Source: Clostridia bacterium (GTDB lineage Bacteria; Bacillota; Clostridia; Oscillospirales; Acutalibacteraceae). From it: a stretch of 64,000 bases of DNA. The notes below the pieces were generated by a model. The model worked only from the letters and a program-made list of their open reading frames with translations, was not told the origin of the DNA and did not search any database. Location: NCBI GenBank assembly GCA_017481865.1, contig JAFUOL010000002.1:161-64160 (forward strand). The letters are read 5' to 3'. The translations under genes and the position numbers were made by a program. Below, one piece after another: positions 1 to 64,000 of the stretch (its first letter is position 1; each line of letters starts with the position of its first letter).

Positions 1-639
1 GGTACGGCGCTGGTTTTTGCCGTAATGGTGCTCTTTATGATGTGGACAGCGGGAGTTTCGTGGAAATACTTTTTACTTGCCTTCTCGGCGGCGGCGGTGG
101 CGTCCCCATTTATTTACTTCTTTGTGATGAATGACCAACACCGTGAGCGAATTAAATCTTTATTCAACCCCGTAAAGGATATTCAGGGTATAGACTACCA
201 ACAATGGCGAGGCAGTGTGGCGCTTGCCAACGGCGGCTGGACGGGTCAGGGCTTTTTAAAAGGCGACCTCACTCAGGCAGGGGCAGTACCCGAAAGCCAT
301 AACGATTTTATATTTGTAAGTATCGGTGAGGAATTCGGCTTTTTGGGTTGTCTTGTGGTTATGCTTTTGCTGGCGGCTATTTGCCTTAGGTGCATAAGGA
401 TTGCCCGAATTTGCTCTAACGATATGGGAAAATACATCTGTGTCGGAATTTTTGCAATGATTTTTGCCCAGTCGGTTATAAATATAGGAATGTGTACCTC
501 GGTACTGCCCGTAATCGGTGTAACACTCCCCTTTTTCAGCGCAGGCGGAACATCGCTTTTGTGCCTGTTCTTAGGAGTGGGACTGGTGCTGAATGTCTAT
601 ATGCACCGAAATTCCAGAACCATTTATTTAAGGGATTGA
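1..639 (+). CDS. SEDS-family cell-wall polymerase (FtsW/RodA/SpoVE), C-terminal part; 5' end outside window
   Basis: Frame open from nt 1 to TGA 637-639. Translation has the SEDS signature PESHNDFIFVSIGEEFGFLG and hydrophobic helices (VLPVIGVTLPFFSAGGTS). Confidence 0.85.
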   Translation, partial: GTALVFAVMVLFMMWTAGVSWKYFLLAFSAAAVASPFIYFFVMNDQHRERIKSLFNPVKDIQGIDYQQWRGSVALANGGWTGQGFLKGDLTQAGAVPESHNDFIFVSIGEEFGFLGCLVVMLLLAAICLRCIRIARICSNDMGKYICVGIFAMIFAQSVINIGMCTSVLPVIGVTLPFFSAGGTSLLCLFLGVGLVLNVYMHRNSRTIYLRD

Positions 640-644
640 TAATA

Positions 645-2372
645 TTGAAAACAAAAGTAAATATTTACTTTTTATGTGTGGCTTTAGCGGCGGCTCTTTG
701 GGGTACGGCGGGTATATTCGTCCGTGCGATTGAGAAAACAGCAATATCCGAAATGCAAATAGTTTTAGGCAGGGCGTTATTTTCGGCGGTGATTATAGGT
801 TTTATCACACTGATTAAGGACCCGAAGCTGTTTAAAATAAAATTGAAGGATTTATGGCTTTTTGCGGCAAGCGGTATTTTCAGTATAGTTCTTTTCAATT
901 TTTCTTACTATACTACAATGTCGCTGACCTCCCTTTCTGTAGCGGCGGTACTGCTTTATACGGCGCCCTTTTTCGTTGTGATTATTTCACTTTTTCTCTT
1001 TAAGGAAAAGCTTACTCTTAATAAGTCGGCGGCATGTATTATAGCATTTTTAGGCTGCTGTCTTGTGTCAGGCTTGTTTGATTCCGCCCATCGTATAAGC
1101 GGCAAAGCCTTATTTTTCGGACTGCTTACCGGCTTCGGCTATGCTCTTTATACCGTGTTTGGCGAATTGCTTATAAAAAGGGGGTATCACACCTTTACCA
1201 TAACCTTTTACGTTTTTCTGACGGCGACTGTAGGAACAGTTCCCTTTATAGATTTTAAGGGCACGGCATCCGCTGTTTCGTCCCAGCCGATGGTAATGGT
1301 TATAATCCTTCTTATGGCGGTTGTAAACACCGTAATACCTTATTTGCTTTATACTACGGGACTTAAAGGTGTGGAGCCGTCTGTAGCCCCTATAATCGCT
1401 ACAATAGAGCCTGTTGTGGCAACGGTAGTGGGAGCGGCACTATTCAAAGAGCCGCTTACTCTTTGGGGATTTTTCGGTATACTTTTAGTCCTTGCATCTG
1501 TGGTAATACTCAATCTTAAATTGGATAAAAAATCGGTTGAGGTTAAGGCGAACGCTAAAATAAATCTTGTGCTTGATATTACGGGTAAAAGAGAGGATGG
1601 CTATCACTCTATAGATACCGTTATGCAGTCACTGGATTTAGCCGATATAATTACCGTTTCAAAGGCGGATAAAGTTACGGTGGACTGCGGTATAGCCGAG
1701 CTTAATAACGAAAATAATATTGCCTACCGTGCCACGGCTCTGTTTTTCGAGGCTGTGGGTATAGACAAAGGTGCCGAAATTAAAATACAAAAGCATATTC
1801 CGCAGGCAGGCGGCTTGGGTGGCGGCAGTGCGGATGCGGCGGCTGTGCTTTTGGCACTTAATAAGCTTTATAAAACAAAGCTTACAGAACAACAGCTCCG
1901 AGAAATTGCGGTAAAGCTCGGTGCAGATGTACCGTTTTTTATAAAGGGCGGCACCCAGAGGGCAGAGGGTATAGGCGAGGTATTGACCTCCTTAAAACCG
2001 CTCGAAAACGGATATTTTCTCCTGATAAAGCAGGGCAATAAGCCGTCTACAGGCGAAATGTATGCAAGGCTTGACAGCGAAAATCCCCCTCATCCCGATG
2101 TTGAAGCCTGCATTAAAGCCATAGAGGAGAATGACCTTAATTCTTTGGCAAAATATATAGACAATTCCTTTATATCGGTAAATAGAGAATTTGCTTTAAA
2201 GGAAAAACTGCTCGGTATGGGGGCAATCGGTATTTCCCTTTCAGGCAGCGGACCGACGTGGTTTGCTGTATTTGATGATTTCGATAAAGCTGAAACGGCT
2301 TTTAACGATTTAAAAGCCGAAACAGAGTGCTATTTAACAAAACCTTGTAATAACGGTATAAAGTTTGAATAA
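645..2372 (+). CDS. ispE: In-frame fusion of an EamA/DMT-type permease (about 645-1520) with 4-diphosphocytidyl-2-C-methyl-D-erythritol kinase IspE (about 1521-2372)
   Basis: One ORF with no stop between a polytopic EamA-like half (LLYTAPFFVVIISLFLFKEKL and IATIEPVVATVVGAALFKEPL repeat motifs) and a GHMP-kinase half (KANAKINLVLDITGKREDGYH, PQAGGLGGGSADAAA, GISLSGSGPTWF). Start placed at TTG 645 with AAGGGA upstream. The ATG at 492 overlaps the upstream gene. Confidence 0.7.
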   Translation: MKTKVNIYFLCVALAAALWGTAGIFVRAIEKTAISEMQIVLGRALFSAVIIGFITLIKDPKLFKIKLKDLWLFAASGIFSIVLFNFSYYTTMSLTSLSVAAVLLYTAPFFVVIISLFLFKEKLTLNKSAACIIAFLGCCLVSGLFDSAHRISGKALFFGLLTGFGYALYTVFGELLIKRGYHTFTITFYVFLTATVGTVPFIDFKGTASAVSSQPMVMVIILLMAVVNTVIPYLLYTTGLKGVEPSVAPIIATIEPVVATVVGAALFKEPLTLWGFFGILLVLASVVILNLKLDKKSVEVKANAKINLVLDITGKREDGYHSIDTVMQSLDLADIITVSKADKVTVDCGIAELNNENNIAYRATALFFEAVGIDKGAEIKIQKHIPQAGGLGGGSADAAAVLLALNKLYKTKLTEQQLREIAVKLGADVPFFIKGGTQRAEGIGEVLTSLKPLENGYFLLIKQGNKPSTGEMYARLDSENPPHPDVEACIKAIEENDLNSLAKYIDNSFISVNREFALKEKLLGMGAIGISLSGSGPTWFAVFDDFDKAETAFNDLKAETECYLTKPCNNGIKFE

Positions 2373-2415
2373 TTTTCCAATAATCTCCTTGAAAAGATTT
2401 TAAGGAGATTATTTT

Positions 2416-3036
2416 ATGTTTAAAAATTCAAAGATTTCAGCCAACGCTTTAAGGTTTTCATTGTTTTTCGGACTGCTGTGTGCCGTATTTTTGTCCTTTT
2501 CAAGCTTTAATGCTGACTGTGAGGAGCTACGACAAAATGTTTTGCGGTTACATATAATCGCAAATTCCGACAGCGAGGCAGACCAAGCCCTGAAGCTTAA
2601 AATAAGGGATAGAATTCTCGAAAATAGCGGTGATATTTTTTCCGAAAGCACTACATTAGAGGATGCGATTTTGGTAGCAGAGGATAAGCTACCTGAATTT
2701 GAGAAAATAGCCAACGAGGTTATAGCCGAGGATGGCTTTAGCTACAGTGCGGCTGCCGAAATAGGCGACAGCTTTTTTGAAACACGTGTCTATGACGATT
2801 TTACTCTGCCGGCAGGCACATATAAGTCCCTTATTATCCGTGTAGGAAAAGCTGAGGGCAAAAACTGGTGGTGTGTTATTTTTCCCGAAATTTGCCTGCC
2901 TGCGGCGGCTGAAACGAGCCTTAGCAAAACCGTAAACGAGAATGGTGTAGAAATAGCCGAAAACTCTGACCGCTATATATTGCGGTTCAAAACGGTGGAG
3001 ATCTACGAGGAAATAAAAAATTTGTTTAAAAGATAA
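2416..3036 (+). CDS. spoIIR: Stage II sporulation protein R (SpoIIR)
   Basis: Signal-like N-terminus, [26 protein letters not shown] and [12 protein letters not shown] motifs typical of SpoIIR. AAGGAG SD before ATG 2416. Confidence 0.85.
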
Positions 3037-3043
3037 AAAATGC

Positions 3044-3072
3044 TTGCATTTTGGAGCTTTCTGTGGTATCAT
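3044..3072 (+). promoter_or_regulatory. Sigma-A type promoter for rpmE (TTGCAT-17 nt-TATCAT with TGn extension)
   Basis: TTGCAT at 3044-3049, 17-nt spacer, TATCAT at 3067-3072, about 30 nt before the rpmE SD. Confidence 0.5.
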
Positions 3073-3103
3073 TCATATGTTATCGAGAAAGAAAGGGGTG
3101 ACC

Positions 3104-3310
3104 ATGATGAAAGAAGGACTTCATCCGCAGTATGAAAAGGTAACCGTAAAATGTGCTTGCGGTGCTGAATTTGAGACACGCTCTACTAAAAAAGATATCC
3201 GTCTTGATATTTGTTCAAAATGTCATCCGTTTTTCACAGGTAAGCAGAAACTGGTAGACACCGGCGGACGTGTTGATAGATTCAAAAAGCGTTTCAATAT
3301 GGGTGAATAA
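3104..3310 (+). CDS. rpmE: 50S ribosomal protein L31
   Basis: [12 protein letters not shown]...[13 protein letters not shown]...[20 protein letters not shown] at 3091-3098. The longer ORF from 3044 is rejected. Confidence 0.95.
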
Positions 3311-3318
3311 AAGCCTTT

Positions 3319-3349
3319 GCAGTTACCTTTTGGGGTAACTGCTTTTTTT
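3319..3349 (+). terminator. Rho-independent terminator after rpmE
   Basis: GCAGTTACC / GGTAACTGC stem followed by TTTTTTT. Confidence 0.8.
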
Positions 3350-3372
3350 AATAAAATGGGGGAGGTGCTTTT

Positions 3373-3996
3373 ATGGACAAATATGTAACGGTGTTGGGGG
3401 AAGCTGTAGCCGAGTACACCGAAAAGCGTTCTAAATTCATAGCTACCGTCAGACATTGCGAAACCGAGGAGGAGGCGCTTGAATTTCTCGATGAAATGCG
3501 CACAAGGTACTGGGATGCAAGGCATAATGTTTTTGCCTATTCTATAAAGGGGCAGGGTCGTTTTTCGGACGACGGTGAGCCTCACGGCACAGCAGGCAAG
3601 CCCGTTTTCGACGTTATAAACGGTGAGGGTGTTACCGACCTTGCGGTAGTTGTAACCCGTTATTTCGGCGGAGTGCTTTTAGGGACGGGAGGACTTGTCC
3701 GTGCTTACTCGAAATCGGCTAAGGACGCCCTTGAAAATGCAAAAAAAGCTGAAATGATACCCTGCATGGTTTTTGAAACGGTCTGCGAATACACCGACCA
3801 CGGCAAGCTTTTAAATTTAATAGAGGCTCAAGGCGGAATCATAGAGCAAAGCAACTTTACCGATAAGGTAGTTTTAAGGTATTCTTTGCGTGACGGTGAC
3901 ACCGACCCATATATGAAAAAGCTTTCCGAGACCTTTTCGGCAAGGCTGAAAGCAGAGGAAATTGGACGAAAAACCGTACCTTTTGAGAAAATATAA
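3373..3996 (+). CDS. YigZ / IMPACT-family protein (UPF0029)
   Basis: HNVFAYSI, DDGEPHGTAGKPVFDVI, VVVTRYFGGVLLGTGGLVRAYS motifs. GGGGGAGG SD. Confidence 0.85.
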   Translation: MDKYVTVLGEAVAEYTEKRSKFIATVRHCETEEEALEFLDEMRTRYWDARHNVFAYSIKGQGRFSDDGEPHGTAGKPVFDVINGEGVTDLAVVVTRYFGGVLLGTGGLVRAYSKSAKDALENAKKAEMIPCMVFETVCEYTDHGKLLNLIEAQGGIIEQSNFTDKVVLRYSLRDGDTDPYMKKLSETFSARLKAEEIGRKTVPFEKI

Positions 3997-4065
3997 AAAA
4001 ATTCAAAATAAAAGAGGTTTTTTAAGAAAAATTTCTAATATATAAAGTAAAGGGGTGGTAATAGC

Positions 4066-5061
4066 GTGAACATTCGTGAAATAACCGAAAAAAATGAAAG
4101 ACTTATACTGTCCGACAGGGCGGCACTCTGCTCCCTTTCAAGGGGTCGCAAAATTGATGAGAAAAAGTGCGATTTAAGAACCGATTTTCAGCGTGATAGG
4201 GACAGGATAATCCACAGTAAGGCATTCAGGCGCCTAAAGCATAAAACGCAGGTCTTTTTATCCCCCGAATCCGACCATTACCGTACCCGTTTAACCCACA
4301 CCTTAGAGGTCTCCCAAATAGCCCGTACAGCCGCAAGGGCTCTAAGGCTTAACGAGGACTTAACAGAGGCTATAGCCCTTGGTCACGATTTGGGGCATAC
4401 CCCATTCGGTCACGCAGGAGAGAGGGCTATAAATGATTTAGCCTCCTTCGGCTTTGCCCATTATGAGCAGAGTGTGCGTGTATGCGAAAAGTTAGAGAAA
4501 AACGGCAAGGGACTTAACCTTACCTTTGAGGTGCTGGACGGTATTCTCCACCATACAAAGGGCGAATGGGCGGCAACTCTGGAGGGTAAAATAGTCCGTA
4601 TGTCGGATAGGATTGCTTATATTAACCACGATATTGATGATGCTGTCCGTGCAGGGGTAATTTCCGCCGAGGAGCTGCCAAAAGATATTACCGAGGCGCT
4701 GGGAAAAACTAAAAGCGAGCGAATAAATACCCTTGTAACCTCTGTTGTAAAAAACAGCGATGATGATATAAAAATGGATGCCGAAACCCAAAAATACTAC
4801 GATAAGCTCCATGAATTTTTATTTGAGGCAGTTTACAAAAATCCCGTAGCTAAGTCGGAGGAAACTAAGGTTTTAGGCATAGTTGAGGGACTTTTTAAGT
4901 ACTTTTTAAAGTGCCCCGAGAAAATGACTCCCGAATATATGTCTATTTGCGAAAATGAGGGTGCAGAGCGTGCCGTTGCCGATTATATTGCAGGCATGAC
5001 CGACCATTATGCAATAACTGTTTATTCAAATATCTATATACCAAAAGCTTGGTCGATATAA
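4066..5061 (+). CDS. dgt: dGTP triphosphohydrolase-like HD-domain protein
   Basis: FQRDRDRIIHSKAFRRLKHKTQVF, HYRTRLTHTLEVSQIAR, LGHDLGHTPFGHAGE. GTG start after AGGGGTGG. Sits before dnaG-rpoD as in other Firmicutes. Confidence 0.85.
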   Translation: MNIREITEKNERLILSDRAALCSLSRGRKIDEKKCDLRTDFQRDRDRIIHSKAFRRLKHKTQVFLSPESDHYRTRLTHTLEVSQIARTAARALRLNEDLTEAIALGHDLGHTPFGHAGERAINDLASFGFAHYEQSVRVCEKLEKNGKGLNLTFEVLDGILHHTKGEWAATLEGKIVRMSDRIAYINHDIDDAVRAGVISAEELPKDITEALGKTKSERINTLVTSVVKNSDDDIKMDAETQKYYDKLHEFLFEAVYKNPVAKSEETKVLGIVEGLFKYFLKCPEKMTPEYMSICENEGAERAVADYIAGMTDHYAITVYSNIYIPKAWSI

Positions 5062-5065
5062 ATTA

Positions 5066-5099
5066 TAATTCGGAATTACGAATTCATAATTCCGAATTA
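5066..5099. repeat. Palindromic AATTCGGAATT repeat, copy 1 (13-nt arms, 8-nt loop)
   Basis: TAATTCGGAATTA cgaattca TAATTCCGAATTA, 5 nt after the dgt stop codon. Confidence 0.8.
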
Positions 5100-5147
5100 A
5101 ATCAAATATAGCAACGCAATATTTTGTTTTTAAAGTGAGGTGGTTTT

Positions 5148-6920
5148 ATGGCAATACCTGAGGATATTATAAATGAAATAAAGTACAGAAACGATATTGA
5201 AACAACTATTTCCCAGTACGTAAATTTAAAGCGCAGGGGAAAAAATCTTGTAGGTCTTTGTCCGTTCCATAGCGAAAAAACCCCCTCCTTTACGGTATAT
5301 CCCGAATCCGCCTCCTTTTATTGCTTCGGTTGCGGAGCAGGGGGAGACGTATTCTCCTTTACCTCCCTTATGGAAAATCTCGACTATATCGAATCAATAA
5401 AGCTATTAGCCGAAAAATCGGGTGTGGCTTTGCCGCAGGACGGGTATGACGATTCCATGCAGCGGCTTAAAAACACCGTTTACGATATCAACCGTGAAAC
5501 CGCAAGGTTTTTCCATAACTATCTGATGTCCCCTGACGGTAAATGGGCGCTGGATTATTTAACGGGCAGAGGGCTTACGGTTTCTACCATAAAGCATTTC
5601 GGTCTCGGTGCCGCACCTGATAGCTGGGACGCACTAATAAACCACCTTAAATCTAAGGGCTTTACTATTTCCGATATGCTGACCGCCAATGTAATAGGTA
5701 AAAGCCAAAAAGGCACCTATTATGACCGTTTCAGAAAACGTGTAATGTTCCCGATAATAAATATACGGGGTAATGTGGTAGCCTTCAGCGGCAGAGCAAT
5801 GCCTGGGGAGGACAAGGCAGGCGGAAAGTATGTAAACACCGCCGATACGCCGGTTTATAAAAAGAGCGCAAACCTTTTCGGAATAAATTTTGCTAAAAAC
5901 CATTGCAGTGAGCAGATTATTCTGGTTGAGGGTAATATGGATGTTATCTCCCTTCATCAGGCAGGCTTTCCTAATACGGTAGCCCCCTTAGGCACGGCTT
6001 TTACAAGCGAGCAGGCAAATCTACTGGCAAGGTATACAAAGGAGATAGTCCTGACGCTTGATTCGGATGCGGCAGGGCAAAAGGCTGTAAAAAGAGCCTC
6101 ACAGATGCTTGAAAACACAGGACTTTCTGTTATGGTAGTGCTTATTCCCGACGGTAAGGACCCTGACGAATTTATCAAGAAAAACGGTCCCGAAAGGTTT
6201 AGAGCACTTCTTAAAGGAGCGGTAAGCGATATTGAATATAAGCTTTTGTCAGCCGCAGGTGATATTGATATAAACACCGATGACGGCAGGCTTAAATATT
6301 TAGCCGAGGCGGCCGCAGTAATAGCAAATGAAGCGGATATTATGACTCGGGATATATATATCGGCAGACTTTGCGATAAATACGGTGTTTCACGTACGGC
6401 TCTTACAGCTAAGGTGGACGAGCTGAGACGCAGAAATAAACGGGCAGAACAGAAAAAGGAAATTTCGGATATTATACGCCCACCACTTACAAAGGACGAT
6501 ATAAACCCAGAAAGACGGAGGTCGCCTAAAGGCACTGCCGCCGAGGAAACCCTTTTAGCCGTGCTTTTGCAGCATCCCGATTTTTACACCGAGGCTAAGG
6601 AAAAGCTTCCGCCTGATAAAATGATAACAAGCCTTAACAGACGTATCTATGAAATAATTATAGAAACTCTCGATAGTGGCAGACAGCTTGATATTTCGGT
6701 CTTTGCCCAAAGGCTTATGCCTGCGGAAATCGGATTTTTGGTGTCGCTACAAAACGGCGATAAAGCGGGGAAAAACGCAAAAACTGTATTAAAAGATTGT
6801 ATTGAGGTAATATTAGAAGAAGATATTATCTTAAATGCTAACAACAAAGCTGAATCTTCGGTCGATGATTGGGCTAAAGATTTGAAAAATATAATAGAAA
6901 GAAAGAGTAAGGGGAATTAA
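5148..6920 (+). CDS. dnaG: DNA primase
   Basis: Zinc finger [13 protein letters not shown]...[36 protein letters not shown] and DSDAAGQKA. Confidence 0.95.
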
Positions 6921-6925
6921 AGCAT

Positions 6926-7996
6926 ATGGATAATAACACAAAAGAAAAAAACAAACAGCTTAAAAATATTGAGGCACAGGAAGGCTTTGAGCAGAACGAG
7001 GAAAGGGAGCTTACTCTTGACGAGATAGAGAATGCCCCCGAGGATTTAGATGAGCTTTTTATAGAGCCGCCAACCCTCGACCCTGATTTTGACGAGGAGC
7101 CTACAGACGAAGATTTAAAGCTTGAGGAAATGGATATCGACAAGCTTAACGAGGATTTCACATTCGATAATATCTCTCTTGACGACCCCGTTAAGGTTTA
7201 CTTGCGTGAAATAGGCAGAGTTCCCCTCCTTTCAACCGACGAGGAAATAGAGCTTGCCGTTAAGATATCGGAGGGTAATCAGTACGCAAAACAGCGCCTT
7301 ACCGAGGCGAATTTGCGCCTTGTTGTAAGTATTGCCAAGAAATACGTCGGCAGAGGTATGTACTTCCTCGACCTCATTCAGGAGGGTAACGTAGGTCTTA
7401 TAAAGGCGGTGGACAAGTTTGATTATACCAAGGGCTTTAAGTTTTCTACCTACGCTACTTGGTGGATTCGTCAAGCAATAACCCGTGCTATTGCCGACCA
7501 AGCAAGAACTATCCGTATTCCGGTGCATATGGTGGAGACCATTAACCGTCTTAAAAAGGTGCAAAGTCAGCTTCTGCACGAAAACGGTATTGAACCCAGC
7601 GAAGAGCTGATAGCCGAGAAAATGGATTTACCTGTAGAAAGGGTAAGGGAGATAATGCGTGTGGCTCAGGAGCCTGTTTCTATGGAAACACCTATAGGTC
7701 CTGAGGAGGATTCCCGTCTTATGGACTTTATCCGTGATGAGGATGCCTTAGCTCCCGACGAGGCGGCATTAAAGACCATTACTAATGAGGATATCGACAG
7801 CGTGCTTAAAACCCTCACTCCCAGAGAGGAAGCGGTTATCCGTCTGCGCTTTGGCCTTAAAGACGGCAGATGCCACACTCTTGAAGAAGTAGGCACCGAA
7901 TTTAACGTAACTCGTGAGCGTATCAGACAGATAGAGGCTAAGGCACTTCGCAAGCTTCGTCATCCCGTACGCAGTAATAAATTTAAGGACAGGTAA
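6926..7996 (+). CDS. rpoD: Primary RNA polymerase sigma factor (SigA/RpoD)
   Basis: Acidic N-terminus. Region 2 [27 protein letters not shown]. Region 4 [30 protein letters not shown]. Confidence 0.95.
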
Positions 7997-8004
7997 TAAT
8001 CGTT

Positions 8005-8259
8005 ATGGAATTTGCATATAAAACTAAAGGGGTCTGCGCCAGAAACATTTTTATCGACGTTGATGGCGATACTATAAAAAGCGTCCGTTTTGACGGCGGC
8101 TGTAACGGCAACACCAAGGGGATTTCCTCCCTTGTTGAGGGTATGAAGGTGGACGAGGTTATTGAAAAGCTTGAGGGCATTAAATGCGGCTTTAAGGATA
8201 CCTCCTGCCCGGCACAGCTGGCAGAGGCTTTAAAGCTTATAAAGGACGAGCGCATCTGA
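8005..8259 (+). CDS. Small Cys-rich TSCPD-type protein (TIGR03905-like)
   Basis: FDGGCNGNTKGISSLVEGMKVDEV...CGFKDTSCPAQLA. Family name from memory. Confidence 0.6.
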   Translation: MEFAYKTKGVCARNIFIDVDGDTIKSVRFDGGCNGNTKGISSLVEGMKVDEVIEKLEGIKCGFKDTSCPAQLAEALKLIKDERI

Positions 8260-8294
8260 ATTAAGATAAAATCCAAACAGAAAGGGTGAGGTAA

Positions 8295-8834
8295 ATGTAT
8301 TCCGATATCGATATTAAAATTGCGGGTGACAAGCCCTCTAAGGATATTAACCGAAACAGCTTGAGGGCAGAGTCGCAAAAAAATATAGACAAAGTACAGG
8401 TGAATAACGCACGCAGTTGGGGAAAGGCGGTTGCCCTTAATTTCATTAAGAACGCTAATGAGGCTGTGTCGGACGGGACGTCAAATCTTGAAATGATTAT
8501 TCAGCGCCGTATGCTGCTTTCCTTTACGGCAACCGTAGGCTTTGAGCAATTAAGCACGGACGATACACTTTCTGGCATTGCGCAAAAAAGCTTTCTCGAT
8601 ACGGTTAAAAAGGCGGATGCAGAGCTTTACCGCACCTGTGAGGATACGGGAGCCTTCTCCTTTTACTACCTTGCTTTCCGCCGAGGCGGAGACACCGACC
8701 GCCGTATAGGACAGACCTTTGCAATGCTCTGTTCTCATGACGGCGACCCTATTTATCAGGAATTGGGCGAGGCGCTTTACTGCTGGTTTTTGTCTATAGT
8801 AAAGAAATCCGCTAAAGAATTTGATATAATTTAA
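8295..8834 (+). CDS. Hypothetical protein (179 aa), no recognisable family
   Basis: Good SD (AGGGTGAGG) and coding-like composition. No motif recognised. Confidence 0.55.
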   Translation: MYSDIDIKIAGDKPSKDINRNSLRAESQKNIDKVQVNNARSWGKAVALNFIKNANEAVSDGTSNLEMIIQRRMLLSFTATVGFEQLSTDDTLSGIAQKSFLDTVKKADAELYRTCEDTGAFSFYYLAFRRGGDTDRRIGQTFAMLCSHDGDPIYQELGEALYCWFLSIVKKSAKEFDII

Positions 8835-8842
8835 ATAGAAAT

Positions 8843-8869
8843 CCCCCTGAAGCAAAATGTTTCAGGGGG
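8843..8869. terminator. GC-rich hairpin between the hypothetical gene and the convergent tRNA pair (probable bidirectional terminator)
   Basis: CCCCCTGAA / TTCAGGGGG 9-bp stem with a 9-nt loop. No clean T-tract on the plus strand. Confidence 0.5.
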
Positions 8870-8954
8870 TGCGCTATTATGTGGGCAATATTCAGATAAA
8901 AAATAATAGATAATAATAAAAAAGAAAAAGCCCCTCAAAAGCGACTTTTTCTTT

Positions 8955-9030
8955 TGGTGACCCGGACGAGATTCGAACTCGTGTTACCGCCGTGAAAGGG
9001 CGGTGTCTTAGGCCTCTTGACCACCGGGCC
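8955..9030 (-). tRNA. tRNA-Glu (anticodon TTC), CCA encoded
   Basis: Reverse complement GGCCCGGTGGTCAAGAGGCCTAAGACACCGCCCTTTCACGGCGGTAACACGAGTTCGAATCTCGTCCGGGTCACCA. Cloverleaf folds by eye; anticodon loop CTTTCAC. Confidence 0.92.
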
Positions 9031-9033
9031 GAA

Positions 9034-9110
9034 TGGTGGCTGTAATTGGATTCGAACCAATGACACTGCGGGTATGAACCGCATGCTCTAGCCAACTGAG
9101 CTATACAGCC
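9034..9110 (-). tRNA. tRNA-Met (anticodon CAT), elongator-like; a lysidine-modified Ile2 identity cannot be excluded
   Basis: Reverse complement GGCTGTATAGCTCAGTTGGCTAGAGCATGCGGTTCATACCCGCAGTGTCATTGGTTCGAATCCAATTACAGCCACCA. Position 1-72 is fully paired and the anticodon stem lacks GGG/CCC, so it is not an initiator. Confidence 0.88.
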
Positions 9111-9141
9111 GAATAAGCTGTCAATTCAGGACAGCCATTAT

Positions 9142-9170
9142 ATTATATCTAAATCATTGCCATTTGTCAA
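9142..9170 (-). promoter_or_regulatory. Consensus sigma-A promoter for the tRNA-Met/tRNA-Glu unit
   Basis: Minus strand TTGACA (9165-9170), 17-nt spacer, TATAAT (9142-9147). Confidence 0.7.
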
Positions 9171-9247
9171 TAGTTATTTTTATTTTTTCCAAAATAAAAG
9201 CGAAATATTATGGTTTTCGGCAATATTCTTTGTAAAATACGTTTTTT

Positions 9248-9820
9248 CTATTTTAAAAGCTTTGCCCAAAGCACAGCACCTATCTGCAAGGGGATACCGA
9301 TAAAGAGTATCTGCCATATATTGTAGTTAAAAAATTGCAAGGAAAGGCAGATAAGGAAAGACCATATAAGTACCGATACCAGCCAGAACAAAAGCCTGTG
9401 ACGGTTCCAAAGTGCATCAAACACTATGGTGACTATCATAGAGGCAGGTACCGCCCAGCAAAAGAGTATCCAGATTTTATAATCGCTGAAAATGTCTATA
9501 GCGGTGTAAAAAAGCAGAGCCACAAACCACACCGCCAAAACCGACAAAAGGGTTATAATAATCCTTTTTTTCCTTATTTCAGATGTTACGGAAACAGGTG
9601 TATCAGCTACCTTTTCTCCTACTATGTAGTCAAGACTAACGTTATATATTTTACTGATGCGGTGCAGTACATCAATACTCGGTACCGATTCACCGTTTTC
9701 CCATTTTGAAACCGCTTTATCCGAATAATTAAGCAATTTAGCAAGCTCTAATTGCGTAAGCTTATTGTTCTTTCGTAAAGCGGTAAGATTTTTAGCAATA
9801 ACAAAATTTAAATTTTCCAT
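9248..9820 (-). CDS. XRE-family HTH regulator fused to a C-terminal multi-helix membrane domain
   Basis: LTQLELAKLLNYSDKAVSKWENGESVPSIDVLHRISKIYNVSLDYIVG followed by about 4 hydrophobic helices. Confidence 0.8.
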   Translation of the reverse strand: MENLNFVIAKNLTALRKNNKLTQLELAKLLNYSDKAVSKWENGESVPSIDVLHRISKIYNVSLDYIVGEKVADTPVSVTSEIRKKRIIITLLSVLAVWFVALLFYTAIDIFSDYKIWILFCWAVPASMIVTIVFDALWNRHRLLFWLVSVLIWSFLICLSLQFFNYNIWQILFIGIPLQIGAVLWAKLLK

Positions 9821-9935
9821 GATATTATTATAACATAGCTTGCGTATTCAAGTCAAATAATAAAGTTTAAACTTTCCGTGAATGAAAAAAGCACACAAAA
9901 AGTGTGCTTTAAAACCGTATTGGTCGTTTTAATGA

Positions 9936-10232
9936 TTATTCAGCGCTTTCGCTGTTTTGCTCTTCACGCATTTTTGCGAAGCATTCGCTGCAGTATACCG
10001 GACGGTCGTCACGTGGCACGAAGGGAACGGTTGCTACACCTCCGCAAGCTGCGCATACAGCCTCATGCATCTCTCTGGGAGCTCTGCCTGCGTTCTTACG
10101 CTTGTCACGGCAGGGCTTGCAGCGCTGCGGTTCGTTTACAAAGCCTTTGGATTCGTAAAACTCCTGTTCTCTTGCAGTGAATACGAATTCCTCTCCGCAA
10201 TCTTTGCAAACTAATGTCTTGTCTTCAAACAT
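9936..10232 (-). CDS. Zinc-ribbon protein with duplicated CxxC...CxxC modules
   Basis: CKDCGEEFVFTAREQEFYESKGF...PQRCKPCR and CAACGGVATVPFVPRDDRPVYCSECF. Confidence 0.75.
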   Translation of the reverse strand: MFEDKTLVCKDCGEEFVFTAREQEFYESKGFVNEPQRCKPCRDKRKNAGRAPREMHEAVCAACGGVATVPFVPRDDRPVYCSECFAKMREEQNSESAE

Positions 10233-10351
10233 TTTTTTTACCTCTCTTGGTTGATAATTTTAGCCCTGGACGGAATTGATACCGACATCTTTGTTTTTCA
10301 ACGCTCTTCATTAAGCTACATGGGCATATATAAAAAGGGCAAAGCCTCTTT

Positions 10352-10915
10352 TTAACGTTTTAATTTTCTGCGTATCCGTGTAAGGGCATTGTTGACCGAT
10401 TTTTCGGTAATGCCAAGCCTTTCGGATATAGCGGAATACCGTTCTGACGAAAGGTAAAGCTGAAGCACCTTGAATTCCAAGGGGGAGAGCTCGAGCTTTA
10501 TATTGTCCGTAAAGTCCTTAAAATCCTCACGGTCAAAAAATATCTTTTCGGGGCTGTTGCAGTCGGCAATGTCAATATCGTCTATGGGGGACAACAGCTC
10601 GTCCGGAATATGCTTTAATCGCTGCTGACTTTTAAGCAGAGAAATCACCGAACGCTTTATGCAAAGTGAGGCAAATGTAGAAAAAGCCGACTTTGCCGAA
10701 TTGTAATTCTTTACAGCCGAGCACAGGGCAAAGCTTGCCTCCTGAATAGCATCCTCTAAAAGATTGGGGGGACAGTACTTACCTGCGTAATAATGTATTA
10801 CAGGGCTGTAGCGCTTTATTATAACGGGCAGCAGCTCATAGCCGCCATTGTTTATTTGTTCAATAATTTCGTCATCTGACAGATTTTCGTTATTTTCGAC
10901 AAAAGTATTTCTCAT
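10352..10915 (-). CDS. Sigma-70 family sigma factor, SigH-like
   Basis: FSTFASLCIKRSVISLLKSQQRLKHIP resembles the SigH region-2 end. C-terminal HTH YSAISERLGITEKSVNNALTRIRRKLK. Confidence 0.65.
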   Translation of the reverse strand: MRNTFVENNENLSDDEIIEQINNGGYELLPVIIKRYSPVIHYYAGKYCPPNLLEDAIQEASFALCSAVKNYNSAKSAFSTFASLCIKRSVISLLKSQQRLKHIPDELLSPIDDIDIADCNSPEKIFFDREDFKDFTDNIKLELSPLEFKVLQLYLSSERYSAISERLGITEKSVNNALTRIRRKLKR

Positions 10916-11051
10916 TTAACCCTCAAAACAGTACCAACTTGACAAGTGTACTTCAATGATAACTTATATTATTCCAAAAGTCAAGGAGAATTATTCACAA
11001 AAATAATGGCAGAAATGGAACAATTTTCACAATACATAGGGTAAAATATGA

Positions 11052-11092
11052 CAAAAAAAGCACTTTGAAAGAACAAATCCTCCAAAATGCTT
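11052..11092 (-). terminator. Rho-independent terminator after the DegV gene
   Basis: Minus strand AAGCATTTTG...CAAAGTGCTT stem (one mismatch) followed by TTTTTTG. Confidence 0.6.
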
Positions 11093-11108
11093 TAATTTTA
11101 CGAAATAT

Positions 11109-11978
11109 TTATCTTTGGGTGCCGATAAAGAATACCGCAAGTGTTCCGGGACCTGCATGGGCAGCGATAACGGGGTCTATCATATTATAAACGATATTTT
11201 TCACATTGTAGCGCTTTTTGATTTCATCAGCGAGGTAAAGAGCCTCGTCCTCACAGTCGCCGTGAACTATGAAAATATCCTGATGGGCTACATCTGTACC
11301 CCTTTCGCCTACGGAATTTATCAGATGCTCAAGTGCTGCCTTTCTGCCTCTTGCCTTGCCTGTAACGTAGAGCTTACCGTCATCCGCTACATGAAGCAGG
11401 GGTTTAATTCCCAAAAGCGTTCCGAAAACAGCGCTTGTACCCGAAAGCCTGCCGCCTCTTTTAAGGAATAGGAGATCGTCTATAGTAAAAACATGGCAGA
11501 TGGAAAGCTTATTCTTTTCAAGCCAGTCGGCAACCTCCTCCATGGATTTACCCTCATTTTTCAGCTTTACTGCATAATGTACTGCCATACCCTGACCTAA
11601 AGAGGCACAAAGGGTGTCTACTACGATAATTTTTCTGTCGGGGAACATTTCACGGTAATCCTCTGCCGCCAGCATAATATTCTGGCAGGTGCCTGAAAGT
11701 CCCGAGGAAAATGCCAAAACAAGCACATCCTCGCCGCTTTCAAGTATCGGCGGTATTACACGGTCGCAGTCCTCACGGGAAGCAAGGGAGGTAGTTATCA
11801 TAGTTTTTTCACGAAGCAGTCTGTAGGTTTCGGCGTAGTCGGTCTTTTTACCTTTGACAAAGCTGTCGAACTCACGGTCTTCGATGTAATATTTAAGGGA
11901 AAGAATTTCAACGCCGTATTCCTCAATCTGTTTGTCGGTAAGGTTTGCGCAGGAATCGGTAACTATTTTATAACTCAT
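11109..11978 (-). CDS. DegV-family fatty-acid-binding protein
   Basis: [13 protein letters not shown]-terminus and [12 protein letters not shown] motif; 289 aa. Confidence 0.9.
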
Positions 11979-12065
11979 ATAAAAGCTCCTTTTTTTAACG
12001 GTATTAAAATTATATTATCCTTTATTACCTTATTCAATCTAAACCTGAAAAAAGGATTTCCACGA

Positions 12066-12109
12066 TAAAAAAAGTTGCGGTAGAGTGAGAAAGCATAACT
12101 CTACCGCAA
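12066..12109 (-). terminator. Rho-independent terminator after the B12-riboswitch-controlled operon
   Basis: Minus strand TTGCGGTAGAGT...ACTCTACCGCAA 12-bp stem followed by a T-run. Confidence 0.8.
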
Positions 12110-12124
12110 GTGGAATTGGTTATA

Positions 12125-12643
12125 TTAAGCGGTTTTAAGTGCTCTGTCTAAGGCTTTCGTCAGCGGTCGGTAAAGAACCGCCGTTAAAATAAGGTTGCCT
12201 ATACAATGGAGTATATCATACCAAAAGCCCGAAATGATATAGGCTAACCCCAAAGATACTCCGCCTATCAAAAAGGAGGGTATGGAACAGAGTGTACCGA
12301 AAAGCAGACCGTAGATTGCCGCTACTAAGCTGTATACGGCGGCACTGTCAATTTTTCGGATAAAGAATATACTTAAGCAAAGTACAGCCCAAACGTATAA
12401 ATAATTAACCGCCCATTCAGAAAGACCGTAGGTAAGTATCTCGCACCCTACAAATGTATATACCGCATAAAAGGCTTTAAGACCGAATTTGCGTGTTGTA
12501 AGTATGATAAGTAGCGACACTATCTCGATATTGGGAAGACTCGACATTATTACCTGCGAAATATACATAAGCACTCCAAACATAATAAGGAGAAGCAGTT
12601 CAAAAAGCTTATGCCGGCGTGTTTGTGATTTCAAAGCTGTCAC
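12125..12643 (-). CDS. Small polytopic membrane protein, ECF S-component-like; candidate cobalamin-specific component (CbrT-like by context)
   Basis: 172 aa with 5-6 hydrophobic helices and an N-terminal TRRHKLFELLLLIMFGVLMYIS typical of S components. Second gene of the riboswitch-controlled unit; overlaps the upstream gene by 35 nt. Confidence 0.6.
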   Translation of the reverse strand: MTALKSQTRRHKLFELLLLIMFGVLMYISQVIMSSLPNIEIVSLLIILTTRKFGLKAFYAVYTFVGCEILTYGLSEWAVNYLYVWAVLCLSIFFIRKIDSAAVYSLVAAIYGLLFGTLCSIPSFLIGGVSLGLAYIISGFWYDILHCIGNLILTAVLYRPLTKALDRALKTA

Positions 12644-13007
12644 CGTCAGCGATAGGCTGTTCGTTCATACCTACGCTTGTCATCTCGCCGTCTTTTGTTA
12701 CGCACCACCAACTGCCGTCCAGCGTATAGTCGGCTCTTTCGCCTGCGATATAGGTGTACATACCGTCGTTCGCCTCATATTCCTCCGCTTTTAAAAGCCC
12801 TTCCTCATTAAGCGCATCGGCTAAATACTCGGCATCGGTTTTGATTTCGTATTCTTTTTCGCTTTCATCGGCAAATACTACCGTAACATTGACAGTTTTA
12901 CTGCCCGTTTCGGTTTCGGGTCTTGTGGCGATAAAAATTCCTGCAAATACCGCTGCTATCACGGCAAGAGCTACCGCTAAACCTACAACTAACTTTTTGT
13001 TCTTCAT
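12609..13007 (-). CDS. DUF4430-domain secreted/anchored protein (transcobalamin-like fold family)
   Basis: Signal/anchor MKNKKLVVGLAVALAVIAAVFAG and C-terminal DGSWWCVTKDGEMTSVGMNEQPIADGDSFEI motif. First gene after the cobalamin riboswitch. Confidence 0.7.
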   Translation of the reverse strand: MKNKKLVVGLAVALAVIAAVFAGIFIATRPETETGSKTVNVTVVFADESEKEYEIKTDAEYLADALNEEGLLKAEEYEANDGMYTYIAGERADYTLDGSWWCVTKDGEMTSVGMNEQPIADGDSFEITNTPA

Positions 13008-13057
13008 AAAAAAACTTCCTTTGTATTGTTACTTTAGCAGTATCAATACAAAGGAAG
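13008..13057 (-). terminator. Expression-platform terminator of the cobalamin riboswitch; it also buries the SD
   Basis: Minus strand CTTCCTTTGTATTG...CAATACAAAGGAAG 14-bp stem followed by TTTTTTT and then directly ATG 13007. Confidence 0.8.
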
Positions 13058-13146
13058 TGAATGTAAAAGATATTTAAGCGCCGCAATACCCAACGTCTTA
13101 AAGCTTGTACATCCGCTAATTACTCGTAGCACCCTTGTACCGACAG

Positions 13147-13324
13147 CTGACGGCGAGTATTCCGACTTATTATGTGAGCTTCGGGCAAGCTCTCGGGTTT
13201 TTGCCTTCCCATACAAGGTACAGTGACATAATAAAAACCCTCATAAATTACGGCGACGAGTTCGCAGAGGAATTTCACCTCTATTCCGGTTTAAACCTTG
13301 ACCTTAAGGAAAAGGTACCGTCAA
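13147..13324 (-). promoter_or_regulatory. Cobalamin (AdoCbl-type) riboswitch aptamer
   Basis: Minus-strand RNA has a P1 TTGACGG/CCGTCAG, GGTGAAATTCC, GTCGCCGTAA, GTCACTG...GGGAAGGC and a B12-box-like AAGTCGGAATACTCGCCG. Judged by eye against the remembered consensus. Confidence 0.75.
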
Positions 13325-13342
13325 CCTTTGCTAAGCGGTATT

Positions 13343-13371
13343 ATTGTATCACTGACTATACAACTTGTCAA
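13343..13371 (-). promoter_or_regulatory. Consensus sigma-A promoter driving the cobalamin riboswitch
   Basis: Minus strand TTGACA (13366-13371), 17-nt spacer, TACAAT (13343-13348). Overlaps the ABC-F stop codon. Confidence 0.7.
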
Positions 13372-15269
13372 GCGTTTTCCAGTGCTTCCTCGCAAAGCTT
13401 TTCCCATTCGCTCATAGCGATGTCAAGCTCGGTCTGTACTTCCTCCTGCTCCTTTTGCAGTTCGGAAAGCTTTATATAATCTGTTAGGTTTTCAGGAAGT
13501 CCCAGCTCTGTATTTATTCCGTCCAACTTTTCCTCTAACAGAGCGATTTTTTCCTCTGCTTTATTTATTGCCCTTTCCCGTTTTGCTTTTTCCTTTAAGG
13601 GGGTGGTGTAGGTCTTTTTAACCTTTTCGGCTTTTTCCGTTTTTTTCTGCATTTCGGGCACAGGAGCGTTTTTCATTTGTAAATACTGGCTGTAGCCATA
13701 AGGAAAATGCTGAACACCGTTATCACTGAAGTAAAGCAGACTGTCGGCGATTTTGCTTATAAAGTAGCGGTCGTGGGATACGAAAATAAGTGTACCGCTG
13801 AAGCTTTTAAGCATATCCTCAAGGGTCTCCTTTCCTACAATATCCATGTGGTTTGTAGGCTCGTCCAGTATCAGGAAATTGGGACGTTTTTTAAGAATTT
13901 TGCAAAGAGCCAAACGCACCCTTTCACCGCCCGAGAGCATATTTACGGTTTTGAAAACCTCCTCACCGCTGAAAAGGAAAGCGCCTAAAGCACTTCGTGC
14001 CTCAAATTCGGTAAGATGAGGGTAGTAGGACATAAAATCATCAAGCACCGTACTGTCCGAAGTATATTGCGCCATCTGCTGGTCGAAATAGCCGATAGTA
14101 GCTCTCGGTGCGAATTTATATTCGCCCGAAATAGGTCTGACGTGCCCCATAAGGGTTTTAATAAAGGTGGATTTTCCAAGACCGTTTCCGCCGATTATAC
14201 CTATTCTGTCCCCCTGCTTTACTTCAAGACTTACGGTGGATAAAGGCTTATCGAAGCCTATGCAAAGCTCCTTTACGCTAAGCATATCCTTAACCCCTAA
14301 GTCATCGGGCTCAAAATCGGCATGAAAGGTGCGCAAATCGTAAGCTTGCGGAGCCTCTATGGGCACCATTCGTTCAATAGCTTTAAGCTTTGACTGTGCC
14401 ATAGCCGCCTTTGTAGCCTTGTATCGGAATTTATCCGCCAAATCCTGTAGCCGCTTTATTTCTTTTTGCTGAGACTCGTATTCCTTTTGCTGTTGCTCAC
14501 GTAAAAGCTTTTTAGCCTCACAAAATGCGGTATAATTACCTACGTAATGAAAGGTTTTACCGTACTCTATTTCGTAAACTTCTTTTGCCACATTGTCAAG
14601 GAACATACGGTCATGAGATACCACAACAAAAGCCTTTTTGTATTCTTTAAGGTATTCCTCAAGCCAAAGGGTAGCCTCAATATCCAAATGGTTTGTAGGC
14701 TCGTCCAATAAAAGAATATCAGGCTTTGAAAGCAAAAGCTTTAAAAATGCTATTTTGGTGCGCTGACCGCCCGAAAATTCCGAAAGTCGGCGGTGCTTTT
14801 CCTCATCGCTAAAGCCGAATTTCTTTATAGCCGCCTCGTATTCCTTTTCAAAGTAAAAGCCGCCCAAATTATTAAAGGTATCCAAAAGATTGGTATAAGC
14901 TTTAATGTTTTCCTCTGTTTGTGACTGCTCCATTTTCTCCTGTGCTAATAAAAGCTCGGCTTTTAGGGATAAAATTTCGGAATAGGCACTGCGTATTTCC
15001 TGAATTAAGGTTGCATTATCGTCCTTAAAAGTCATTTGGGATAAAACGCCTATTTTAGGTGTACCCGATAGTGCAAAAAATGCGGATGTATCACTGTCCT
15101 GCTTAGAAATGGTATATTCCCCTGAAATAAGCTTTAAAAGCGTAGTCTTACCGCAACCGTTTCTGCCTACGACGGCAATATGACTTTGGTCGTTTATTTC
15201 AATATTAACCTTACTTAAAATCGCCTCGCCCGAAAGCTCAACAACTCCGTTTTGTATTTTTAACTGCAT
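13368..15269 (-). CDS. ABC-F family ATPase (two NBDs, no TMD, C-terminal coiled coil)
   Basis: Walker A GRNGCGKTT and GGNGLGKST. Signatures FSGGQRTKIAF and LSGGERVRLAL. Short Lys/Glu-rich inter-domain linker. Confidence 0.9.
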   Translation of the reverse strand: MQLKIQNGVVELSGEAILSKVNIEINDQSHIAVVGRNGCGKTTLLKLISGEYTISKQDSDTSAFFALSGTPKIGVLSQMTFKDDNATLIQEIRSAYSEILSLKAELLLAQEKMEQSQTEENIKAYTNLLDTFNNLGGFYFEKEYEAAIKKFGFSDEEKHRRLSEFSGGQRTKIAFLKLLLSKPDILLLDEPTNHLDIEATLWLEEYLKEYKKAFVVVSHDRMFLDNVAKEVYEIEYGKTFHYVGNYTAFCEAKKLLREQQQKEYESQQKEIKRLQDLADKFRYKATKAAMAQSKLKAIERMVPIEAPQAYDLRTFHADFEPDDLGVKDMLSVKELCIGFDKPLSTVSLEVKQGDRIGIIGGNGLGKSTFIKTLMGHVRPISGEYKFAPRATIGYFDQQMAQYTSDSTVLDDFMSYYPHLTEFEARSALGAFLFSGEEVFKTVNMLSGGERVRLALCKILKKRPNFLILDEPTNHMDIVGKETLEDMLKSFSGTLIFVSHDRYFISKIADSLLYFSDNGVQHFPYGYSQYLQMKNAPVPEMQKKTEKAEKVKKTYTTPLKEKAKRERAINKAEEKIALLEEKLDGINTELGLPENLTDYIKLSELQKEQEEVQTELDIAMSEWEKLCEEALENA

Positions 15270-15303
15270 TTTTCAACCTCATCATACGGCAGTCTTTATA
15301 ATA

Positions 15304-16473
15304 TTATTCTGTTATTTCTGCTGTTTCGGATTTTTCTGCCTTTTTAGCGTGCGCATAGTCTACCGCCTCTTTTAGCAGTACGAATAATACAGCGCTTGTG
15401 GGAACGGCTATAAGTGTGCCGAGTATGCCGCCGATATTTCCGCCTAAAAGCACCGCACTTACTACGATAACACCCGGTAATCCTACCGCTTTTCCCACTA
15501 CTCTGGGATAAATTAAATTACCCTCTATTTGCTGGAGTACAAGGAAAAATACCACAAAAAGCAAAGCCTTAATAGGACTGGTAATAACTATCAGCAAAAA
15601 GCCTATAACAACACCTATGGTAGCGCCCACGATCGGTACTAAAGCCGTTACGCATATAAGCACCGAAATAATAAGTGCATTGGGAAAACGGAAAACAGTC
15701 ATACCTATAAAGCAAAGAGCGCCTAAAATAAGAGCTTCTGTAAGCTGGCCGCCTATGAATTTTGAAAAACAGCCGTATGTCCTGTCCGACACGTGATATA
15801 TAAGCCTTGTACCTTTTTCGGGGATAAATGCGTTAATAACACGCTTTACAAATGCACCTATTCTTTCCTTTTGGGCTAAAATATAAACCGAGATTACAAT
15901 ACTGAAAAGACCGTCAAAAACACCTGAGAAAACCGAGGTGGTGATATTAACGGCATCGCCGAAAATCTTGCCCGAATAGCCCGAAAGCCATTCTATTACT
16001 GCATTTCCTGCCGCCGACCAGTTAATTTTGATTTCGGGCAGGTCTACTTCGCTCAGATTGAATTTACGGAGCATATCCTCTATCCAAATTTGAGCATTAA
16101 CCACAAAGGCAGGAAGCTTTTCAACAAGGTACTTTACGGTATCAATTATATCGGGAATGATTACCAAAATCAAAATCGCAACAACGCCGAAGGCTATAAG
16201 ATAGGTAAGTACAAGGCATAAAGGCCGTTTAAGCTTTAAAACTATCCTTTTACGGCTCTTGTCCATAAACTTAAATACCTTGGTTTCAAGCGCCGTCAGC
16301 AGTACGTTAAGCACAAAGGCAATGCAAAGAGCGGCAATTATGGGTGAAAAAACCGAGAATATCTTTGAAATAAACCCGAGTATTCCGCCCAAGTTCTGAA
16401 ATGCGGAAAAAATCAACGCACCGCAGAATATGATAATAAGAATTTTTTTGATGTTTTTGGAGTTTAGTTCCAT
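15304..16473 (-). CDS. AI-2E family transporter (PerM/UPF0118)
   Basis: 389 aa with about 8 TM helices and FIGGQLTEALILGALCFIGM...LVPIVGATIG core. Confidence 0.8.
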   Translation of the reverse strand: MELNSKNIKKILIIIFCGALIFSAFQNLGGILGFISKIFSVFSPIIAALCIAFVLNVLLTALETKVFKFMDKSRKRIVLKLKRPLCLVLTYLIAFGVVAILILVIIPDIIDTVKYLVEKLPAFVVNAQIWIEDMLRKFNLSEVDLPEIKINWSAAGNAVIEWLSGYSGKIFGDAVNITTSVFSGVFDGLFSIVISVYILAQKERIGAFVKRVINAFIPEKGTRLIYHVSDRTYGCFSKFIGGQLTEALILGALCFIGMTVFRFPNALIISVLICVTALVPIVGATIGVVIGFLLIVITSPIKALLFVVFFLVLQQIEGNLIYPRVVGKAVGLPGVIVVSAVLLGGNIGGILGTLIAVPTSAVLFVLLKEAVDYAHAKKAEKSETAEITE

Positions 16474-16496
16474 ATAATTTATCTCCGTTCCGCCGC

Positions 16497-16536
16497 AAAA
16501 AAATAAGTCCGCAGCAATACGCTACAGACTTATTTT
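16497..16536 (-). terminator. Rho-independent terminator after the oadB/small-ORF unit
   Basis: Minus strand AAGTCTGTAGC gtatt GCTGCGGACTT stem (2 G-U pairs) followed by ATTTTTTTG. Confidence 0.7.
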
Positions 16537-16563
16537 ACCATAATTCAGTATAAAATCAAGAAA

Positions 16564-16710
16564 TTATTTGTCCTTTTTATCTGAGAATATCTTGTTGAGT
16601 ATAACGGTAGATAAAATAATTACACCCATAACAATGAATATACTTATCATGCCTACAAGAAGATAGTCTATATTTTGAATGAAAGCCAAAGGATTGAATT
16701 TATTAAACAT
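16564..16710 (-). CDS. 48-aa single-TM protein, possibly an OadG-like small subunit (below the ORF-track size cutoff)
   Basis: ATG 16710 preceded by AGGAGGAA. Translation MFNKFNPLAFIQNIDYLLVGMISIFIVMGVIILSTVILNKIFSDKKDK. Starts 19 nt after the oadB stop. Confidence 0.5.
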   Translation of the reverse strand: MFNKFNPLAFIQNIDYLLVGMISIFIVMGVIILSTVILNKIFSDKKDK

Positions 16711-16729
16711 TTGTGTTCCTCCTCTTATG

Positions 16730-17854
16730 TTACATAAAGAAGTTGAGAATAAGACCGCCCGCTATAACAGAGGCTATCTGACCCGAAACGTTAACACCGA
16801 TAGAGTGCATCAGTAGGAAGTTCTGGGGGTCCTCCTGGAGTCCCATCTTATGAACAACACGGCCCGACATGGGGAATGCTGAGATACCGGCTGCTCCTAT
16901 CATGGGGTTTATTTTCTTGTCTTTATTTAAGAAAAGATTGAGGAATTTTGCAAATACAACACCGAAAGCGGTATCGAAAATAAATGCGAAAAGACCTAAT
17001 CCTAAGATAAGCAGGGTTGCAGGCTGAAGGAATTTTTCTGCCTGCATCTGACATGCAATGGTTAAACCTAAGAATATTGTAATAAGGTTTGCAAGTACAT
17101 TTTGCGCAGTATCCGAAAGGGAGTTAAGCACACCGCACTCTCTGATAAGGTTGCCGAACATCAAAAAACCAATAAGGGAAACGGATTCAGGGGCAACGAT
17201 ACCAGCAATTACAGTGATAATGATGGGGAAAAGTATCTTAGTAAGCTTGGAAACGCTCTTTGCAGAATAAGGCATACGGATAAGACGTTCCTTCTTGGTT
17301 GTGAGCAGCTTGATAACAGGGGGCTGAATAATGGGCACTAAAGCCATATAGGAATAAGCGGCAACCATTATAGCTCCGGTAAAGTTGGAATTTAATTTCT
17401 GTGAAACAACAATAGCCGTTGGACCGTCTGCCGCACCTATAATACCGATAGAAGCAGCATCATTAAGGTCAAAGAACATAGAGGCTACGCAGAAGGTAAA
17501 GAATATACCGAACTGAGCGGCGGCGCCGAATATCATCAGCTTAGGGTTGGAAAGAAGAGGACCGAAGTCTATCATAGCGCCTATACCGATAAAGAGTATC
17601 AGAGGGAACAGCTCATTGCTGATACCTGCATTAAATAGGGTTGTAAGCGCACCCTCCCCACCGATAGCTCCCGAAAGGGGTATGTTTACAAGTATTGTTC
17701 CGAAGCCTAAGGGCAAAAGCAGGGTAGGCTCCATTTCGTAGCGAATGGCAAGGAATATAAGCACACCGCCTATTATCCACATCACTACATAGCGCCAATC
17801 AGCGAGAAGGGAAATATTCTCAACCAAAAAGCTTAGTTTTTCTAAGATTTCCAT
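16730..17854 (-). CDS. Sodium-ion-translocating decarboxylase beta subunit (OadB/GcdB/MmdB family)
   Basis: MEILEKL...WRYVVMWIIGGVLIFLAIRYEMEPTLLLPLGFGTILVNIP and about 9 TM helices. Start moved to ATG 17854 (AGAAAGG SD) from the ORF-track 17890. Confidence 0.88.
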   Translation of the reverse strand: MEILEKLSFLVENISLLADWRYVVMWIIGGVLIFLAIRYEMEPTLLLPLGFGTILVNIPLSGAIGGEGALTTLFNAGISNELFPLILFIGIGAMIDFGPLLSNPKLMIFGAAAQFGIFFTFCVASMFFDLNDAASIGIIGAADGPTAIVVSQKLNSNFTGAIMVAAYSYMALVPIIQPPVIKLLTTKKERLIRMPYSAKSVSKLTKILFPIIITVIAGIVAPESVSLIGFLMFGNLIRECGVLNSLSDTAQNVLANLITIFLGLTIACQMQAEKFLQPATLLILGLGLFAFIFDTAFGVVFAKFLNLFLNKDKKINPMIGAAGISAFPMSGRVVHKMGLQEDPQNFLLMHSIGVNVSGQIASVIAGGLILNFFM

Positions 17855-18006
17855 TAGTTTCAACCTTTCTTTTATTATTGGGAGCAACAAAAAAGACCTT
17901 TACCGTGGTATACACGGTAAAAGTCTTGCCGTTTAATGCAAAAGCGGGGTTTTACCCGTATTGACGCAATTTGCAACGATAAATCGTCGGCTACTCCCTT
18001 AAACCG
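17855..18006 (-). promoter_or_regulatory. Structured 5' leader with intrinsic terminator (17889-17925) and competing antiterminator; unknown class
   Basis: Minus strand GACTTTTACCGTG tatac CACGGTAAAGGTC then TTTTTTG, 35 nt before the start codon. Upstream ACGGGTAAAA can pair with TTTTACCGT of the terminator and also lies inside a GCG...GGGtaaaaCCCCGC hairpin. Confidence 0.45.
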
Positions 18007-18012
18007 AAAAAG

Positions 18013-18041
18013 ATAATAACACAAATTTTTCTAAAAATCAA
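18013..18041 (-). promoter_or_regulatory. Sigma-A promoter for the oadB leader
   Basis: Minus strand TTGATT (18036-18041), 17-nt spacer, TGT-TATTAT (18013-18018). Confidence 0.55.
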
Positions 18042-18099
18042 GTAAAATGTTAACAAAAGGTTAACTAATGCCCAAAAGCTATAAACTGCATATTTGTAA

Positions 18100-18128
18100 T
18101 TGACTTTACGAAGGGTTTAAGGTAAAAT
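18100..18128 (+). promoter_or_regulatory. Sigma-A promoter for pyrH-frr
   Basis: TTGACT (18100-18105), 17-nt spacer, TAAAAT (18123-18128). Confidence 0.55.
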
Positions 18129-18164
18129 ATAAAATAATGAAATATTGTTTTTGAGGTGTAAGTT

Positions 18165-18869
18165 ATGGAACCGGTTTATAAACGTGTTTTACTTAAGCTC
18201 AGCGGTGAGGTTCTTGCCGGTGAAAAGGGCTCGGGTATAGATTTTGACAAGGTGCTGGAGGTCTGCGAAAGGGTTAAAGTCTGTGTAGATATGGGCGTTC
18301 AGGTGGCTATCGTTGTAGGCGGCGGTAACTTCTGGAGAGGCAGAAGCTCAGGTAAGATGGACAGAACAAGAGCAGACCATATGGGTATGCTTGCTACATC
18401 TATTAACGCTTTGGCTTTGGCAGATGCGCTTGAACAGTTAGGCGTTACCGCCCGAGTACAGACCGCTATTGAAATGCGTCAGATAGCAGAGCCTTATATC
18501 AGAAGTAAGGCAGTCCGTCATCTCGAAAAGGGCAGGGTAGTTATTTTTGGTTGCGGAACAGGCAACCCGTTTTTCTCTACCGATACGGCGGCGGCTTTGC
18601 GTGCGGCTGAAATCGGTGCTGACGTCATATTTAAGGCTACTAATGTTGACGGTGTTTATGACAGCGACCCAAAGAAAAATCCCGATGCTAAGAAGTTCGA
18701 TACACTTTCCCACATCGACGTTCTCCAAAAGGGACTTCATGTTATGGACAGTACAGCCGCTTCCCTTTGTATGGATAACGGCATTGAAATACTTGTATTC
18801 AACCTCGAAAATCCTGATAATATCGTTCGTGCAATGGTGGGCGAAACTATCGGTACAATAGTAAAGTAA
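18165..18869 (+). CDS. pyrH: UMP kinase
   Basis: [14 protein letters not shown] and [10 protein letters not shown]. Confidence 0.95.
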
Positions 18870-18882
18870 GGAGAGAATTTAT

Positions 18883-19437
18883 ATGAATGAACTGATTAAA
18901 AATACCGAGGAAAAAATGAACAAAACCGTGTCGGTTTTAGAGCGTGACTATAAATCTATCAGAGCAGGCAGAGCAAATGCCTCTGTTTTAGACCGTATTA
19001 CCGTTGATTATTACGGCGCTCCTACACCCATCCAGCAGATGGCTGCGGTATCTATACCCGAACCCCGTGTGCTTATGATTCAGCCTTGGGATGCTTCTAC
19101 CTTAAAAACAATCGAGAAAGCAATACTCACTTCCGATATCGGTATCAACCCTCAGAATGACGGCAGGGTTATCCGCCTTTCCTTCCCCCCTCTTACCGAG
19201 GAACGCAGAAAGGAAATCGTAAAAGAGGTTAAAAAGGTTGCGGAGGACAGCAAGGTGGCAGTTCGTAATACCCGCCGTGATGCTATCGAAAAGCTTAAAG
19301 CACTTAAAAAAGCCAACACCGTAACCGAGGACGATGTGGCAAACGGCGAAAAGAAAATACAGAACCTTACCGATAAGTACTGCAAGGAAATTGATGAATT
19401 AGCGGCTTTAAAGGAAAAGGAAATTCTTGAAATCTAA
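18883..19437 (+). CDS. frr: Ribosome recycling factor
   Basis: RITVDYYGAPTPIQQMA; 184 aa; follows pyrH. Confidence 0.95.
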   Translation: MNELIKNTEEKMNKTVSVLERDYKSIRAGRANASVLDRITVDYYGAPTPIQQMAAVSIPEPRVLMIQPWDASTLKTIEKAILTSDIGINPQNDGRVIRLSFPPLTEERRKEIVKEVKKVAEDSKVAVRNTRRDAIEKLKALKKANTVTEDDVANGEKKIQNLTDKYCKEIDELAALKEKEILEI

Positions 19438-19442
19438 TTTGC

Positions 19443-19475
19443 AGGGGGCGAAAATTTATCGCCCCTTGTATTTTC
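19443..19475 (+). terminator. Hairpin/partial terminator between frr and uppS
   Basis: AGGGGGCGA aaatttA TCGCCCCTT followed by a T-rich tract. Confidence 0.55.
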
Positions 19476-19490
19476 TGTGGCGGTGATTAT

Positions 19491-20204
19491 ATGGCACTTT
19501 TCAAAAATAAGAATGAAGAAAGAGTTTTACCCGAGCATATTGCTATTATTATGGACGGTAACGGCAGATGGGCAAAAAAACGCTCTTTGCCCCGTACCGC
19601 CGGTCATATTGCGGGAGCTAAAACCTTTAAAAATATTGCACGTTACTGCAACAAAATAGGTCTTAAGTATTTGACTGTTTACGCCTTTTCTACCGAGAAC
19701 TGGAAAAGACCTAAGGACGAGGTAGAGGGTATAATGAATTTACTTCGTGACTATTTAAAGGATGCTGAGAATTTTAAGGACGAAAACATCAAGGTCAAGT
19801 TTATAGGCGATTTAGAGCCTTTGGCGGACGATATTAAGGAGCTTATCAAAAAGGATGAGGACGGCTCTAAGGATGCAACAGGCTTAAACCTTAACATTGC
19901 TATAAACTACGGCGGCAGGGATGAAATAACCAAGGCGGTTAAGCGTATTGTAGCAAGCGGTATTTCTCCCGAGGATATTACCGAACAAACCGTTTCCGAC
20001 CACCTTTACACAAAAGGTATGCCCGACCCCGATTTTATTATAAGACCCAGCGGTGAATACAGACTTTCCAACTACCTTATATGGCAGTCGGCTTATGCGG
20101 AATATTGGTTTTCGGATATTTTGTGGCCTGATTTCACACCTAAGCACTTAGAGAAAGCAATTGACGAATACAACCACCGTAATCGACGTTTTGGAGGAGT
20201 TTAA
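19491..20204 (+). CDS. uppS: Undecaprenyl diphosphate synthase (isoprenyl transferase)
   Basis: HIAIIMDGNGRWAKKR and FSTENWKRP. Confidence 0.95.
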   Translation: MALFKNKNEERVLPEHIAIIMDGNGRWAKKRSLPRTAGHIAGAKTFKNIARYCNKIGLKYLTVYAFSTENWKRPKDEVEGIMNLLRDYLKDAENFKDENIKVKFIGDLEPLADDIKELIKKDEDGSKDATGLNLNIAINYGGRDEITKAVKRIVASGISPEDITEQTVSDHLYTKGMPDPDFIIRPSGEYRLSNYLIWQSAYAEYWFSDILWPDFTPKHLEKAIDEYNHRNRRFGGV

Positions 20205-20206
20205 AA

Positions 20207-21079
20207 ATGAAGACTCGAATAATTTCAGGAATTGTAATGGGTGTTATTGTTGCCGCCGTAATAGCGGCAGGTCTTTTATGGAATCCTATCGTTATTACCG
20301 TAGCTATTGCACTTATTACAATGGGAGCGGTTTACGAGCTTCTCCACAATGCGGCAGGGATAAAAGATAAGGCTTCTTGGATAGGGGCTTGTGTGTTCAG
20401 CTTTTTATTTATCATTACTACTGACAGAAGCTTGCAGGACAAAATCTACAGTGCAATTCCTTATTCTGCTGATACTATCATTTCTCAAAGCACAAAATTT
20501 TATAATTATTGGGCTAATGCCTTTTCGGCATTAGTGATACTTTATTTTGTATTTGCTGCTATAATGATACTTAAAAATCACAGCGATTTTACTTTGGCAC
20601 ATATTGTTTCTCTTGTTGGCTTGCCGGTGCCTTATGCGTATGCATTTTCCTGCTTAGGCGCAGTAATAAATCACGCTGACGGCATATATTATTTACTGTT
20701 ACTCCTTAACTTTTCATCTGTTTGCGATATGGGCGCTTACTTTGTGGGAAGTGCAATCGGAAAGCATAAATTATGCCCTAATATCAGCCCTAAAAAGACG
20801 GTTGAGGGAGCTATCGGCGGAATAATTTCAAGTATTATCGTTACCGTTATTTTAGCTCTTTGCTTCGGTAAATCCATTTGGTTGCCCTTAGTTTTAACAA
20901 TACCTCTTTGTATTTTAGGGATGATAGGCGACCTTTTTGCATCTGCTATCAAACGTTCAGTCGGACTTAAGGATTACAGCAATCTTATACCGGGTCACGG
21001 CGGAATACTCGACCGTGTTGACAGCATAATAATGATAGTGCCCTTAATGTATGTGCTTATATCGTTCGGGGTGTTGTAA
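20207..21079 (+). CDS. cdsA: Phosphatidate cytidylyltransferase
   Basis: SAIKRSVGLKDYSNLIPGHGGILDRVDS signature; polytopic. Confidence 0.92.
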   Translation: MKTRIISGIVMGVIVAAVIAAGLLWNPIVITVAIALITMGAVYELLHNAAGIKDKASWIGACVFSFLFIITTDRSLQDKIYSAIPYSADTIISQSTKFYNYWANAFSALVILYFVFAAIMILKNHSDFTLAHIVSLVGLPVPYAYAFSCLGAVINHADGIYYLLLLLNFSSVCDMGAYFVGSAIGKHKLCPNISPKKTVEGAIGGIISSIIVTVILALCFGKSIWLPLVLTIPLCILGMIGDLFASAIKRSVGLKDYSNLIPGHGGILDRVDSIIMIVPLMYVLISFGVL

Positions 21080-22218
21080 TGAAAAGCTTGATTATATTAG
21101 GTTCGACAGGCTCTATAGGCACTCAGGCTCTTGAGGTCGCCCGTAGGGATGGTTATAGGGTTACCGCTCTGGCGGCAGGAAGTAATGAAGAACTGCTTGA
21201 AAAGCAGGCAAGGGAGTTTAAAGTAAAAGCCGTTGCTGTATTTAATGAAAGCGCCGCAAAGGAGCTGAAAATCAAACTAAACGATACCGATATCAAGGTT
21301 TTATCGGGCGCTGACGGTGTTTGTGAGATAGCCTCGGGTGAGGGGGATATTGTTCTTAATTCCATTGTCGGTATTGCAGGACTTCGTCCCACTCTTGCCG
21401 CAATAGAGGCAGGAAAAACAATAGCCCTTGCCAATAAGGAAACCTTGGTAACAGGTGGGGAAATAGTAAATAGTAAGGCTCAAGAAAAGGGTGTGAAAAT
21501 TCTCCCTGTGGACAGCGAGCATTCGGCGATTTTCCAGTCTCTTCAGGGCGCTCCCGAAAAAAGCCTTAAAAAGATTTTGCTTACAGCTTCGGGCGGACCT
21601 TTCTACGGTAAAACCCGTAAGGATTTAGAGAATGTTACCGTAAAAGAGGCGCTAAACCATCCGAACTGGTCAATGGGGGCTAAAATCACAATAGACTCTG
21701 CAACGCTGATGAATAAGGGACTTGAAGTAATAGAAGCGGTGCATTTATTCGGTTTGCCTGCAAAAGATATTGAGGTTTTAGTGCACAGACAAAGCATTTT
21801 ACATTCGGGAGTTGAACTGTCTGACGGTGCGGTAATAGCGCAATTAGGTACACCTGATATGAGACTTCCTATCCAGTATGCACTGACCTATCCTGAAAGA
21901 AGTGACTATGCTTTTGAAAGGCTAAGCCTTACCGATATCGGCACTCTTACCTTCGAAAAGCCCGATACCGATACCTTCCGCTGTCTGCCCTTATGTATTG
22001 CGGCTATAAATCAAGGCGGTCTTGCGCCCACAGCTGTAAACGGCGCTAACGAGGAGGCGGTACGTCTTTTCTTGGAGGGTAAAATTAAATTCTTAAAAAT
22101 TGCCGATTTGGTGGAAAAAGCCTTTTTGGCGGTACAAAATAAAAAAGACTTTTGCTTAGATGATATTCTCGAAACCGACAGGTTAGCAAGAGAAGGTGTC
22201 AGAAAATCTATTAAATAA
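21079..22218 (+). CDS. dxr: 1-deoxy-D-xylulose 5-phosphate reductoisomerase
   Basis: ILGSTGSIGTQALEV, LANKETLV, DSEHSAIFQ. Confidence 0.95.
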   Translation: MKSLIILGSTGSIGTQALEVARRDGYRVTALAAGSNEELLEKQAREFKVKAVAVFNESAAKELKIKLNDTDIKVLSGADGVCEIASGEGDIVLNSIVGIAGLRPTLAAIEAGKTIALANKETLVTGGEIVNSKAQEKGVKILPVDSEHSAIFQSLQGAPEKSLKKILLTASGGPFYGKTRKDLENVTVKEALNHPNWSMGAKITIDSATLMNKGLEVIEAVHLFGLPAKDIEVLVHRQSILHSGVELSDGAVIAQLGTPDMRLPIQYALTYPERSDYAFERLSLTDIGTLTFEKPDTDTFRCLPLCIAAINQGGLAPTAVNGANEEAVRLFLEGKIKFLKIADLVEKAFLAVQNKKDFCLDDILETDRLAREGVRKSIK

Positions 22219-22242
22219 TTCGGAATTCGGAATTCCGAATTA
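22216..22242. repeat. Palindromic AATTCGGAATT repeat, copy 2
   Basis: TAATTCGGAATT cgg AATTCCGAATTA; begins inside the dxr stop codon. Confidence 0.8.
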
Positions 22243-22249
22243 AATTAAA

Positions 22250-23311
22250 GTGGTGATTAAAATTTCTGCTATTTCAACTATATGGGGTAATGTGTGGCCG
22301 TATTTAGTGGCGATATTGCTGTTTTTGGTGCTCATAATAATTCACGAATTCGGTCATTTTATTGCGGCAAAATTGATGGGTGTGCGTGTAAACGAATTCG
22401 CTGTAGGCTTCGGTCCCAGGCTTTTTTCAAAGCAATGGGGCGAGACTAAGTATGCCTTTAATCTTATTCCTTTAGGCGGTTACTGCGCTATGGAGGGTGA
22501 GGATGAGGACAGTGCTGACAGCCGTGCTTTCTGTAACAAAAAGCCGTGGCGGCGGTTTATAATCGTTGTAATGGGCGCACTTTTCAACCTATTACTGGGC
22601 CTTATAATCGTTGCTGTAATTTTAGCTCCGTCCGAGGCTTTCACCTCTACGGTTATAGCCGAATTTAACGAAAATGCAGTAAGTCAGGCTTCGGGACTTC
22701 AGGTGGATGACAAGATAGTGGAAGTCGACGGCAGAAAAATTTTTACCACCTACGATTTGAGCTATGCCTTTACCAATGTTAAGGACGGTAAGGTGGATAT
22801 TACGGTAGTTCGTGACGGAAAAGCGACAGAATTAACCGATGTAGCCTTTAAGACCGAGGAGGAAAACGGTATAAGCTATATGACGGTGGATTTCAAGGTT
22901 TACGGAATAGAGAAAACTGTAGGCTCTTATATAAAGCAAACCGTAAAAACCGCAATTTCCTACTGTGCCGTAATTTGGCGAAGTCTTCTCGATATGATAA
23001 GCGGAAAATACGGTATCAGCGCTGTTTCAGGTCCTGTAGGAGTAACCGTTGCAATAGCTGATGCGGCAAAGGCTAATCTTGAAAGCCTTTTGCCTATTAT
23101 GGCGCTTATAACGATAAATTTAGGAATTTTCAATCTTTTACCGATACCTGCCCTTGACGGCGGCAGACTTTTATTTATTCTCATTGAAATGATTTTCCGC
23201 CGTCCTGTGCCGCAAAAGTACGAGTCGGTAGTTCACGCAGTAGGCTTTGTAATTCTTATAGCCTTTATGCTACTTGTTGCGGCAAAGGACATTTGGACAC
23301 TTATTTTTTAA
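22250..23311 (+). CDS. rseP: RIP site-2 metalloprotease (RseP/RasP family); exact start uncertain
   Basis: HEFGHF zinc motif, central PDZ-like segment, NLLPIPALDGG. GTG 22250 has no clear SD and an in-frame GTG about 45 nt downstream is an alternative. Confidence 0.88.
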   Translation: MVIKISAISTIWGNVWPYLVAILLFLVLIIIHEFGHFIAAKLMGVRVNEFAVGFGPRLFSKQWGETKYAFNLIPLGGYCAMEGEDEDSADSRAFCNKKPWRRFIIVVMGALFNLLLGLIIVAVILAPSEAFTSTVIAEFNENAVSQASGLQVDDKIVEVDGRKIFTTYDLSYAFTNVKDGKVDITVVRDGKATELTDVAFKTEEENGISYMTVDFKVYGIEKTVGSYIKQTVKTAISYCAVIWRSLLDMISGKYGISAVSGPVGVTVAIADAAKANLESLLPIMALITINLGIFNLLPIPALDGGRLLFILIEMIFRRPVPQKYESVVHAVGFVILIAFMLLVAAKDIWTLIF

Positions 23312-23321
23312 TTCGGAATTA
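23309..23321. repeat. AATTCGGAATT repeat, copy 3 (single arm)
   Basis: TAATTCGGAATTA overlapping the rseP stop codon; no partner arm. Confidence 0.6.
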
Positions 23322-23364
23322 AATATGTTGGCTTTGTCGACGTTATATAAAAGTGAGGATAAAG

Positions 23365-24417
23365 ATGTTTACTAATGATAAAACGGTTAAAGTAAAAGCA
23401 GGGAATTTAGAAATCGGCGGGGGAGCGCCCGTATCGGTTCAGTCTATGCTTTGTGTTCCCGCTCATGATATAGAGGGTAATGTAGAGCAAGCCAAAAAAC
23501 TTCAGGCGGCAGGCTGTGACATTGTGCGTGTCACTGTTCCCGATAAAGAAGCTTTGAAGACGGTCGAAGCCTTAAAAAAGAATATTACTATTCCTCTTGT
23601 GGTAGATATTCATTTTGATTATAAATTAGCGCTGGACAGCGTAGCCGCAGGGGTCGATAAGGTTAGAATAAACCCAGGTAATATCGGCTCGGACGATAAG
23701 GTGAAATTGGTAGCCGACGCTTGCCGAAACGCAGGAGTTCCCATAAGAATAGGTGTAAATTCAGGTTCGCTCGAAAAAAATATTTTGGCAAAATACGGCG
23801 CAGTTACACCCGAAGCTATGGTAGAAAGCGGACTTTATCATATATCCCTTTTGGAAAAATTTGATTTTACCGATATCGTTCTGTCTTTGAAATCCTCGGA
23901 TACCTTTACTATGTATAAGGCTTATGAGCTGGCAGCAGAAAAATGCCGATATCCCTTGCATTTAGGTGTTACCGAGGCTGGAACAGAAAGCATGGGTATA
24001 ATAAAATCCGCCGCAGGTATAGGCGGACTGTTGCTTCGTGGAATAGGAAACACAATAAGAATTTCTTTAACAGACGACCCTGTAAAGGAGGTCGAGGCAG
24101 GTATAAAACTGCTTAAAGGTATAGGCATCCGCAAGGGCGGAATAAGCTTTGTTTCCTGTCCTACCTGCGGCAGAACGCAAATCGACCTTATTGGTATTGC
24201 CAAAGAGGCTGAAAAACGGTTAAGCGGAGTAAATAAGGATATAACCGTGGCTATAATGGGCTGTGTTGTAAACGGCCCCGGCGAAGCGAGTGCCGCCGAT
24301 ATAGGAATTGCCGGCGGAAAGGGCTGCGGAGTGCTTTTTAAAAAGGGCGAAATTATAAAAAAACTGCCCGAATCGGAGTTGCTTGATGCGCTTTTAGAGG
24401 AAATTGAAAAATTATAA
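23365..24417 (+). CDS. ispG: 4-hydroxy-3-methylbut-2-en-1-yl diphosphate synthase
   Basis: VRINPGNIG, FVSCPTCGRTQ, GCVVNGPGEA. ATG 23365 is preferred (GTGAGGA SD) over GTG 23353. Confidence 0.93.
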   Translation: MFTNDKTVKVKAGNLEIGGGAPVSVQSMLCVPAHDIEGNVEQAKKLQAAGCDIVRVTVPDKEALKTVEALKKNITIPLVVDIHFDYKLALDSVAAGVDKVRINPGNIGSDDKVKLVADACRNAGVPIRIGVNSGSLEKNILAKYGAVTPEAMVESGLYHISLLEKFDFTDIVLSLKSSDTFTMYKAYELAAEKCRYPLHLGVTEAGTESMGIIKSAAGIGGLLLRGIGNTIRISLTDDPVKEVEAGIKLLKGIGIRKGGISFVSCPTCGRTQIDLIGIAKEAEKRLSGVNKDITVAIMGCVVNGPGEASAADIGIAGGKGCGVLFKKGEIIKKLPESELLDALLEEIEKL

Positions 24418-24432
24418 ACGGAGTTGTAAAAA

Positions 24433-27400
24433 ATGTCGAAACCGAAGTTTTCGGATATATTCGGAATGTGTATTCATCAGGAGCTATTTAACCTGATAGC
24501 GGACAGGGTTATTGAAAAATGTAATCTTGATACAGAAAACCGAAGTCTTACTATTGAGTTAGGCACTGAAAACTACATAGAAAAAGAAACGCAACTGAAA
24601 ATACAAAACGAACTTAAAGATGCCTTAAGGCTTAGTGCTTGCGAGGTTTCTTTTGCATACTCCGAAAATGCTTTTTGCAATACCGCCTGCGCTGATATTG
24701 CCTCCGAATTAAAGATTAAAAATCCCGCTCTTAACGGATATTTTGCGGGAGCGGATCATGCCCTTTCGGGGGATACGGTAAATATTACCCTAAAGCACGG
24801 TGGATATAAGAAAATTTGCGAATGTGAGTTTGAAAAAAGCTTTAAAAATGTTATAAGGAGCCGTTTTAATAAAAATATAAATGTCACCTTTGACGGTCAG
24901 TTAGAGGATGTTGAAATCGAACTCCCAAAGCAGGCGCCTGTAGTAAGACAGCAACCGCAAAGCGGCGGCGAAAAGCCGAAATCCGATCCTAAAACCGAAA
25001 TAAATTTTGAAAAACGGCAGGACAAGCCTAAAAACGGTCTTGTCTATCTTGATAACCCTAAGGTTTTCTACGGCAGAAATATTAACACCGACACTAAGCC
25101 TATGATTGAGGTCACCGACGATGACAGAGAAATCAGCTGTTGGGGTGAGGTTTTCGGTATAGAGGTACGCACCATAAACACCAAAAGGGGAGAAAGCAAT
25201 ATTCTCACCTTTTCTTTCAGTGACCACACAAACTCCCTTACCTGCTCTATGTTTGTCGACCCTAAGCGTATGGGCGAGGTGGCGCCTATTGCAAACGGTA
25301 ATTTTATACTTGTAAACGGCACCTATGAATTTGATGATTACCGAAAAGAATTCAGGGTAAAGCCAAAGGTAATAGCACAGCTTCAAAAGTATACCGAAAC
25401 CGACGATTATGAAGGCGAAAAGCGGGTAGAGCTGCATTGCCATACCAATATGTCTGCAAAGGATGCGGTATCCTCGGCAGGGGATATCGTAAGTCAGGCG
25501 TTTAAATGGGGACACAAGGCGGTAGCTATTACCGACCACGGTGTAGTTCAGGCATATCCTGCCGCGGCTGAGGCGGTTAAAAAGATACGCAAGGGCGGCG
25601 GAGATTTTAAGGTTATTTACGGTGTTGAGGCTTACTATGTTGATGATGTAAATAACGATATTTCGGGTCTTAACGCTAAACAGATAGCAAAAATGCGTAA
25701 CCACCAGATAATCTTAGTCAAGAATCTTGTGGGTCTTAAAAATCTTTATAAGCTCGTATCTGAAGCCCATCTGCACGATTTTCACGGTAAGCCCATAACC
25801 CTTAGAAGTAAGCTTGATACCCTGCGTGAGGGTCTGATTATAGGCTCTGCCTGTGAGCAGGGTGATTTATACAAGGCTATTATTGACGGAAAATCGGAGG
25901 AAGAACTCTTAAAAATTGCCGATTATTACGATTACCTTGAAATTCAGCCTTTAGGAAACAATCAATTTATGGTAAGGGAATCGACACTTCCCGATAAAAA
26001 GGATAAGAAAACGGGAGCGACTATTCCAAACCGTTTCAGACACGTTACAAGCCCCGAAGTAATTAAGGACTTTAACCGCAAGGTAGTAGAGCTTGGCGAT
26101 AAATTGGGTAAGCCTGTTGTAGCTACGGGTGATGTTCATTTCCTTAAAAAGGATGATGAAATAATCCGTAAGATACTTATGGCAGGTCAGGGCTTTGACG
26201 ATTTTGACAATCAGGCGCCCCTGTACCTTAAAACTACTGCCGAAATGCTTTCGGATTTTGACTATTTCGGGGACAGAGCAAAAGAATTTGTTATAGACAA
26301 CCCAAATAAAATCGCCGAAATGGTAAGTGATGATGTTATCCCTGTGCCCGAGGGCAACTATCCTCCTGTAATCGAGGGGTCGGACGAACAGCTCCGTGAT
26401 ATCTGCTGGGAGCGGGCGCACAAAATGTACGGCGACCCTGTGCCCGAAATCGTTGCAAAGCGTCTTGATAAAGAGCTTAACTCCATTATCAACAACGGCT
26501 TCTCTATAATGTATATTTCGGCTCAAAGACTGGTTGCCTACAGTGAGGAAAACGGTTATCTCGTCGGCTCCCGTGGCTCTGTTGGCTCATCCTTTGTTGC
26601 TACTATGGCAGGAATTTCGGAGGTTAACCCTTTAGCTCCGCACTACGTTTGCCCTAAGTGCTGTCACAGTGAGTTTTTTAATGACGGTTCTGTTGGTTCG
26701 GGCTTTGACCTACCCGAAAAGGCTTGCCCCGAATGTGGGGAACTGATGACCAGAGACGGACACGATATCCCCTTTGAAACCTTCTTGGGATTTAAGGGTG
26801 ACAAGGTTCCTGATATCGACCTTAACTTCTCGGACGAATTTCAGACACAGGTGCAGAAATATACCGAAACCATGTTCGGTAGCGAAAATGTATTTAAAGC
26901 AGGTACAATTTCTACCGTGGCGGAGAAAACCGCCTACGGTTTTGCAAAGGCTTATGCCGAAAAGAAGGGTATCACATTAAGCGGAGCCGAGCTTAACCGA
27001 CTTGCATCCTTAGTCGAGGGGGCGAAAATTAAGCAGACTACGGGTCAGCACCCCGCAGGTATGATAGTTGTGCCCAGAGACAAAACTATTTACGATTTCT
27101 GCCCCGTTCAGCACCCTGCCGACGATGTTAATTCCGATGTTGTAACTACCCACTTCGACTTCCATTCTATCCACGATACTATACTAAAGCTGGACGAATT
27201 GGGTCATGTTATCCCCACTACCTATAAATATCTTGAGGAATATTCGGGTATTCCGGTAAGCAAGGTCTCCATGAGTGACCCTGAGGTTTACAGCCTGTTC
27301 ACTTCTACTAAGGCTTTAGGCGTTGAGCCTGACGAGATTGATTCTCAAACGGGTACATACTGTATTCCCGAATTCGGCACAAGCTTTGTAAGAGGAATGC

Positions 27401-28260
27401 TTGTAGACTGTAAGCCGAAAAACTTCTCCGACCTTTTGCAGATTTCGGGTCTTTCCCACGGTACGGATGTTTATTTGGGCAACGCAAAAGACCTTATTGA
27501 AAACGGCACCTGTACCATTTCCGAGGTTATCGGTACACGTGATAATATAATGGTTTACCTTATACATCAGGGGATGGACGAAAGCCGTGCCTTCAAAATC
27601 ACCGAGACGGTGCGTAAGGGTCTTGTGGCTAAAGGCAAGGTTTCCAAAGAGGACTGGGAGGCTATGGAGGATGACATGCGCAAGGTGAATGTGCCTGAGT
27701 GGTATATCGGCAGCTGTTATAAAATTAAGTACATGTTCCCCAAAGCCCATGCGGCGGCGTACGTTATTTCAGCACTCCGTGTTGCATGGTACAAGGTACA
27801 CCGTCCCTTGGAATTTTACTGTGCCTACTTTACCGCCCGTCCTGAGGATGTTGACGTTCCTACCGTAATTCAAGGTCATGAGGCAGTAAAAAAATACATC
27901 CGTGATATTAAGGCTAAGGGCAAGGAGGCAAGCAAAAAGGAGCTTGATGTTTATAACAACATGCTCATTTTCAACGAAATGATGGCAAGGGGAATAGGTG
28001 TACTTCCTATCGACATAAAAAAATCCCATGCTATGAAGTATGTGCCTGAGGACGGTAAAATGCGTCTGCCCTTCGGTGCACTCAGTGGCGTCGGCGAAAA
28101 GGCGGCATACTCTATCTACGAGGCGGCACAGCGTGGCAATTTCGTCTCCCGTGAGGATTTCCAATTAGAGGCAGGGGTATCAAAAACCATCATACAAAAC
28201 TTAGCCGACTTAGGCGCTATGAACGAGCTTCCTGACACTAACCAGATATCAATGTTTTAA
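24433..28260 (+). CDS. polC: PolC-type DNA polymerase III alpha subunit, without the usual 3'-5' exonuclease insertion
   Basis: OB region, PHP motifs VELHCHTNMSAKDAV and AITDHGVVQAYP, zinc module CPKCCHSEF...CPECG, palm VPDIDLNFS, KAHAAAYV. Only about 25 aa separate YGVEAYYVDD from HQIILVKNLVGLKNLYKLVS, and no DEDD motifs are seen. Confidence 0.9.
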   Translation: MSKPKFSDIFGMCIHQELFNLIADRVIEKCNLDTENRSLTIELGTENYIEKETQLKIQNELKDALRLSACEVSFAYSENAFCNTACADIASELKIKNPALNGYFAGADHALSGDTVNITLKHGGYKKICECEFEKSFKNVIRSRFNKNINVTFDGQLEDVEIELPKQAPVVRQQPQSGGEKPKSDPKTEINFEKRQDKPKNGLVYLDNPKVFYGRNINTDTKPMIEVTDDDREISCWGEVFGIEVRTINTKRGESNILTFSFSDHTNSLTCSMFVDPKRMGEVAPIANGNFILVNGTYEFDDYRKEFRVKPKVIAQLQKYTETDDYEGEKRVELHCHTNMSAKDAVSSAGDIVSQAFKWGHKAVAITDHGVVQAYPAAAEAVKKIRKGGGDFKVIYGVEAYYVDDVNNDISGLNAKQIAKMRNHQIILVKNLVGLKNLYKLVSEAHLHDFHGKPITLRSKLDTLREGLIIGSACEQGDLYKAIIDGKSEEELLKIADYYDYLEIQPLGNNQFMVRESTLPDKKDKKTGATIPNRFRHVTSPEVIKDFNRKVVELGDKLGKPVVATGDVHFLKKDDEIIRKILMAGQGFDDFDNQAPLYLKTTAEMLSDFDYFGDRAKEFVIDNPNKIAEMVSDDVIPVPEGNYPPVIEGSDEQLRDICWERAHKMYGDPVPEIVAKRLDKELNSIINNGFSIMYISAQRLVAYSEENGYLVGSRGSVGSSFVATMAGISEVNPLAPHYVCPKCCHSEFFNDGSVGSGFDLPEKACPECGELMTRDGHDIPFETFLGFKGDKVPDIDLNFSDEFQTQVQKYTETMFGSENVFKAGTISTVAEKTAYGFAKAYAEKKGITLSGAELNRLASLVEGAKIKQTTGQHPAGMIVVPRDKTIYDFCPVQHPADDVNSDVVTTHFDFHSIHDTILKLDELGHVIPTTYKYLEEYSGIPVSKVSMSDPEVYSLFTSTKALGVEPDEIDSQTGTYCIPEFGTSFVRGMLVDCKPKNFSDLLQISGLSHGTDVYLGNAKDLIENGTCTISEVIGTRDNIMVYLIHQGMDESRAFKITETVRKGLVAKGKVSKEDWEAMEDDMRKVNVPEWYIGSCYKIKYMFPKAHAAAYVISALRVAWYKVHRPLEFYCAYFTARPEDVDVPTVIQGHEAVKKYIRDIKAKGKEASKKELDVYNNMLIFNEMMARGIGVLPIDIKKSHAMKYVPEDGKMRLPFGALSGVGEKAAYSIYEAAQRGNFVSREDFQLEAGVSKTIIQNLADLGAMNELPDTNQISMF

Positions 28261-28265
28261 AAAAA

Positions 28266-28288
28266 TGCCCGTTGTTTAACAACGGGCA
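28266..28288. terminator. Bidirectional terminator between polC and the convergent XRE gene
   Basis: TGCCCGTTG tttaa CAACGGGCA flanked by an A-run and a T-rich tract. Confidence 0.75.
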
Positions 28289-28293
28289 AAATG

Positions 28294-28770
28294 TTATCTC
28301 TTTTTAAATTTATCTAAAATAAATGCTTTTACTTCAGCTCTATCCTCTTTGGATAGGTTTCTGTAAATCTTGATGATATTTTCCTCTGTGTTAGTAAGAA
28401 TACTGTTAGAGACGATATTCTCGGGTACTGTAACGGGTTCTGTAATAGGCTGACTTGCTAGGAGTGTATTATCATCAGCAACAACAGGCTTGGAAACAGA
28501 TACCTGTTGGGTTTCCTCAGGAAAGGGCATATAAGCATCGCCGTACAAAAGTACATTGGGGTGTACATTAAAAATCTGTGCCAATTTAAGCAGTCTTTCA
28601 GCGCTTATTTTCCCCTTTCGCTCCATTTGAGAATAGGTGCTGGTTTTCATACCCAGCTTTTCAGCGGCCTCGGCTTGGTTAAGGTCTGCAAGCTTTCGGC
28701 ATTTTGCCACACGTTGGTTAATAGTTTCATTCGCAGGTAGTTTGATAGTTCCGTTGCCAAGTTGAACCAT
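28294..28770 (-). CDS. XRE-family HTH protein
   Basis: LNQAEAAEKLGMKTSTYSQMERKGKISAERLLKLAQIFNVHPNVLLYG; 158 aa. Confidence 0.8.
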   Translation of the reverse strand: MVQLGNGTIKLPANETINQRVAKCRKLADLNQAEAAEKLGMKTSTYSQMERKGKISAERLLKLAQIFNVHPNVLLYGDAYMPFPEETQQVSVSKPVVADDNTLLASQPITEPVTVPENIVSNSILTNTEENIIKIYRNLSKEDRAEVKAFILDKFKKR

Positions 28771-28827
28771 AGTTTTTAGCTCCTTTCGGTAAATTATCTT
28801 AGTTTAAGAGGTGACTGCATTTTTGTC

Positions 28828-28856
28828 TTGACTTAAAGGTTTCATACTGATATAAT
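28828..28856 (+). promoter_or_regulatory. Consensus sigma-A promoter for tRNA-Thr
   Basis: TTGACT (28828-28833), 17-nt spacer, TATAAT (28851-28856), 12 nt before the tRNA 5' end. Confidence 0.7.
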
Positions 28857-28868
28857 TATCAGGTAGAT

Positions 28869-28944
28869 GCTGGAGTGGCTCAGTTGGTAGAGCAGCTGAT
28901 TCGTAATCAGCAGGTCGTGGGTTCGAGTCCCATCTTCAGCTCCA
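28869..28944 (+). tRNA. tRNA-Thr (anticodon CGT), CCA encoded
   Basis: GCTGGAGTGGCTCAGTTGGTAGAGCAGCTGATTCGTAATCAGCAGGTCGTGGGTTCGAGTCCCATCTTCAGCTCCA; anticodon loop TTCGTAA. Confidence 0.92.
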
Positions 28945-28945
28945 T

Positions 28946-28980
28946 AAAAATCCCCGATATTTTTCGGGGATTTTTATTTT
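28946..28980 (+). terminator. Rho-independent terminator after tRNA-Thr
   Basis: AAAATCCCCGA / TCGGGGATTTT stem followed by a T-run. Confidence 0.85.
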
Positions 28981-29243
28981 GTACAGAAATATATGCAAAT
29001 AAACCAATAAGCTGACGAATGTTGGCTAAAAATGTCAAATTTTGACTACGGAATATATTATACATACAATGAAAATAAAAGTCAAGTGAAAATATAAAAT
29101 ATAAAATTATTGAAATCTATGTAATTTTTAACAAAAATTTATGATAATATAATACATTGTTTCTGAAAATATGAAAACTATAATAAATCACAAAATTTGA
29201 CACTTCGGTTAATTTGATTCAAAAAGAAATTTGAATCAATCTA
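28981..29243. other. Very AT-rich non-coding spacer with palindromes (GTCAAATTTTGAC 29034-29046; 10-bp inverted repeat 29214-29239)
   Basis: No ORF longer than about 10 codons on either strand. TTGATTCAAA aagaaa TTTGAATCAA inverted repeat. AAATTTGAC recurs at 29195-29203. Confidence 0.6.
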
Positions 29244-29278
29244 TAAAAATGCTCGCTTCAGCTTGACCGAAACGAGCG
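29244..29278 (-). terminator. Terminator after the glycosylation operon
   Basis: Minus strand GCTCGTTTC...GAAGCGAGC stem followed by ATTTTTAT. Confidence 0.6.
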
Positions 29279-29282
29279 TTTA

Positions 29283-29735
29283 TCATTTTTTGAATATGAA
29301 AATCTTACTTAATAAATAATTTAAAATAACAACTATAATACTTACTAAAATTTTTGAAAACATACCTTCTACATCGAGAATGGTTTGGTTTAAACCGATT
29401 TTTACCAGCAACGGAACTGCAATAAGTTCAAATATTCCGGTTGCCATTCTGGCGGAAACAAACTTACTTAGCTCCGTAAAAACGATTTTTTTATTCCAGC
29501 TTTTACTTCTGAAAACCCAAAGCTTATTCGTGACGAATGCGAAAGCCGTAGCGCACAACCACGACAATATATTGGCACAGATTATTGCTGCTGATACTGA
29601 ATTTTTAATTACAGCATTAAATGAGATGGAGAATAATCCGAAGCTGCACCAGCTGACTACAGTGGTAAGGATACCCCAAAATAAATAATCAATAACTTCT
29701 CTGTATTTAATGAAAAGTTTCTTTATTAGATTCAT
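29283..29735 (-). CDS. GtrA-family membrane protein (candidate lipid-linked sugar flippase)
   Basis: 4 TM helices; YLFWGILTTVVSW and AFAFVTNKLWVFRS motifs. ATG 29735 is chosen, directly after the upstream stop at 29737-29739. Confidence 0.75.
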   Translation of the reverse strand: MNLIKKLFIKYREVIDYLFWGILTTVVSWCSFGLFSISFNAVIKNSVSAAIICANILSWLCATAFAFVTNKLWVFRSKSWNKKIVFTELSKFVSARMATGIFELIAVPLLVKIGLNQTILDVEGMFSKILVSIIVVILNYLLSKIFIFKK

Positions 29736-29736
29736 T

Positions 29737-30093
29737 TTATTTAATTTTCCCTTCCAATTCCCGAATTCTTTGTTCATACAGGGCGCACTTTTGAATCAGT
29801 TTTCTCAAATCAGAATTAAGCTTTGATACAATTGATGTTATCGAAATCAAAATAATGATTAGTATGAAGATGACGGCTGCGAATACAGCATTTACTTCCT
29901 CTACAATTCCTGTGTATTTTAATATAAATGTAATTACACCGGGGAATAAAACTACAAAAAGCATTAAAATGCCGCCGAATATCCAAAGTAGGGTATAACG
30001 CAATTCCAACCGTTTTTTCTTGAGCAGATAAAAAATGCAGAGAAAATATACAGCAATAGCTACTAATAATGTGATTTTTAAATATATGCTCAT
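29737..30093 (-). CDS. Small membrane protein with C-terminal coiled coil, DUF2304-like
   Basis: MSIYLKITLLVAIAVYFLCIFYLLKKKRLELRYTLLWIFGG...; AAAGGAGAAAG SD before ATG 30093. Family name from memory. Confidence 0.55.
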   Translation of the reverse strand: MSIYLKITLLVAIAVYFLCIFYLLKKKRLELRYTLLWIFGGILMLFVVLFPGVITFILKYTGIVEEVNAVFAAVIFILIIILISITSIVSKLNSDLRKLIQKCALYEQRIRELEGKIK

Positions 30094-30094
30094 A

Positions 30095-30796
30095 TCACTT
30101 TCTCCTTTTCTTTGTAAATCTCGCAATAATAATTGCCAAAGACACCTTTATCATATAGTAAAGTGACTTAAAACCGTTGATGGATGAACTACCACCGGTA
30201 CGCTCTTGCATTATTACCGGAACTTCTATCATCCTAAGTCCGTTAATAGCGGTAACGATGAGAGCCTCCGGTTCAGGATAATCTTGCGCATATTCCTTTG
30301 CAAAAATTTCAATACATTTTCGGTTAACGGCTCTGAATCCGCTGGTCACATCTAAAACTCTGTTTCCGGTAAGCAGATATACCAATCCGCTAAGGAAGTT
30401 TATACCCAGCCTTCGCATAGCCGAGGACTGAAAGCCTTCGTTGGTGATAAATCTTGAGCCGATAACAGCATCCGCTTTGTTTTCTATAATCGGAAGTATA
30501 ATGTTTTTGAGATATTCGGGTTTATGCTGACCGTCACCGTCCATCTGAATAGCGATATCATAGCCGTTTTCTAATGCATATAAATATCCTGATTGAACAC
30601 CGCCGCCGATTCCGAGATTTACAGGCAGATTTAGATAATGTGCATTTCGCTCCTTTAGTATCTTTAAGGTTAAATCGGTAGAACAGTCGTTGACTACCAC
30701 ATAATCATACTGCGGATATTCGCTATCCAGCTTGTCCAATAGTGCAGAAATACTTTCCTCTTCGTTGTATGCAGGGATTATAATTAAGATTTTCAT
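30095..30796 (-). CDS. Family 2 glycosyltransferase, GtrB/DPM1-like (polyprenyl-phosphate sugar synthase type)
   Basis: IIIPAYNEEESI, VVNDCSTD, QMDGDGQH. ATG 30796 is preferred over the TTG at 30826. Confidence 0.8.
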   Translation of the reverse strand: MKILIIIPAYNEEESISALLDKLDSEYPQYDYVVVNDCSTDLTLKILKERNAHYLNLPVNLGIGGGVQSGYLYALENGYDIAIQMDGDGQHKPEYLKNIILPIIENKADAVIGSRFITNEGFQSSAMRRLGINFLSGLVYLLTGNRVLDVTSGFRAVNRKCIEIFAKEYAQDYPEPEALIVTAINGLRMIEVPVIMQERTGGSSSINGFKSLYYMIKVSLAIIIARFTKKRRK

Positions 30797-30822
30797 AAGA
30801 CGATTATCATTCCATTTCAATG

Positions 30823-32601
30823 TCAATTATTCGAGAGCTTATAGGCAGCTTCTCCCAAGGCAAGTGAATTTTCCGTGAGATAAGCATTTATAGCATCATC
30901 GCCTTGCATTACTATTAAATAATCATATTCTTTGATGCTGTCTTTTTTGTCAGTCAATTGGGATGGAGAGCAAGCGCTTATAGAGAGGTTCCAAAAAATG
31001 TATCTGCCTGCAAAGTAGTGATATCCTGCATCGCCCTCAACCTGCGAGCCGTATATAAAGCAACTGGCTCCGTCTGGAATTGAATAATCCGATTTGATAT
31101 TTTCCAACAATTGTCGCTGTGAACCCTGATAAGCGTTTGTTTTGATGAATAAATCAGGAACATCGTTTATTTGGGTGAAAAGTATTAAACATGACAGTAA
31201 AATAGCGCTTACACCTACAAAAATATTTTTTCCTTTGTTCATAGCCGAAAGCAGATGTAATAAATATATAATTATAGCTCCTACAATGTAAATAACTACA
31301 GTTTTTTCATATCTTGAATAGGAAGCAAGAACTACAGCTTCATCATATGGCATTGATAATAAATACATAGCGGCAAGAATTGCCATAAAGCCAAAATAAG
31401 CTACCGTTATTCCACCTGTGATAAACAATTCATTCCGTGATTTCTTTTTTAGTACTATTCGTTTTACGGCATATCCGAATAATAAAATTACTGCTACTAC
31501 AATAAGTAAGAACCAAGTTGAGTTCCAAGAAAATAAGCGGTTAAGAAAGTTTATTAAGATTTCTTTTATTTGATCTATGGTTTTATCTTTAAATATATTA
31601 GTGTAATTTTCTAGCGAAACTGTGTGTTTTGAGGAGGCACCGCTTTCAAACACATAATCAACATGACGGCTCCACAGAACAAATACACAAGCAGGTATTC
31701 CGCTATGAATAATCCCCAGTTTAATAAGTCTTGCGAAAGACAGCCTGTTTTTGCTTCGGCAGTCGTACAAAACAGAGAAAAAGAGCAGTAAAGCTGTATT
31801 TAATAACAGCATGATAATACCGCTATTCTTGACAGCCACCAAAAAAATCTGTACCATAAGGCTGACCCAGGCGGCCTTGTAAAGTTTGTCTTTATAGTAA
31901 ATGATTATTGCTAAAGAAGCTAAGCTTAAAACGGAAACCAGCGTATCAACAAGTGGCTCGGCAATAGCCGTATCCTGAGGAGAATTTGCGACAAGGCAAT
32001 AAATGCCGCCGATTATCCCAACAATAATAGCAAAAATATCTAATTTCTTTATAAATGCGATAAAAACACAGAGACAGGATGCTATAAGCAGAGACTGTGC
32101 AAACAAAATCAAATCGTCACCGGTACGACCTAAGAATTTGCAGATAAAGTAAATAAATCCTGCTGAACCTGTGGGATAGCCCTGAAACATAATTAGATCG
32201 GATTTAAAGTTCGGGAGACTATCGGTTTTTAGGATTTCTTTTACAACGGTCAGCCAATGACTGAAAGCATCATAATGAGTGGGTATTTGTCCGTAGAGGC
32301 GGACAGCAAAGCAGGCAACAATTATACTGAAAATTGCCAAGCACAGATAATCTGATTTTTGAAAATCGGTTTTATATCTCCACGGTTTGGATATAAATGT
32401 GCACCCAATACCGCCTAACCATATAAGAAGCACTGTATATGGCATAATATTGAGAATTCCTGCAATGAACATGGCAATACCTATGCCGGACAACGTAATT
32501 ACGGGTGCAAATGCCATATTTATGTTTTTCTTGCGTAAAAAGAAACAGTAGCCTATCAAAGAAACCCATAAAAGAGCAGCTTTAATTATGAATGAAAGCA
32601 T
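30823..32601 (-). CDS. 592-aa polytopic membrane protein with C-terminal extracytoplasmic domain; candidate GT-C-type (GtrC-like) transferase
   Basis: At least 12 hydrophobic helices and a soluble C-terminal domain of about 130 aa. First gene of the GT2/DUF2304/GtrA operon. No family motif recognised. Confidence 0.5.
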   Translation of the reverse strand: MLSFIIKAALLWVSLIGYCFFLRKKNINMAFAPVITLSGIGIAMFIAGILNIMPYTVLLIWLGGIGCTFISKPWRYKTDFQKSDYLCLAIFSIIVACFAVRLYGQIPTHYDAFSHWLTVVKEILKTDSLPNFKSDLIMFQGYPTGSAGFIYFICKFLGRTGDDLILFAQSLLIASCLCVFIAFIKKLDIFAIIVGIIGGIYCLVANSPQDTAIAEPLVDTLVSVLSLASLAIIIYYKDKLYKAAWVSLMVQIFLVAVKNSGIIMLLLNTALLLFFSVLYDCRSKNRLSFARLIKLGIIHSGIPACVFVLWSRHVDYVFESGASSKHTVSLENYTNIFKDKTIDQIKEILINFLNRLFSWNSTWFLLIVVAVILLFGYAVKRIVLKKKSRNELFITGGITVAYFGFMAILAAMYLLSMPYDEAVVLASYSRYEKTVVIYIVGAIIIYLLHLLSAMNKGKNIFVGVSAILLSCLILFTQINDVPDLFIKTNAYQGSQRQLLENIKSDYSIPDGASCFIYGSQVEGDAGYHYFAGRYIFWNLSISACSPSQLTDKKDSIKEYDYLIVMQGDDAINAYLTENSLALGEAAYKLSNN

Positions 32602-32652
32602 ATAAAAACCTATCTCCTTAAAAATATTAACAATTAGTATAAATCGTGAAGA

Positions 32653-32681
32653 ATTATATCACATATGAGAAAATAATTCAA
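32653..32681 (-). promoter_or_regulatory. Sigma-A promoter for the glycosylation operon
   Basis: Minus strand TTGAAT (32676-32681), 17-nt spacer, TGa-TATAAT (32653-32658). Confidence 0.6.
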
Positions 32682-32785
32682 GCGTTTAGAGGAATTGGCG
32701 ACAGATAAATCATTTGCATATTTGACTAAAATGTAGAGAAAACCTAACCCTTGAGTGTAATTTTTTTTGCGGCGCTGTTGGGTTG

Positions 32786-33880
32786 CTATTTTCCGTTGAT
32801 TTCCTTACGCTTTTTGCGGCGGACACGGTTTATGTGGCGTTCAAAATCACCGCCTAATATGAGCTCGGCTAAAACATACTGAATAAAGGTCGGCACGGTA
32901 CAGGAATAAAAGCCCAATTTTTCGTTAAAAAGCGAAACTAAATGCTTTGGCAAAACCATGTAGCCGACACGTAAGGAGGAGGAAACGGTTTTTGAAAAGG
33001 TGTTCATATAAATAACATTATCCTTAGTTGTATGGGAAAATAAGGTTTCCTCCGGCTTTTTGGATATGGAAAATTCCGACTCAAAATCGTCCTCTACGAT
33101 ATATCTGTCCGCTTTTTCTGCCCAGCGCAGATATTCGTGCCTTTTAGAGGCTGTGGCGGTTACTCCGCTGGGGAAGCTGCGGTAGGGGGTTATATGCAGA
33201 ATATCAGCATCGGTATCCCATAAAGCGGTACTTCTGATACCGTCACTCCCTAATGGCAGCATTTCATACCTCACGTCACAGCTGCGGTAGACCTGCTCTA
33301 TCTTTTTGTAGGATGGGGCTTCTATGGCATATATTCTTTTTCTTCCTAAAAGCTCTACTATAAGGCTGTAAAGATATTCCGAGCCTGAGCCTATAATAAT
33401 TTGCTGAGTTTCGGCGGTAATACCACGGCTTCGTGCTAAATACTGCCGTATAGCCTCACGAAGCTCTATACAGCCTGAATTGGGGGATTTATCGAGTATA
33501 GCCTCGCCGAAATCACTTATTACACCCCGCATGGTCTTTGTCAGCACCGAAAAGGGGAATTCGGGTGATGTACTCGTGTGATGAGAGGTTAAGGGGGTGT
33601 GCAAAGAATATTTATCAGAGGGGGAAACAAAACCGTCGTCGGTGCGAAAAATAACAAAGTATCCGCTACGCTGTCTCGCCTCTATGTACCCTTCATCACA
33701 AAGCAAAGCGTAGGCATGCTCAACCGTTACGGTGCTTACGCCCACCTCATCGGCTATTATCCTCTTAGAGGGCAGCTTGCAGCCATAGGGATAAATTCCC
33801 TTCACAATATAGCTACGCACCTGCCGATAAAGCTGTAAGTAGGCAGGTGAACTATCATTTTTTTCAATTATGTATTTCAT
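32786..33880 (-). CDS. MocR/GntR-family regulator with aminotransferase-like domain (PdxR-like by context)
   Basis: wHTH GVSTVTVEHAYALLCDEGYIEARQRSGYFV; PLP-lysine region YMNTFSKTVSSSLRVGYMVLP. Divergent from pdxK. 364 aa is short for the family. Confidence 0.75.
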   Translation of the reverse strand: MKYIIEKNDSSPAYLQLYRQVRSYIVKGIYPYGCKLPSKRIIADEVGVSTVTVEHAYALLCDEGYIEARQRSGYFVIFRTDDGFVSPSDKYSLHTPLTSHHTSTSPEFPFSVLTKTMRGVISDFGEAILDKSPNSGCIELREAIRQYLARSRGITAETQQIIIGSGSEYLYSLIVELLGRKRIYAIEAPSYKKIEQVYRSCDVRYEMLPLGSDGIRSTALWDTDADILHITPYRSFPSGVTATASKRHEYLRWAEKADRYIVEDDFESEFSISKKPEETLFSHTTKDNVIYMNTFSKTVSSSLRVGYMVLPKHLVSLFNEKLGFYSCTVPTFIQYVLAELILGGDFERHINRVRRKKRKEINGK

Positions 33881-33972
33881 CTGGTGATATTAAATTCTCC
33901 TATTCTGACTATTTTCATACAACCAAAATAATTATATACTGTTTAAAACAAAAAAGCAAGGGATGAAGTGAA

Positions 33973-34821
33973 GTGTCACATAACCGACAGAAAAAAATTG
34001 CGGTTATAAATGATTTCTGCGGTTTCGGCAGATGTTCTATTGCGGCATCGTTGCCCGTGATATCGGCAATGAAAATTCAATGCTGTCCTCTGCCAACCTC
34101 TATATTTTCAAATCATACGGGGTTTGACAGCTTTTATTACACCGACTTTACGGGTCATATGGACGCTTATATGGACGAATGGGCAAAGCTTGATTTGCAC
34201 TTTAACGGCATTTTAACCGGCTTTCTCGGCTCACCTGAACAGGTAGATATTGTAAGGCGGTTTTTAGAGCGCTTTAAAAGGACTGACACCGTTACGGTTA
34301 TAGACCCCGTTATGGGGGATTACGGTAAGCTTTATTCCACATATTCCCCCCGTTTGGCGGAGCGCATGAGTACGCTTGTACCCTTTGCGGATATACTTAC
34401 TCCCAATCTTACTGAGGCATGTATATTAACAGAAACGGAATACCGCAGTAATATGGATAAGGGTGAGCTTACGGAAATTTGTAAAAAGCTAAGCGGTATG
34501 GGACCTGAAAAGATAGTGATTTCGGGTATCGAGCGTGGTGATGACCTTGAAAACTTCATCTATGAGGCAGGCAAACCTCCCGTAACCGTAAGGGAGCACA
34601 AGGTTGGTCCCTGCCGTTCGGGAACGGGCGATGTATTTTCCTCAATTATCGCCGGGGACGCTGTAAACGGTGTGGATATAGTAAGCTCTGTAAAGCATGC
34701 GTCTGCCTTTGTTGCAAAGGTGCTTCGCCGTACCGTAGAGTTGGATTTACCTAAAACTGACGGTATTTGTTTTGAGGAATTTTTAACTGAAATATTAAAT
34801 TTTAAGGAGATAATAATATGA
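33973..34821 (+). CDS. pdxK: Pyridoxal/pyridoxine/pyridoxamine kinase
   Basis: INDFCGFGRCSIAASLPVISAMKIQCCPLPT and RSGTGDVFSS; GTG start. Confidence 0.85.
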   Translation: MSHNRQKKIAVINDFCGFGRCSIAASLPVISAMKIQCCPLPTSIFSNHTGFDSFYYTDFTGHMDAYMDEWAKLDLHFNGILTGFLGSPEQVDIVRRFLERFKRTDTVTVIDPVMGDYGKLYSTYSPRLAERMSTLVPFADILTPNLTEACILTETEYRSNMDKGELTEICKKLSGMGPEKIVISGIERGDDLENFIYEAGKPPVTVREHKVGPCRSGTGDVFSSIIAGDAVNGVDIVSSVKHASAFVAKVLRRTVELDLPKTDGICFEEFLTEILNFKEIII

Positions 34822-35324
34822 AAAAGCAAAAAATTAAGCTTATGTGTCTGGCAGGAGTTTTTACTGCCTTAGTATATGTGTTTACTGCATATTTACATAT
34901 TCCGAGTCACACAGGTTATACTCATGTGGGTGACGGATTTATATACCTTGCCGCTTGCCTGCTGCCGCTCCCCTATGCGGCATTCGTAGGGGCAGTAGGA
35001 GCTTTGCTTGCCGACTGCCTTACAGGCTTTGCCATATGGGCACCCGGCTCGGTTATTATCAAGGCGGTTGCTGTACTGTTTTTTGTACGCAAGAGCGAAA
35101 AGATAATTACATTAAGAAACGCACTGGCACTTCTTCCTGCAAGTGCTGTATGTATCGGAGGATACTATCTTTATGAGGCAATTATAACCGGAAACTTTGT
35201 AGCTCCAATAGCCGGAATACCCGGATATATTACCCAGTCGGTACTTAGCAGTATACTGTTTGTGGTTTTAGGGCTGGCACTTGATAAGATTAAAGCTAAA
35301 GACCATATTTTAGGAGGAAAATAA
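34818..35324 (+). CDS. ECF S-component-like membrane protein; candidate vitamin B6 transporter by context
   Basis: 168 aa with 5-6 TM helices; KLMCLAGVFTALVYVFTAYLHIP N-terminus. ATGA overlap with the pdxK stop. Confidence 0.6.
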   Translation: MKKQKIKLMCLAGVFTALVYVFTAYLHIPSHTGYTHVGDGFIYLAACLLPLPYAAFVGAVGALLADCLTGFAIWAPGSVIIKAVAVLFFVRKSEKIITLRNALALLPASAVCIGGYYLYEAIITGNFVAPIAGIPGYITQSVLSSILFVVLGLALDKIKAKDHILGGK

Positions 35325-35327
35325 TCT

Positions 35328-35933
35328 ATGATGACAATTACATATCCCGTAAAAAACGGAATATATGTAAATATGACCAACCGCTGTCCCTGCGCATGTA
35401 CCTTTTGTTTAAGGCACAATAGCGACAGCGTGTACGGCTCCGAGCCTCTATGGCTTGACCGAGAGCCTACCGTTAAAGAGGTTTGCGACAGTATTGATAC
35501 TTGGGATTTAAGCAAATATGACGAGGTTGTTTTTTGCGGCTACGGTGAGCCTACCGAAAGACTTGACGACCTACTTGAGGTAGCAAAATATATTAAATCC
35601 AAAAGTGATATCAAAATCCGTATAAATACAAATGGTCTTGCCGATTTAATATGGGGCGAAAAGACAGCACCTAAGCTTAAAGGGCTTATTGATACGGTGT
35701 CGGTTAGCCTCAACGCTACTAATAAGGAGGATTATTTCAAGGTAGTCCGTCCTAAATTCGGTATCGAGTCATACGATGCTATGCTAAGGTTTACTAAGGA
35801 TTGTGTAGACTATGTCCCAAATGTTGTTATGACGGTGGTGGACGTTGTGACCTCACCCGAACAGCAGGAGCTAAGCCGTAAAATTTGCGAGTCTATAGGC
35901 GCAACACTTCGTATACGTCCTTTTGAAAGCTAA
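35328..35933 (+). CDS. Radical SAM protein (TatD-associated type)
   Basis: NMTNRCPCACTFCLR (CxxxCxxC) and FCGYGEPT; 201 aa. Confidence 0.75.
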   Translation: MMTITYPVKNGIYVNMTNRCPCACTFCLRHNSDSVYGSEPLWLDREPTVKEVCDSIDTWDLSKYDEVVFCGYGEPTERLDDLLEVAKYIKSKSDIKIRINTNGLADLIWGEKTAPKLKGLIDTVSVSLNATNKEDYFKVVRPKFGIESYDAMLRFTKDCVDYVPNVVMTVVDVVTSPEQQELSRKICESIGATLRIRPFES

Positions 35934-35962
35934 AAAAATCGGGGAGCGATCCCCGATTTTTT
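35934..35962. terminator. Bidirectional terminator between the rSAM gene and the convergent peptidase gene
   Basis: AAAATCGGGGA gcga TCCCCGATTTT with flanking A- and T-runs. Confidence 0.85.
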
Positions 35963-37033
35963 CTACAGTATAATAAGCTCTTTTGGGCTTTTAGTAAGAT
36001 TTTCGTTGCCGTTTTCTGTTACAAAAACCATGTCCTCAATTCTGACACCGAATTTATTTTCAATATAAATACCCGGTTCTACCGTCATTATCATTCCGCT
36101 TGTAAGCAGGGTCTCGTCCCGTGTGTTGCAGGCGGGATTTTCGTGTATTTCGAGTCCTACGCTGTGACCCAGTCCGTGACCGAAGCAGTCGCCGTAGCCG
36201 GCATCGGTTATAATATCCCGTGCTACCTTGTCTACATCACAGCATTTTACCCCTGATTTTATAAATTTAATTGTTTCGGTCTGTGCTTTTAGTACGGTGG
36301 AGTAAATTTCCTTTTGTAAATCGTCGGCAAAGCCTACGGCTACAGTCCTTGTCATATCCGAACGGTAGCCACCTACTACCGCACCGAAATCCATAGTTAT
36401 AAAATCGCCCTTTTCTATCCTTTTATCTGTCGGCACACCGTGGGGCAGCGAGGAATTTTTACCCGAAACTACAATGAAGTCAAAGGCTACACTCTCGCTC
36501 CCGTTTTTTCGCATAAAAAATTCCATATCAAGCATAACTTCTTTTTCAGTTCTGCCCTCGCTTATGCGGTCAAGAATATATGAAAAGGTCATATCCGTAA
36601 GAGCTTGGGATTTTTTAATGAGCTTTAATTCCTCTGATGATTTAATACTCCTTAAAGACTCAATTTTACGGCTTAAAATATCCTCTTTACTTATATTAAA
36701 ATCGGGCAATTCCTCGCAAAATCTACTGTAAAGGGAAAGGGTTACACTATCGCTTTCAACCAAAACGGTATTTATGTTTTCCTTTTTAAGAATTTCGGTT
36801 ATCTGGTCGAAAAGCTTTTCCTGCAATATTACCTGCATATGCTTTACCGTAGCCTTTGCCTTTTCGAAATATCTGAAATCTATAATAAGAAATGCGGAGC
36901 TTTTTGTTATAAGCACCGTTCCTGCCGAGGAATTAAATCCCGTAAAATACAGTCGGTTAACACCGCTTGTTATAAGCGCCGCCTGACCTTCCTCTAAAAT
37001 ACTGCTTAAAGCCGTTATTCTTTCCTGAAACAT
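35963..37033 (-). CDS. M24-family Xaa-Pro aminopeptidase
   Basis: HGLGHSVGLEIHE and MTVEPGIY metal-ligand motifs; creatinase-like N-domain. Confidence 0.88.
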   Translation of the reverse strand: MFQERITALSSILEEGQAALITSGVNRLYFTGFNSSAGTVLITKSSAFLIIDFRYFEKAKATVKHMQVILQEKLFDQITEILKKENINTVLVESDSVTLSLYSRFCEELPDFNISKEDILSRKIESLRSIKSSEELKLIKKSQALTDMTFSYILDRISEGRTEKEVMLDMEFFMRKNGSESVAFDFIVVSGKNSSLPHGVPTDKRIEKGDFITMDFGAVVGGYRSDMTRTVAVGFADDLQKEIYSTVLKAQTETIKFIKSGVKCCDVDKVARDIITDAGYGDCFGHGLGHSVGLEIHENPACNTRDETLLTSGMIMTVEPGIYIENKFGVRIEDMVFVTENGNENLTKSPKELIIL

Positions 37034-38315
37034 TGTGATTTTCCTCTTTTTTTAAATATTTAATTGCATTGCTTGATAAAAAAATTATGGACGGCAGATT
37101 TATACACATCATAATTCCGTTGAAAAAAGCCGATAAATCCCACGCCAATTTAACATTGGCAAGAGCCCCTGCAAGACAACCTAATGGGTAGAGCTTTAGA
37201 AAAATCTTTTCTCCCTTTTTGCCGAACAAAAAACCTACACAAATACTTCCGTATACCGCCCAGCCGATAATGCTTGAAAAGGCAAAAAGGCATAGCATTA
37301 CCGATATTATAGGTGCTGCCAAATTACCGAAAACCTGTGACAAAGCCGACACCACTAATTCCGAGGATGATGCCGTACCGTAAGTAATAGTAACTCCGCT
37401 GCAAAGGACGGCAAGGGCTGTAAGGGTGCATAAAAGTATTGTATCTACAAAGACCTCGAAAATACCGAATAATCCTTGGGTTTTAGGGTCTGCATCATAG
37501 GCGGCGGCATGCGCCATAGCCGAAGTGCCAAGCCCTGCCTCGTTGGAGAAAACTCCCCTTTGAGCGCCTATAAGCGCCGCTGTCATAACAGAGCCTACCG
37601 CTCCGCCTGTGACGGCTTTAGGAGAAAAAGCCCCCTCTATTATCATTTTAAAGGCTTGGGGCAAAAAGTCAATATTTAAAATTACCGTACTAAGGCTTAA
37701 AATTACATAAAGCACCGACATTACGGGTACTATTTTTTCGGTAATCACACCTATTCGCTTTATTCCGCCTGTTATTGCTGCATAGGTAAGAAGTGTGAAA
37801 ATTATTCCTGCAACAATTTTTACTGTTCTGCCGCCGCCTAAGGATAGCACCGCCGCATTAGACTGTGTTATATTGCCGCTACAGAACACCGCCGGAACAG
37901 AAGCAATACAAAAGGCTGCGGCCAACGGCTTTAAAGCCTTCGGCTGACCTTTTTTTATGTAGTACATGGGACCTCCCATAACAGCGCCGTCCCTTTTTTC
38001 TCGGTAGCTTACCGCTAATATTATCTCCGCCGCCTTTACGCACATTCCCGCAACCCCGCTTACCCACATCCAGAATATCGCCCCTGCTCCGCCTATGGAT
38101 AATGCCCCTGCAATACCTGCAATATTTCCCGTGCCTACCGTAGCCGAAAGGGCGGTACAAGCCGCCTGATAAGAGTTTATTCCCTCACCTTGTTTTTTAG
38201 AGTGTAGGGCTTTAGCCATAAACCGTATAGAGTCGGGAAAACGGGTTATTTGGGAAAAACGGCTTTTAACAGATAAATAAATTCCGCAAAGTAAAAGCAG
38301 GGTAAAGGGCAGCAT
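36957..38315 (-). CDS. Alanine/glycine:cation symporter (AGCS family); N-terminal boundary uncertain
   Basis: SYQAACTALSATVGTGNIAGIAGA and GVFSNEAGLGTSAMAHAAA. The 3' end overlaps the peptidase gene by 77 nt. About 28 in-frame sense codons upstream of ATG 38315 contain no ATG/GTG/TTG. Confidence 0.85.
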   Translation of the reverse strand: MLPFTLLLLCGIYLSVKSRFSQITRFPDSIRFMAKALHSKKQGEGINSYQAACTALSATVGTGNIAGIAGALSIGGAGAIFWMWVSGVAGMCVKAAEIILAVSYREKRDGAVMGGPMYYIKKGQPKALKPLAAAFCIASVPAVFCSGNITQSNAAVLSLGGGRTVKIVAGIIFTLLTYAAITGGIKRIGVITEKIVPVMSVLYVILSLSTVILNIDFLPQAFKMIIEGAFSPKAVTGGAVGSVMTAALIGAQRGVFSNEAGLGTSAMAHAAAYDADPKTQGLFGIFEVFVDTILLCTLTALAVLCSGVTITYGTASSSELVVSALSQVFGNLAAPIISVMLCLFAFSSIIGWAVYGSICVGFLFGKKGEKIFLKLYPLGCLAGALANVKLAWDLSAFFNGIMMCINLPSIIFLSSNAIKYLKKEENHNVSGKNNGFKQYFRGRSGGAYNKRC

Positions 38316-38403
38316 ACCCGAAATTAAGCTTATAACAAAATCAATGAAATTTTTAATAATATCACTTCCCTTAAATATTTTATTACATAGCCAATTTTTT
38401 ATG

Positions 38404-38432
38404 TTGTTAAATTTAAAAAAGTGTTGTATAAT
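38404..38432 (+). promoter_or_regulatory. Sigma-A promoter for the cysteine desulfurase-thiI operon
   Basis: TTGTTA (38404-38409), 17-nt spacer, TATAAT (38427-38432). Confidence 0.5.
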
Positions 38433-38473
38433 GAAAATGTATTATTATATTTGGAAGTGTAAAGTGCAGAAAC

Positions 38474-39604
38474 ATGGTTTATCTTGATAACAGCGCAACC
38501 ACAAAGCCTTCAAAAAAGGCGGTTGAATATATAAATAATGCTTTAAATAATACTTGGGGCAATCCGTCATCCTTGCATAGCTTGGGTATGGAGGCTGAAA
38601 TGCTTGTATCCGATGCTCGTAAGACCGTTGCAAAATCCATAGGTGCGGCGGATAATGAAATAATTTTTACAGGTAGCGGCACCGAGGCTAACAATACAGC
38701 AATAATGTCGGCTTTTTACAAAAAGAGCATGGGCAATAAAATTATCACCACTAAAATAGAGCATCCGTCGGTACTGAATACCGTAAAAAGACTTGAGGAT
38801 GAGGGTTTCGAGGTTGTCCGTCTCGGCATAGACACAGATGGTAAAATATCTTTAGAGGAGCTGGAAAAGAATCTTGACAACAGAACAGTTCTTGTAAGCA
38901 TAATGCTCGTCAATAACGAAATCGGCACTGTTCAGCCTATAGCCGAGTCTTCAAATTTGATTAAAAAACTCTCCCCAAGGGCATTATTTCATTGCGATGC
39001 CGTGCAGGGCTACGGTAAAATACCTATAAATGTTAAAACGCTGGGCATAGACCTTTTAACCGCCAGCGGTCATAAAATTCACGGACCGAAAGGAATAGGC
39101 TTTTTGTACTGCAAAAAGGGTGTGGCTATTCGTCCGTTTATAACGGGCGGCGGTCAGGAAAGGGGAATGCGCTCGGGTACAGAGCCGACCCCACTCATTG
39201 CAGGTCTTATGGGAGCGGTAGAGGATTTACCCGATATTAAGAGGCAGTATGAACAAACACGTGAATTAAGGGACTATGCTGTAAATGTTTTTCAAAATTC
39301 GGGCTTTATAAAAATAAATTCCCCGCTTGACGCTTGTCCCTTTATACTAAATATTTCGGTTACAGGCTACCGTTCGGAAACCTTACTTCATTTTTTAGAG
39401 GCTAAGGGGATTTATGTTTCCTCGGGCAGCGCCTGTGCTAAAGGGGAGCAGAGCTATGTGCTGTCGGCATTGGGACTGAATAAAAGTCACAGCGATTCGG
39501 CGCTAAGGCTTAGCTTTTCAAGAGATAATACTAAGGAGGATATTGATTTCACCCTTGAAGCCTTAAAAGAGGCAGTTTCAAGGCTGAGACGTTCAAATAT
39601 ATGA
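38474..39604 (+). CDS. Cysteine desulfurase (NifS/NifZ/IscS class)
   Basis: VYLDNSATT, PLP-lysine SGHKIHGPKG, active-site SSGSACAKGE. Overlaps thiI by 4 nt. Confidence 0.9.
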   Translation: MVYLDNSATTKPSKKAVEYINNALNNTWGNPSSLHSLGMEAEMLVSDARKTVAKSIGAADNEIIFTGSGTEANNTAIMSAFYKKSMGNKIITTKIEHPSVLNTVKRLEDEGFEVVRLGIDTDGKISLEELEKNLDNRTVLVSIMLVNNEIGTVQPIAESSNLIKKLSPRALFHCDAVQGYGKIPINVKTLGIDLLTASGHKIHGPKGIGFLYCKKGVAIRPFITGGGQERGMRSGTEPTPLIAGLMGAVEDLPDIKRQYEQTRELRDYAVNVFQNSGFIKINSPLDACPFILNISVTGYRSETLLHFLEAKGIYVSSGSACAKGEQSYVLSALGLNKSHSDSALRLSFSRDNTKEDIDFTLEALKEAVSRLRRSNI

Positions 39605-40770
39605 AAGAAATAATACTTATTAAAAACGGCGAGTTGGCTCTAAAGGGTCTTAACCGCAGTAATTTTGAGGATGCTCTTATCAAAAATATGAAACGCCGCT
39701 TAAAGGATTTAGGCGAGATTACAATTCGTAAGGCGCAGTCTACTATTTATGTAGAGCCTAAAAGTGACGATTTCGATTTTGAGGAGGCTCTCGACCGTGT
39801 AAGCCGTATATTCGGTATTGCAGGCTTCAGCCGAGCCTGTGTATGCGAAAAGGATATAGACGATATACTCACAAAATCGGTTGAATATTTAAGGGAAAGT
39901 ATGGCAAATATAAAAACGTTCAAGGTAGAGGCAAAGCGTGCCGATAAGAATTTCCCTTTAACCTCTCCTGAAATTTGCCGTGAGCTTGGCGGAAAGCTTT
40001 TATCAGCCTATCCCCACCTTAAAGTAGATGTTCACAATCCCGACAGGGTGGTAAATGTTGAAATAAGGGACTATGGCGCATATGTAAGAGCAGAGCAGCT
40101 ACACGGTGCAGGGGGACTGCCTGTTGGAACGGCAGGCGTAGCATCTATCCTTATTTCGGGCGGTATTGACAGTCCCGTAGCCGCATGGACAATGGCTAAA
40201 AGGGGACTTCGTCTTAACGCAATACATTTTGCAAGCCCTCCGTATACCAGTGCAAGAGCCGAAATGAAGGTAAAAACCCTTTTATCTAAGGTGGCTCGCT
40301 ACAGCGGAAGTATAAATTTAGCAATAGTACCCTTTACCGAAATTCAGGACGAGATTGCAAAGCATTGCCCTGAGGATTATTTCACCCTTATAATGCGCCG
40401 TATGATGATGCGTATTTCGGAAAGGCTTGCCCGTAAGGAGGGTAGTCTTGCGCTTATAACAGGAGAGAGCTTGGGTCAGGTTGCAAGTCAGACCTTGCCT
40501 GCACTTGTTACTACCGACAGCGTTTGCAATATGCCCGTACTTCGTCCTTTAATCGGTATGGACAAGGAGGAAATTGTAAGGATCTCCCGAAATATTGATA
40601 CCTTTGAAACCTCTATTTTGCCTTATGAGGATTGCTGTACCGTGTTTACCCCGAAGCACCCCAAAACAAGACCTACCTTAGAGCTTTGCGAACAGGCAGA
40701 GGCAGACCTTGCTATTGAGGAACTGATAGAAAAGGCAATAAGCGAAACCTCATACACCTATATTGACTGA
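39601..40770 (+). CDS. thiI: tRNA 4-thiouridine(8) synthase
   Basis: THUMP-like N-terminus and PP-loop SGGIDSPVAAW. Confidence 0.92.
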   Translation: MKEIILIKNGELALKGLNRSNFEDALIKNMKRRLKDLGEITIRKAQSTIYVEPKSDDFDFEEALDRVSRIFGIAGFSRACVCEKDIDDILTKSVEYLRESMANIKTFKVEAKRADKNFPLTSPEICRELGGKLLSAYPHLKVDVHNPDRVVNVEIRDYGAYVRAEQLHGAGGLPVGTAGVASILISGGIDSPVAAWTMAKRGLRLNAIHFASPPYTSARAEMKVKTLLSKVARYSGSINLAIVPFTEIQDEIAKHCPEDYFTLIMRRMMMRISERLARKEGSLALITGESLGQVASQTLPALVTTDSVCNMPVLRPLIGMDKEEIVRISRNIDTFETSILPYEDCCTVFTPKHPKTRPTLELCEQAEADLAIEELIEKAISETSYTYID

Positions 40771-40784
40771 AAGGAACGCTTTAT

Positions 40785-41276
40785 TTGATAAACCGTGAAC
40801 TTTTTAAAAAAGCAGAAGAAACCGTAGAAAATCTTAAAGCTAAGGGACTAACCGTAGCCACGGCAGAATCCTGTACGGGAGGAATGGTATCCTCCTTTAT
40901 CACCTCGGTTTCGGGTGTTTCGGAGGTTTTCGAATTAGGTATAACCTCCTATTCCTGCCGTATTAAAAATCAGATTTTGGGTGTAGATAATAAGACTCTT
41001 GAATCCAAAGGGGCTATAAGTGAGGAGACTGCCCGTCAAATGGCGGAAAATGTGCGGAAAATGGCAGGCTCCGATTTAGGAGTATCGGTCACAGGTGCGG
41101 CAGGTCCCAAGGGCAGCGAGGGGCACCCTGCCGGATATGTTTTTATCGCTGTTTCTGGTGAAAAGGGGACCGAAGTAAAGCTTTTAAACCTCGACCCTGT
41201 AAGCCGAAATGCTGTAAGAGAAGCGGCTGTTTTCAGCCTTTTTCAGTTGATAGACCAATATATAAAGGATATTTAA
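40785..41276 (+). CDS. CinA C-terminal-domain protein (PncC-type nicotinamide-nucleotide amidohydrolase)
   Basis: TVATAESCTGGMVSS motif; TTG start with AAAGGAA SD; 163 aa. Confidence 0.85.
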   Translation: MINRELFKKAEETVENLKAKGLTVATAESCTGGMVSSFITSVSGVSEVFELGITSYSCRIKNQILGVDNKTLESKGAISEETARQMAENVRKMAGSDLGVSVTGAAGPKGSEGHPAGYVFIAVSGEKGTEVKLLNLDPVSRNAVREAAVFSLFQLIDQYIKDI

Positions 41277-41277
41277 T

Positions 41278-42216
41278 ATGAGTCGTTACAAAGAAAGTAA
41301 TTTTTTTAAGGATTTTTTTCGTTCGTACATTCCTAATAAAAGGGATAATTTAAAACAGATTATAATTAAGGTTTTGTTTATTGTTTCGTTTGTAGGTCTG
41401 GTGGTTTCAGCGGTTTACATCGGCGACTACTTTATAACCGCCGACCGTGAGGCTTCGGTTATTGAGGACAGCCGTCAGGTCTGGCACAGTAATGATATCG
41501 AAACCGATACGAAGACCAATATTAAGGATACCGACCCTTACCAAGAGCTTTTAGCCCAAAACAGCGATTTTAAGGGCTGGATAACTATTGACGGAACTCA
41601 GGTGGACAATCCTGTTTACCAAACCGATGATAACAGCTTTTACCTCAACCATAATCAGGAAAAGAAAAGCAGTGCCTACGGAGCCTTGTTTATCGATTAT
41701 CAAAACACAGTTACCGAAACTCAGGTTGACCGAAATATAGTTATTTACGGTCACGAAATGAAGAACGGCTCTATGTTCGGCAGTCTTAAAAAGCTGAAAA
41801 ATTTAAGCTTTTATAAGGAGCATTCTACTATAGAGTTTACCTTGTTGGGTGAGAAAGCCACCTATAAAATATATTCGATATTTATTCTCAATGCAGCCCG
41901 TGAGGATGACGGTGGCTACATATATAATATTTCAAGGCAGAACTTTATCGACCAAAGTGATTTTGATGCGTGGGTTGATGAAGCCTATGACCGCAGTATT
42001 ATTGATACCGGTGTAGATGTTGAGCCTGCGGACGATATTTTGACCCTCGTTACCTGCTCGGAGGATTTCGAGAACGCAAGGCTTGTAGTTATGGCGAGAA
42101 AATTAAGGTCGGGTGAGGATAATACCCCACTCAATAATGCGGCGCACACAAACCCCAACCCCACATATCCCCAAAAGTGGTATGATGAACGGGGAATAAA
42201 AAGAGAGGAAGAATAG
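41278..42216 (+). CDS. srtB: Class B sortase
   Basis: N-terminal TM; NSDFKGWITIDGTQVDNPVYQ, catalytic YGHEM, LVTCS, RLVVMAR. Confidence 0.85.
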   Translation: MSRYKESNFFKDFFRSYIPNKRDNLKQIIIKVLFIVSFVGLVVSAVYIGDYFITADREASVIEDSRQVWHSNDIETDTKTNIKDTDPYQELLAQNSDFKGWITIDGTQVDNPVYQTDDNSFYLNHNQEKKSSAYGALFIDYQNTVTETQVDRNIVIYGHEMKNGSMFGSLKKLKNLSFYKEHSTIEFTLLGEKATYKIYSIFILNAAREDDGGYIYNISRQNFIDQSDFDAWVDEAYDRSIIDTGVDVEPADDILTLVTCSEDFENARLVVMARKLRSGEDNTPLNNAAHTNPNPTYPQKWYDERGIKREEE

Positions 42217-42217
42217 C

Positions 42218-43315
42218 ATGTTTCAGAACATAAAGGTTGATATTATTTATTATAAGACTAATACGGATTTTGAAATGGAATTTAATCTCTGCGGCTGTTG
42301 CAGAATGAGGCTTCTTACCGATAAAGCGCCCGATAAAAAGACCCTTGTACATTCTCTTGCAAGGGCGGTTTCCCGTAGCCGTGTTATAATTATAGTCGGT
42401 AACCTTTTCGGCGAAGAAGGTGTAATAAGCCTTGCCGCAGGGGCTGTAGGCAGTAAGCTTTCAAAAGCCGATAATAAAACCTACGGAATTTCGGGAAATG
42501 ATGAAATTGAAATTATAAGCGGTTCTACTCCTCTTGTTACTCCCGAGGGGTATTTCGGCGGCTGTATTATCGAAAAGGGTCCCCAGACTATGATACTGCT
42601 GTCCGACAGTAAGAGCATCCGTAAAACGGTTATGAAAACCCTTATTCATCCTTATATTGAGGAGCTTTGTGCTATCGAGCTTAAGGAAAAGGCGGCATCT
42701 GCCACTCCTACTGAGGAAATCCACGAGAACCCCGAGCCTATAGTACAAGCCGCACCTGAAACAGAGGACGAGCCTGTACCCGAGGTAACGCCCGAAACCG
42801 CAGACACGGCAGAGGAAATTGACTTTGTAATGCAGGACCCTGCCGAGGATGTTGCGGACGAGAATGCCGCAATAGAGCATGAGGGTGAGATTTATGATTT
42901 CGTAATGGAGGAGGACACTGACGAGGACGAAACGGCAGGAGAGGAAACCGTAGAGCTCCTTACTGATGTGGACGAGGATTACGAAATTGATATGGTAAAT
43001 TCGGGCACGGATATATTCTCTGAGGATGACGGTATTTTTGAAAGCTCACCCCTATTAGTTGATACTGACGATACGGGTGACGGGGATTACTACGAAGCAG
43101 AGGAAACGCTTGAGGGGCTTTTACCGGAGGACGAGCAGTTATACGAAAAACGCTTCGGTGTTCACGGTGCATTCAGCCTGCCGATACTTATAGTTTCGGT
43201 TTTAATTGTTCTTTTGTTGGCGGTTCTTTGCTACTGCATATTCTATGTTCCATCTAAGGACGGTGTTTCCGCCGTAGCCTTTATAAAAGAAACCTTCAAT
43301 ACACTTTTTGGGTAA
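42218..43315 (+). CDS. Hypothetical tail-anchored protein with a long Asp/Glu-rich region
   Basis: The N-terminal ~160 aa weakly resemble a CinA N-terminal (MoCF-type) domain (PEGYFGGCIIEKGPQTMILLSD). About 135 aa are acidic low-complexity. C-terminal TM FSLPILIVSVLIVLLLAVLCYCIF. Confidence 0.6.
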   Translation: MFQNIKVDIIYYKTNTDFEMEFNLCGCCRMRLLTDKAPDKKTLVHSLARAVSRSRVIIIVGNLFGEEGVISLAAGAVGSKLSKADNKTYGISGNDEIEIISGSTPLVTPEGYFGGCIIEKGPQTMILLSDSKSIRKTVMKTLIHPYIEELCAIELKEKAASATPTEEIHENPEPIVQAAPETEDEPVPEVTPETADTAEEIDFVMQDPAEDVADENAAIEHEGEIYDFVMEEDTDEDETAGEETVELLTDVDEDYEIDMVNSGTDIFSEDDGIFESSPLLVDTDDTGDGDYYEAEETLEGLLPEDEQLYEKRFGVHGAFSLPILIVSVLIVLLLAVLCYCIFYVPSKDGVSAVAFIKETFNTLFG

Positions 43316-43316
43316 A

Positions 43317-43357
43317 ATAAAAGGTACTGATCATTTAAAATCAGTACCTTATTTTTA
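43317..43357. terminator. Bidirectional terminator between the acidic-protein gene and convergent mtaB
   Basis: AAGGTACTGA tcatttaaaa TCAGTACCTT followed by ATTTTTAT. Confidence 0.8.
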
Positions 43358-44641
43358 TATGATTTCGCCTGTACAGTAATCCTTTTCGGCGGAAATAAGC
43401 CTTACATTAAGTATTTCACCTGTGTGTGGATTATCTGTGAGAACATGAACGGGTGTGTAGTTGGGAGTGTAGCCCTTTGCGATGCTGTCGGCTGCAGTTT
43501 CAAACAAAACAGGCACAGTAGAACCGATTTGTTTTTTTAAAAACTGAGCTTCACACTCTGCGGCGGCGGCAAGCATAAGTCGGCTACGTCGTGTTTTCTC
43601 CGCTCGGGATATCTGGTCGGGAAGCCCGTAGGCTACCGTTCCCTTTCGGCGTGAGTATGCAAAAACATGAGATTTTGCAAAGCCTATGCTTTTAAGGTAG
43701 TTAAGGCTTTCCTGAAACTCCTCCTCGGTTTCACCTGCAAAGCCAACCATAATATCTGTAGTAATTGATGCATCGGGGAACATTTTGCGGATACGTACCG
43801 CAAGGTCGGTGTAAAAGGCGGTATCGTAATGGCGGTTCATGCGTTTAAGGGTTCTGTCACAGCCTGACTGCAAAGATAAATGGAACTGGGGACAGAATTT
43901 ATCCTGATTTTTAAAGCGGCTGAGCATTTCGTCACTTATATGGTCGGGCTCTAATGAACCTAAGCGCACCCTTTTAATACCCTCAACACCGCAAATAGCC
44001 TCCACCGCATCGCAAAGGTTAAGACCGAACTCCCTGCCGTAGGAGGAAAGATTTATTCCTACAAGCACTATTTCCGAAAAGCCCGAACGGCTTAAATTTT
44101 CGGCTTCGGTTGCTATTTCCTCTATGGGCTTTGAACGCACGGCGCCTCGGGCGGTAGGAATAATGCAATAACTGCAATATCTATCGCACCCGTCCTGAAT
44201 TTTCATGTAAGCCCTTGTTCTTTCGGCAAAGTTATTTATTGACGGGGTGTTGAACCGCTCCTTTTTGGTGTGTGGTGCGACCTCGATTATCTTTTCCCCG
44301 TCCAAAGCAAATTTTTCCACAAGGCGGACGATTTTCTCGATATCGGTATTTCCTGCAATGATATCGGCATCCTCTAATGCGGCGGATTCTTTAGAAAAAG
44401 CCTGTGCCATACAGCCCGTAAGTACTATTATCGCTGTAGTATTTTCCCTGCGCACCCTCCTTAAAATCTGACGGGTCTTACGGTCGCTTTCCGCTGTTAC
44501 GGTGCAGGAATTTATAACCGCTGCGTCAAAGGGCTCACCATCTGCGGCGGCTTCATGCCCTTCCCCTATAAAGGCTTCACGCATGGCCTCGGTTTCATAC
44601 TGATTAACTTTACAACCTAAAGTGTAAAAGGCTATTCTCAT
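43355..44641 (-). CDS. mtaB: tRNA t6A37 methylthiotransferase (MtaB type)
   Basis: TLGCKVNQYE N-terminal cluster, radical SAM CDRYCSYC, TRAM-like C-terminus. Confidence 0.85.
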   Translation of the reverse strand: MRIAFYTLGCKVNQYETEAMREAFIGEGHEAAADGEPFDAAVINSCTVTAESDRKTRQILRRVRRENTTAIIVLTGCMAQAFSKESAALEDADIIAGNTDIEKIVRLVEKFALDGEKIIEVAPHTKKERFNTPSINNFAERTRAYMKIQDGCDRYCSYCIIPTARGAVRSKPIEEIATEAENLSRSGFSEIVLVGINLSSYGREFGLNLCDAVEAICGVEGIKRVRLGSLEPDHISDEMLSRFKNQDKFCPQFHLSLQSGCDRTLKRMNRHYDTAFYTDLAVRIRKMFPDASITTDIMVGFAGETEEEFQESLNYLKSIGFAKSHVFAYSRRKGTVAYGLPDQISRAEKTRRSRLMLAAAAECEAQFLKKQIGSTVPVLFETAADSIAKGYTPNYTPVHVLTDNPHTGEILNVRLISAEKDYCTGEII

Positions 44642-44658
44642 AAATTACTCCTAAATTT

Positions 44659-44682
44659 CAGGGAGGGATTTCTCCCTCCCTG
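44659..44682. other. Perfect 10-bp GC-rich hairpin between the S-component gene and mtaB
   Basis: CAGGGAGGGA tttc TCCCTCCCTG. No T-run in the minus (transcribed) orientation. Confidence 0.5.
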
Positions 44683-44685
44683 TTT

Positions 44686-45267
44686 TTATTTTTTATTTTT
44701 TATATTAAGTACTCTTACAATTACGGGACTAAGTATAATATTGGAGGCAAGCTCAAATAAGAAATTGCCGCCTACAAGTCCTAAGAACATATACTCTAAT
44801 GTTCCGCCAAATCCTAAAGCTGCTCCCCATTCGGCTACGGTGTCCATGAAAAATATTACGCAGCCCAGTAAAAAAACACCTGTGTTAACTATCGGGCAAA
44901 CAACAGCCGCCGCAATAACCGCTAAGTAACGGTTGTATTTTTCGAGTAGCTTGTAAATAAGTCCTGCCGCCAGACCGCATGCGGCGCCTTTAAGCAAAAC
45001 CGTAACTATTGTTCCGAATACATTCACCGCCAAAAATGCCGATGCGTCTCCGCTTATAAGAACAACTACGCCGAATATAAATCCCAACCATGTTCCGATT
45101 TTAACTCCGCAGGTTGCCGCACCTATAACTATAGGTATCAGCACAAGGGAGATTGCGAAGGGTCCGAAACGGATGAACGAGCCCATGAACTGCAATATGA
45201 CTACAAGCGCCGTCAGTATTGCTCCAAGCACTAAAACTTGGGTTTGCTTTTTTCTTTCGTTTGACAT
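44686..45267 (-). CDS. ECF transporter S component (PanT-like by context with coaX; FolT-like not excluded)
   Basis: 193 aa with 6 TM helices; KKQTQVLVLGAILTALVVILQFMG N-terminus; downstream of coaX. Confidence 0.65.
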   Translation of the reverse strand: MSNERKKQTQVLVLGAILTALVVILQFMGSFIRFGPFAISLVLIPIVIGAATCGVKIGTWLGFIFGVVVLISGDASAFLAVNVFGTIVTVLLKGAACGLAAGLIYKLLEKYNRYLAVIAAAVVCPIVNTGVFLLGCVIFFMDTVAEWGAALGFGGTLEYMFLGLVGGNFLFELASNIILSPVIVRVLNIKNKK

Positions 45268-45364
45268 AAAAATTACCTCCGATGGTGTCCTTATAGGTAC
45301 ACCTCATAATAATATATGCAAGCTAAATAGCCGTAGGGCTATTTAGATATTGCCTGTCAATTAT

Positions 45365-46129
45365 TTAATTGTTCTTTTCGTATATTGCACGAAGTCCCTC
45401 TAAAAGGAGGTTTTCGTTATAGATTATATTTCTTTTGCAGTGAGCTATTACTTCTTTAGAAAGACCTCCTGTGGCTACTACGGTGGGAGTTTCTCCAAGC
45501 TCAGCTTCGATTTTATCAAGCAGACCGTCAAGCATAGCGGCAGTGCCGAAAACCAGTCCCGACTGCATACTTTCCACGGTATTAGCCCCTATAACAGAAT
45601 CGGGAGCCTCAATTGGAATGGAGGTTAGCTGTGCAGTGTTTTCGGTAAGAGCCTTTAAAGTAAGCCTTACACCGGCTGCTATAACTCCGCCTAAAAAGCA
45701 ACCGTTTCTGTCCAGCACACTCAATGTAGAGGCGGTGCCCATGTCGATAATAACGCAAGGCATTGTGTAAGAGTCCAGCGCACCTACAGCTCCTGCTACA
45801 AGGTCGGCACCTAACTGTGCCGGATTATCGATTTTAATATTAAGCCCTGTTTTAACTCCCGGACCTAACATTAAAGGGACGATATGGCAAAGCTTTGATA
45901 CTGCATTGCTGACACTTTTACCCACCGTCGGCACTACCGAGGAAATAATGGCATCCTCAATATCCGCCGACTCGATGCCGTAAAGGGACAGGAGATTTTT
46001 TATCTCTACCGCATACTGGTCATCGGTCTTTCGCTGTTCTGTAGCAAGGCGGGCGGTAAAGGAAAGTACACTGCCGTCATAAGCGCCTAATGTAACATTG
46101 GTGTTACCTATATCAATAGTAAGCAGCAT
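45365..46129 (-). CDS. coaX: Type III pantothenate kinase
   Basis: LLTIDIGNTNVTLG; ASKHA fold motifs; 254 aa. Confidence 0.92.
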   Translation of the reverse strand: MLLTIDIGNTNVTLGAYDGSVLSFTARLATEQRKTDDQYAVEIKNLLSLYGIESADIEDAIISSVVPTVGKSVSNAVSKLCHIVPLMLGPGVKTGLNIKIDNPAQLGADLVAGAVGALDSYTMPCVIIDMGTASTLSVLDRNGCFLGGVIAAGVRLTLKALTENTAQLTSIPIEAPDSVIGANTVESMQSGLVFGTAAMLDGLLDKIEAELGETPTVVATGGLSKEVIAHCKRNIIYNENLLLEGLRAIYEKNN

Positions 46130-46197
46130 AAATCATCATTCCTTTCAGTATCTATATAATCATTATAATGAATTTTATAGAAAAATCAACAATTTTA

Positions 46198-46226
46198 TTG
46201 ACAAGCCGCAAAAAACTTGATATAAT
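46198..46226 (+). promoter_or_regulatory. Consensus sigma-A promoter for rpsF-ssb-rpsR
   Basis: TTGACA (46198-46203), 17-nt spacer, TATAAT (46221-46226). Confidence 0.7.
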
Positions 46227-46232
46227 AACGGT

Positions 46233-46317
46233 TGCTAAATGGAAAAGTATGCTTTTCTTTAGCTCCTTGCTCTGATAAAGTGTCAGAGCCAAAAGTCCAG
46301 AAGGAGGTGCAAAGTAA
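46233..46317 (+). promoter_or_regulatory. rpsF 5' leader with hairpin; possible S6:S18 autoregulatory element
   Basis: 85-nt leader containing the CTCTGA taaagt GTCAGAG hairpin just upstream of the GGAGG SD. Assignment is by position only. Confidence 0.35.
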
Positions 46318-46599
46318 ATGACCAACAAGTATGAGGCTGGTGTTATTTTCTCTGTAGCAAACGGTGAAGAAGCTACCGTAGCTTTAAAGGAGAAGATCAA
46401 CGACCTTATTGCTAAAAACGGTACCATTGAAAGCGTTGATGATTGGGGCAAGCGCCGTCTTGCTTATCTTATCAATGACGAGGCTGAGGGTTACTACGTT
46501 TTCTACAATTTTGAAAGCGAGCCTAATTTCCCTGCAGAGCTTGAGCGTATCGTAAAGATTACCGACGGTGTTCTTCGTGTTATGGTAATCAAGAAGTAA
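46318..46599 (+). CDS. rpsF: 30S ribosomal protein S6
   Basis: 93 aa; WGKRRLAYLI motif; rpsF-ssb-rpsR gene order. Confidence 0.95.
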   Translation: MTNKYEAGVIFSVANGEEATVALKEKINDLIAKNGTIESVDDWGKRRLAYLINDEAEGYYVFYNFESEPNFPAELERIVKITDGVLRVMVIKK

Positions 46600-46612
46600 T
46601 GGAGGTAAAAAG

Positions 46613-47041
46613 ATGTTTAATCTGGTAGTTTTAACGGGCCGTCTTACAGCTGACCCCGAGCTTAAAACCACTCCCAACGGTATTTCGGTTACGTCCTTTT
46701 CCATTGCCGTTGACCGCCGTTACCGTTCCGGAGAGGAGCGTCAGACCGATTTTATAAATATCGTTGCTTGGCGTACATCTGCGGAATTTATCTGCAAATA
46801 TTTCAAAAAGGGAAATCTTATCGGTATCGAGGGCTCTATCCAGACCCGCAGATATCAGGATAAAAACGGCAATAACCGCACCGCTTTTGAGGTTGTGGCT
46901 AACAATGTTCAGTTCGTAGAAAGCAAGCGTGATGCTGCTCCCGGCGCTCCTATGAGTGAGCCGCCCGCATCCTTCAGCAATGCCGATGTAAACGATTTTG
47001 CTGATTTGGGTGACGCTACTGACGATGATCTGCCGTTCTAA
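46613..47041 (+). CDS. ssb: Single-stranded DNA-binding protein
   Basis: MFNLVVLTGRLTADPELKTTPNG OB fold and acidic tail DDDLPF. Confidence 0.95.
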   Translation: MFNLVVLTGRLTADPELKTTPNGISVTSFSIAVDRRYRSGEERQTDFINIVAWRTSAEFICKYFKKGNLIGIEGSIQTRRYQDKNGNNRTAFEVVANNVQFVESKRDAAPGAPMSEPPASFSNADVNDFADLGDATDDDLPF

Positions 47042-47069
47042 AAAATATTAAATTAAGGAGGCTTTTAAA

Positions 47070-47315
47070 ATGGAGAACGAGAGAAACGATAGACCTATGC
47101 ACAAGAAAGCTCGCAAAAAGGTTTGCCATTTCTGTGTTGACCGTGTTGAAAGCATTGATTATAAGGATGTTGCCCGTCTTCGCAAGTTCATCTCCGAACG
47201 TGCTAAGATTCTTCCCCGCCGTGCAACCGGCACCTGCGCTGCTCATCAGCGTGAACTGACAACCGCTATCAAGCGTGCTCGTCAGATGGCATTACTTCCT
47301 TATGTTAATGACTAA
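47070..47315 (+). CDS. rpsR: 30S ribosomal protein S18
   Basis: KKVCHFC...[31 protein letters not shown]. Confidence 0.95.
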
Positions 47316-47326
47316 TCAGACAAATT

Positions 47327-47355
47327 AAGCTACCGCTTTTGCGGTAGCTTTTTTC
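47327..47355 (+). terminator. Rho-independent terminator after rpsR
   Basis: AAGCTACCGC tttt GCGGTAGCTT followed by TTTTT. Confidence 0.85.
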
Positions 47356-47383
47356 AATTTGGAATTATGAATTCCGAATTACG
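47356..47383. repeat. AATTCGGAATT repeat, copy 4 (degenerate palindrome)
   Basis: AATTTGGAATT atg AATTCCGAATT, directly after the rpsR terminator. Confidence 0.65.
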
Positions 47384-47385
47384 CA

Positions 47386-48111
47386 TTATACAGTAAGCTT
47401 TTCCAATATTTCTTGAAGTTTCCTAAATTTATCCGCCTCGGGTGTGGGTAAATCCTTAAAAGGGAAATCAATTTTTAACTTATCATATTTAACCTGACAG
47501 AGCTTTTTAAAGGGTAAAAGCTCTGTTTTTTTTATGCAGGGATATTTTTTTATAATTTCCGCTAAGAGGCAAATATTTTTTTCGCTGTCATTTAGTGTGG
47601 GGATTATCACCTGTCGGAGGGTTACGGGAATATTTCGGGAATTCAGGTATTCCAAAAACTCCAGCGGAGCGGCAATACCGCAGCCCACAAACTTTTTATA
47701 ATCCTCATCGTTTGTATATTTAATATCAAGCAAAACTCTGTCTGTAACCGACAGCAGCTCCTTTGTTTTATCATTCATTAAAGAGCCGCTGGTATCAAGG
47801 CAGGTGTTTATACCTCTTTTGTGACATTCTTTAAAAAGCTCCGTTACAAATTCGGGCTGTAAAAGTGGCTCGCCGCCCGAGACGGTAATTCCGCCATCAT
47901 TGCCAAAATACTCCTTGTAATGAGCGGCCTTTTCGGCTAATTCCTCAGCGGTATATTCGGTTCCTTCGTTTATATCCCAGGTATCGGGGTTGTGACAGCA
48001 GCCACACCGCAGATTGCATCCTTGGGTGAACACAACAAAGCGGACTCCCGGCCCGTCAAGGGTGCCGAGAGTCTGTATAGAATTTATTTTTCCTATTGCT
48101 TTTTTCTGCAT
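47386..48111 (-). CDS. pflA: Pyruvate formate-lyase activating enzyme
   Basis: GCNLRCGCCHNPDTW radical SAM cluster; follows pflB. Confidence 0.93.
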   Translation of the reverse strand: MQKKAIGKINSIQTLGTLDGPGVRFVVFTQGCNLRCGCCHNPDTWDINEGTEYTAEELAEKAAHYKEYFGNDGGITVSGGEPLLQPEFVTELFKECHKRGINTCLDTSGSLMNDKTKELLSVTDRVLLDIKYTNDEDYKKFVGCGIAAPLEFLEYLNSRNIPVTLRQVIIPTLNDSEKNICLLAEIIKKYPCIKKTELLPFKKLCQVKYDKLKIDFPFKDLPTPEADKFRKLQEILEKLTV

Positions 48112-48112
48112 T

Positions 48113-50344
48113 TTACATAGCCTCGTGGAAGGTACGGCTTATAACCTCACGCTGTTGCTCACGGGAAAGCTTGTGGAAGTTAACTGCATAACCCGAAACA
48201 CGTATTGTAAGGTTGGGGTAAGCCTCGGGGTCCTCGTAAGCCGCCTTTAAGGTCTCACGGTTGAGAACATTTATGTTTATATGGTGAGCCTTCTTAGCAA
48301 AGTAGCCGTCCAGTATAGAAACGAGATTGCCAACCCTTTCGTCAGCGGTTCTGCCAAGAGCCTGAGGTGTAATTGAGAAGGTATTGGAAATACCGTCACG
48401 GCAATCGTCATAGCTGATTTTAGCTACCGAGTTAAGTGAAGCCAAAGCACCGTTTTCCTCACGGTTGTGCATGGGGTTAGCTCCGGGGGCAAAGGGTGCG
48501 CCAGCCTTTCTGCCGTCAGGTGTAGAGGCGGTGTTCTTACCGTACATAACGTTGGAGGTGATGGTAAGAACAGAGAGGGTATGCTCGGCATCACGGTAGG
48601 TGGGGGTCTTTCTCAGCTCAACTATCATTCTGTGAGCCATGTCCTTGGCAATAAGGTCAACACGGTCGTCGTCGTTGCCGTATTTTGGGAAATCACCCTC
48701 AGTCTCAAATTCGGTTATATAACCGTTTTCGTCCCTGATAGGTGTTACCTTAGCGTATTTTATAGCACTCAAAGAGTCGGCTACTACAGACAGACCTGCA
48801 ATACCGAATGCCATAAAGCGGTGAACGTCGGTATCATGCAAAGCCATCTGGGATTTTTCGTAGGCATACTTATCATGCATATAATGAATAATATTCATGG
48901 TGTTTACGTAAAGGCGGGCGAGCCAGCTCATGTACTTTTCCATAAGCTTCATTACCTTATCGTAATCAAGTGTCTCACCCTCATAAACCGCACCCTGAGG
49001 ACCTATATGGATGCCGCTTGTGGTATCGTAGCCTCCGTTAAGGGCAATAAGCAAAAGCTTTGCTAAGTTACAGCGTGCGCCGAAGAATTGCATCTGCTTA
49101 CCTATTTTCATAGCTGAGACACAGCAAGCGATAGCATAATCGTCCCCGTAAATAGGACGCATAACATCATCGTTTTCATACTGTATAGAGTCTGTATCGC
49201 AGGATACCTTTGCACAGAATTTCTTAAAGCTTTCGGGCAGTGCATTGGACCAAAGAACCGTAAGGTTAGGCTCGGGGGAAGAGCCTAAGGTGTAAAGGGT
49301 GTTAAGAATTCGGTAGCTACTCTTGGTAACGAGAGTTCTGCCATCCTCTCCCATACCGCCTACGCTTTCGGTTATCCACATGGGGTCGCCGCCGAAAAGC
49401 TCGTTGTATTCGGGAGTTCTCAAATGACGGGCAATACGGAGCTTTATTACGAAATCGTCTATAATCTCCTGTGCGCCTGCCTCGGAGAGCACTCCGTTTT
49501 TGAGGTCACGCTCAATATAGATATCAAAGAAAGTGCTGACTCTACCCAACGACATTGCGGCACCGTTCTGCTCCTTAATAGCGGCAAGGTAGGCAAAGTA
49601 TGTCCACTGAACAGCCTCTTTAGTGTCGGCGGCAGGCTGGCTTATGTCACAGCCGTACATAGCCGCCATTTCCTTCATGTAACCCAAAAAGGCTATCTGC
49701 TGGTAAAGCTCCTCGTCAAGACGGGTCATATCTGCATTGAAGTCACCGTTGGCTAAAGCACTTTTGTCCTTTTTCTTTTCCTCAATAAGCTTGTCTATAC
49801 CGTAAAGGGCAACACGGCGGTAGTCGCCGATAATTCTGCCTCTGCCGTAAGCGTCGGGAAGACCCGTTATAACGTGGCTTCTGCGGGCTAAACGCATTTC
49901 GTCGGTATAAGCTCTGAAAACGCCCTCGTTATGGGTGGTGCGGTACTGAAATTCACTTTCAATTTTATCACTCAGCTTATATCCGTAAGCCTCGCAAGCC
50001 TGACGTGCCATACGCATGCCGCCGAAGGGATTTATACCTCTTTTTAAGGGGCGGTTGGTCTGCATACCTACGATTATTTCATTTTCCTTATCAATATATC
50101 CGGGGGCATAGCTTGTAAGGGAAGAAACGGTGGTCGTGTCTATATCGAGCACACCGCCAAACTGTCTTTCAAGCTTGAACAGAGCTTCGGTTTTTTTCAT
50201 AAGCTCCTTTGTGCGCTTTGTAGCACCCGATAAAAAGCTTTCGTCCCCTCTGTATTCCTTATAGTTTTTTTGAATGAAATCCCGTACGTTGATTTCATTT
50301 TGCCAAGCACCGGCGGCAAAACCGTTCCAATTCTTATGTTCCAT
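48113..50344 (-). CDS. pflB: Formate C-acetyltransferase (pyruvate formate-lyase)
   Basis: Catalytic ACCVSAM and glycyl-radical RVSGYAVNF; 743 aa. Confidence 0.95.
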
Positions 50345-50373
50345 GGCTTTTCTCCTTAAAATATATTACGGGT

Positions 50374-50419
50374 CAAAAAAGGCAACCCAGCTTTAAGTTT
50401 CCTTGAAAACTGAATTGCC
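50374..50419 (-). terminator. Expression-platform terminator of the ZTP riboswitch
   Basis: Minus strand GGCAATTCAGTTTT / AAAGCTGGGTTGCC 14-bp stem (3 G-U pairs) followed by TTTTTTG. Its 5' arm shares the GGCA of the aptamer 3' end. Confidence 0.7.
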
Positions 50420-50486
50420 CAGACGGTCGGCATAGACTCCCGACACTCCCCTACAGTTCTCTGTAAATCCGTCAGTTATGTCGGTG
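50416..50486 (-). promoter_or_regulatory. ZTP riboswitch (pfl motif) aptamer
   Basis: Minus-strand RNA CCGACA-TAACTGACGG-ACAGagaaCTGT-AGGGGAG-TGTCGG...CCGACCGTCTGGGCA. The ACTGACG/CGTC pseudoknot covaries with consensus ACUGGCG/CGCC. P3 is ambiguous because GTCGG can pair with either CCGAC copy. Confidence 0.7.
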
Positions 50487-50491
50487 ATATT

Positions 50492-50520
50492 ATCATACAC
50501 TATATTTAGATATTTGTCAA
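50492..50520 (-). promoter_or_regulatory. Consensus sigma-A promoter for the ZTP-pflBA unit
   Basis: Minus strand TTGACA (50515-50520), 17-nt spacer, TATGAT (50492-50497). Confidence 0.65.
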
Positions 50521-50649
50521 CATAAAATCACAAAAAAACACAAAATATTGTCCCTTGTGTGCAATCATGACATATATAAATAGTTTTGTGCGATTATAAT
50601 TAGTAAAATTAAGGTAATAATATATTAAAAGTTTTACCGGAGGAAACAT

Positions 50650-51972
50650 ATGAAAAAGAGAAGCGGAATAAAAATAATAAGCTTTTCTCTTGCGGCTTTA
50701 ATAGCGGCGGCAGGATTTATATTTATTGCAGAAAGGAAAAACCGTAAATACCGTATTCAGATAGAAAACAGCTATTCCCGTTCTTTGGAGGATTTAAGCG
50801 CCGGGATAAACAATATTTCCCTGACACTTCAAAAGGCGCAGTATGTCACCACCCCTGCACAGATAAGCAGTATGGCGGCACGGCTTTTAACCGAGGCAGA
50901 GGTCTCTAAAAACGCTCTTTCCCAACTGCCTGCCGGTGAGGAGCTTACTACCGTTAATAAATTCCTCTCGCAGGTGGGAAACTACGCTATGTCGGTTTCC
51001 AAAAAGCTTATAAGCACAGGGGATGTTACCCAAGAGGACAAGGCAAACATTAGCGCTTTAAGCGACACCGCCAACAAGGTGGCGGAGATAGTAAACAACA
51101 CTCAAATCACCTATAATAATGCCTCCTACTGGGCAAAGGAGCTCGATAACGAGATAGACAGTGCAGTGGATTCTGAAAGCCTTGCTTCGGATATGGCTGA
51201 ATTAGAGGGTGAGCTTACCGATTATCCTACCTTGGTTTATGACGGTCCCTACTCTGACCACATTCTTGAAAAAGAGCCTGCTATGCTAAAAAGTGCTGAA
51301 AAGGTATCTCAAAGTGAGGCGCTGGCTGTTGCCGCTAAAGCCGCCGAATGTGACAAATCCGATTTAAGCTATGACGGGGATGTAGCCGGAAACATTCCCT
51401 CTTACCGTTTTGTAGGGCAGGGGATAACCGTAACGGTCAGCACCGTCGGCGGATATACCGTTTATATGCGAAAGGAACGGGAGGTTTCCGACAGCCTTTT
51501 AAGCTACGAGCAGGCATTGGAAAAGGCAAAAAGGTATCTCGAAAGGGTAGGCTTAAAGGGCTTTACCGAGACCTATTATGTAACTACAGAGGGTGTATGC
51601 GTTGTAAATTTCGCCTATCTTGACGGCGAGACTGTATGCTATACCGACCTTATAAAGGTGGGGGTAGCTATGGACAACGGGGAAATAATGCTTTATGAAG
51701 CCAGCGGTTATATTTCCAACCATACCGACCGTGCTTTTCTGACACCCGACCATACCGTAGAGGAGGCAAGGGCGATTTTAAGCGGCAACCTTACCTTGAC
51801 CGAAACGGCGGTAGCGTTGATTCCTACTGACTATGGCGAGGCGAGGTGCTATGAATTTACCTGCCGAACCGCGGACGGTCAGGAAATACTCGTTTATATA
51901 AATGTAAACACCCTTGCGGAGGAGGATATACTGATACTCCTTAAAAGCGACGGCGGAACGCTGGTAAAATAA
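50650..51972 (+). CDS. ypeB: Germination protein YpeB
   Basis: N-terminal anchor, YSRSLEDLSAGINNISLTLQKAQYV region and C-terminal PepSY-like repeats. Confidence 0.8.
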   Translation: MKKRSGIKIISFSLAALIAAAGFIFIAERKNRKYRIQIENSYSRSLEDLSAGINNISLTLQKAQYVTTPAQISSMAARLLTEAEVSKNALSQLPAGEELTTVNKFLSQVGNYAMSVSKKLISTGDVTQEDKANISALSDTANKVAEIVNNTQITYNNASYWAKELDNEIDSAVDSESLASDMAELEGELTDYPTLVYDGPYSDHILEKEPAMLKSAEKVSQSEALAVAAKAAECDKSDLSYDGDVAGNIPSYRFVGQGITVTVSTVGGYTVYMRKEREVSDSLLSYEQALEKAKRYLERVGLKGFTETYYVTTEGVCVVNFAYLDGETVCYTDLIKVGVAMDNGEIMLYEASGYISNHTDRAFLTPDHTVEEARAILSGNLTLTETAVALIPTDYGEARCYEFTCRTADGQEILVYINVNTLAEEDILILLKSDGGTLVK

Positions 51973-51976
51973 GAAT

Positions 51977-52816
51977 TCAATATTTCTTATTCTGCAAAGC
52001 TAATTCGGTTTTGTAGATTTCCTGTGCTGCCAGCTTATCTGAATTGACTACAATATATGTATAAATGGAATCGAGTATGGTAAGCTGGGCTATACGTGAG
52101 CTCATGGCAAGTATTGAGTGTTGGGTTTCCTCCGCTCTTGTAAAAAGAGCATAGTCGCATGCCTTTACAATAGGGGAGTTGCCGTAGTTGGTAATGCAGA
52201 CTGTGGTAGCACCGCCTATTTTAGAAAGCTGCAACGCATCCACTATATCCTTAGACGAGCCTGAATGGGATATACCGATAGCTACGCTTTTTCTGTCAAG
52301 GTGGGTGGCGATAATCGCCTGCATATGGTTATCGCAGCATGCCTGAGCATTAAAGCCTAACCTTAAAAATTTATGTGCCGCATCCTGAGCTATGGCGGCG
52401 GAGTTGCCAAGACCGAAAACTATTATCCTTTTGGAGTTCATTACGGCGTTGGCGGTAAGGGCTAACTGCTCGGCGTCCAGAACTGATTCGGTATTGATGA
52501 GGGATACCGATATATCGCTTATACGTTTTTTGAATATGTCAAAACAGCTGTCCTCCTTGGTGATTTCCTTACTTACCGAGGAGGCAGAGCTCATTTCGCC
52601 TGCTATTCCTATTTTAAGGGACTGGTAGCCGTCAAAGCCAAGACGTCTTGCAAAACGTACTACGGTAGCATCACCGCAGCCGCATTTTTCGGCAAAGTCG
52701 CTTATTGATGTGTTTATTATATCCTTAGTGTTTTCGAGGATAAAATCGGCTATTTTTTTCTCACCCGGACCCATTTGGGAACGCATGAATCGTATTTTAT
52801 GAATTATTGATTCCAT
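51977..52816 (-). CDS. MurR/RpiR-family regulator (HTH + SIS domain)
   Basis: ISDFAEKCGCGDATVVRFARRLGFDGY HTH and SIS IIVFGLGNSAAIAQDA. ATG 52816 (GAGGTG SD) is preferred over the ORF-track 52957. Confidence 0.88.
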   Translation of the reverse strand: MESIIHKIRFMRSQMGPGEKKIADFILENTKDIINTSISDFAEKCGCGDATVVRFARRLGFDGYQSLKIGIAGEMSSASSVSKEITKEDSCFDIFKKRISDISVSLINTESVLDAEQLALTANAVMNSKRIIVFGLGNSAAIAQDAAHKFLRLGFNAQACCDNHMQAIIATHLDRKSVAIGISHSGSSKDIVDALQLSKIGGATTVCITNYGNSPIVKACDYALFTRAEETQHSILAMSSRIAQLTILDSIYTYIVVNSDKLAAQEIYKTELALQNKKY

Positions 52817-52830
52817 TAGGCACCTCAAAA

Positions 52831-52845
52831 TGAAAATTATTTTCA
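52831..52845. promoter_or_regulatory. 7-1-7 palindrome in the rpiR/operon spacer; candidate operator
   Basis: TGAAAAT t ATTTTCA, 15 nt upstream of the rpiR start. Confidence 0.3.
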
Positions 52846-52980
52846 TTATTTTAACATATTTTTGGAAAAAGTCAATGGAAATGAAAAAAAATTTCAAAAA
52901 CCTATTGCGAAAATCCGCACATTTTGGTATCGTATAGATGTAACTTAATGTTCTCAATTTTAGCGAAAAGGGGAGTTAAA

Positions 52981-54384
52981 ATGTTTGATTATAAGGTAAA
53001 AATCGGTCTGGTTGCTATGAGACGTAACACCACAGACCGTCCCAGAGGAACTTTTCTTACCTGGTACTCTGCCGAACAGCGTGGAAAGCGTTTCGTAGAT
53101 TACATAGAAAAGAACTTCACCGATGAAAATGTAAGCTTTGTTGATAACAAGGGTATCGGTATCGAGGACTTGGTTTTTGACGATGCTACGGCTAAAGAGG
53201 TTGTAGAGCGTTTCAAAAAGGAAAATGTCGATGCGGTATTTATTATCAACTGTAACTTCGGTAACGAGGAGGCTGCGGCTGATATAGCCGAGGCTCTCGG
53301 AAAGCCCGTGCTTTTATGGGCACCGCTTGATGATGAATATTATGTTGACGGTATGAGACCTACCGATTCCCAATGCGGAATTTTTGGTGTTTCCCGTCAG
53401 ATGCAGCGTTATCACATTCCGTTTTCACATCTGCCCTGCTGCAGAGTTGAAAGCGACGAGTTTAAAGAGGGTCTTGACAGCTTTGTAAGGGTTGTCTGCA
53501 TGGTTAAAAACTTCAAAGGCATGCGCATAGGTCAAGTAGGCGCACGTCCTGCACCCTTCTTCTCGGTTATTTGGAACGAGGGTGAGCTGATGGAGAAGTT
53601 CGGTATCCGTATAGTTCCCATAAATTTTGCCGTTATAGAGCAGAGAATGAAATCTGCACCCGAGCTTTATGCTGATGAGATTGCCGAATATGAGCAGTAT
53701 TTCCTAACCAATTACGAGCTTGACGACCTTACTCCCCAGTACATAAAGCCCATGGCTACAATGGTTGCAATGTATAAGCACCTTTTCGAGGAATTCAACC
53801 TTGACGTAATCTCGGCTGAATGTTGGACAGCAACTCCGATTATGTTCGGCGGTTTGGCACCCTGTGCACTTTACGGTCTGCTAAACGAAATGGGTTACAT
53901 GATTTCCTGCGAAAGCGATATGCACTGCGCTATGACTATGGCACTGCTTAAATGTGCAACTCTCGGTAAAGGCAAGCCCTTGTTCGGTGAATTTACCGTA
54001 AGACACCCCGAAAATAAGAACGCCGAGCTTTTATGGCATTGCGGACCCTTCCCTGTATCCGAAAAAGCAGAGGGTACAAAGGCACGTCTTGTTAACCAGC
54101 GTGCATGGCTTAGAGCTAAGGATGGCGAGTACACTGTAGCCCGTATCGACCAAGAGCATGGCGACTATATGATACTTCCCCTTAAATGTCATACAACCGA
54201 AGGTCCTCAAACTCACGGAACATATCTTTGGGCTGAATTTGAGGATTTACAGGCTATAGAGGATAGACTTATCGACGGTCCTTACATTCACCACTTCGTT
54301 GAAATGGAAGGCGACTACAGGAAAGAAATCAAAGAATTCTGTAAATACTTCCCCAACCTTAAGGTTGATGAGTCTGTTAAATAA
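52981..54384 (+). CDS. L-fucose/L-arabinose isomerase superfamily protein (COG2407-like), substrate unknown
   Basis: 467 aa; VFIINCNFGNEE, PTDSQCGIFG, ISCESDMHCAMT (metal-ligand region). AAGGGGAG SD before ATG 52981. Confidence 0.75.
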   Translation: MFDYKVKIGLVAMRRNTTDRPRGTFLTWYSAEQRGKRFVDYIEKNFTDENVSFVDNKGIGIEDLVFDDATAKEVVERFKKENVDAVFIINCNFGNEEAAADIAEALGKPVLLWAPLDDEYYVDGMRPTDSQCGIFGVSRQMQRYHIPFSHLPCCRVESDEFKEGLDSFVRVVCMVKNFKGMRIGQVGARPAPFFSVIWNEGELMEKFGIRIVPINFAVIEQRMKSAPELYADEIAEYEQYFLTNYELDDLTPQYIKPMATMVAMYKHLFEEFNLDVISAECWTATPIMFGGLAPCALYGLLNEMGYMISCESDMHCAMTMALLKCATLGKGKPLFGEFTVRHPENKNAELLWHCGPFPVSEKAEGTKARLVNQRAWLRAKDGEYTVARIDQEHGDYMILPLKCHTTEGPQTHGTYLWAEFEDLQAIEDRLIDGPYIHHFVEMEGDYRKEIKEFCKYFPNLKVDESVK

Positions 54385-54417
54385 ATTTTGTAAAATTTTT
54401 TAAAGGAGATATAAACT

Positions 54418-55854
54418 ATGCAAATCCAAATGAACGAATTTCTGTTCTCAATGATTCTGACAGAGCTTGAAGACGCTGTTGGCGTTGAAAACTGCTCCAC
54501 CCGTCAGATTGACAAGGTAACTCACAGCGTTGACTACTACTGGCTGTCACGTATGTGGGCTGACCGTGGCTGCCATATGCCCGAGGCTGACATCGTTGTA
54601 TGTCCCGAGGATGCAACACAGGTTTCCAAGGTACTTAAAATCGCTAACTACTACAAGCTCCCCGTAACTACTTGGGGTGCAGGCGGCGGCACACAGGGAG
54701 GTGCTATTCCGGTTTGCGGCGGTATTATTCTCGACACCAAGAGAATGAACAAGATTTACGAAGTTAATACCGATGCTATGTACATAGAGTGCGGTACAGG
54801 TGCTATCTACAAGCACATTGAGTGGGCTGCAAACGAGGTTGGTAAGGCTACAATGCACTATCCCTCTTCACTCTGCTGCTCTACAGTAGGCGGTTTCTTA
54901 GCTCACAGAGGTATCGGTGTTGTTTCTACTAAGTACGGCAAAATCGATGACATGGTTCTCCAGATGGAGGTTGTATTACCTAACGGTGATATCATCAATA
55001 CCTGTTCTGCTCCTAAGCATGCTGCAGGTCCTGACCTTAACCAGATATTCATCGGTTCTGAGGGTACTTTAGGTATCATTACAAAGGCTCAGATCCGTAT
55101 TTTCGACCAGCCTGAGGACAGACGCTTCCGTGGTTTCTTATTCCAGGATATGTCAGGTGCTTTCAAGGCTGCACGTGAGCTTCTCCAGAAGTTCAAGCCC
55201 TCTGTTATGCGTCTTTATGACGAGGCTGAAACTGCTTCTCTTATTAAGAAAATCGTTGGTGTTGAGCGCAAGGGCGCATTCATGAACGTTGCTTATGAAG
55301 GCGTTAAGGAAATGGTAGACGTTGAGGAGAAAATCCTTCTCGAAACCTTTGCTAAGTACGGCGCTGAGGACTTAGGCAGCGAGTACGGCGAGAAGTGGTG
55401 GAAAGAAAAGCTTACCTTCTTCTATCCCGGTCACATGATGGATATACCCCAGTGCTTCGGTACTATGGATACAATAGCTCCTTACGGCAAAATTGAGGAA
55501 ATCTACTGGGCTATGAAGGAAGCTATCGAAACCAACTTCCCGCAGGCTAAGTTTATCGCTCACTTCTCACACTGGTATGAGTGGGGCGCAATGGTTTACG
55601 ACCGCTTTATTGTTGACGGTAAAGACGTTCCTCAGGATCCGGTTGAGGCACTTCGTCTCCATCAGGCTATTTGGACCTGCGGTGTAAGAGCTGCTCTTGC
55701 TCACGGCGGTGTTGTTAACGACCACCACGGCGTTGGTATAAAGCTTGGCCGTCTTATGAAGGAACAGTACGGTCCCGCTATGCAGGTATTTGAAAATCTT
55801 AAGAAAACACTTGACCCGAACGGCATTATGAATCCGTTTAAGCTCGGTCTGTAA
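54418..55854 (+). CDS. FAD-linked oxidase family dehydrogenase (GlcD / alkyl-DHAP-synthase-like)
   Basis: PCMH-type FAD domain PEADIVVCPEDATQVSKVLKIA...VTTWGAGGGTQGGAIP; C-terminal HHGVGIKLG. Confidence 0.8.
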   Translation: MQIQMNEFLFSMILTELEDAVGVENCSTRQIDKVTHSVDYYWLSRMWADRGCHMPEADIVVCPEDATQVSKVLKIANYYKLPVTTWGAGGGTQGGAIPVCGGIILDTKRMNKIYEVNTDAMYIECGTGAIYKHIEWAANEVGKATMHYPSSLCCSTVGGFLAHRGIGVVSTKYGKIDDMVLQMEVVLPNGDIINTCSAPKHAAGPDLNQIFIGSEGTLGIITKAQIRIFDQPEDRRFRGFLFQDMSGAFKAARELLQKFKPSVMRLYDEAETASLIKKIVGVERKGAFMNVAYEGVKEMVDVEEKILLETFAKYGAEDLGSEYGEKWWKEKLTFFYPGHMMDIPQCFGTMDTIAPYGKIEEIYWAMKEAIETNFPQAKFIAHFSHWYEWGAMVYDRFIVDGKDVPQDPVEALRLHQAIWTCGVRAALAHGGVVNDHHGVGIKLGRLMKEQYGPAMQVFENLKKTLDPNGIMNPFKLGL

Positions 55855-55875
55855 TTTATAAGGGAGGATTTAATT

Positions 55876-56961
55876 ATGATAATGTCAGAAAAATGTAAAC
55901 AGCATGTTGATTCCTGCCGTTTCTGCTGGATGTGCCACCACATCTGCCCTATCGGTAACGCTACCGGTCAGGAAAGAAATACAGCAAGAGCAAGAGCTCT
56001 CGGAATTTCACTTGTAAACCGTGAAGCAATGGGTCTTGAAGAAATTATGGACAATATTTATGAGTGCTGCACCTGCGGTGCTTGCGTACACGACTGCACC
56101 ACCGGCTGGAACCCTGTAATGTTCACTAAGGAAACCAGACTTCAGGCAGCTCTTGACGGTAAGACACCTGATTATATTGCTGCACTTGTAAGCAACTGTT
56201 TAGAAACAGGCAACGCTTACGGCAAGACCGAAATCTGCTCTGATTTAGCAGCAGCTGTTAAGGCTCACTCTGCTAAGAAGGATACTCTCCTTCTCTTAGG
56301 TGTTGATGCTAAATACATGGTTTGCGAGCAGGCTTTAAAGGCTATTAAGGTTCTCGAAAAAGCAGGTGTTGACTTTACCGTTCTCGATAGCGAACCCGCT
56401 TCCGGCGCACAGCTCGACTTCCTTATCGGTGCCGCTAACGAAACCAAGGAACAGATGGTAGCCTGTGCTAAGGCTCTCGGCGAATACAAGACTGTAGTTG
56501 TATACGATCCTGATGATGCTAAGGCTATCAAGCAGACATATAAAGAGTACGGCATAGATGTTGCTGCTGACGTTGTTACATACACAAGCTTTGTTGCAGG
56601 TCTTGTAAAGGACGGCAAGCTTGCAGCTAAAAACAGTGGCAAGGCTGTTGTATTCCAGGATCCTTATCAGTTGGCACGTGACCTTGAGGAAACCGAGGAA
56701 GCCCGTGAAGTAGTTAAGGCTTATGCAAATCTTTCCGAAATGCTCCTTAACCGTGGCGAGACCGTTTGGGCTGGTAATATCCTTATGGCTCAGTATATGC
56801 CCAAGGTTATCAACAAGGTAGCTGAAAGAAGAATATTCAATGCTACAAGCATCGGTGCTAACGCTATCGTTACCGTTTCTGTAGCTGAATACGCTTCTTT
56901 AAAAGCAGTAGCTAAGGATGTTGAAATTCTCTCACTCGAAGATTTAATCTTAGGAGAATAA
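55876..56961 (+). CDS. (Fe-S)-binding protein, GlcF/GlpC-like partner of the flavoprotein
   Basis: Two Cys clusters, CRFCWMCHHICP and CCTCGACVHDC, followed by a Cys-poor domain of about 250 aa. Confidence 0.7.
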   Translation: MIMSEKCKQHVDSCRFCWMCHHICPIGNATGQERNTARARALGISLVNREAMGLEEIMDNIYECCTCGACVHDCTTGWNPVMFTKETRLQAALDGKTPDYIAALVSNCLETGNAYGKTEICSDLAAAVKAHSAKKDTLLLLGVDAKYMVCEQALKAIKVLEKAGVDFTVLDSEPASGAQLDFLIGAANETKEQMVACAKALGEYKTVVVYDPDDAKAIKQTYKEYGIDVAADVVTYTSFVAGLVKDGKLAAKNSGKAVVFQDPYQLARDLEETEEAREVVKAYANLSEMLLNRGETVWAGNILMAQYMPKVINKVAERRIFNATSIGANAIVTVSVAEYASLKAVAKDVEILSLEDLILGE

Positions 56962-56965
56962 GTAA

Positions 56966-57808
56966 ATGTTAGTTAATTTAGATTATGTATTGAATCTTGC
57001 CGAAAAAGGCAACTTTGCAATTCCTGCTTTCAATGTGTACAATATGGAAACCGTAATGGGTGTTTTGAAGGCAGCAGAGGAAACCAAGGCTCCTATCATA
57101 ATGCAGGTTTATCCCCGTCTTATGAAGGAGGAGACAGGTTACTTCCTCTCTCCCGTAATTCTTGCCGCCGCTAAGAGAGCAAGCGTTCCGGTATGCTTCC
57201 ACCTTGACCACGGCCCCTCCGAGCTTGAAACTACACGTTCTATCCGCTACGGAGCCACAGGCATTATGCTGGACGGTTCTACACTTCCTTTTGAGGAGAA
57301 TATTGCTCTTACAAAGAAGGTTGTTGAAACCTGCAAGTATGTAGACGTTCAGGTTGAGGGTGAATTAGGTCACGTAGGTACTACTAAGGACGCTGAAATG
57401 GACGAATTCACTACTGCCGAGGACGCTAAGAAATTCGTTGAGGAAACAGGCGTTGCCTGTCTTGCTGTTGCAGTAGGTACTGCTCACGGTAAGTACACTA
57501 AGCCTCCGAAGCTTGATATTGAGCGCATTAAGGCAATACGTGAAGCTACTAACAATACAGCTCTTGTACTTCACGGCGGTTCGGGTGTTCCCGACGAGGA
57601 AATTAAAAAGGCAGTAGCTGCCGGTATCCGCAAAATGAACTTTGCTACCGATATTTGCTATGCTTTCCTTGATTGCTGTCTCGACGAGCTTCAAAAGCCC
57701 GACCGTACAGTAGCAGTAGATAACTTCATGAAGAAGCCTATAGATGCTGTAAAGGATTTCTGCATTTCAAGAATTAAACTCGTTGGTGCCGATGGCAAAG
57801 CGAAGTAA
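56966..57808 (+). CDS. Class II ketose-bisphosphate aldolase (FBA_II family; IolJ/GatY/KbaY-like)
   Basis: VCFHLDHG, GELGHVG, ALVLHGGSGVPDEE. Confidence 0.85.
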   Translation: MLVNLDYVLNLAEKGNFAIPAFNVYNMETVMGVLKAAEETKAPIIMQVYPRLMKEETGYFLSPVILAAAKRASVPVCFHLDHGPSELETTRSIRYGATGIMLDGSTLPFEENIALTKKVVETCKYVDVQVEGELGHVGTTKDAEMDEFTTAEDAKKFVEETGVACLAVAVGTAHGKYTKPPKLDIERIKAIREATNNTALVLHGGSGVPDEEIKKAVAAGIRKMNFATDICYAFLDCCLDELQKPDRTVAVDNFMKKPIDAVKDFCISRIKLVGADGKAK

Positions 57809-57823
57809 TCGGAGAATTTGATT

Positions 57824-58735
57824 ATGAGTAAGATAGTAGGAATAGGTGCTAATGTTTTTGACACCCTTTACAATATCCCTACTTACCCAACAGAAGATAC
57901 TAAAATGAGAGCGACCGCCAGCAAAACCGCTGGCGGCGGTCCTGTTGCTACAGGTCTTGTAGCGGCTCAGAAGTTGGGTGAGGAAACAGCATACATTGGT
58001 GTTTTATCCGATGATAACGGTGGTAAGTTCTTAAAAGAGGATTTTGAGAAATACGGTGTTGAAACAAACCTTATAGAAATAAAATCGGGTTACCGCTCCT
58101 TTGCATCGGTGCTTTGGCTTTGTGCTGACAGTGCAACCCGTACCTGTGTGTTTGATAAGGGAGATTTGCCGCCATTGGTACTTAACGATGCTCAAAAGCA
58201 GGCCATTTGCGATGCCGAGCTTTTAATGGTAGACGGTAATGAAATGGATGCGGCAGTAGAGGCTGCAAAAATAGCGAAAGCAAACGGAACCAAGGTGCTT
58301 TATGATTGTGGCGGTCTCTACGAGGGTGTAGAACGCCTTTTGGCATATACGGACATTATGATACCTTCAGAGGAATTCTCCTTAGGCCACACAGGCTGTG
58401 CTACTGCCGAGGAAGCCGCTAAAAAGCTTTATGAAATGTACTCCCCCGAGGTAGTAGTAATCACACAGGGCAAGCGTGGCGGAATTATTTTTGACGGTAA
58501 GGAAGTTGTTTCCTACCCCATTTATCCTGCTAAGGTTGTTGACTCCAACGGCTCGGGTGATGTGTTCCACGGAGCATTTGCCGCAGGTGTAGTTAAAGGG
58601 TACGATTATCTTAAATGCTGTCATTTCTCCAGTGCCGTATCGGGTCTTAAGTGTACCGGTGTAGGCGCAAGAGAAAGTGTACCGAGCTTCGATACAACTG
58701 AAAAATATTTAAAGGAGAACGGTTATGACTTATAA
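57824..58735 (+). CDS. PfkB-family sugar(-phosphate) kinase
   Basis: GGGPVATG and the C-terminal DSNGSGDVFHGAF signature. Confidence 0.85.
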   Translation: MSKIVGIGANVFDTLYNIPTYPTEDTKMRATASKTAGGGPVATGLVAAQKLGEETAYIGVLSDDNGGKFLKEDFEKYGVETNLIEIKSGYRSFASVLWLCADSATRTCVFDKGDLPPLVLNDAQKQAICDAELLMVDGNEMDAAVEAAKIAKANGTKVLYDCGGLYEGVERLLAYTDIMIPSEEFSLGHTGCATAEEAAKKLYEMYSPEVVVITQGKRGGIIFDGKEVVSYPIYPAKVVDSNGSGDVFHGAFAAGVVKGYDYLKCCHFSSAVSGLKCTGVGARESVPSFDTTEKYLKENGYDL

Positions 58736-59513
58736 GAGACATTGGGACTATACTAAAGAAGGCTTTGTAAAAATTTACGAAACCAAAAACAGTGCTTGTA
58801 ATTTAATGGAAGTTTACGGTCTTATGCTTAAAGCAGGCAATTCTTATAATTGCGAGACCGGCAACATGGAATACGGTATTACCATTCTTGACGGTACCTG
58901 CGATATTATAGGCGAGGGCTTTGATTTCAAGTCTGTAGGTAAGCGAAAGAATGTATTTGAGGGTAACGCAACTGCTGTTTATATCCCTAAGGGTGAGAAA
59001 TTCACCGTTAAGGCTGTAAGCGATGTAAGAATAGTAATCACCGCATGCCCTGCGGCTGAATATTTCGACCCCTATGTGGTAAATCCTGAGGATGTTATCG
59101 TTAAAACCTTTGGCAAGCCCGGCTTTGAGCGTGAGGTTCACTTTATTATGGACGAACGCTTTGCAGGCAACCGTGTTTATATCGGTGAAAACTACATTAA
59201 GGGTAACGAGTGGACCGGCTTCCCCGGACACAAGCATGACGAAAATACCGAGAATGAGAAGTTTGCCGAGGAAATTTATTATTTCGAATTCGATAAGGAG
59301 ACCGGTTACGGTATTCAGCAGGTTTACTCTGCAGACCTCCTTATTGACGAAGCATACACCACAAGAAACGGTGACTTTGTAGAAATACCCAAGGCATATC
59401 ACCCCGGTACCGTAGCCCCCGGCTATACAGGTTATTTGCTTTGGCTTATGAGCTGCGATGAGCGTGGTCTCGTAAGCACTGCCGACCCCGAACAGGCTTG
59501 GCAAAATAAGTAA
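58725..59513 (+). CDS. KduI/IolB-family cupin isomerase (5-deoxy-glucuronate isomerase-like)
   Basis: FPGHKHDENTENEKFAEEIYYFEF metal/cupin motif; 262 aa. Overlaps the kinase gene by 11 nt. Confidence 0.7.
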   Translation: MTYKRHWDYTKEGFVKIYETKNSACNLMEVYGLMLKAGNSYNCETGNMEYGITILDGTCDIIGEGFDFKSVGKRKNVFEGNATAVYIPKGEKFTVKAVSDVRIVITACPAAEYFDPYVVNPEDVIVKTFGKPGFEREVHFIMDERFAGNRVYIGENYIKGNEWTGFPGHKHDENTENEKFAEEIYYFEFDKETGYGIQQVYSADLLIDEAYTTRNGDFVEIPKAYHPGTVAPGYTGYLLWLMSCDERGLVSTADPEQAWQNK

Positions 59514-59580
59514 AATGTATTATAATAGAGATATGTCTTTTGGCATATCTCTATTATATTAAAAAGTGAGTTGTTTTTTT

Positions 59581-60444
59581 ATGATTACAATAAAAAATGA
59601 TTATTTAACCGCAAAAATCAATGAGGTCGGCGCTGAGCTTAAAAGCCTTGTTTGCAATGATACCCAGTATATCTGGACAGGTGACGAAAGGTTTTGGGCT
59701 GGCTCCGCTCCGTTACTTTTCCCCATTTGCAGCGGACTTAAGGATGACGAATACTACCTTGACGGTAAAAAATATACTCTGCAAAAGCACGGTTATGCCC
59801 GTTTTTGCAAATTTGAGGTTGAAAATCAGGTGGAGGACAGTGTAACATTTTTGCTTTGTTCAAACGAGGAAAGCTTAAAGCAGTTCCCCTTCCGTTATGA
59901 ACTGCGTGTTACATACACCCTTGAAAATAAGACCTTAAAGGTTAAATATGACGTTAAAAATCTATCGGATGATACTATGTACTTCTCAATCGGCGCTCAC
60001 GAGGGCTACTACTGTCCCGAGGGAATAGAGGAATATGATGTTATTCTGCCCGAGGCTGAAACCCTTGATTCTACCGTGCTTGAAGGTAATGTTTTAGGTA
60101 ATAACAAGGTGCGTATTATAGAAAACAGCAATAGGATTGCTTTAAAGTATGACTATTTCGCCGTTGATGCACTTGTTTTTAAGGATATGAAGGCAAGAAG
60201 TGCAGTTCTTAAAAACCGAAACAACGGCAAAGCGGTAAAGGTTACCTTTGAGGGATGTGATTACTTCCTGCTTTGGACTAAACCCGATGCACCCTATATT
60301 TGCCTTGAACCGTGGTGCGGTATTTCCGATAATAAAGACACCGATAAGAACTTCAAAACCAAAGAGGGTATAAGACAAATAGCCGCAGGCGGTAATTTTG
60401 TAAATGAACACTCTATTGAGGTTTTGGACAACGGAGGTAAATAA
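59581..60444 (+). CDS. Aldose 1-epimerase (mutarotase-fold) family protein
   Basis: LLFPICSGL, FSIGAHEGYY, CLEPWCG. ATG 59581 is preferred over GTG 59566. Confidence 0.8.
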   Translation: MITIKNDYLTAKINEVGAELKSLVCNDTQYIWTGDERFWAGSAPLLFPICSGLKDDEYYLDGKKYTLQKHGYARFCKFEVENQVEDSVTFLLCSNEESLKQFPFRYELRVTYTLENKTLKVKYDVKNLSDDTMYFSIGAHEGYYCPEGIEEYDVILPEAETLDSTVLEGNVLGNNKVRIIENSNRIALKYDYFAVDALVFKDMKARSAVLKNRNNGKAVKVTFEGCDYFLLWTKPDAPYICLEPWCGISDNKDTDKNFKTKEGIRQIAAGGNFVNEHSIEVLDNGGK

Positions 60445-61367
60445 TGCAGGTTTTTTCAGCAACATTAAATCAAATGCTGGTGCTGTTTATATTTATGGCA
60501 CTGGGATTTTTCCTCAATAAAAAACGGCTTTTGCCGCTGGACGATTCGGTAGTGCTTTCCAAGCTTGAAACCTATGCCTTTGTGCCCTGCTTGGTATTCA
60601 ATACCTTTTATAAGTACTGTACCGTTGAAAATTTCCGCCAGAAATGGGTGTATATCCTTTACGGTGCGGCGATAATGCTGGTTTCCTTAATTATAGGAAT
60701 TTTCTTAGCTAAGATTTTTGCAAAGGACAACTATCTGCAAAAGATATATACATATTCCTTTGCGGTGGCTAATTTCAGCTTTATGGGTAATGCGGTAGTG
60801 CTTGGCATATTCGGTGAGGATGTATTATTCGACTATATGATATTCACCCTGCCTTTGAATTTGTATGTTTATTCTTACGGCACAGCTTCACTTGTTCCTC
60901 AAAAGGAGGGTAAAAAGTTCTCCTTTAAGGTATTCATAAATCCTATATTTATATCCCTTTTATTAGGCGCTGTATTTGGACTTTTACAGATACCTCTGCC
61001 GAAATTTATAACTACTGCCGTATCCTCGGCAGGCGCATGTATGTCACCCTTGGCAATGCTCCTTACAGGCTTTGTAATAGGGGACTACAGCCTTAAAAAG
61101 CTGGCAAGTGAAAAAAAGGTTTACTTGGCATCTATTATAAGACTTATAATTTTACCTACAATATTTATACTTTTTTTGAAGGCACTTAATACGGATATTG
61201 CCATAATCCGTGTGGCTCTATGCGCTACCGCAATGCCTTTGGGTCTTAATACTGTCGTATTCCCTGCGGCTTACGGGGGAGACACTACACCCGGAGCCAG
61301 TATGGCACTTATATCACACCTTATGTCTATTATAACCATTCCGATAATGTTTGCTTTAATACTGTAA
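60444..61367 (+). CDS. AEC (auxin efflux carrier) family permease
   Basis: 307 aa with about 10 TM helices. TAATG overlap with the upstream gene. Confidence 0.75.
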   Translation: MQVFSATLNQMLVLFIFMALGFFLNKKRLLPLDDSVVLSKLETYAFVPCLVFNTFYKYCTVENFRQKWVYILYGAAIMLVSLIIGIFLAKIFAKDNYLQKIYTYSFAVANFSFMGNAVVLGIFGEDVLFDYMIFTLPLNLYVYSYGTASLVPQKEGKKFSFKVFINPIFISLLLGAVFGLLQIPLPKFITTAVSSAGACMSPLAMLLTGFVIGDYSLKKLASEKKVYLASIIRLIILPTIFILFLKALNTDIAIIRVALCATAMPLGLNTVVFPAAYGGDTTPGASMALISHLMSIITIPIMFALIL

Positions 61368-61380
61368 AGGAGAAAGAGAA

Positions 61381-62850
61381 ATGAAATATCTTTTAGGTAT
61401 AGATTTCGGCGGCGGAGCCTCAAAGGCTACCCTTATTGATACTAACGGCAATATAATTGCCGAAAATACCGTAGAATACCCAACCCTTTATCCCGAAATA
61501 GGCGCCTGCGAGCAGGACCCTAAAGACTGGATAAATGCCCTTTGCGAAAACTCGAAGGCTTTACTCAAAAAAAGCGGTATAAATAATTCCGATATTTTGG
61601 CTGTTGCCATTGATTCGGCTACCCATACCTCCCTTGTATGCGATGAAAATTTCAGCCCACTGCGTAATGCTATACATTGGACAGATACCCGTTCACGTGC
61701 TCAGGCGGATAAATTAAGGGAGGAAATGGGAGATAAAATCTTTAAAAAGACCTTCCATAAGCCTGATACTATCTGGACTTTGCCCCAGCTTTTGTGGCTT
61801 AAAGAGAAAGAGCCCGAAACCTTTAAAAAGATAAGCTACATATTTTTTGAAAAGGATTATATCCGTTATTATCTTACAGGTGTTTTCTGTACCGACCATA
61901 TAGAGGCAGAGGGCAGTATGCTTTTCGACTGCAACCGTATGGAGTGGGACAGCGAACTTTGCGAAATCGCAGGTATAACCGAGGAAATGCTCCCCAAAGT
62001 AGTGAAGCCTACCGATATTATAGGTAAGATTACCGCTGATGCCGCAAAGGCTACGGGACTTAAGGAGGGCACCGACGTTATTTGCGGCACTACCGATACT
62101 GTAATGGAGGTTTTCGCTTCAGGTGCAGTTAAAAAAGGTGATGTTACCGTAAAATTAGCTACAGCCGGCAGAATTTGCGTTATAACCGATAAGCCTTATC
62201 CTGACAGACACCTTGTAAACTATTCCCATATAGCGGATGGTATGTGGTACCCAGGTACTGCAACAAAATCCTGCGCCGCCTCCTACCGCTGGTACAGAGA
62301 TACCTTCGGCGGAGAGTATAAGGAGCTGGACGGCGGTGCCGCCGAAATACCCATAGGCTGTGACGGTCTTATATTCCACCCCTATTTAAACGGTGAGCTT
62401 ACTCCTTATGCCGACCCCATGCTTTGCGGCAGCTTTACGGGAGTACGTGCTACACACACAAAGGCTCACTTTACCCGTGCGGTACTGGAGGGTGTAGCTT
62501 ATTCTCTGCTTGACAGTAAAATGTATCTCGATTCACTTTACATTCCTTATGACAGCGTTGCTACCGCTATAGGCGGCGGCACAAAGGGTAAGCTTTGGAG
62601 ACAGATGATTGCCGACACCTTGGGAATTGCCCTTAAAACCACCGAAAGCAGCGACTCCTCCTTCGGCTCTGCCATGCTTGCAGGTATAGCGGTAGGCGTG
62701 TTTAAGAATGCCGAGGATGCAGTTAAAAAGTGCGTAAAGCAGGTGGATATAACCTATCCTAACGCATACAACACTGAAAAATACCGTAAGGTTTACGAGA
62801 CCTATAAAAAAATCCACGACGCTTTAGCACCTATTTATCACGAAAGGTAA
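61381..62850 (+). CDS. FGGY-family carbohydrate kinase (xylulokinase/ribulokinase-like), substrate unknown
   Basis: LLGIDFGGGASKATL and ATAIGGGTKGKLWRQMIADTLG. Confidence 0.88.
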   Translation: MKYLLGIDFGGGASKATLIDTNGNIIAENTVEYPTLYPEIGACEQDPKDWINALCENSKALLKKSGINNSDILAVAIDSATHTSLVCDENFSPLRNAIHWTDTRSRAQADKLREEMGDKIFKKTFHKPDTIWTLPQLLWLKEKEPETFKKISYIFFEKDYIRYYLTGVFCTDHIEAEGSMLFDCNRMEWDSELCEIAGITEEMLPKVVKPTDIIGKITADAAKATGLKEGTDVICGTTDTVMEVFASGAVKKGDVTVKLATAGRICVITDKPYPDRHLVNYSHIADGMWYPGTATKSCAASYRWYRDTFGGEYKELDGGAAEIPIGCDGLIFHPYLNGELTPYADPMLCGSFTGVRATHTKAHFTRAVLEGVAYSLLDSKMYLDSLYIPYDSVATAIGGGTKGKLWRQMIADTLGIALKTTESSDSSFGSAMLAGIAVGVFKNAEDAVKKCVKQVDITYPNAYNTEKYRKVYETYKKIHDALAPIYHER

Positions 62851-62856
62851 ATACCT

Positions 62857-64000
62857 ATGAAGATACTTGTTTGTATCCGTCAGGGACTTGACGGCGAGAT
62901 AAACCCCTTTGATGCCTGTGCTTACGAAGCCGCCTTGCAGATAAAGGGAGCAGAGGTTACCGTTATGAGTATGGGACCTCAAAATGCTAAGGACTTTTTG
63001 CTCCGCTTAACAAGACTCGGTGCTAAAAAGGCAATATTGCTGTCCGACAAAGCCTTTGCAGGGGCAGATACCATTGCTACGGCTTATACCTTGTCTCTGG
63101 CGGTTAAAAAGCTCAGCCCCGACCTTATTTTCTGCGGAAGACAGACCCTTGTAGGGGATACTGCGCAGACAGGACCGATGCTTTCGGTTTATGCCGAAAC
63201 CTCACTTATAACCAATGTTATGAGCATTGACGAAATAGGGGAGAGTATTACCTGCACTACCAGAGATATGGGCATACAGACGGCAAAGCTGCCTGCCCTA
63301 ATTACGGTAGAGCGTATAAATACCTTAAGACTTCCCAGTATAATGTCAAAACTCGGCGAGGTTGAGGTTTGGAGTGCCGAGGATATCGGCGCAGACATAG
63401 AAAAATGCGGTCTTAAAGGCTCGCCGACACGTGTGCTTAAAACCTATGAAAACTATTCAGGCAAAAGAAAATGCAAGCTTATAACCGCCGAGGAATTGGA
63501 CGGAGTTATAAACGAGGCGCTTAAAAAGAATAGGGAAAAGGTATCGGTTGCTAAAAGCGATATTAAGCTTAACCGTGTGTTCATCGTAGGTGACGAGCCT
63601 TACAGCTTTGCCGAGACGGTAAGTGATGATATAACTGTTCTTGAAAAGACCGATGCTGAGACTATAGCAGAAACAATCAAAGCCCAAAAACCGAATGCGG
63701 TCTTGTGGGCGAGTGATGCCTGGAGCAAGGAAACTGCCGCTAAGGTAGCGGCAATGGTTGACTTAGGTCTTTGTGCTGATTGTACCACCCTTGAAACCGA
63801 CGGTGAACAGCTAATAATGTACCGTCCCGCCCTTTCGGGAAGTATAATTGCCAAGATAGTAAGCCTTACAAAGCCTGCTATGGCAACAGTAAGAACCGCA
63901 AAGTCGGGCGGAGATATAGTAGTAGCCGCAGGCTGGGGCGCTAAGGACAGCCTTGATACCGTAAAAGCCTTCGCTCAAAGAATAGGTGCTGATATTGCAA
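62857..64000 (+). CDS. Electron transfer flavoprotein with EtfB-like and EtfA-like halves fused in one ORF; 3' end outside window
   Basis: My own translation from ATG 62857 is stop-free to nt 64000. N-half: MKILVCIRQ..., MSMGP, LLSDKAFAGADT, CGRQTLVGDTAQTGP, LKGSPTRV. C-half: LGLCADCTTL, MYRPALSG, AMATVR, VVAAGWG, RIGADIA. Absent from the ORF track because it has no stop. Confidence 0.8.
   Translation, partial: MKILVCIRQGLDGEINPFDACAYEAALQIKGAEVTVMSMGPQNAKDFLLRLTRLGAKKAILLSDKAFAGADTIATAYTLSLAVKKLSPDLIFCGRQTLVGDTAQTGPMLSVYAETSLITNVMSIDEIGESITCTTRDMGIQTAKLPALITVERINTLRLPSIMSKLGEVEVWSAEDIGADIEKCGLKGSPTRVLKTYENYSGKRKCKLITAEELDGVINEALKKNREKVSVAKSDIKLNRVFIVGDEPYSFAETVSDDITVLEKTDAETIAETIKAQKPNAVLWASDAWSKETAAKVAAMVDLGLCADCTTLETDGEQLIMYRPALSGSIIAKIVSLTKPAMATVRTAKSGGDIVVAAGWGAKDSLDTVKAFAQRIGADIA

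Follow-up and report, generated by a model that had tools for sequence, protein, structure and literature searches.

We describe a ten-gene sugar-breakdown operon that is real and tightly conserved, is present in numerous uncultured Clostridia of gut and rumen and joins an isomerase-kinase-aldolase core to an unusual, Etf-wired flavoenzyme. The literature, the curated models (NCBIfam June 2026) and the source names hold no description of this gene set, only generic labels, which agrees with the sequence-only reading of the same DNA that no described pathway fits it. Our favoured but tentative interpretation, to which we give somewhat less than even weight, is that two branches lead to one ketose-1-phosphate that is cleaved to DHAP and a neutral aldehyde, the operon being catabolic for a neutral sugar family. 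The features in the window, the whole 64,000-nucleotide stretch of DNA that was analysed, are as follows.

51977-52816, minus strand: MurR/RpiR-family regulator, 279 aa (HTH_6+SIS, Pfam; 279-aa gene call in identical contigs)
52829-52847, no strand: 9-1-9 palindrome AATGAAAAT-T-ATTTTCATT, candidate RpiR operator, 13 nt from the RpiR start codon
52981-54384, plus strand: Iso1, predicted aldose-ketose isomerase of the FucI/AraA superfamily, 467 aa (uncharacterised family)
54418-55854, plus strand: AGPS-like VAO-family flavoenzyme ('GlcD-like'), 478 aa (FAD_binding_4 + FAD-oxidase_C, Pfam)
55876-56961, plus strand: soluble 2x[4Fe-4S] protein whose Cys-poor C-terminal domain resembles GlpC/LdhH, 361 aa (Fer4_8, Pfam)
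56966-57808, plus strand: class II (FBA-family) aldolase, predicted ketose-1-phosphate (monophosphate) aldolase, 280 aa (F_bP_aldolase, 293 bits)
57824-58735, plus strand: PfkB-family sugar kinase, predicted ketose 1-kinase, 303 aa (PfkB, Pfam)
58725-59513, plus strand: KduI/IolB-family cupin isomerase, 262 aa (KduI, 208 bits, Pfam)
59521-59558, no strand: perfect inverted repeat with 15-bp arms and an 8-nt loop, between the cupin and epimerase genes (67-nt gap)
59581-60444, plus strand: aldose 1-epimerase (mutarotase) family protein, accessory, 287 aa (Aldose_epim, 92 bits)
60444-61367, plus strand: AEC-family permease, accessory, 307 aa (Mem_trans, 111 bits)
61381-62850, plus strand: FGGY-family kinase, XylB/GntK-like, 489 aa (FGGY_N/C, Pfam)
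62857-64000, plus strand, cut by the window end (gene end at about 64233): fused EtfB-EtfA electron-transfer flavoprotein, 458 aa (identical contigs)

An ORF check of the window placed all ten packed plus-strand genes and the divergent RpiR gene where the sequence-only reading had them, and Pfam/NCBIfam profiles returned the domains it had described, with ETF (two stretches) and ETF_alpha in the full-length Etf taken from sequence-identical contigs (L001:11477-12853). The junctions from Iso1 to Etf measure, in order, 33, 21, 4, 15, -11, 67, -1, 13 and 6 nt, so that the gaps of 0-35 nt or overlaps reported before, including the overlap at 58725/58735 and the TAATG at 60442-60446, hold for eight junctions but not for the cupin-epimerase gap, which remains 52 nt with a GTG start. 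The epimerase is also the one operon gene that lacks a clear SD-like motif, an exception to the earlier assignment of a Shine-Dalgarno sequence to every gene. The inverted repeat in front of it, which is overlapped by a TTGGCA-17-TATAAT promoter-like match (11/12), may mark a recombination seam or serve as an internal terminator/attenuator. Extension of the contig past 64000 with the identical contigs revealed a bidirectional terminator-like hairpin 3' of the Etf gene, followed by a convergent GDSL-lipase gene; Etf is thus the last operon gene and the operon ends just beyond the window. The 20 other ORFs scanned in the window are housekeeping genes.

As had been suspected, the operon is a co-conserved unit: by gene neighbourhood, the complete set of GlcD-like, FeS, aldolase, PfkB, cupin, FGGY and Etf genes is present in 54 distinct loci with conserved order, and Iso1 accompanies it in 51 of them. 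The constant centre of the system is the pair of PfkB kinase and class II aldolase, since reduced and rearranged loci retain this hub, whose partners are Iso1 alone, a five-gene block alone or, usually, both. Iso1 is one entry, while the GlcD-like/FeS/Etf genes together with cupin and FGGY form an inseparable second block, in which the cupin always accompanies the other members (L090-L093) and the FGGY gene always adjoins them. The two parts are separate clusters in L090 ([GlcD FeS cupin FGGY Etf][Iso1 Ald PfkB]) and in L093 (GH30-Iso1-Ald-Epim-DUF4867-PfkB, then GlcD-FeS-EtfB-EtfA-cupin-FGGY); L091 and L092 carry the five-gene block and Ald-PfkB without Iso1, and four loci (L048, L049, L054 and L056) carry Iso1-aldolase-PfkB(-DUF4867) without the cupin. 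In L072, Iso1 is found with an FSA/TalC aldolase in place of kinase and aldolase. Accessory parts are the epimerase (17/54 complete loci; grouped with Iso1, aldolase, DUF4867 and PfkB in L093), DUF4867, NagA/NagB-like genes, the regulator (RpiR or AraC) and the AEC permease. The latter, previously taken as the transporter of the locus, is not a defining part, as only 14 of the 54 complete loci encode it and most have no operon transporter at all.

The closest structures to the aldolase are AgaY (best), SqiA (8q57/8q58) and YdjI, yet where FBP/TBP aldolases have an Arg for the distal phosphate, contributed by the partner subunit in AgaY/FBA and equivalent to Ala257 of SqiA, the operon enzyme has Asp252, invariant in 62 orthologues; this comparison concerns one residue position, the second phosphate-binding Arg of class II FBP aldolases not being alignable. 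The former label of a 'bisphosphate-type' aldolase is therefore unsupported. Similarly, the PfkB kinase has the sulfofructose kinase YihV as its top PDB match (1.6e-30), followed by ribokinase and ketohexokinase, and sits in this ribokinase/ketohexokinase/YihV-like branch rather than with LacC/FruK, but where YihV has the sulfonate triad K27/R138/N109, the operon kinase has K27/N139/D111, without variation among 61 orthologues. These residues argue against both a bisphosphate substrate and sulfoquinovose, and because of them we propose a neutral distal end. Iso1 has no Pfam match and no PDB sequence match, and its sole NCBIfam match, over residues 71-456, is a weak one to SftI, a sulfoquinovose isomerase (104 bits; cutoff 700). 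Iso1 proteins from 80 species-level MAG loci share 80-92% identity, and the family, which at 50% identity falls into about 4 clusters of full-length proteins, bears only generic names in the source records.

In the second block, domains and PDB matches bear out the description of a GlcD/AGPS-like flavoenzyme accompanied by an Fe-S protein and an Etf. In the PDB the flavoenzyme, which is 84-96% identical between loci except in the most divergent one (L093, 62%), matches alkyl-DHAP synthases best (1e-40), with LDHD and LctD behind them. The catalytic AGPS residues R419/Y578/H616/H617 are kept as R265, Y394, H436 and H437 and are invariant among orthologues, whereas the His/His/Glu metal triad of the D-lactate dehydrogenase LDHD reads His/Tyr/His and is not conserved, which disfavours the 2-hydroxy acid once offered as a possible substrate. 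AGPS is itself non-redox, so these residues would not by themselves prove a dehydrogenase. The eight invariant Cys of the Fe-S protein make up two CxxCxxCxxxC motifs, that is, two complete cluster motifs; its sequence contains neither CCG cysteines nor a hydrophobic segment, and its matches to the TfrB/DsrK/GlpC/LdhH models are weak and all far under cutoff. The Etf, which is unfused in L093 (EtfB, 257 aa; EtfA, 301 aa), may be bifurcating, to judge from sequence motifs. The FGGY kinase scores slightly over the XylB cutoff (TIGR01312, 395.6 against 380.25) and 162.6/590 against GlpK, with the putative gluconate kinase 3gbt and xylulokinases as top PDB matches. Two cupin types share one slot, and it is the type other than that of the window that scores 221.8 with the IolB model TIGR04378; relatives of the window cupin with as little as 43% identity still lie in the same operon type.

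We envisage that in the first branch the mutarotase would anomerise a free aldose, a step in which the DUF4867 protein of relatives may also act, Iso1 would turn the aldose into the ketose, the YihV/ketohexokinase-like PfkB protein would place a phosphate on ketose C1, and the aldolase would split the ketose-1-phosphate into DHAP and a non-phosphorylated, non-sulfonated aldehyde. In the second branch, the FGGY kinase would phosphorylate a compound related to this sugar but more reduced, in the simplest case the alditol, the AGPS-like flavoenzyme would oxidise the carbon next to the phosphorylated one to give a DHAP-like -CO-CH2-OPO3 end, and the cupin would convert the product to the isomer taken by the aldolase. 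Precedents for such a pairing of kinase and flavin dehydrogenase are GlpK with GlpABC and, in Brucella, EryA (FGGY) with EryB, a flavin dehydrogenase that yields L-3-tetrulose-4-P with its -CO-CH2OP end. Two electrons would pass through the 2x[4Fe-4S] protein to Etf, and the earlier proposal that a reduced substrate is oxidised with Etf as acceptor is still the best reading. By analogy with Ldh-EtfAB (PDB 7qh2), in which a VAO-type dehydrogenase works with Etf at about -190 mV, these electrons may reach NAD+ with the help of reduced ferredoxin. Several observations speak against the two-branch model: passing the XylB cutoff might indicate a ketose rather than an alditol as FGGY substrate, NagA/NagB-like and PMI-like insertions in some operons imply hexose-6-phosphate chemistry and fit poorly, and the operon transporter is missing from most loci.

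The direction of the second branch is drawn from logic, and a block that processes the aldehyde released by the aldolase would give the same co-occurrence. Such a downstream role, which we regard as somewhat unlikely, keeps the hub and lets the five-gene block handle, for example, L-/D-glyceraldehyde, lactaldehyde or a C4 aldose: the IolB-like cupin would form a hydroxy-ketone, FGGY would phosphorylate it, and the flavoenzyme/FeS/Etf system would deliver a central metabolite. The substrate of IolB is an aldehyde unable to form a pyranose, and in this it resembles small hydroxy-aldehydes; the product of cupin and FGGY, X-CH2-CO-CH2-OP, would be the exact scaffold bound by AGPS; and among the loci seen the block never occurs without aldolase and PfkB. 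Reduced loci without the block could dispose of the aldehyde by excretion or reduction, which is the fate of sulfolactaldehyde in E. coli (PMC8006165). However, glyceraldehyde would reach DHAP after the kinase and leave the dehydrogenase without a role, lactaldehyde would require hydroxylation of acetol phosphate at an estimated redox potential too high for Etf-NAD+ coupling, and L091 and L092, without Iso1, would still require a ketose source upstream. A route through hexose-6-phosphate and ketose-1,6-bisphosphate, like those for tagatose or galactitol/GalNAc, in which FGGY would add the 6-phosphate, PfkB the 1-phosphate, an AgaY-like aldolase would release DHAP and GAP, and the flavoenzyme would oxidise a hexitol phosphate, seems clearly unlikely to us. 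It would explain the AgaY match, the NagA + NagB-like pairs in or beside the operon at 9 loci, the PMI-like genes at 3 loci and the GH35, GH2 and GH123 neighbours, and SftI is known from the literature to isomerise G6P/F6P as well, but the distal-phosphate Arg is replaced by the invariant Asp, the PfkB protein falls outside the LacC/FruK type (16.6/469 with the tagatose-6-P kinase model; 50.5/216.4 with hexose kinase TIGR03168), and the reduced Iso1+aldolase+PfkB loci lack FGGY for the first phosphate.

The sequence-only reading had likened part of the operon to the IolJ/IolC/IolB genes of the lower inositol route. On this reading IolB, IolC and IolJ would act in turn on a 5-deoxyglucuronate-like acid sugar, with a bisphosphate-type aldolase, and other upstream steps would take the place of IolG/IolE/IolD; we consider this very unlikely. 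IolJ and IolC of B. subtilis are a class II FBA-family aldolase and a PfkB kinase, the same families as the operon enzymes, the cupin of most loci exceeds the IolB cutoff (TIGR04378, 221.8 against 205) and that of the window nearly does (199.7), AEC permeases often carry organic anions, and a Gfo/Idh/MocA + AP_endonuc_2 pair lies divergently at L089. Nevertheless, the triad is not the functional unit, because the cupin travels with the redox block and not with PfkB and aldolase, which occur with Iso1 in cupin-free loci; the kinase scores 97.5 bits with the IolC model, whose cutoff is 300, the invariant Asp in its pocket (D111) and in that of the aldolase (D252) is unfavourable to a distal carboxylate, and the AEC permease is accessory. 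IolG/IolE/IolD/IolA-type domains, noted before as missing from the window, were indeed found in none of its 20 other scanned ORFs and are absent from nearly all related loci. Finally, a new sulfo-EMP-type sulfoglycolysis, running from sulfoquinovose through sulfofructose and SFP to DHAP and sulfolactaldehyde, the last metabolised by the redox block, would account for the SftI, YihV and class II SFP aldolase (8q57/8q58) matches and for the accompanying DUF4867 (SftX) and mutarotase, and Acutalibacteraceae and Oscillospiraceae are among the prominent rumen sulfoquinovose degraders in the literature. We find it hardly probable, given the low SftI score, the lack of conservation of the YihV triad, which is an invariant K-N-D, the absence of sulfoquinovosidase, sulfolactaldehyde reductase/dehydrogenase and sulfonate exporter from the loci examined, the mostly non-sulfo 'aldose/ketose' neighbourhoods of DUF4867 proteins, and a 2026 review of sulfoquinovose pathways that names no Etf, IolB or FGGY component.

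With respect to control, RpiR is encoded in 29 of the 54 complete loci and an AraC-type regulator takes its place in 20; either would control the operon of its species. A longer TTG ORF was rejected as the RpiR gene. The 7-1-7 palindrome previously seen in the spacer is real but represents only the core of the 9-1-9 palindrome. Most RpiR-type loci have this core, TGAAAAT-N-ATTTTCA, at an unchanged offset, among them seven (L039, L040, L050, L052, L065, L088 and L090) in which RpiR is 48-72% identical, and because it recurs even at this distance we regard the palindrome as more than chance and probably the control site of the RpiR-type loci, where a sugar phosphate would be the likely effector.

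The gene set, established from an ORF list together with Pfam and NCBIfam scans, confirms with small corrections the ten-gene operon and divergent MurR/RpiR regulator described in the sequence-only reading. The features are as follows.

51977-52816, divergent from the ten plus-strand genes: MurR/RpiR regulator (HTH_6 and SIS)
52981-54384, plus strand: Iso1, a FucI/AraA-superfamily isomerase (no Pfam match; weak SftI match, 103.9 bits against a cutoff of 700)
54418-55854, plus strand: GlcD-like flavoenzyme (FAD_binding_4 and FAD-oxidase_C)
55876-56961, plus strand: Fe-S protein (Fer4_8)
56966-57808, plus strand: aldolase (class II FBA family)
57824-58735, plus strand: PfkB kinase (PfkB)
58725-59513, plus strand: cupin (KduI/IolB; IolB model 199.7 against a cutoff of 205)
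59521-59558: perfect inverted repeat in the 67-nt cupin-epimerase gap (15-bp arms, 8-nt loop; TATAATAGAGATATG...CATATCTCTATTATA)
59581-60444, plus strand: epimerase (Aldose 1-epimerase)
60444-61367, plus strand: AEC permease (Mem_trans)
61381-62850, plus strand: FGGY kinase (XylB model 395.6 against a cutoff of 380.25)
from 62857, plus strand: Etf, a fused EtfB-EtfA (ETF and ETF_alpha)

Successive junctions along the ten genes measure 33, 21, 4, 15, -11, 67, -1, 13 and 6 nt. Most are the overlaps or 0-35 nt gaps previously reported; the exception is the cupin-epimerase gap, the only long intergenic gap of the operon, which is filled by the inverted repeat. A strong promoter-like match (TTGGCA-17-TATAAT) overlaps this repeat, which could be an internal attenuator or promoter, or could mark the insertion seam of the epimerase-AEC pair. 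Nine genes are preceded by an SD-like motif; the epimerase gene has none, contrary to the claim that each gene has its own Shine-Dalgarno sequence. On metagenome contigs that are sequence-identical to the window, the 458-aa Etf fusion is the last gene and is followed by a hairpin and then a convergent GDSL-lipase gene, which places the operon end past position 64000. The rest of the window consists of housekeeping genes, and the reported lack of IolG-, IolE-, IolD- and IolA-type domains holds for all 20 other window ORFs scanned.

The operon is frequently found among uncultured Oscillospirales of the gut and rumen. Iso1 has 2,230 homologous clusters, the best 120 of which are all at least 80% identical, and a scan of one genome per species recovered relatives in 419 genomes. 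The best 80 of these 419 loci all belong to MAGs or uncultured-bacterium bins (Acutalibacteraceae, Oscillospiraceae, Ruminococcaceae and Faecousia), with no cultured carrier among those 80. They come for the most part from the guts of humans, ruminants and other animals, and every sample that is named is a human or animal gut; the host of the window is itself an uncultured Acutalibacteraceae/Clostridia MAG. Clustered at 90% identity, the operon proteins form groups of 1,700-2,900 sequences, drawn chiefly from public metagenome assemblies (Logan, ENA and NCBI MAGs). When each window protein was located in each collected locus, the GlcD-like flavoenzyme, Fe-S protein, aldolase, PfkB kinase, cupin, FGGY kinase and Etf were found together, in conserved order, in 54 distinct loci, so that the gene set does co-occur in other Clostridia. 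Iso1 is present in 51 of these 54 complete loci. The accessory genes are more variable and comprise DUF4867 (29/54), RpiR (29/54), an AraC regulator (20/54), the epimerase (17/54), the AEC permease (14/54) and a NagA plus NagB-like pair (7/54), with occasional PMI-like and FAD_oxidored genes in related loci; most loci have no transporter in the operon. The palindrome noted in the spacer between the RpiR gene and the operon (52829-52847) is indeed present, as a 9-1-9 rather than a 7-1-7 repeat. Its core, TGAAAAT-N-ATTTTCA, stays at a fixed distance from the RpiR start in loci whose RpiR identity falls to 48-72%, and likewise in those that begin with the GlcD-like gene instead of Iso1; we consider it a credible candidate operator.

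Variant loci divide the operon into modules. Four related loci (L048, L049, L054 and L056) carry only Iso1, aldolase and PfkB, in some cases with DUF4867, and a GH30 gene comes first in two of the four. Locus L090 has a five-gene block (GlcD-like, Fe-S protein, cupin, FGGY, Etf) followed by Iso1, aldolase and PfkB and then a GH35 gene, and L093 runs GH30-Iso1-aldolase-epimerase-DUF4867-PfkB and then GlcD-like-FeS-EtfB-EtfA-cupin-FGGY. Loci L091 and L092 combine the five-gene block with aldolase-PfkB and lack Iso1; L089, too, is without Iso1, and carries a divergent pair of Gfo/Idh/MocA and AP_endonuc_2 genes. In L072, Iso1 is accompanied by a second FucI-like isomerase and an FSA/TalC-type aldolase in place of the kinase and aldolase. 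These arrangements lead us to view PfkB and the aldolase as a hub, Iso1 as one of its feeders, and the GlcD-like/Fe-S/Etf genes with the cupin and FGGY kinase as an inseparable unit. The separate genes for EtfB (257 aa) and EtfA (301 aa) at L093:8368-10043 further indicate that the 458-aa fusion is a derived feature of the main clade.

This modularity undoes the proposed IolJ/IolC/IolB module, because the cupin segregates with the redox block and apart from PfkB and the aldolase; in addition, the kinase scores 97.5 bits against the IolC model TIGR04382, where the cutoff is 300, and does better with the ribokinase model (114). Two paralogous cupin types occupy the cupin slot. The window copy is one of them, and the alternative type, found in most other loci, reaches 221.8 with the IolB model TIGR04378 (cutoff 205). 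Relatives of the window-type cupin down to 43% identity lie in the same type of operon, on which ground we rejected its origin by replacement from a canonical iol operon; one relative at 31% identity is a standard KduI adjoining KduD.

Iso1 shows homology to the SftI/FucI superfamily across nearly its whole length, but does not reach the cutoff of the SftI model NF048012. Its family is small and has no named members; full-length sequences fall into about four clusters at 50% identity, and 158 representatives are found at E<=1e-30. A PDB sequence search gave nothing meaningful, and an AlphaFold2 model built from a 10-sequence alignment (at least 80% identical) had a mean pLDDT of 59.5, too poor to use. 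For the PfkB kinase, the nearest structure is the sulfofructose kinase YihV (1.6e-30), followed by ribokinase and ketohexokinase. In YihV the sulfonate is contacted by K27-R138-N109, and 6-phosphosugar kinases carry a TR motif and an RRS triad (PMC8006165). The window kinase has K27, N139 and D111 at the YihV triad positions, invariant in 61 orthologues, and scores far below the cutoffs of LacC/FruK-type models (TIGR03168, 50.5 of 216.4 over a partial stretch; tagatose-6-P kinase NF010033, 16.6 of 469). It resembles a kinase that would phosphorylate C1 of a ketose bearing neither phosphate nor sulfonate.

The aldolase is closest to AgaY, the class II sulfofructose-phosphate aldolases SqiA (8q57/8q58) and YdjI (1.8e-51). 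FBP and TBP aldolases hold the distal phosphate with an Arg from the partner subunit, where SqiA has Ala257 (PMC10665668). AgaY 'DPRYY' and 7ncc 'DPRKF' align with 'VAVDNF' of the window aldolase, which places Asp252, invariant in 62 orthologues, at the position of the distal-phosphate (C6) Arg. The enzyme passes the broad subfamily model TIGR00167 (255.7 against 215.6) and fails every specific FBA or tagatose-bisphosphate equivalog. The earlier description of a bisphosphate-type aldolase is not sustained: the Asp-for-Arg change argues with moderate strength for a ketose monophosphate with a neutral tail as the substrate, the second phosphate-binding Arg being unalignable. The FGGY kinase passes the XylB model TIGR01312 only marginally and obtains 209.9 of 912 with the E. 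coli-type XylB model; no xylose isomerase was found in the operon or the related loci.

Among solved structures, the closest relatives of the flavoenzyme by sequence are alkyl-DHAP synthases (AGPS, 1e-40), ahead of mitochondrial D-LDH (1e-35) and LctD (7qh2_C, 1.4e-27); with the glcD model it scores 189.5 of 567.9. The His/His/Glu metal ligands of LDHD (H398/H405/E442 in the mouse enzyme), whose positions we read from the alignment, correspond to His382, Tyr394 and His436, (nearly) invariant in 62-64 orthologues. The positions of AGPS Arg419 and Tyr578, located through the PDB point-mutant chains 4bc7 (R419H) and 4bca (Y578F), and of the His615-617 loop are occupied by invariant R265, Y394 and D435-H436-H437, with two of the three His kept. 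Since AGPS residues are retained and the LDHD triad is not conserved, the site appears AGPS-like rather than a classical 2-hydroxy-acid site, and the suggestion that a 2-hydroxy acid is oxidised is disfavoured; the residue pattern suggests a ligand of the -CO-CH2-OPO3 (DHAP-like) type. The match starts at AGPS residue 137 of a 584-residue chain or 206 of a 658-residue chain, and only about 55 residues precede it in the 478-residue flavoenzyme, so that the AGPS N-terminal region has no counterpart. The flavoenzyme is 84-86% identical in loci such as L090-L092, where the Fe-S protein, Etf and PfkB fall to 43-48%, and 90-96% identical among closer species (84-96% overall, save for 62% in L093, the most divergent locus), a degree of constraint that is unusual for a peripheral catabolic enzyme. 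Its 90%-identity cluster also includes 263-264-aa members, one of them named '5-deoxy-glucuronate isomerase', which looks like a clustering artefact joining the neighbouring cupin gene.

The presumed redox partners of the flavoenzyme are conserved along with it: in all 54 loci a VAO-type FAD dehydrogenase is adjacent or near-adjacent to EtfB and EtfA. The eight invariant Cys of the Fe-S protein form two CxxCxxCxxxC motifs; CCG cysteines and a membrane segment are absent, and the protein is weakly similar to GlpC, TfrB, DsrK and LdhH; its PDB matches, headed by designed PPR repeat proteins, were taken as spurious, as no matched stretch passes alone. Etf conserves the motif CGRQtl.GDTaQtGP, which presumably resembles that of bifurcating EtfB (second FAD in EtfB, NADH site).

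Co-conservation, modularity and residue patterns are direct observations; the route we propose to account for them has two branches. In one, an aldose would pass through a mutarotase, and possibly DUF4867, to Iso1, and the resulting ketose would be converted by PfkB to a ketose-1-phosphate that the aldolase would cleave into DHAP and a neutral aldehyde. In the other, a more reduced congener, most simply an alditol, would be phosphorylated by the FGGY kinase, the alditol phosphate would be oxidised by the AGPS-like flavoenzyme to a keto-phosphate with a DHAP-like end, and the cupin would convert this to the aldolase substrate; electrons would flow from the flavoenzyme through the 2x[4Fe-4S] protein to Etf. 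Kinase plus flavin-dehydrogenase pairs have precedents in GlpK/GlpABC and in Brucella EryA/EryB, in which the keto group of the product adjoins the phosphorylated carbon, and the Fe-S subunit here is weakly GlpC-like. Unlike GlpABC, the dehydrogenase is VAO/AGPS-like rather than GlpA/GlpD and the acceptor would be Etf rather than a quinone; unlike GlpK, the FGGY kinase reaches only 162.6 bits of 590.

For the electron branch, the precedent is the electron-confurcating lactate dehydrogenase Ldh-EtfAB (LctBCD) of Acetobacterium woodii, in which a VAO-type dehydrogenase works with Etf near -190 mV. There too a VAO/GlcD-superfamily FAD dehydrogenase is encoded beside Etf in a strict anaerobe, and by analogy the complex offers a plausible way for electrons at about -190 mV to reach NAD+. 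The present system differs in that the flavoenzyme has AGPS-type residues in place of the His/His/Glu metal site, the 2x[4Fe-4S] protein is an additional, separate component, Etf mostly takes the form of a short EtfB-EtfA fusion, and the setting is a sugar operon. AGPS is the closest solved structure by sequence, and the shared residues suggest that the flavoenzyme may also use covalent flavin chemistry; no lipid genes surround the flavoenzyme, the context being sugar enzymes, and its Fe-S and Etf partners imply a net electron transfer that AGPS does not perform. Tentatively, and as a possibility that we hold to be short of probable, the GlcD-like protein would be the first of a new class of Etf-coupled sugar-phosphate flavoenzymes, with an AGPS-type site whose flavin chemistry, covalent or carbanion-type, would act on a ketose-1-phosphate or an alditol-phosphate, and passing electrons via its dedicated 2x[4Fe-4S] protein to a compact, possibly confurcating EtfBA; with the Iso1/PfkB/aldolase hub, it would form a previously undescribed and widespread means for uncultured Oscillospirales of the gut and rumen to ferment some sugar or polyol lacking a known anaerobic pathway.

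Alternative readings have to be weighed against this two-branch route. The main rival places the five-gene block downstream of the aldolase, acting on the aldehyde released; it fits the co-occurrence data equally well, but with common aldehydes the dehydrogenase would have no obvious part to play, and we judge it unlikely. Sulfoquinovose catabolism was pursued because of the resemblances to SftI, YihV, SqiA and DUF4867. The sulfo-EMP/EMP2 pathways (YihS/SftI, YihV, YihT/SqiA, YihR, SftX) share with the operon a FucI-superfamily isomerase (distant kin of SftI), a PfkB kinase nearest YihV, a class II aldolase near SqiA, a mutarotase, DUF4867 in relatives and the same overall logic, and both systems have a kinase+aldolase and a transaldolase/FSA form (here L072). 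Unlike in those pathways, the sulfonate-recognition residues are not conserved, and there is an additional five-gene redox/isomerase/kinase block known from no sulfoquinovose pathway; neither the window operon nor the accessory-gene clusters of related loci contain a sulfoquinovosidase, a sulfolactaldehyde reductase or dehydrogenase, or a sulfonate exporter. The sulfonate triad, the absent accessory genes and the score cutoffs led us to reject this reading.

With the lower myo-inositol pathway the operon shares its KduI/IolB-family cupin, whose orthologues mostly pass the IolB model, as well as the PfkB kinase and the class II FBA-family aldolase; the chemistry, from aldehyde to ketol, ketol phosphate, and DHAP plus aldehyde, is common to both. 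In contrast to that pathway, the kinase does not score as IolC, the cupin does not co-segregate with kinase and aldolase, and the pocket residues disfavour a carboxylate. IolG, IolE, IolD and IolA were found neither in the operon nor in related loci, the sole exception being the Gfo/Idh/MocA plus AP_endonuc_2 pair of L089. An inositol-like acid-sugar route thus fails at least one tested defining feature (IolC score; IolG/E/D/A co-occurrence), as does a tagatose-type bisphosphate route (distal-phosphate Arg; LacC/FruK-type kinase scores). A C6-anionic sugar such as a uronate was set aside because of the invariant Asp in both kinase and aldolase pockets, and a 6-deoxyhexose/lactaldehyde route via acetol phosphate is, by estimate rather than computation, thermodynamically implausible for an NAD+-linked Etf. 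E. coli YdjH/YdjI also pairs a class II aldolase with a PfkB kinase, and its natural substrate is not known; YdjI prefers long-chain ketose phosphates with a carboxylate, and the homologous context (the YdjG/J/L dehydrogenases) is absent here. No common glycan source emerges from the neighbouring GH30, GH35, GH2, GH31, GH4, GH78, GH3 and GH123 genes; these varied genes and the NagA/NagB-like and PMI-like insertions show a link to glycan scavenging that does not pinpoint the sugar.

In our view the system is a carbohydrate catabolic operon that follows an isomerase-kinase-aldolase logic; one of its enzymes may be of a new type, namely a sugar-phosphate flavoenzyme that is AGPS-like and coupled to Etf. 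The view of an uncharacterised, conserved pathway with an Etf-coupled oxidation stands, given the 54 co-conserved loci and the absence of the gene combination from the open-access literature searched. The six papers in it that mention DUF4867 deal with sulfoquinovose or, in an unrelated study, with Clostridium genetics, and neither Etf nor an IolB or FGGY component is mentioned in a 2026 review of how sulfoquinovose is catabolised. A JBC 2025 paper tabulates DUF4867 neighbourhoods; one entry, A0A7V7AB73, has exactly this Pfam set and goes without discussion. Iso1, the flavoenzyme, the Fe-S protein and Etf have no model of their own in NCBIfam (June 2026), and the components are without exception annotated only generically, NCBI protein names including 'hypothetical protein', 'FAD-binding oxidoreductase', '(Fe-S)-binding protein' and '5-deoxy-glucuronate isomerase'. 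The last of these, like 'xylulokinase' and 'fructose-bisphosphate aldolase', is probably misleading for this system. The operon is widespread and tightly conserved, involves two protein families that lack annotation and is directly open to experiment. Solving it would provide a substrate and niche for a large group of uncultured fibre- and glycan-associated Clostridia, and would assign a function to a new isomerase family and perhaps to DUF4867; it might also bring to light a new kind of sugar-phosphate dehydrogenase, Etf-dependent and AGPS-like, with a bearing on how strict anaerobes carry out oxidations near -190 mV without quinones.

Several further observations concern individual loci and the surrounding sequence. 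L072:5294-19434 contains two OPA-like MFS transporters, a FucI-family isomerase (448 aa), the FSA/TalC-type aldolase, Iso1, an M20 deacylase, GH3, AraC, NagB-like, NagA and GH123, and looks like a transaldolase/FSA-type counterpart of the kinase+aldolase route, comparable to the split between sulfo-EMP and sulfo-TAL. In the related locus L088 (5714-7143 and 12643-13206) the flavoenzyme gene is split into two ORFs of 217 and 259 aa and a transposase gene lies between DUF4867 and FGGY, which suggests a decaying operon copy or an assembly error. On L001, a contig sequence-identical to the window, positions 14794-19197 (~2.2-6.6 kb beyond the window end) encode an AraC regulator, a GH2 enzyme and a dockerin-bearing protein of 1,467 aa, which places the host among the cellulosome/amylosome-type, Ruminococcus-like Clostridia. 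Within the window, the segment 28001-32000 has a G+C content of 0.36-0.37, against about 0.42-0.46 elsewhere, and includes a 592-aa ORF (30823-32601, minus strand) with no Pfam match; it may be a horizontally acquired island. At 492-2372 (plus strand), a 626-aa ORF joins EamA transporter repeats to GHMP-kinase N- and C-terminal domains and is either an unusual fusion or two genes joined by the mechanical ORF call.
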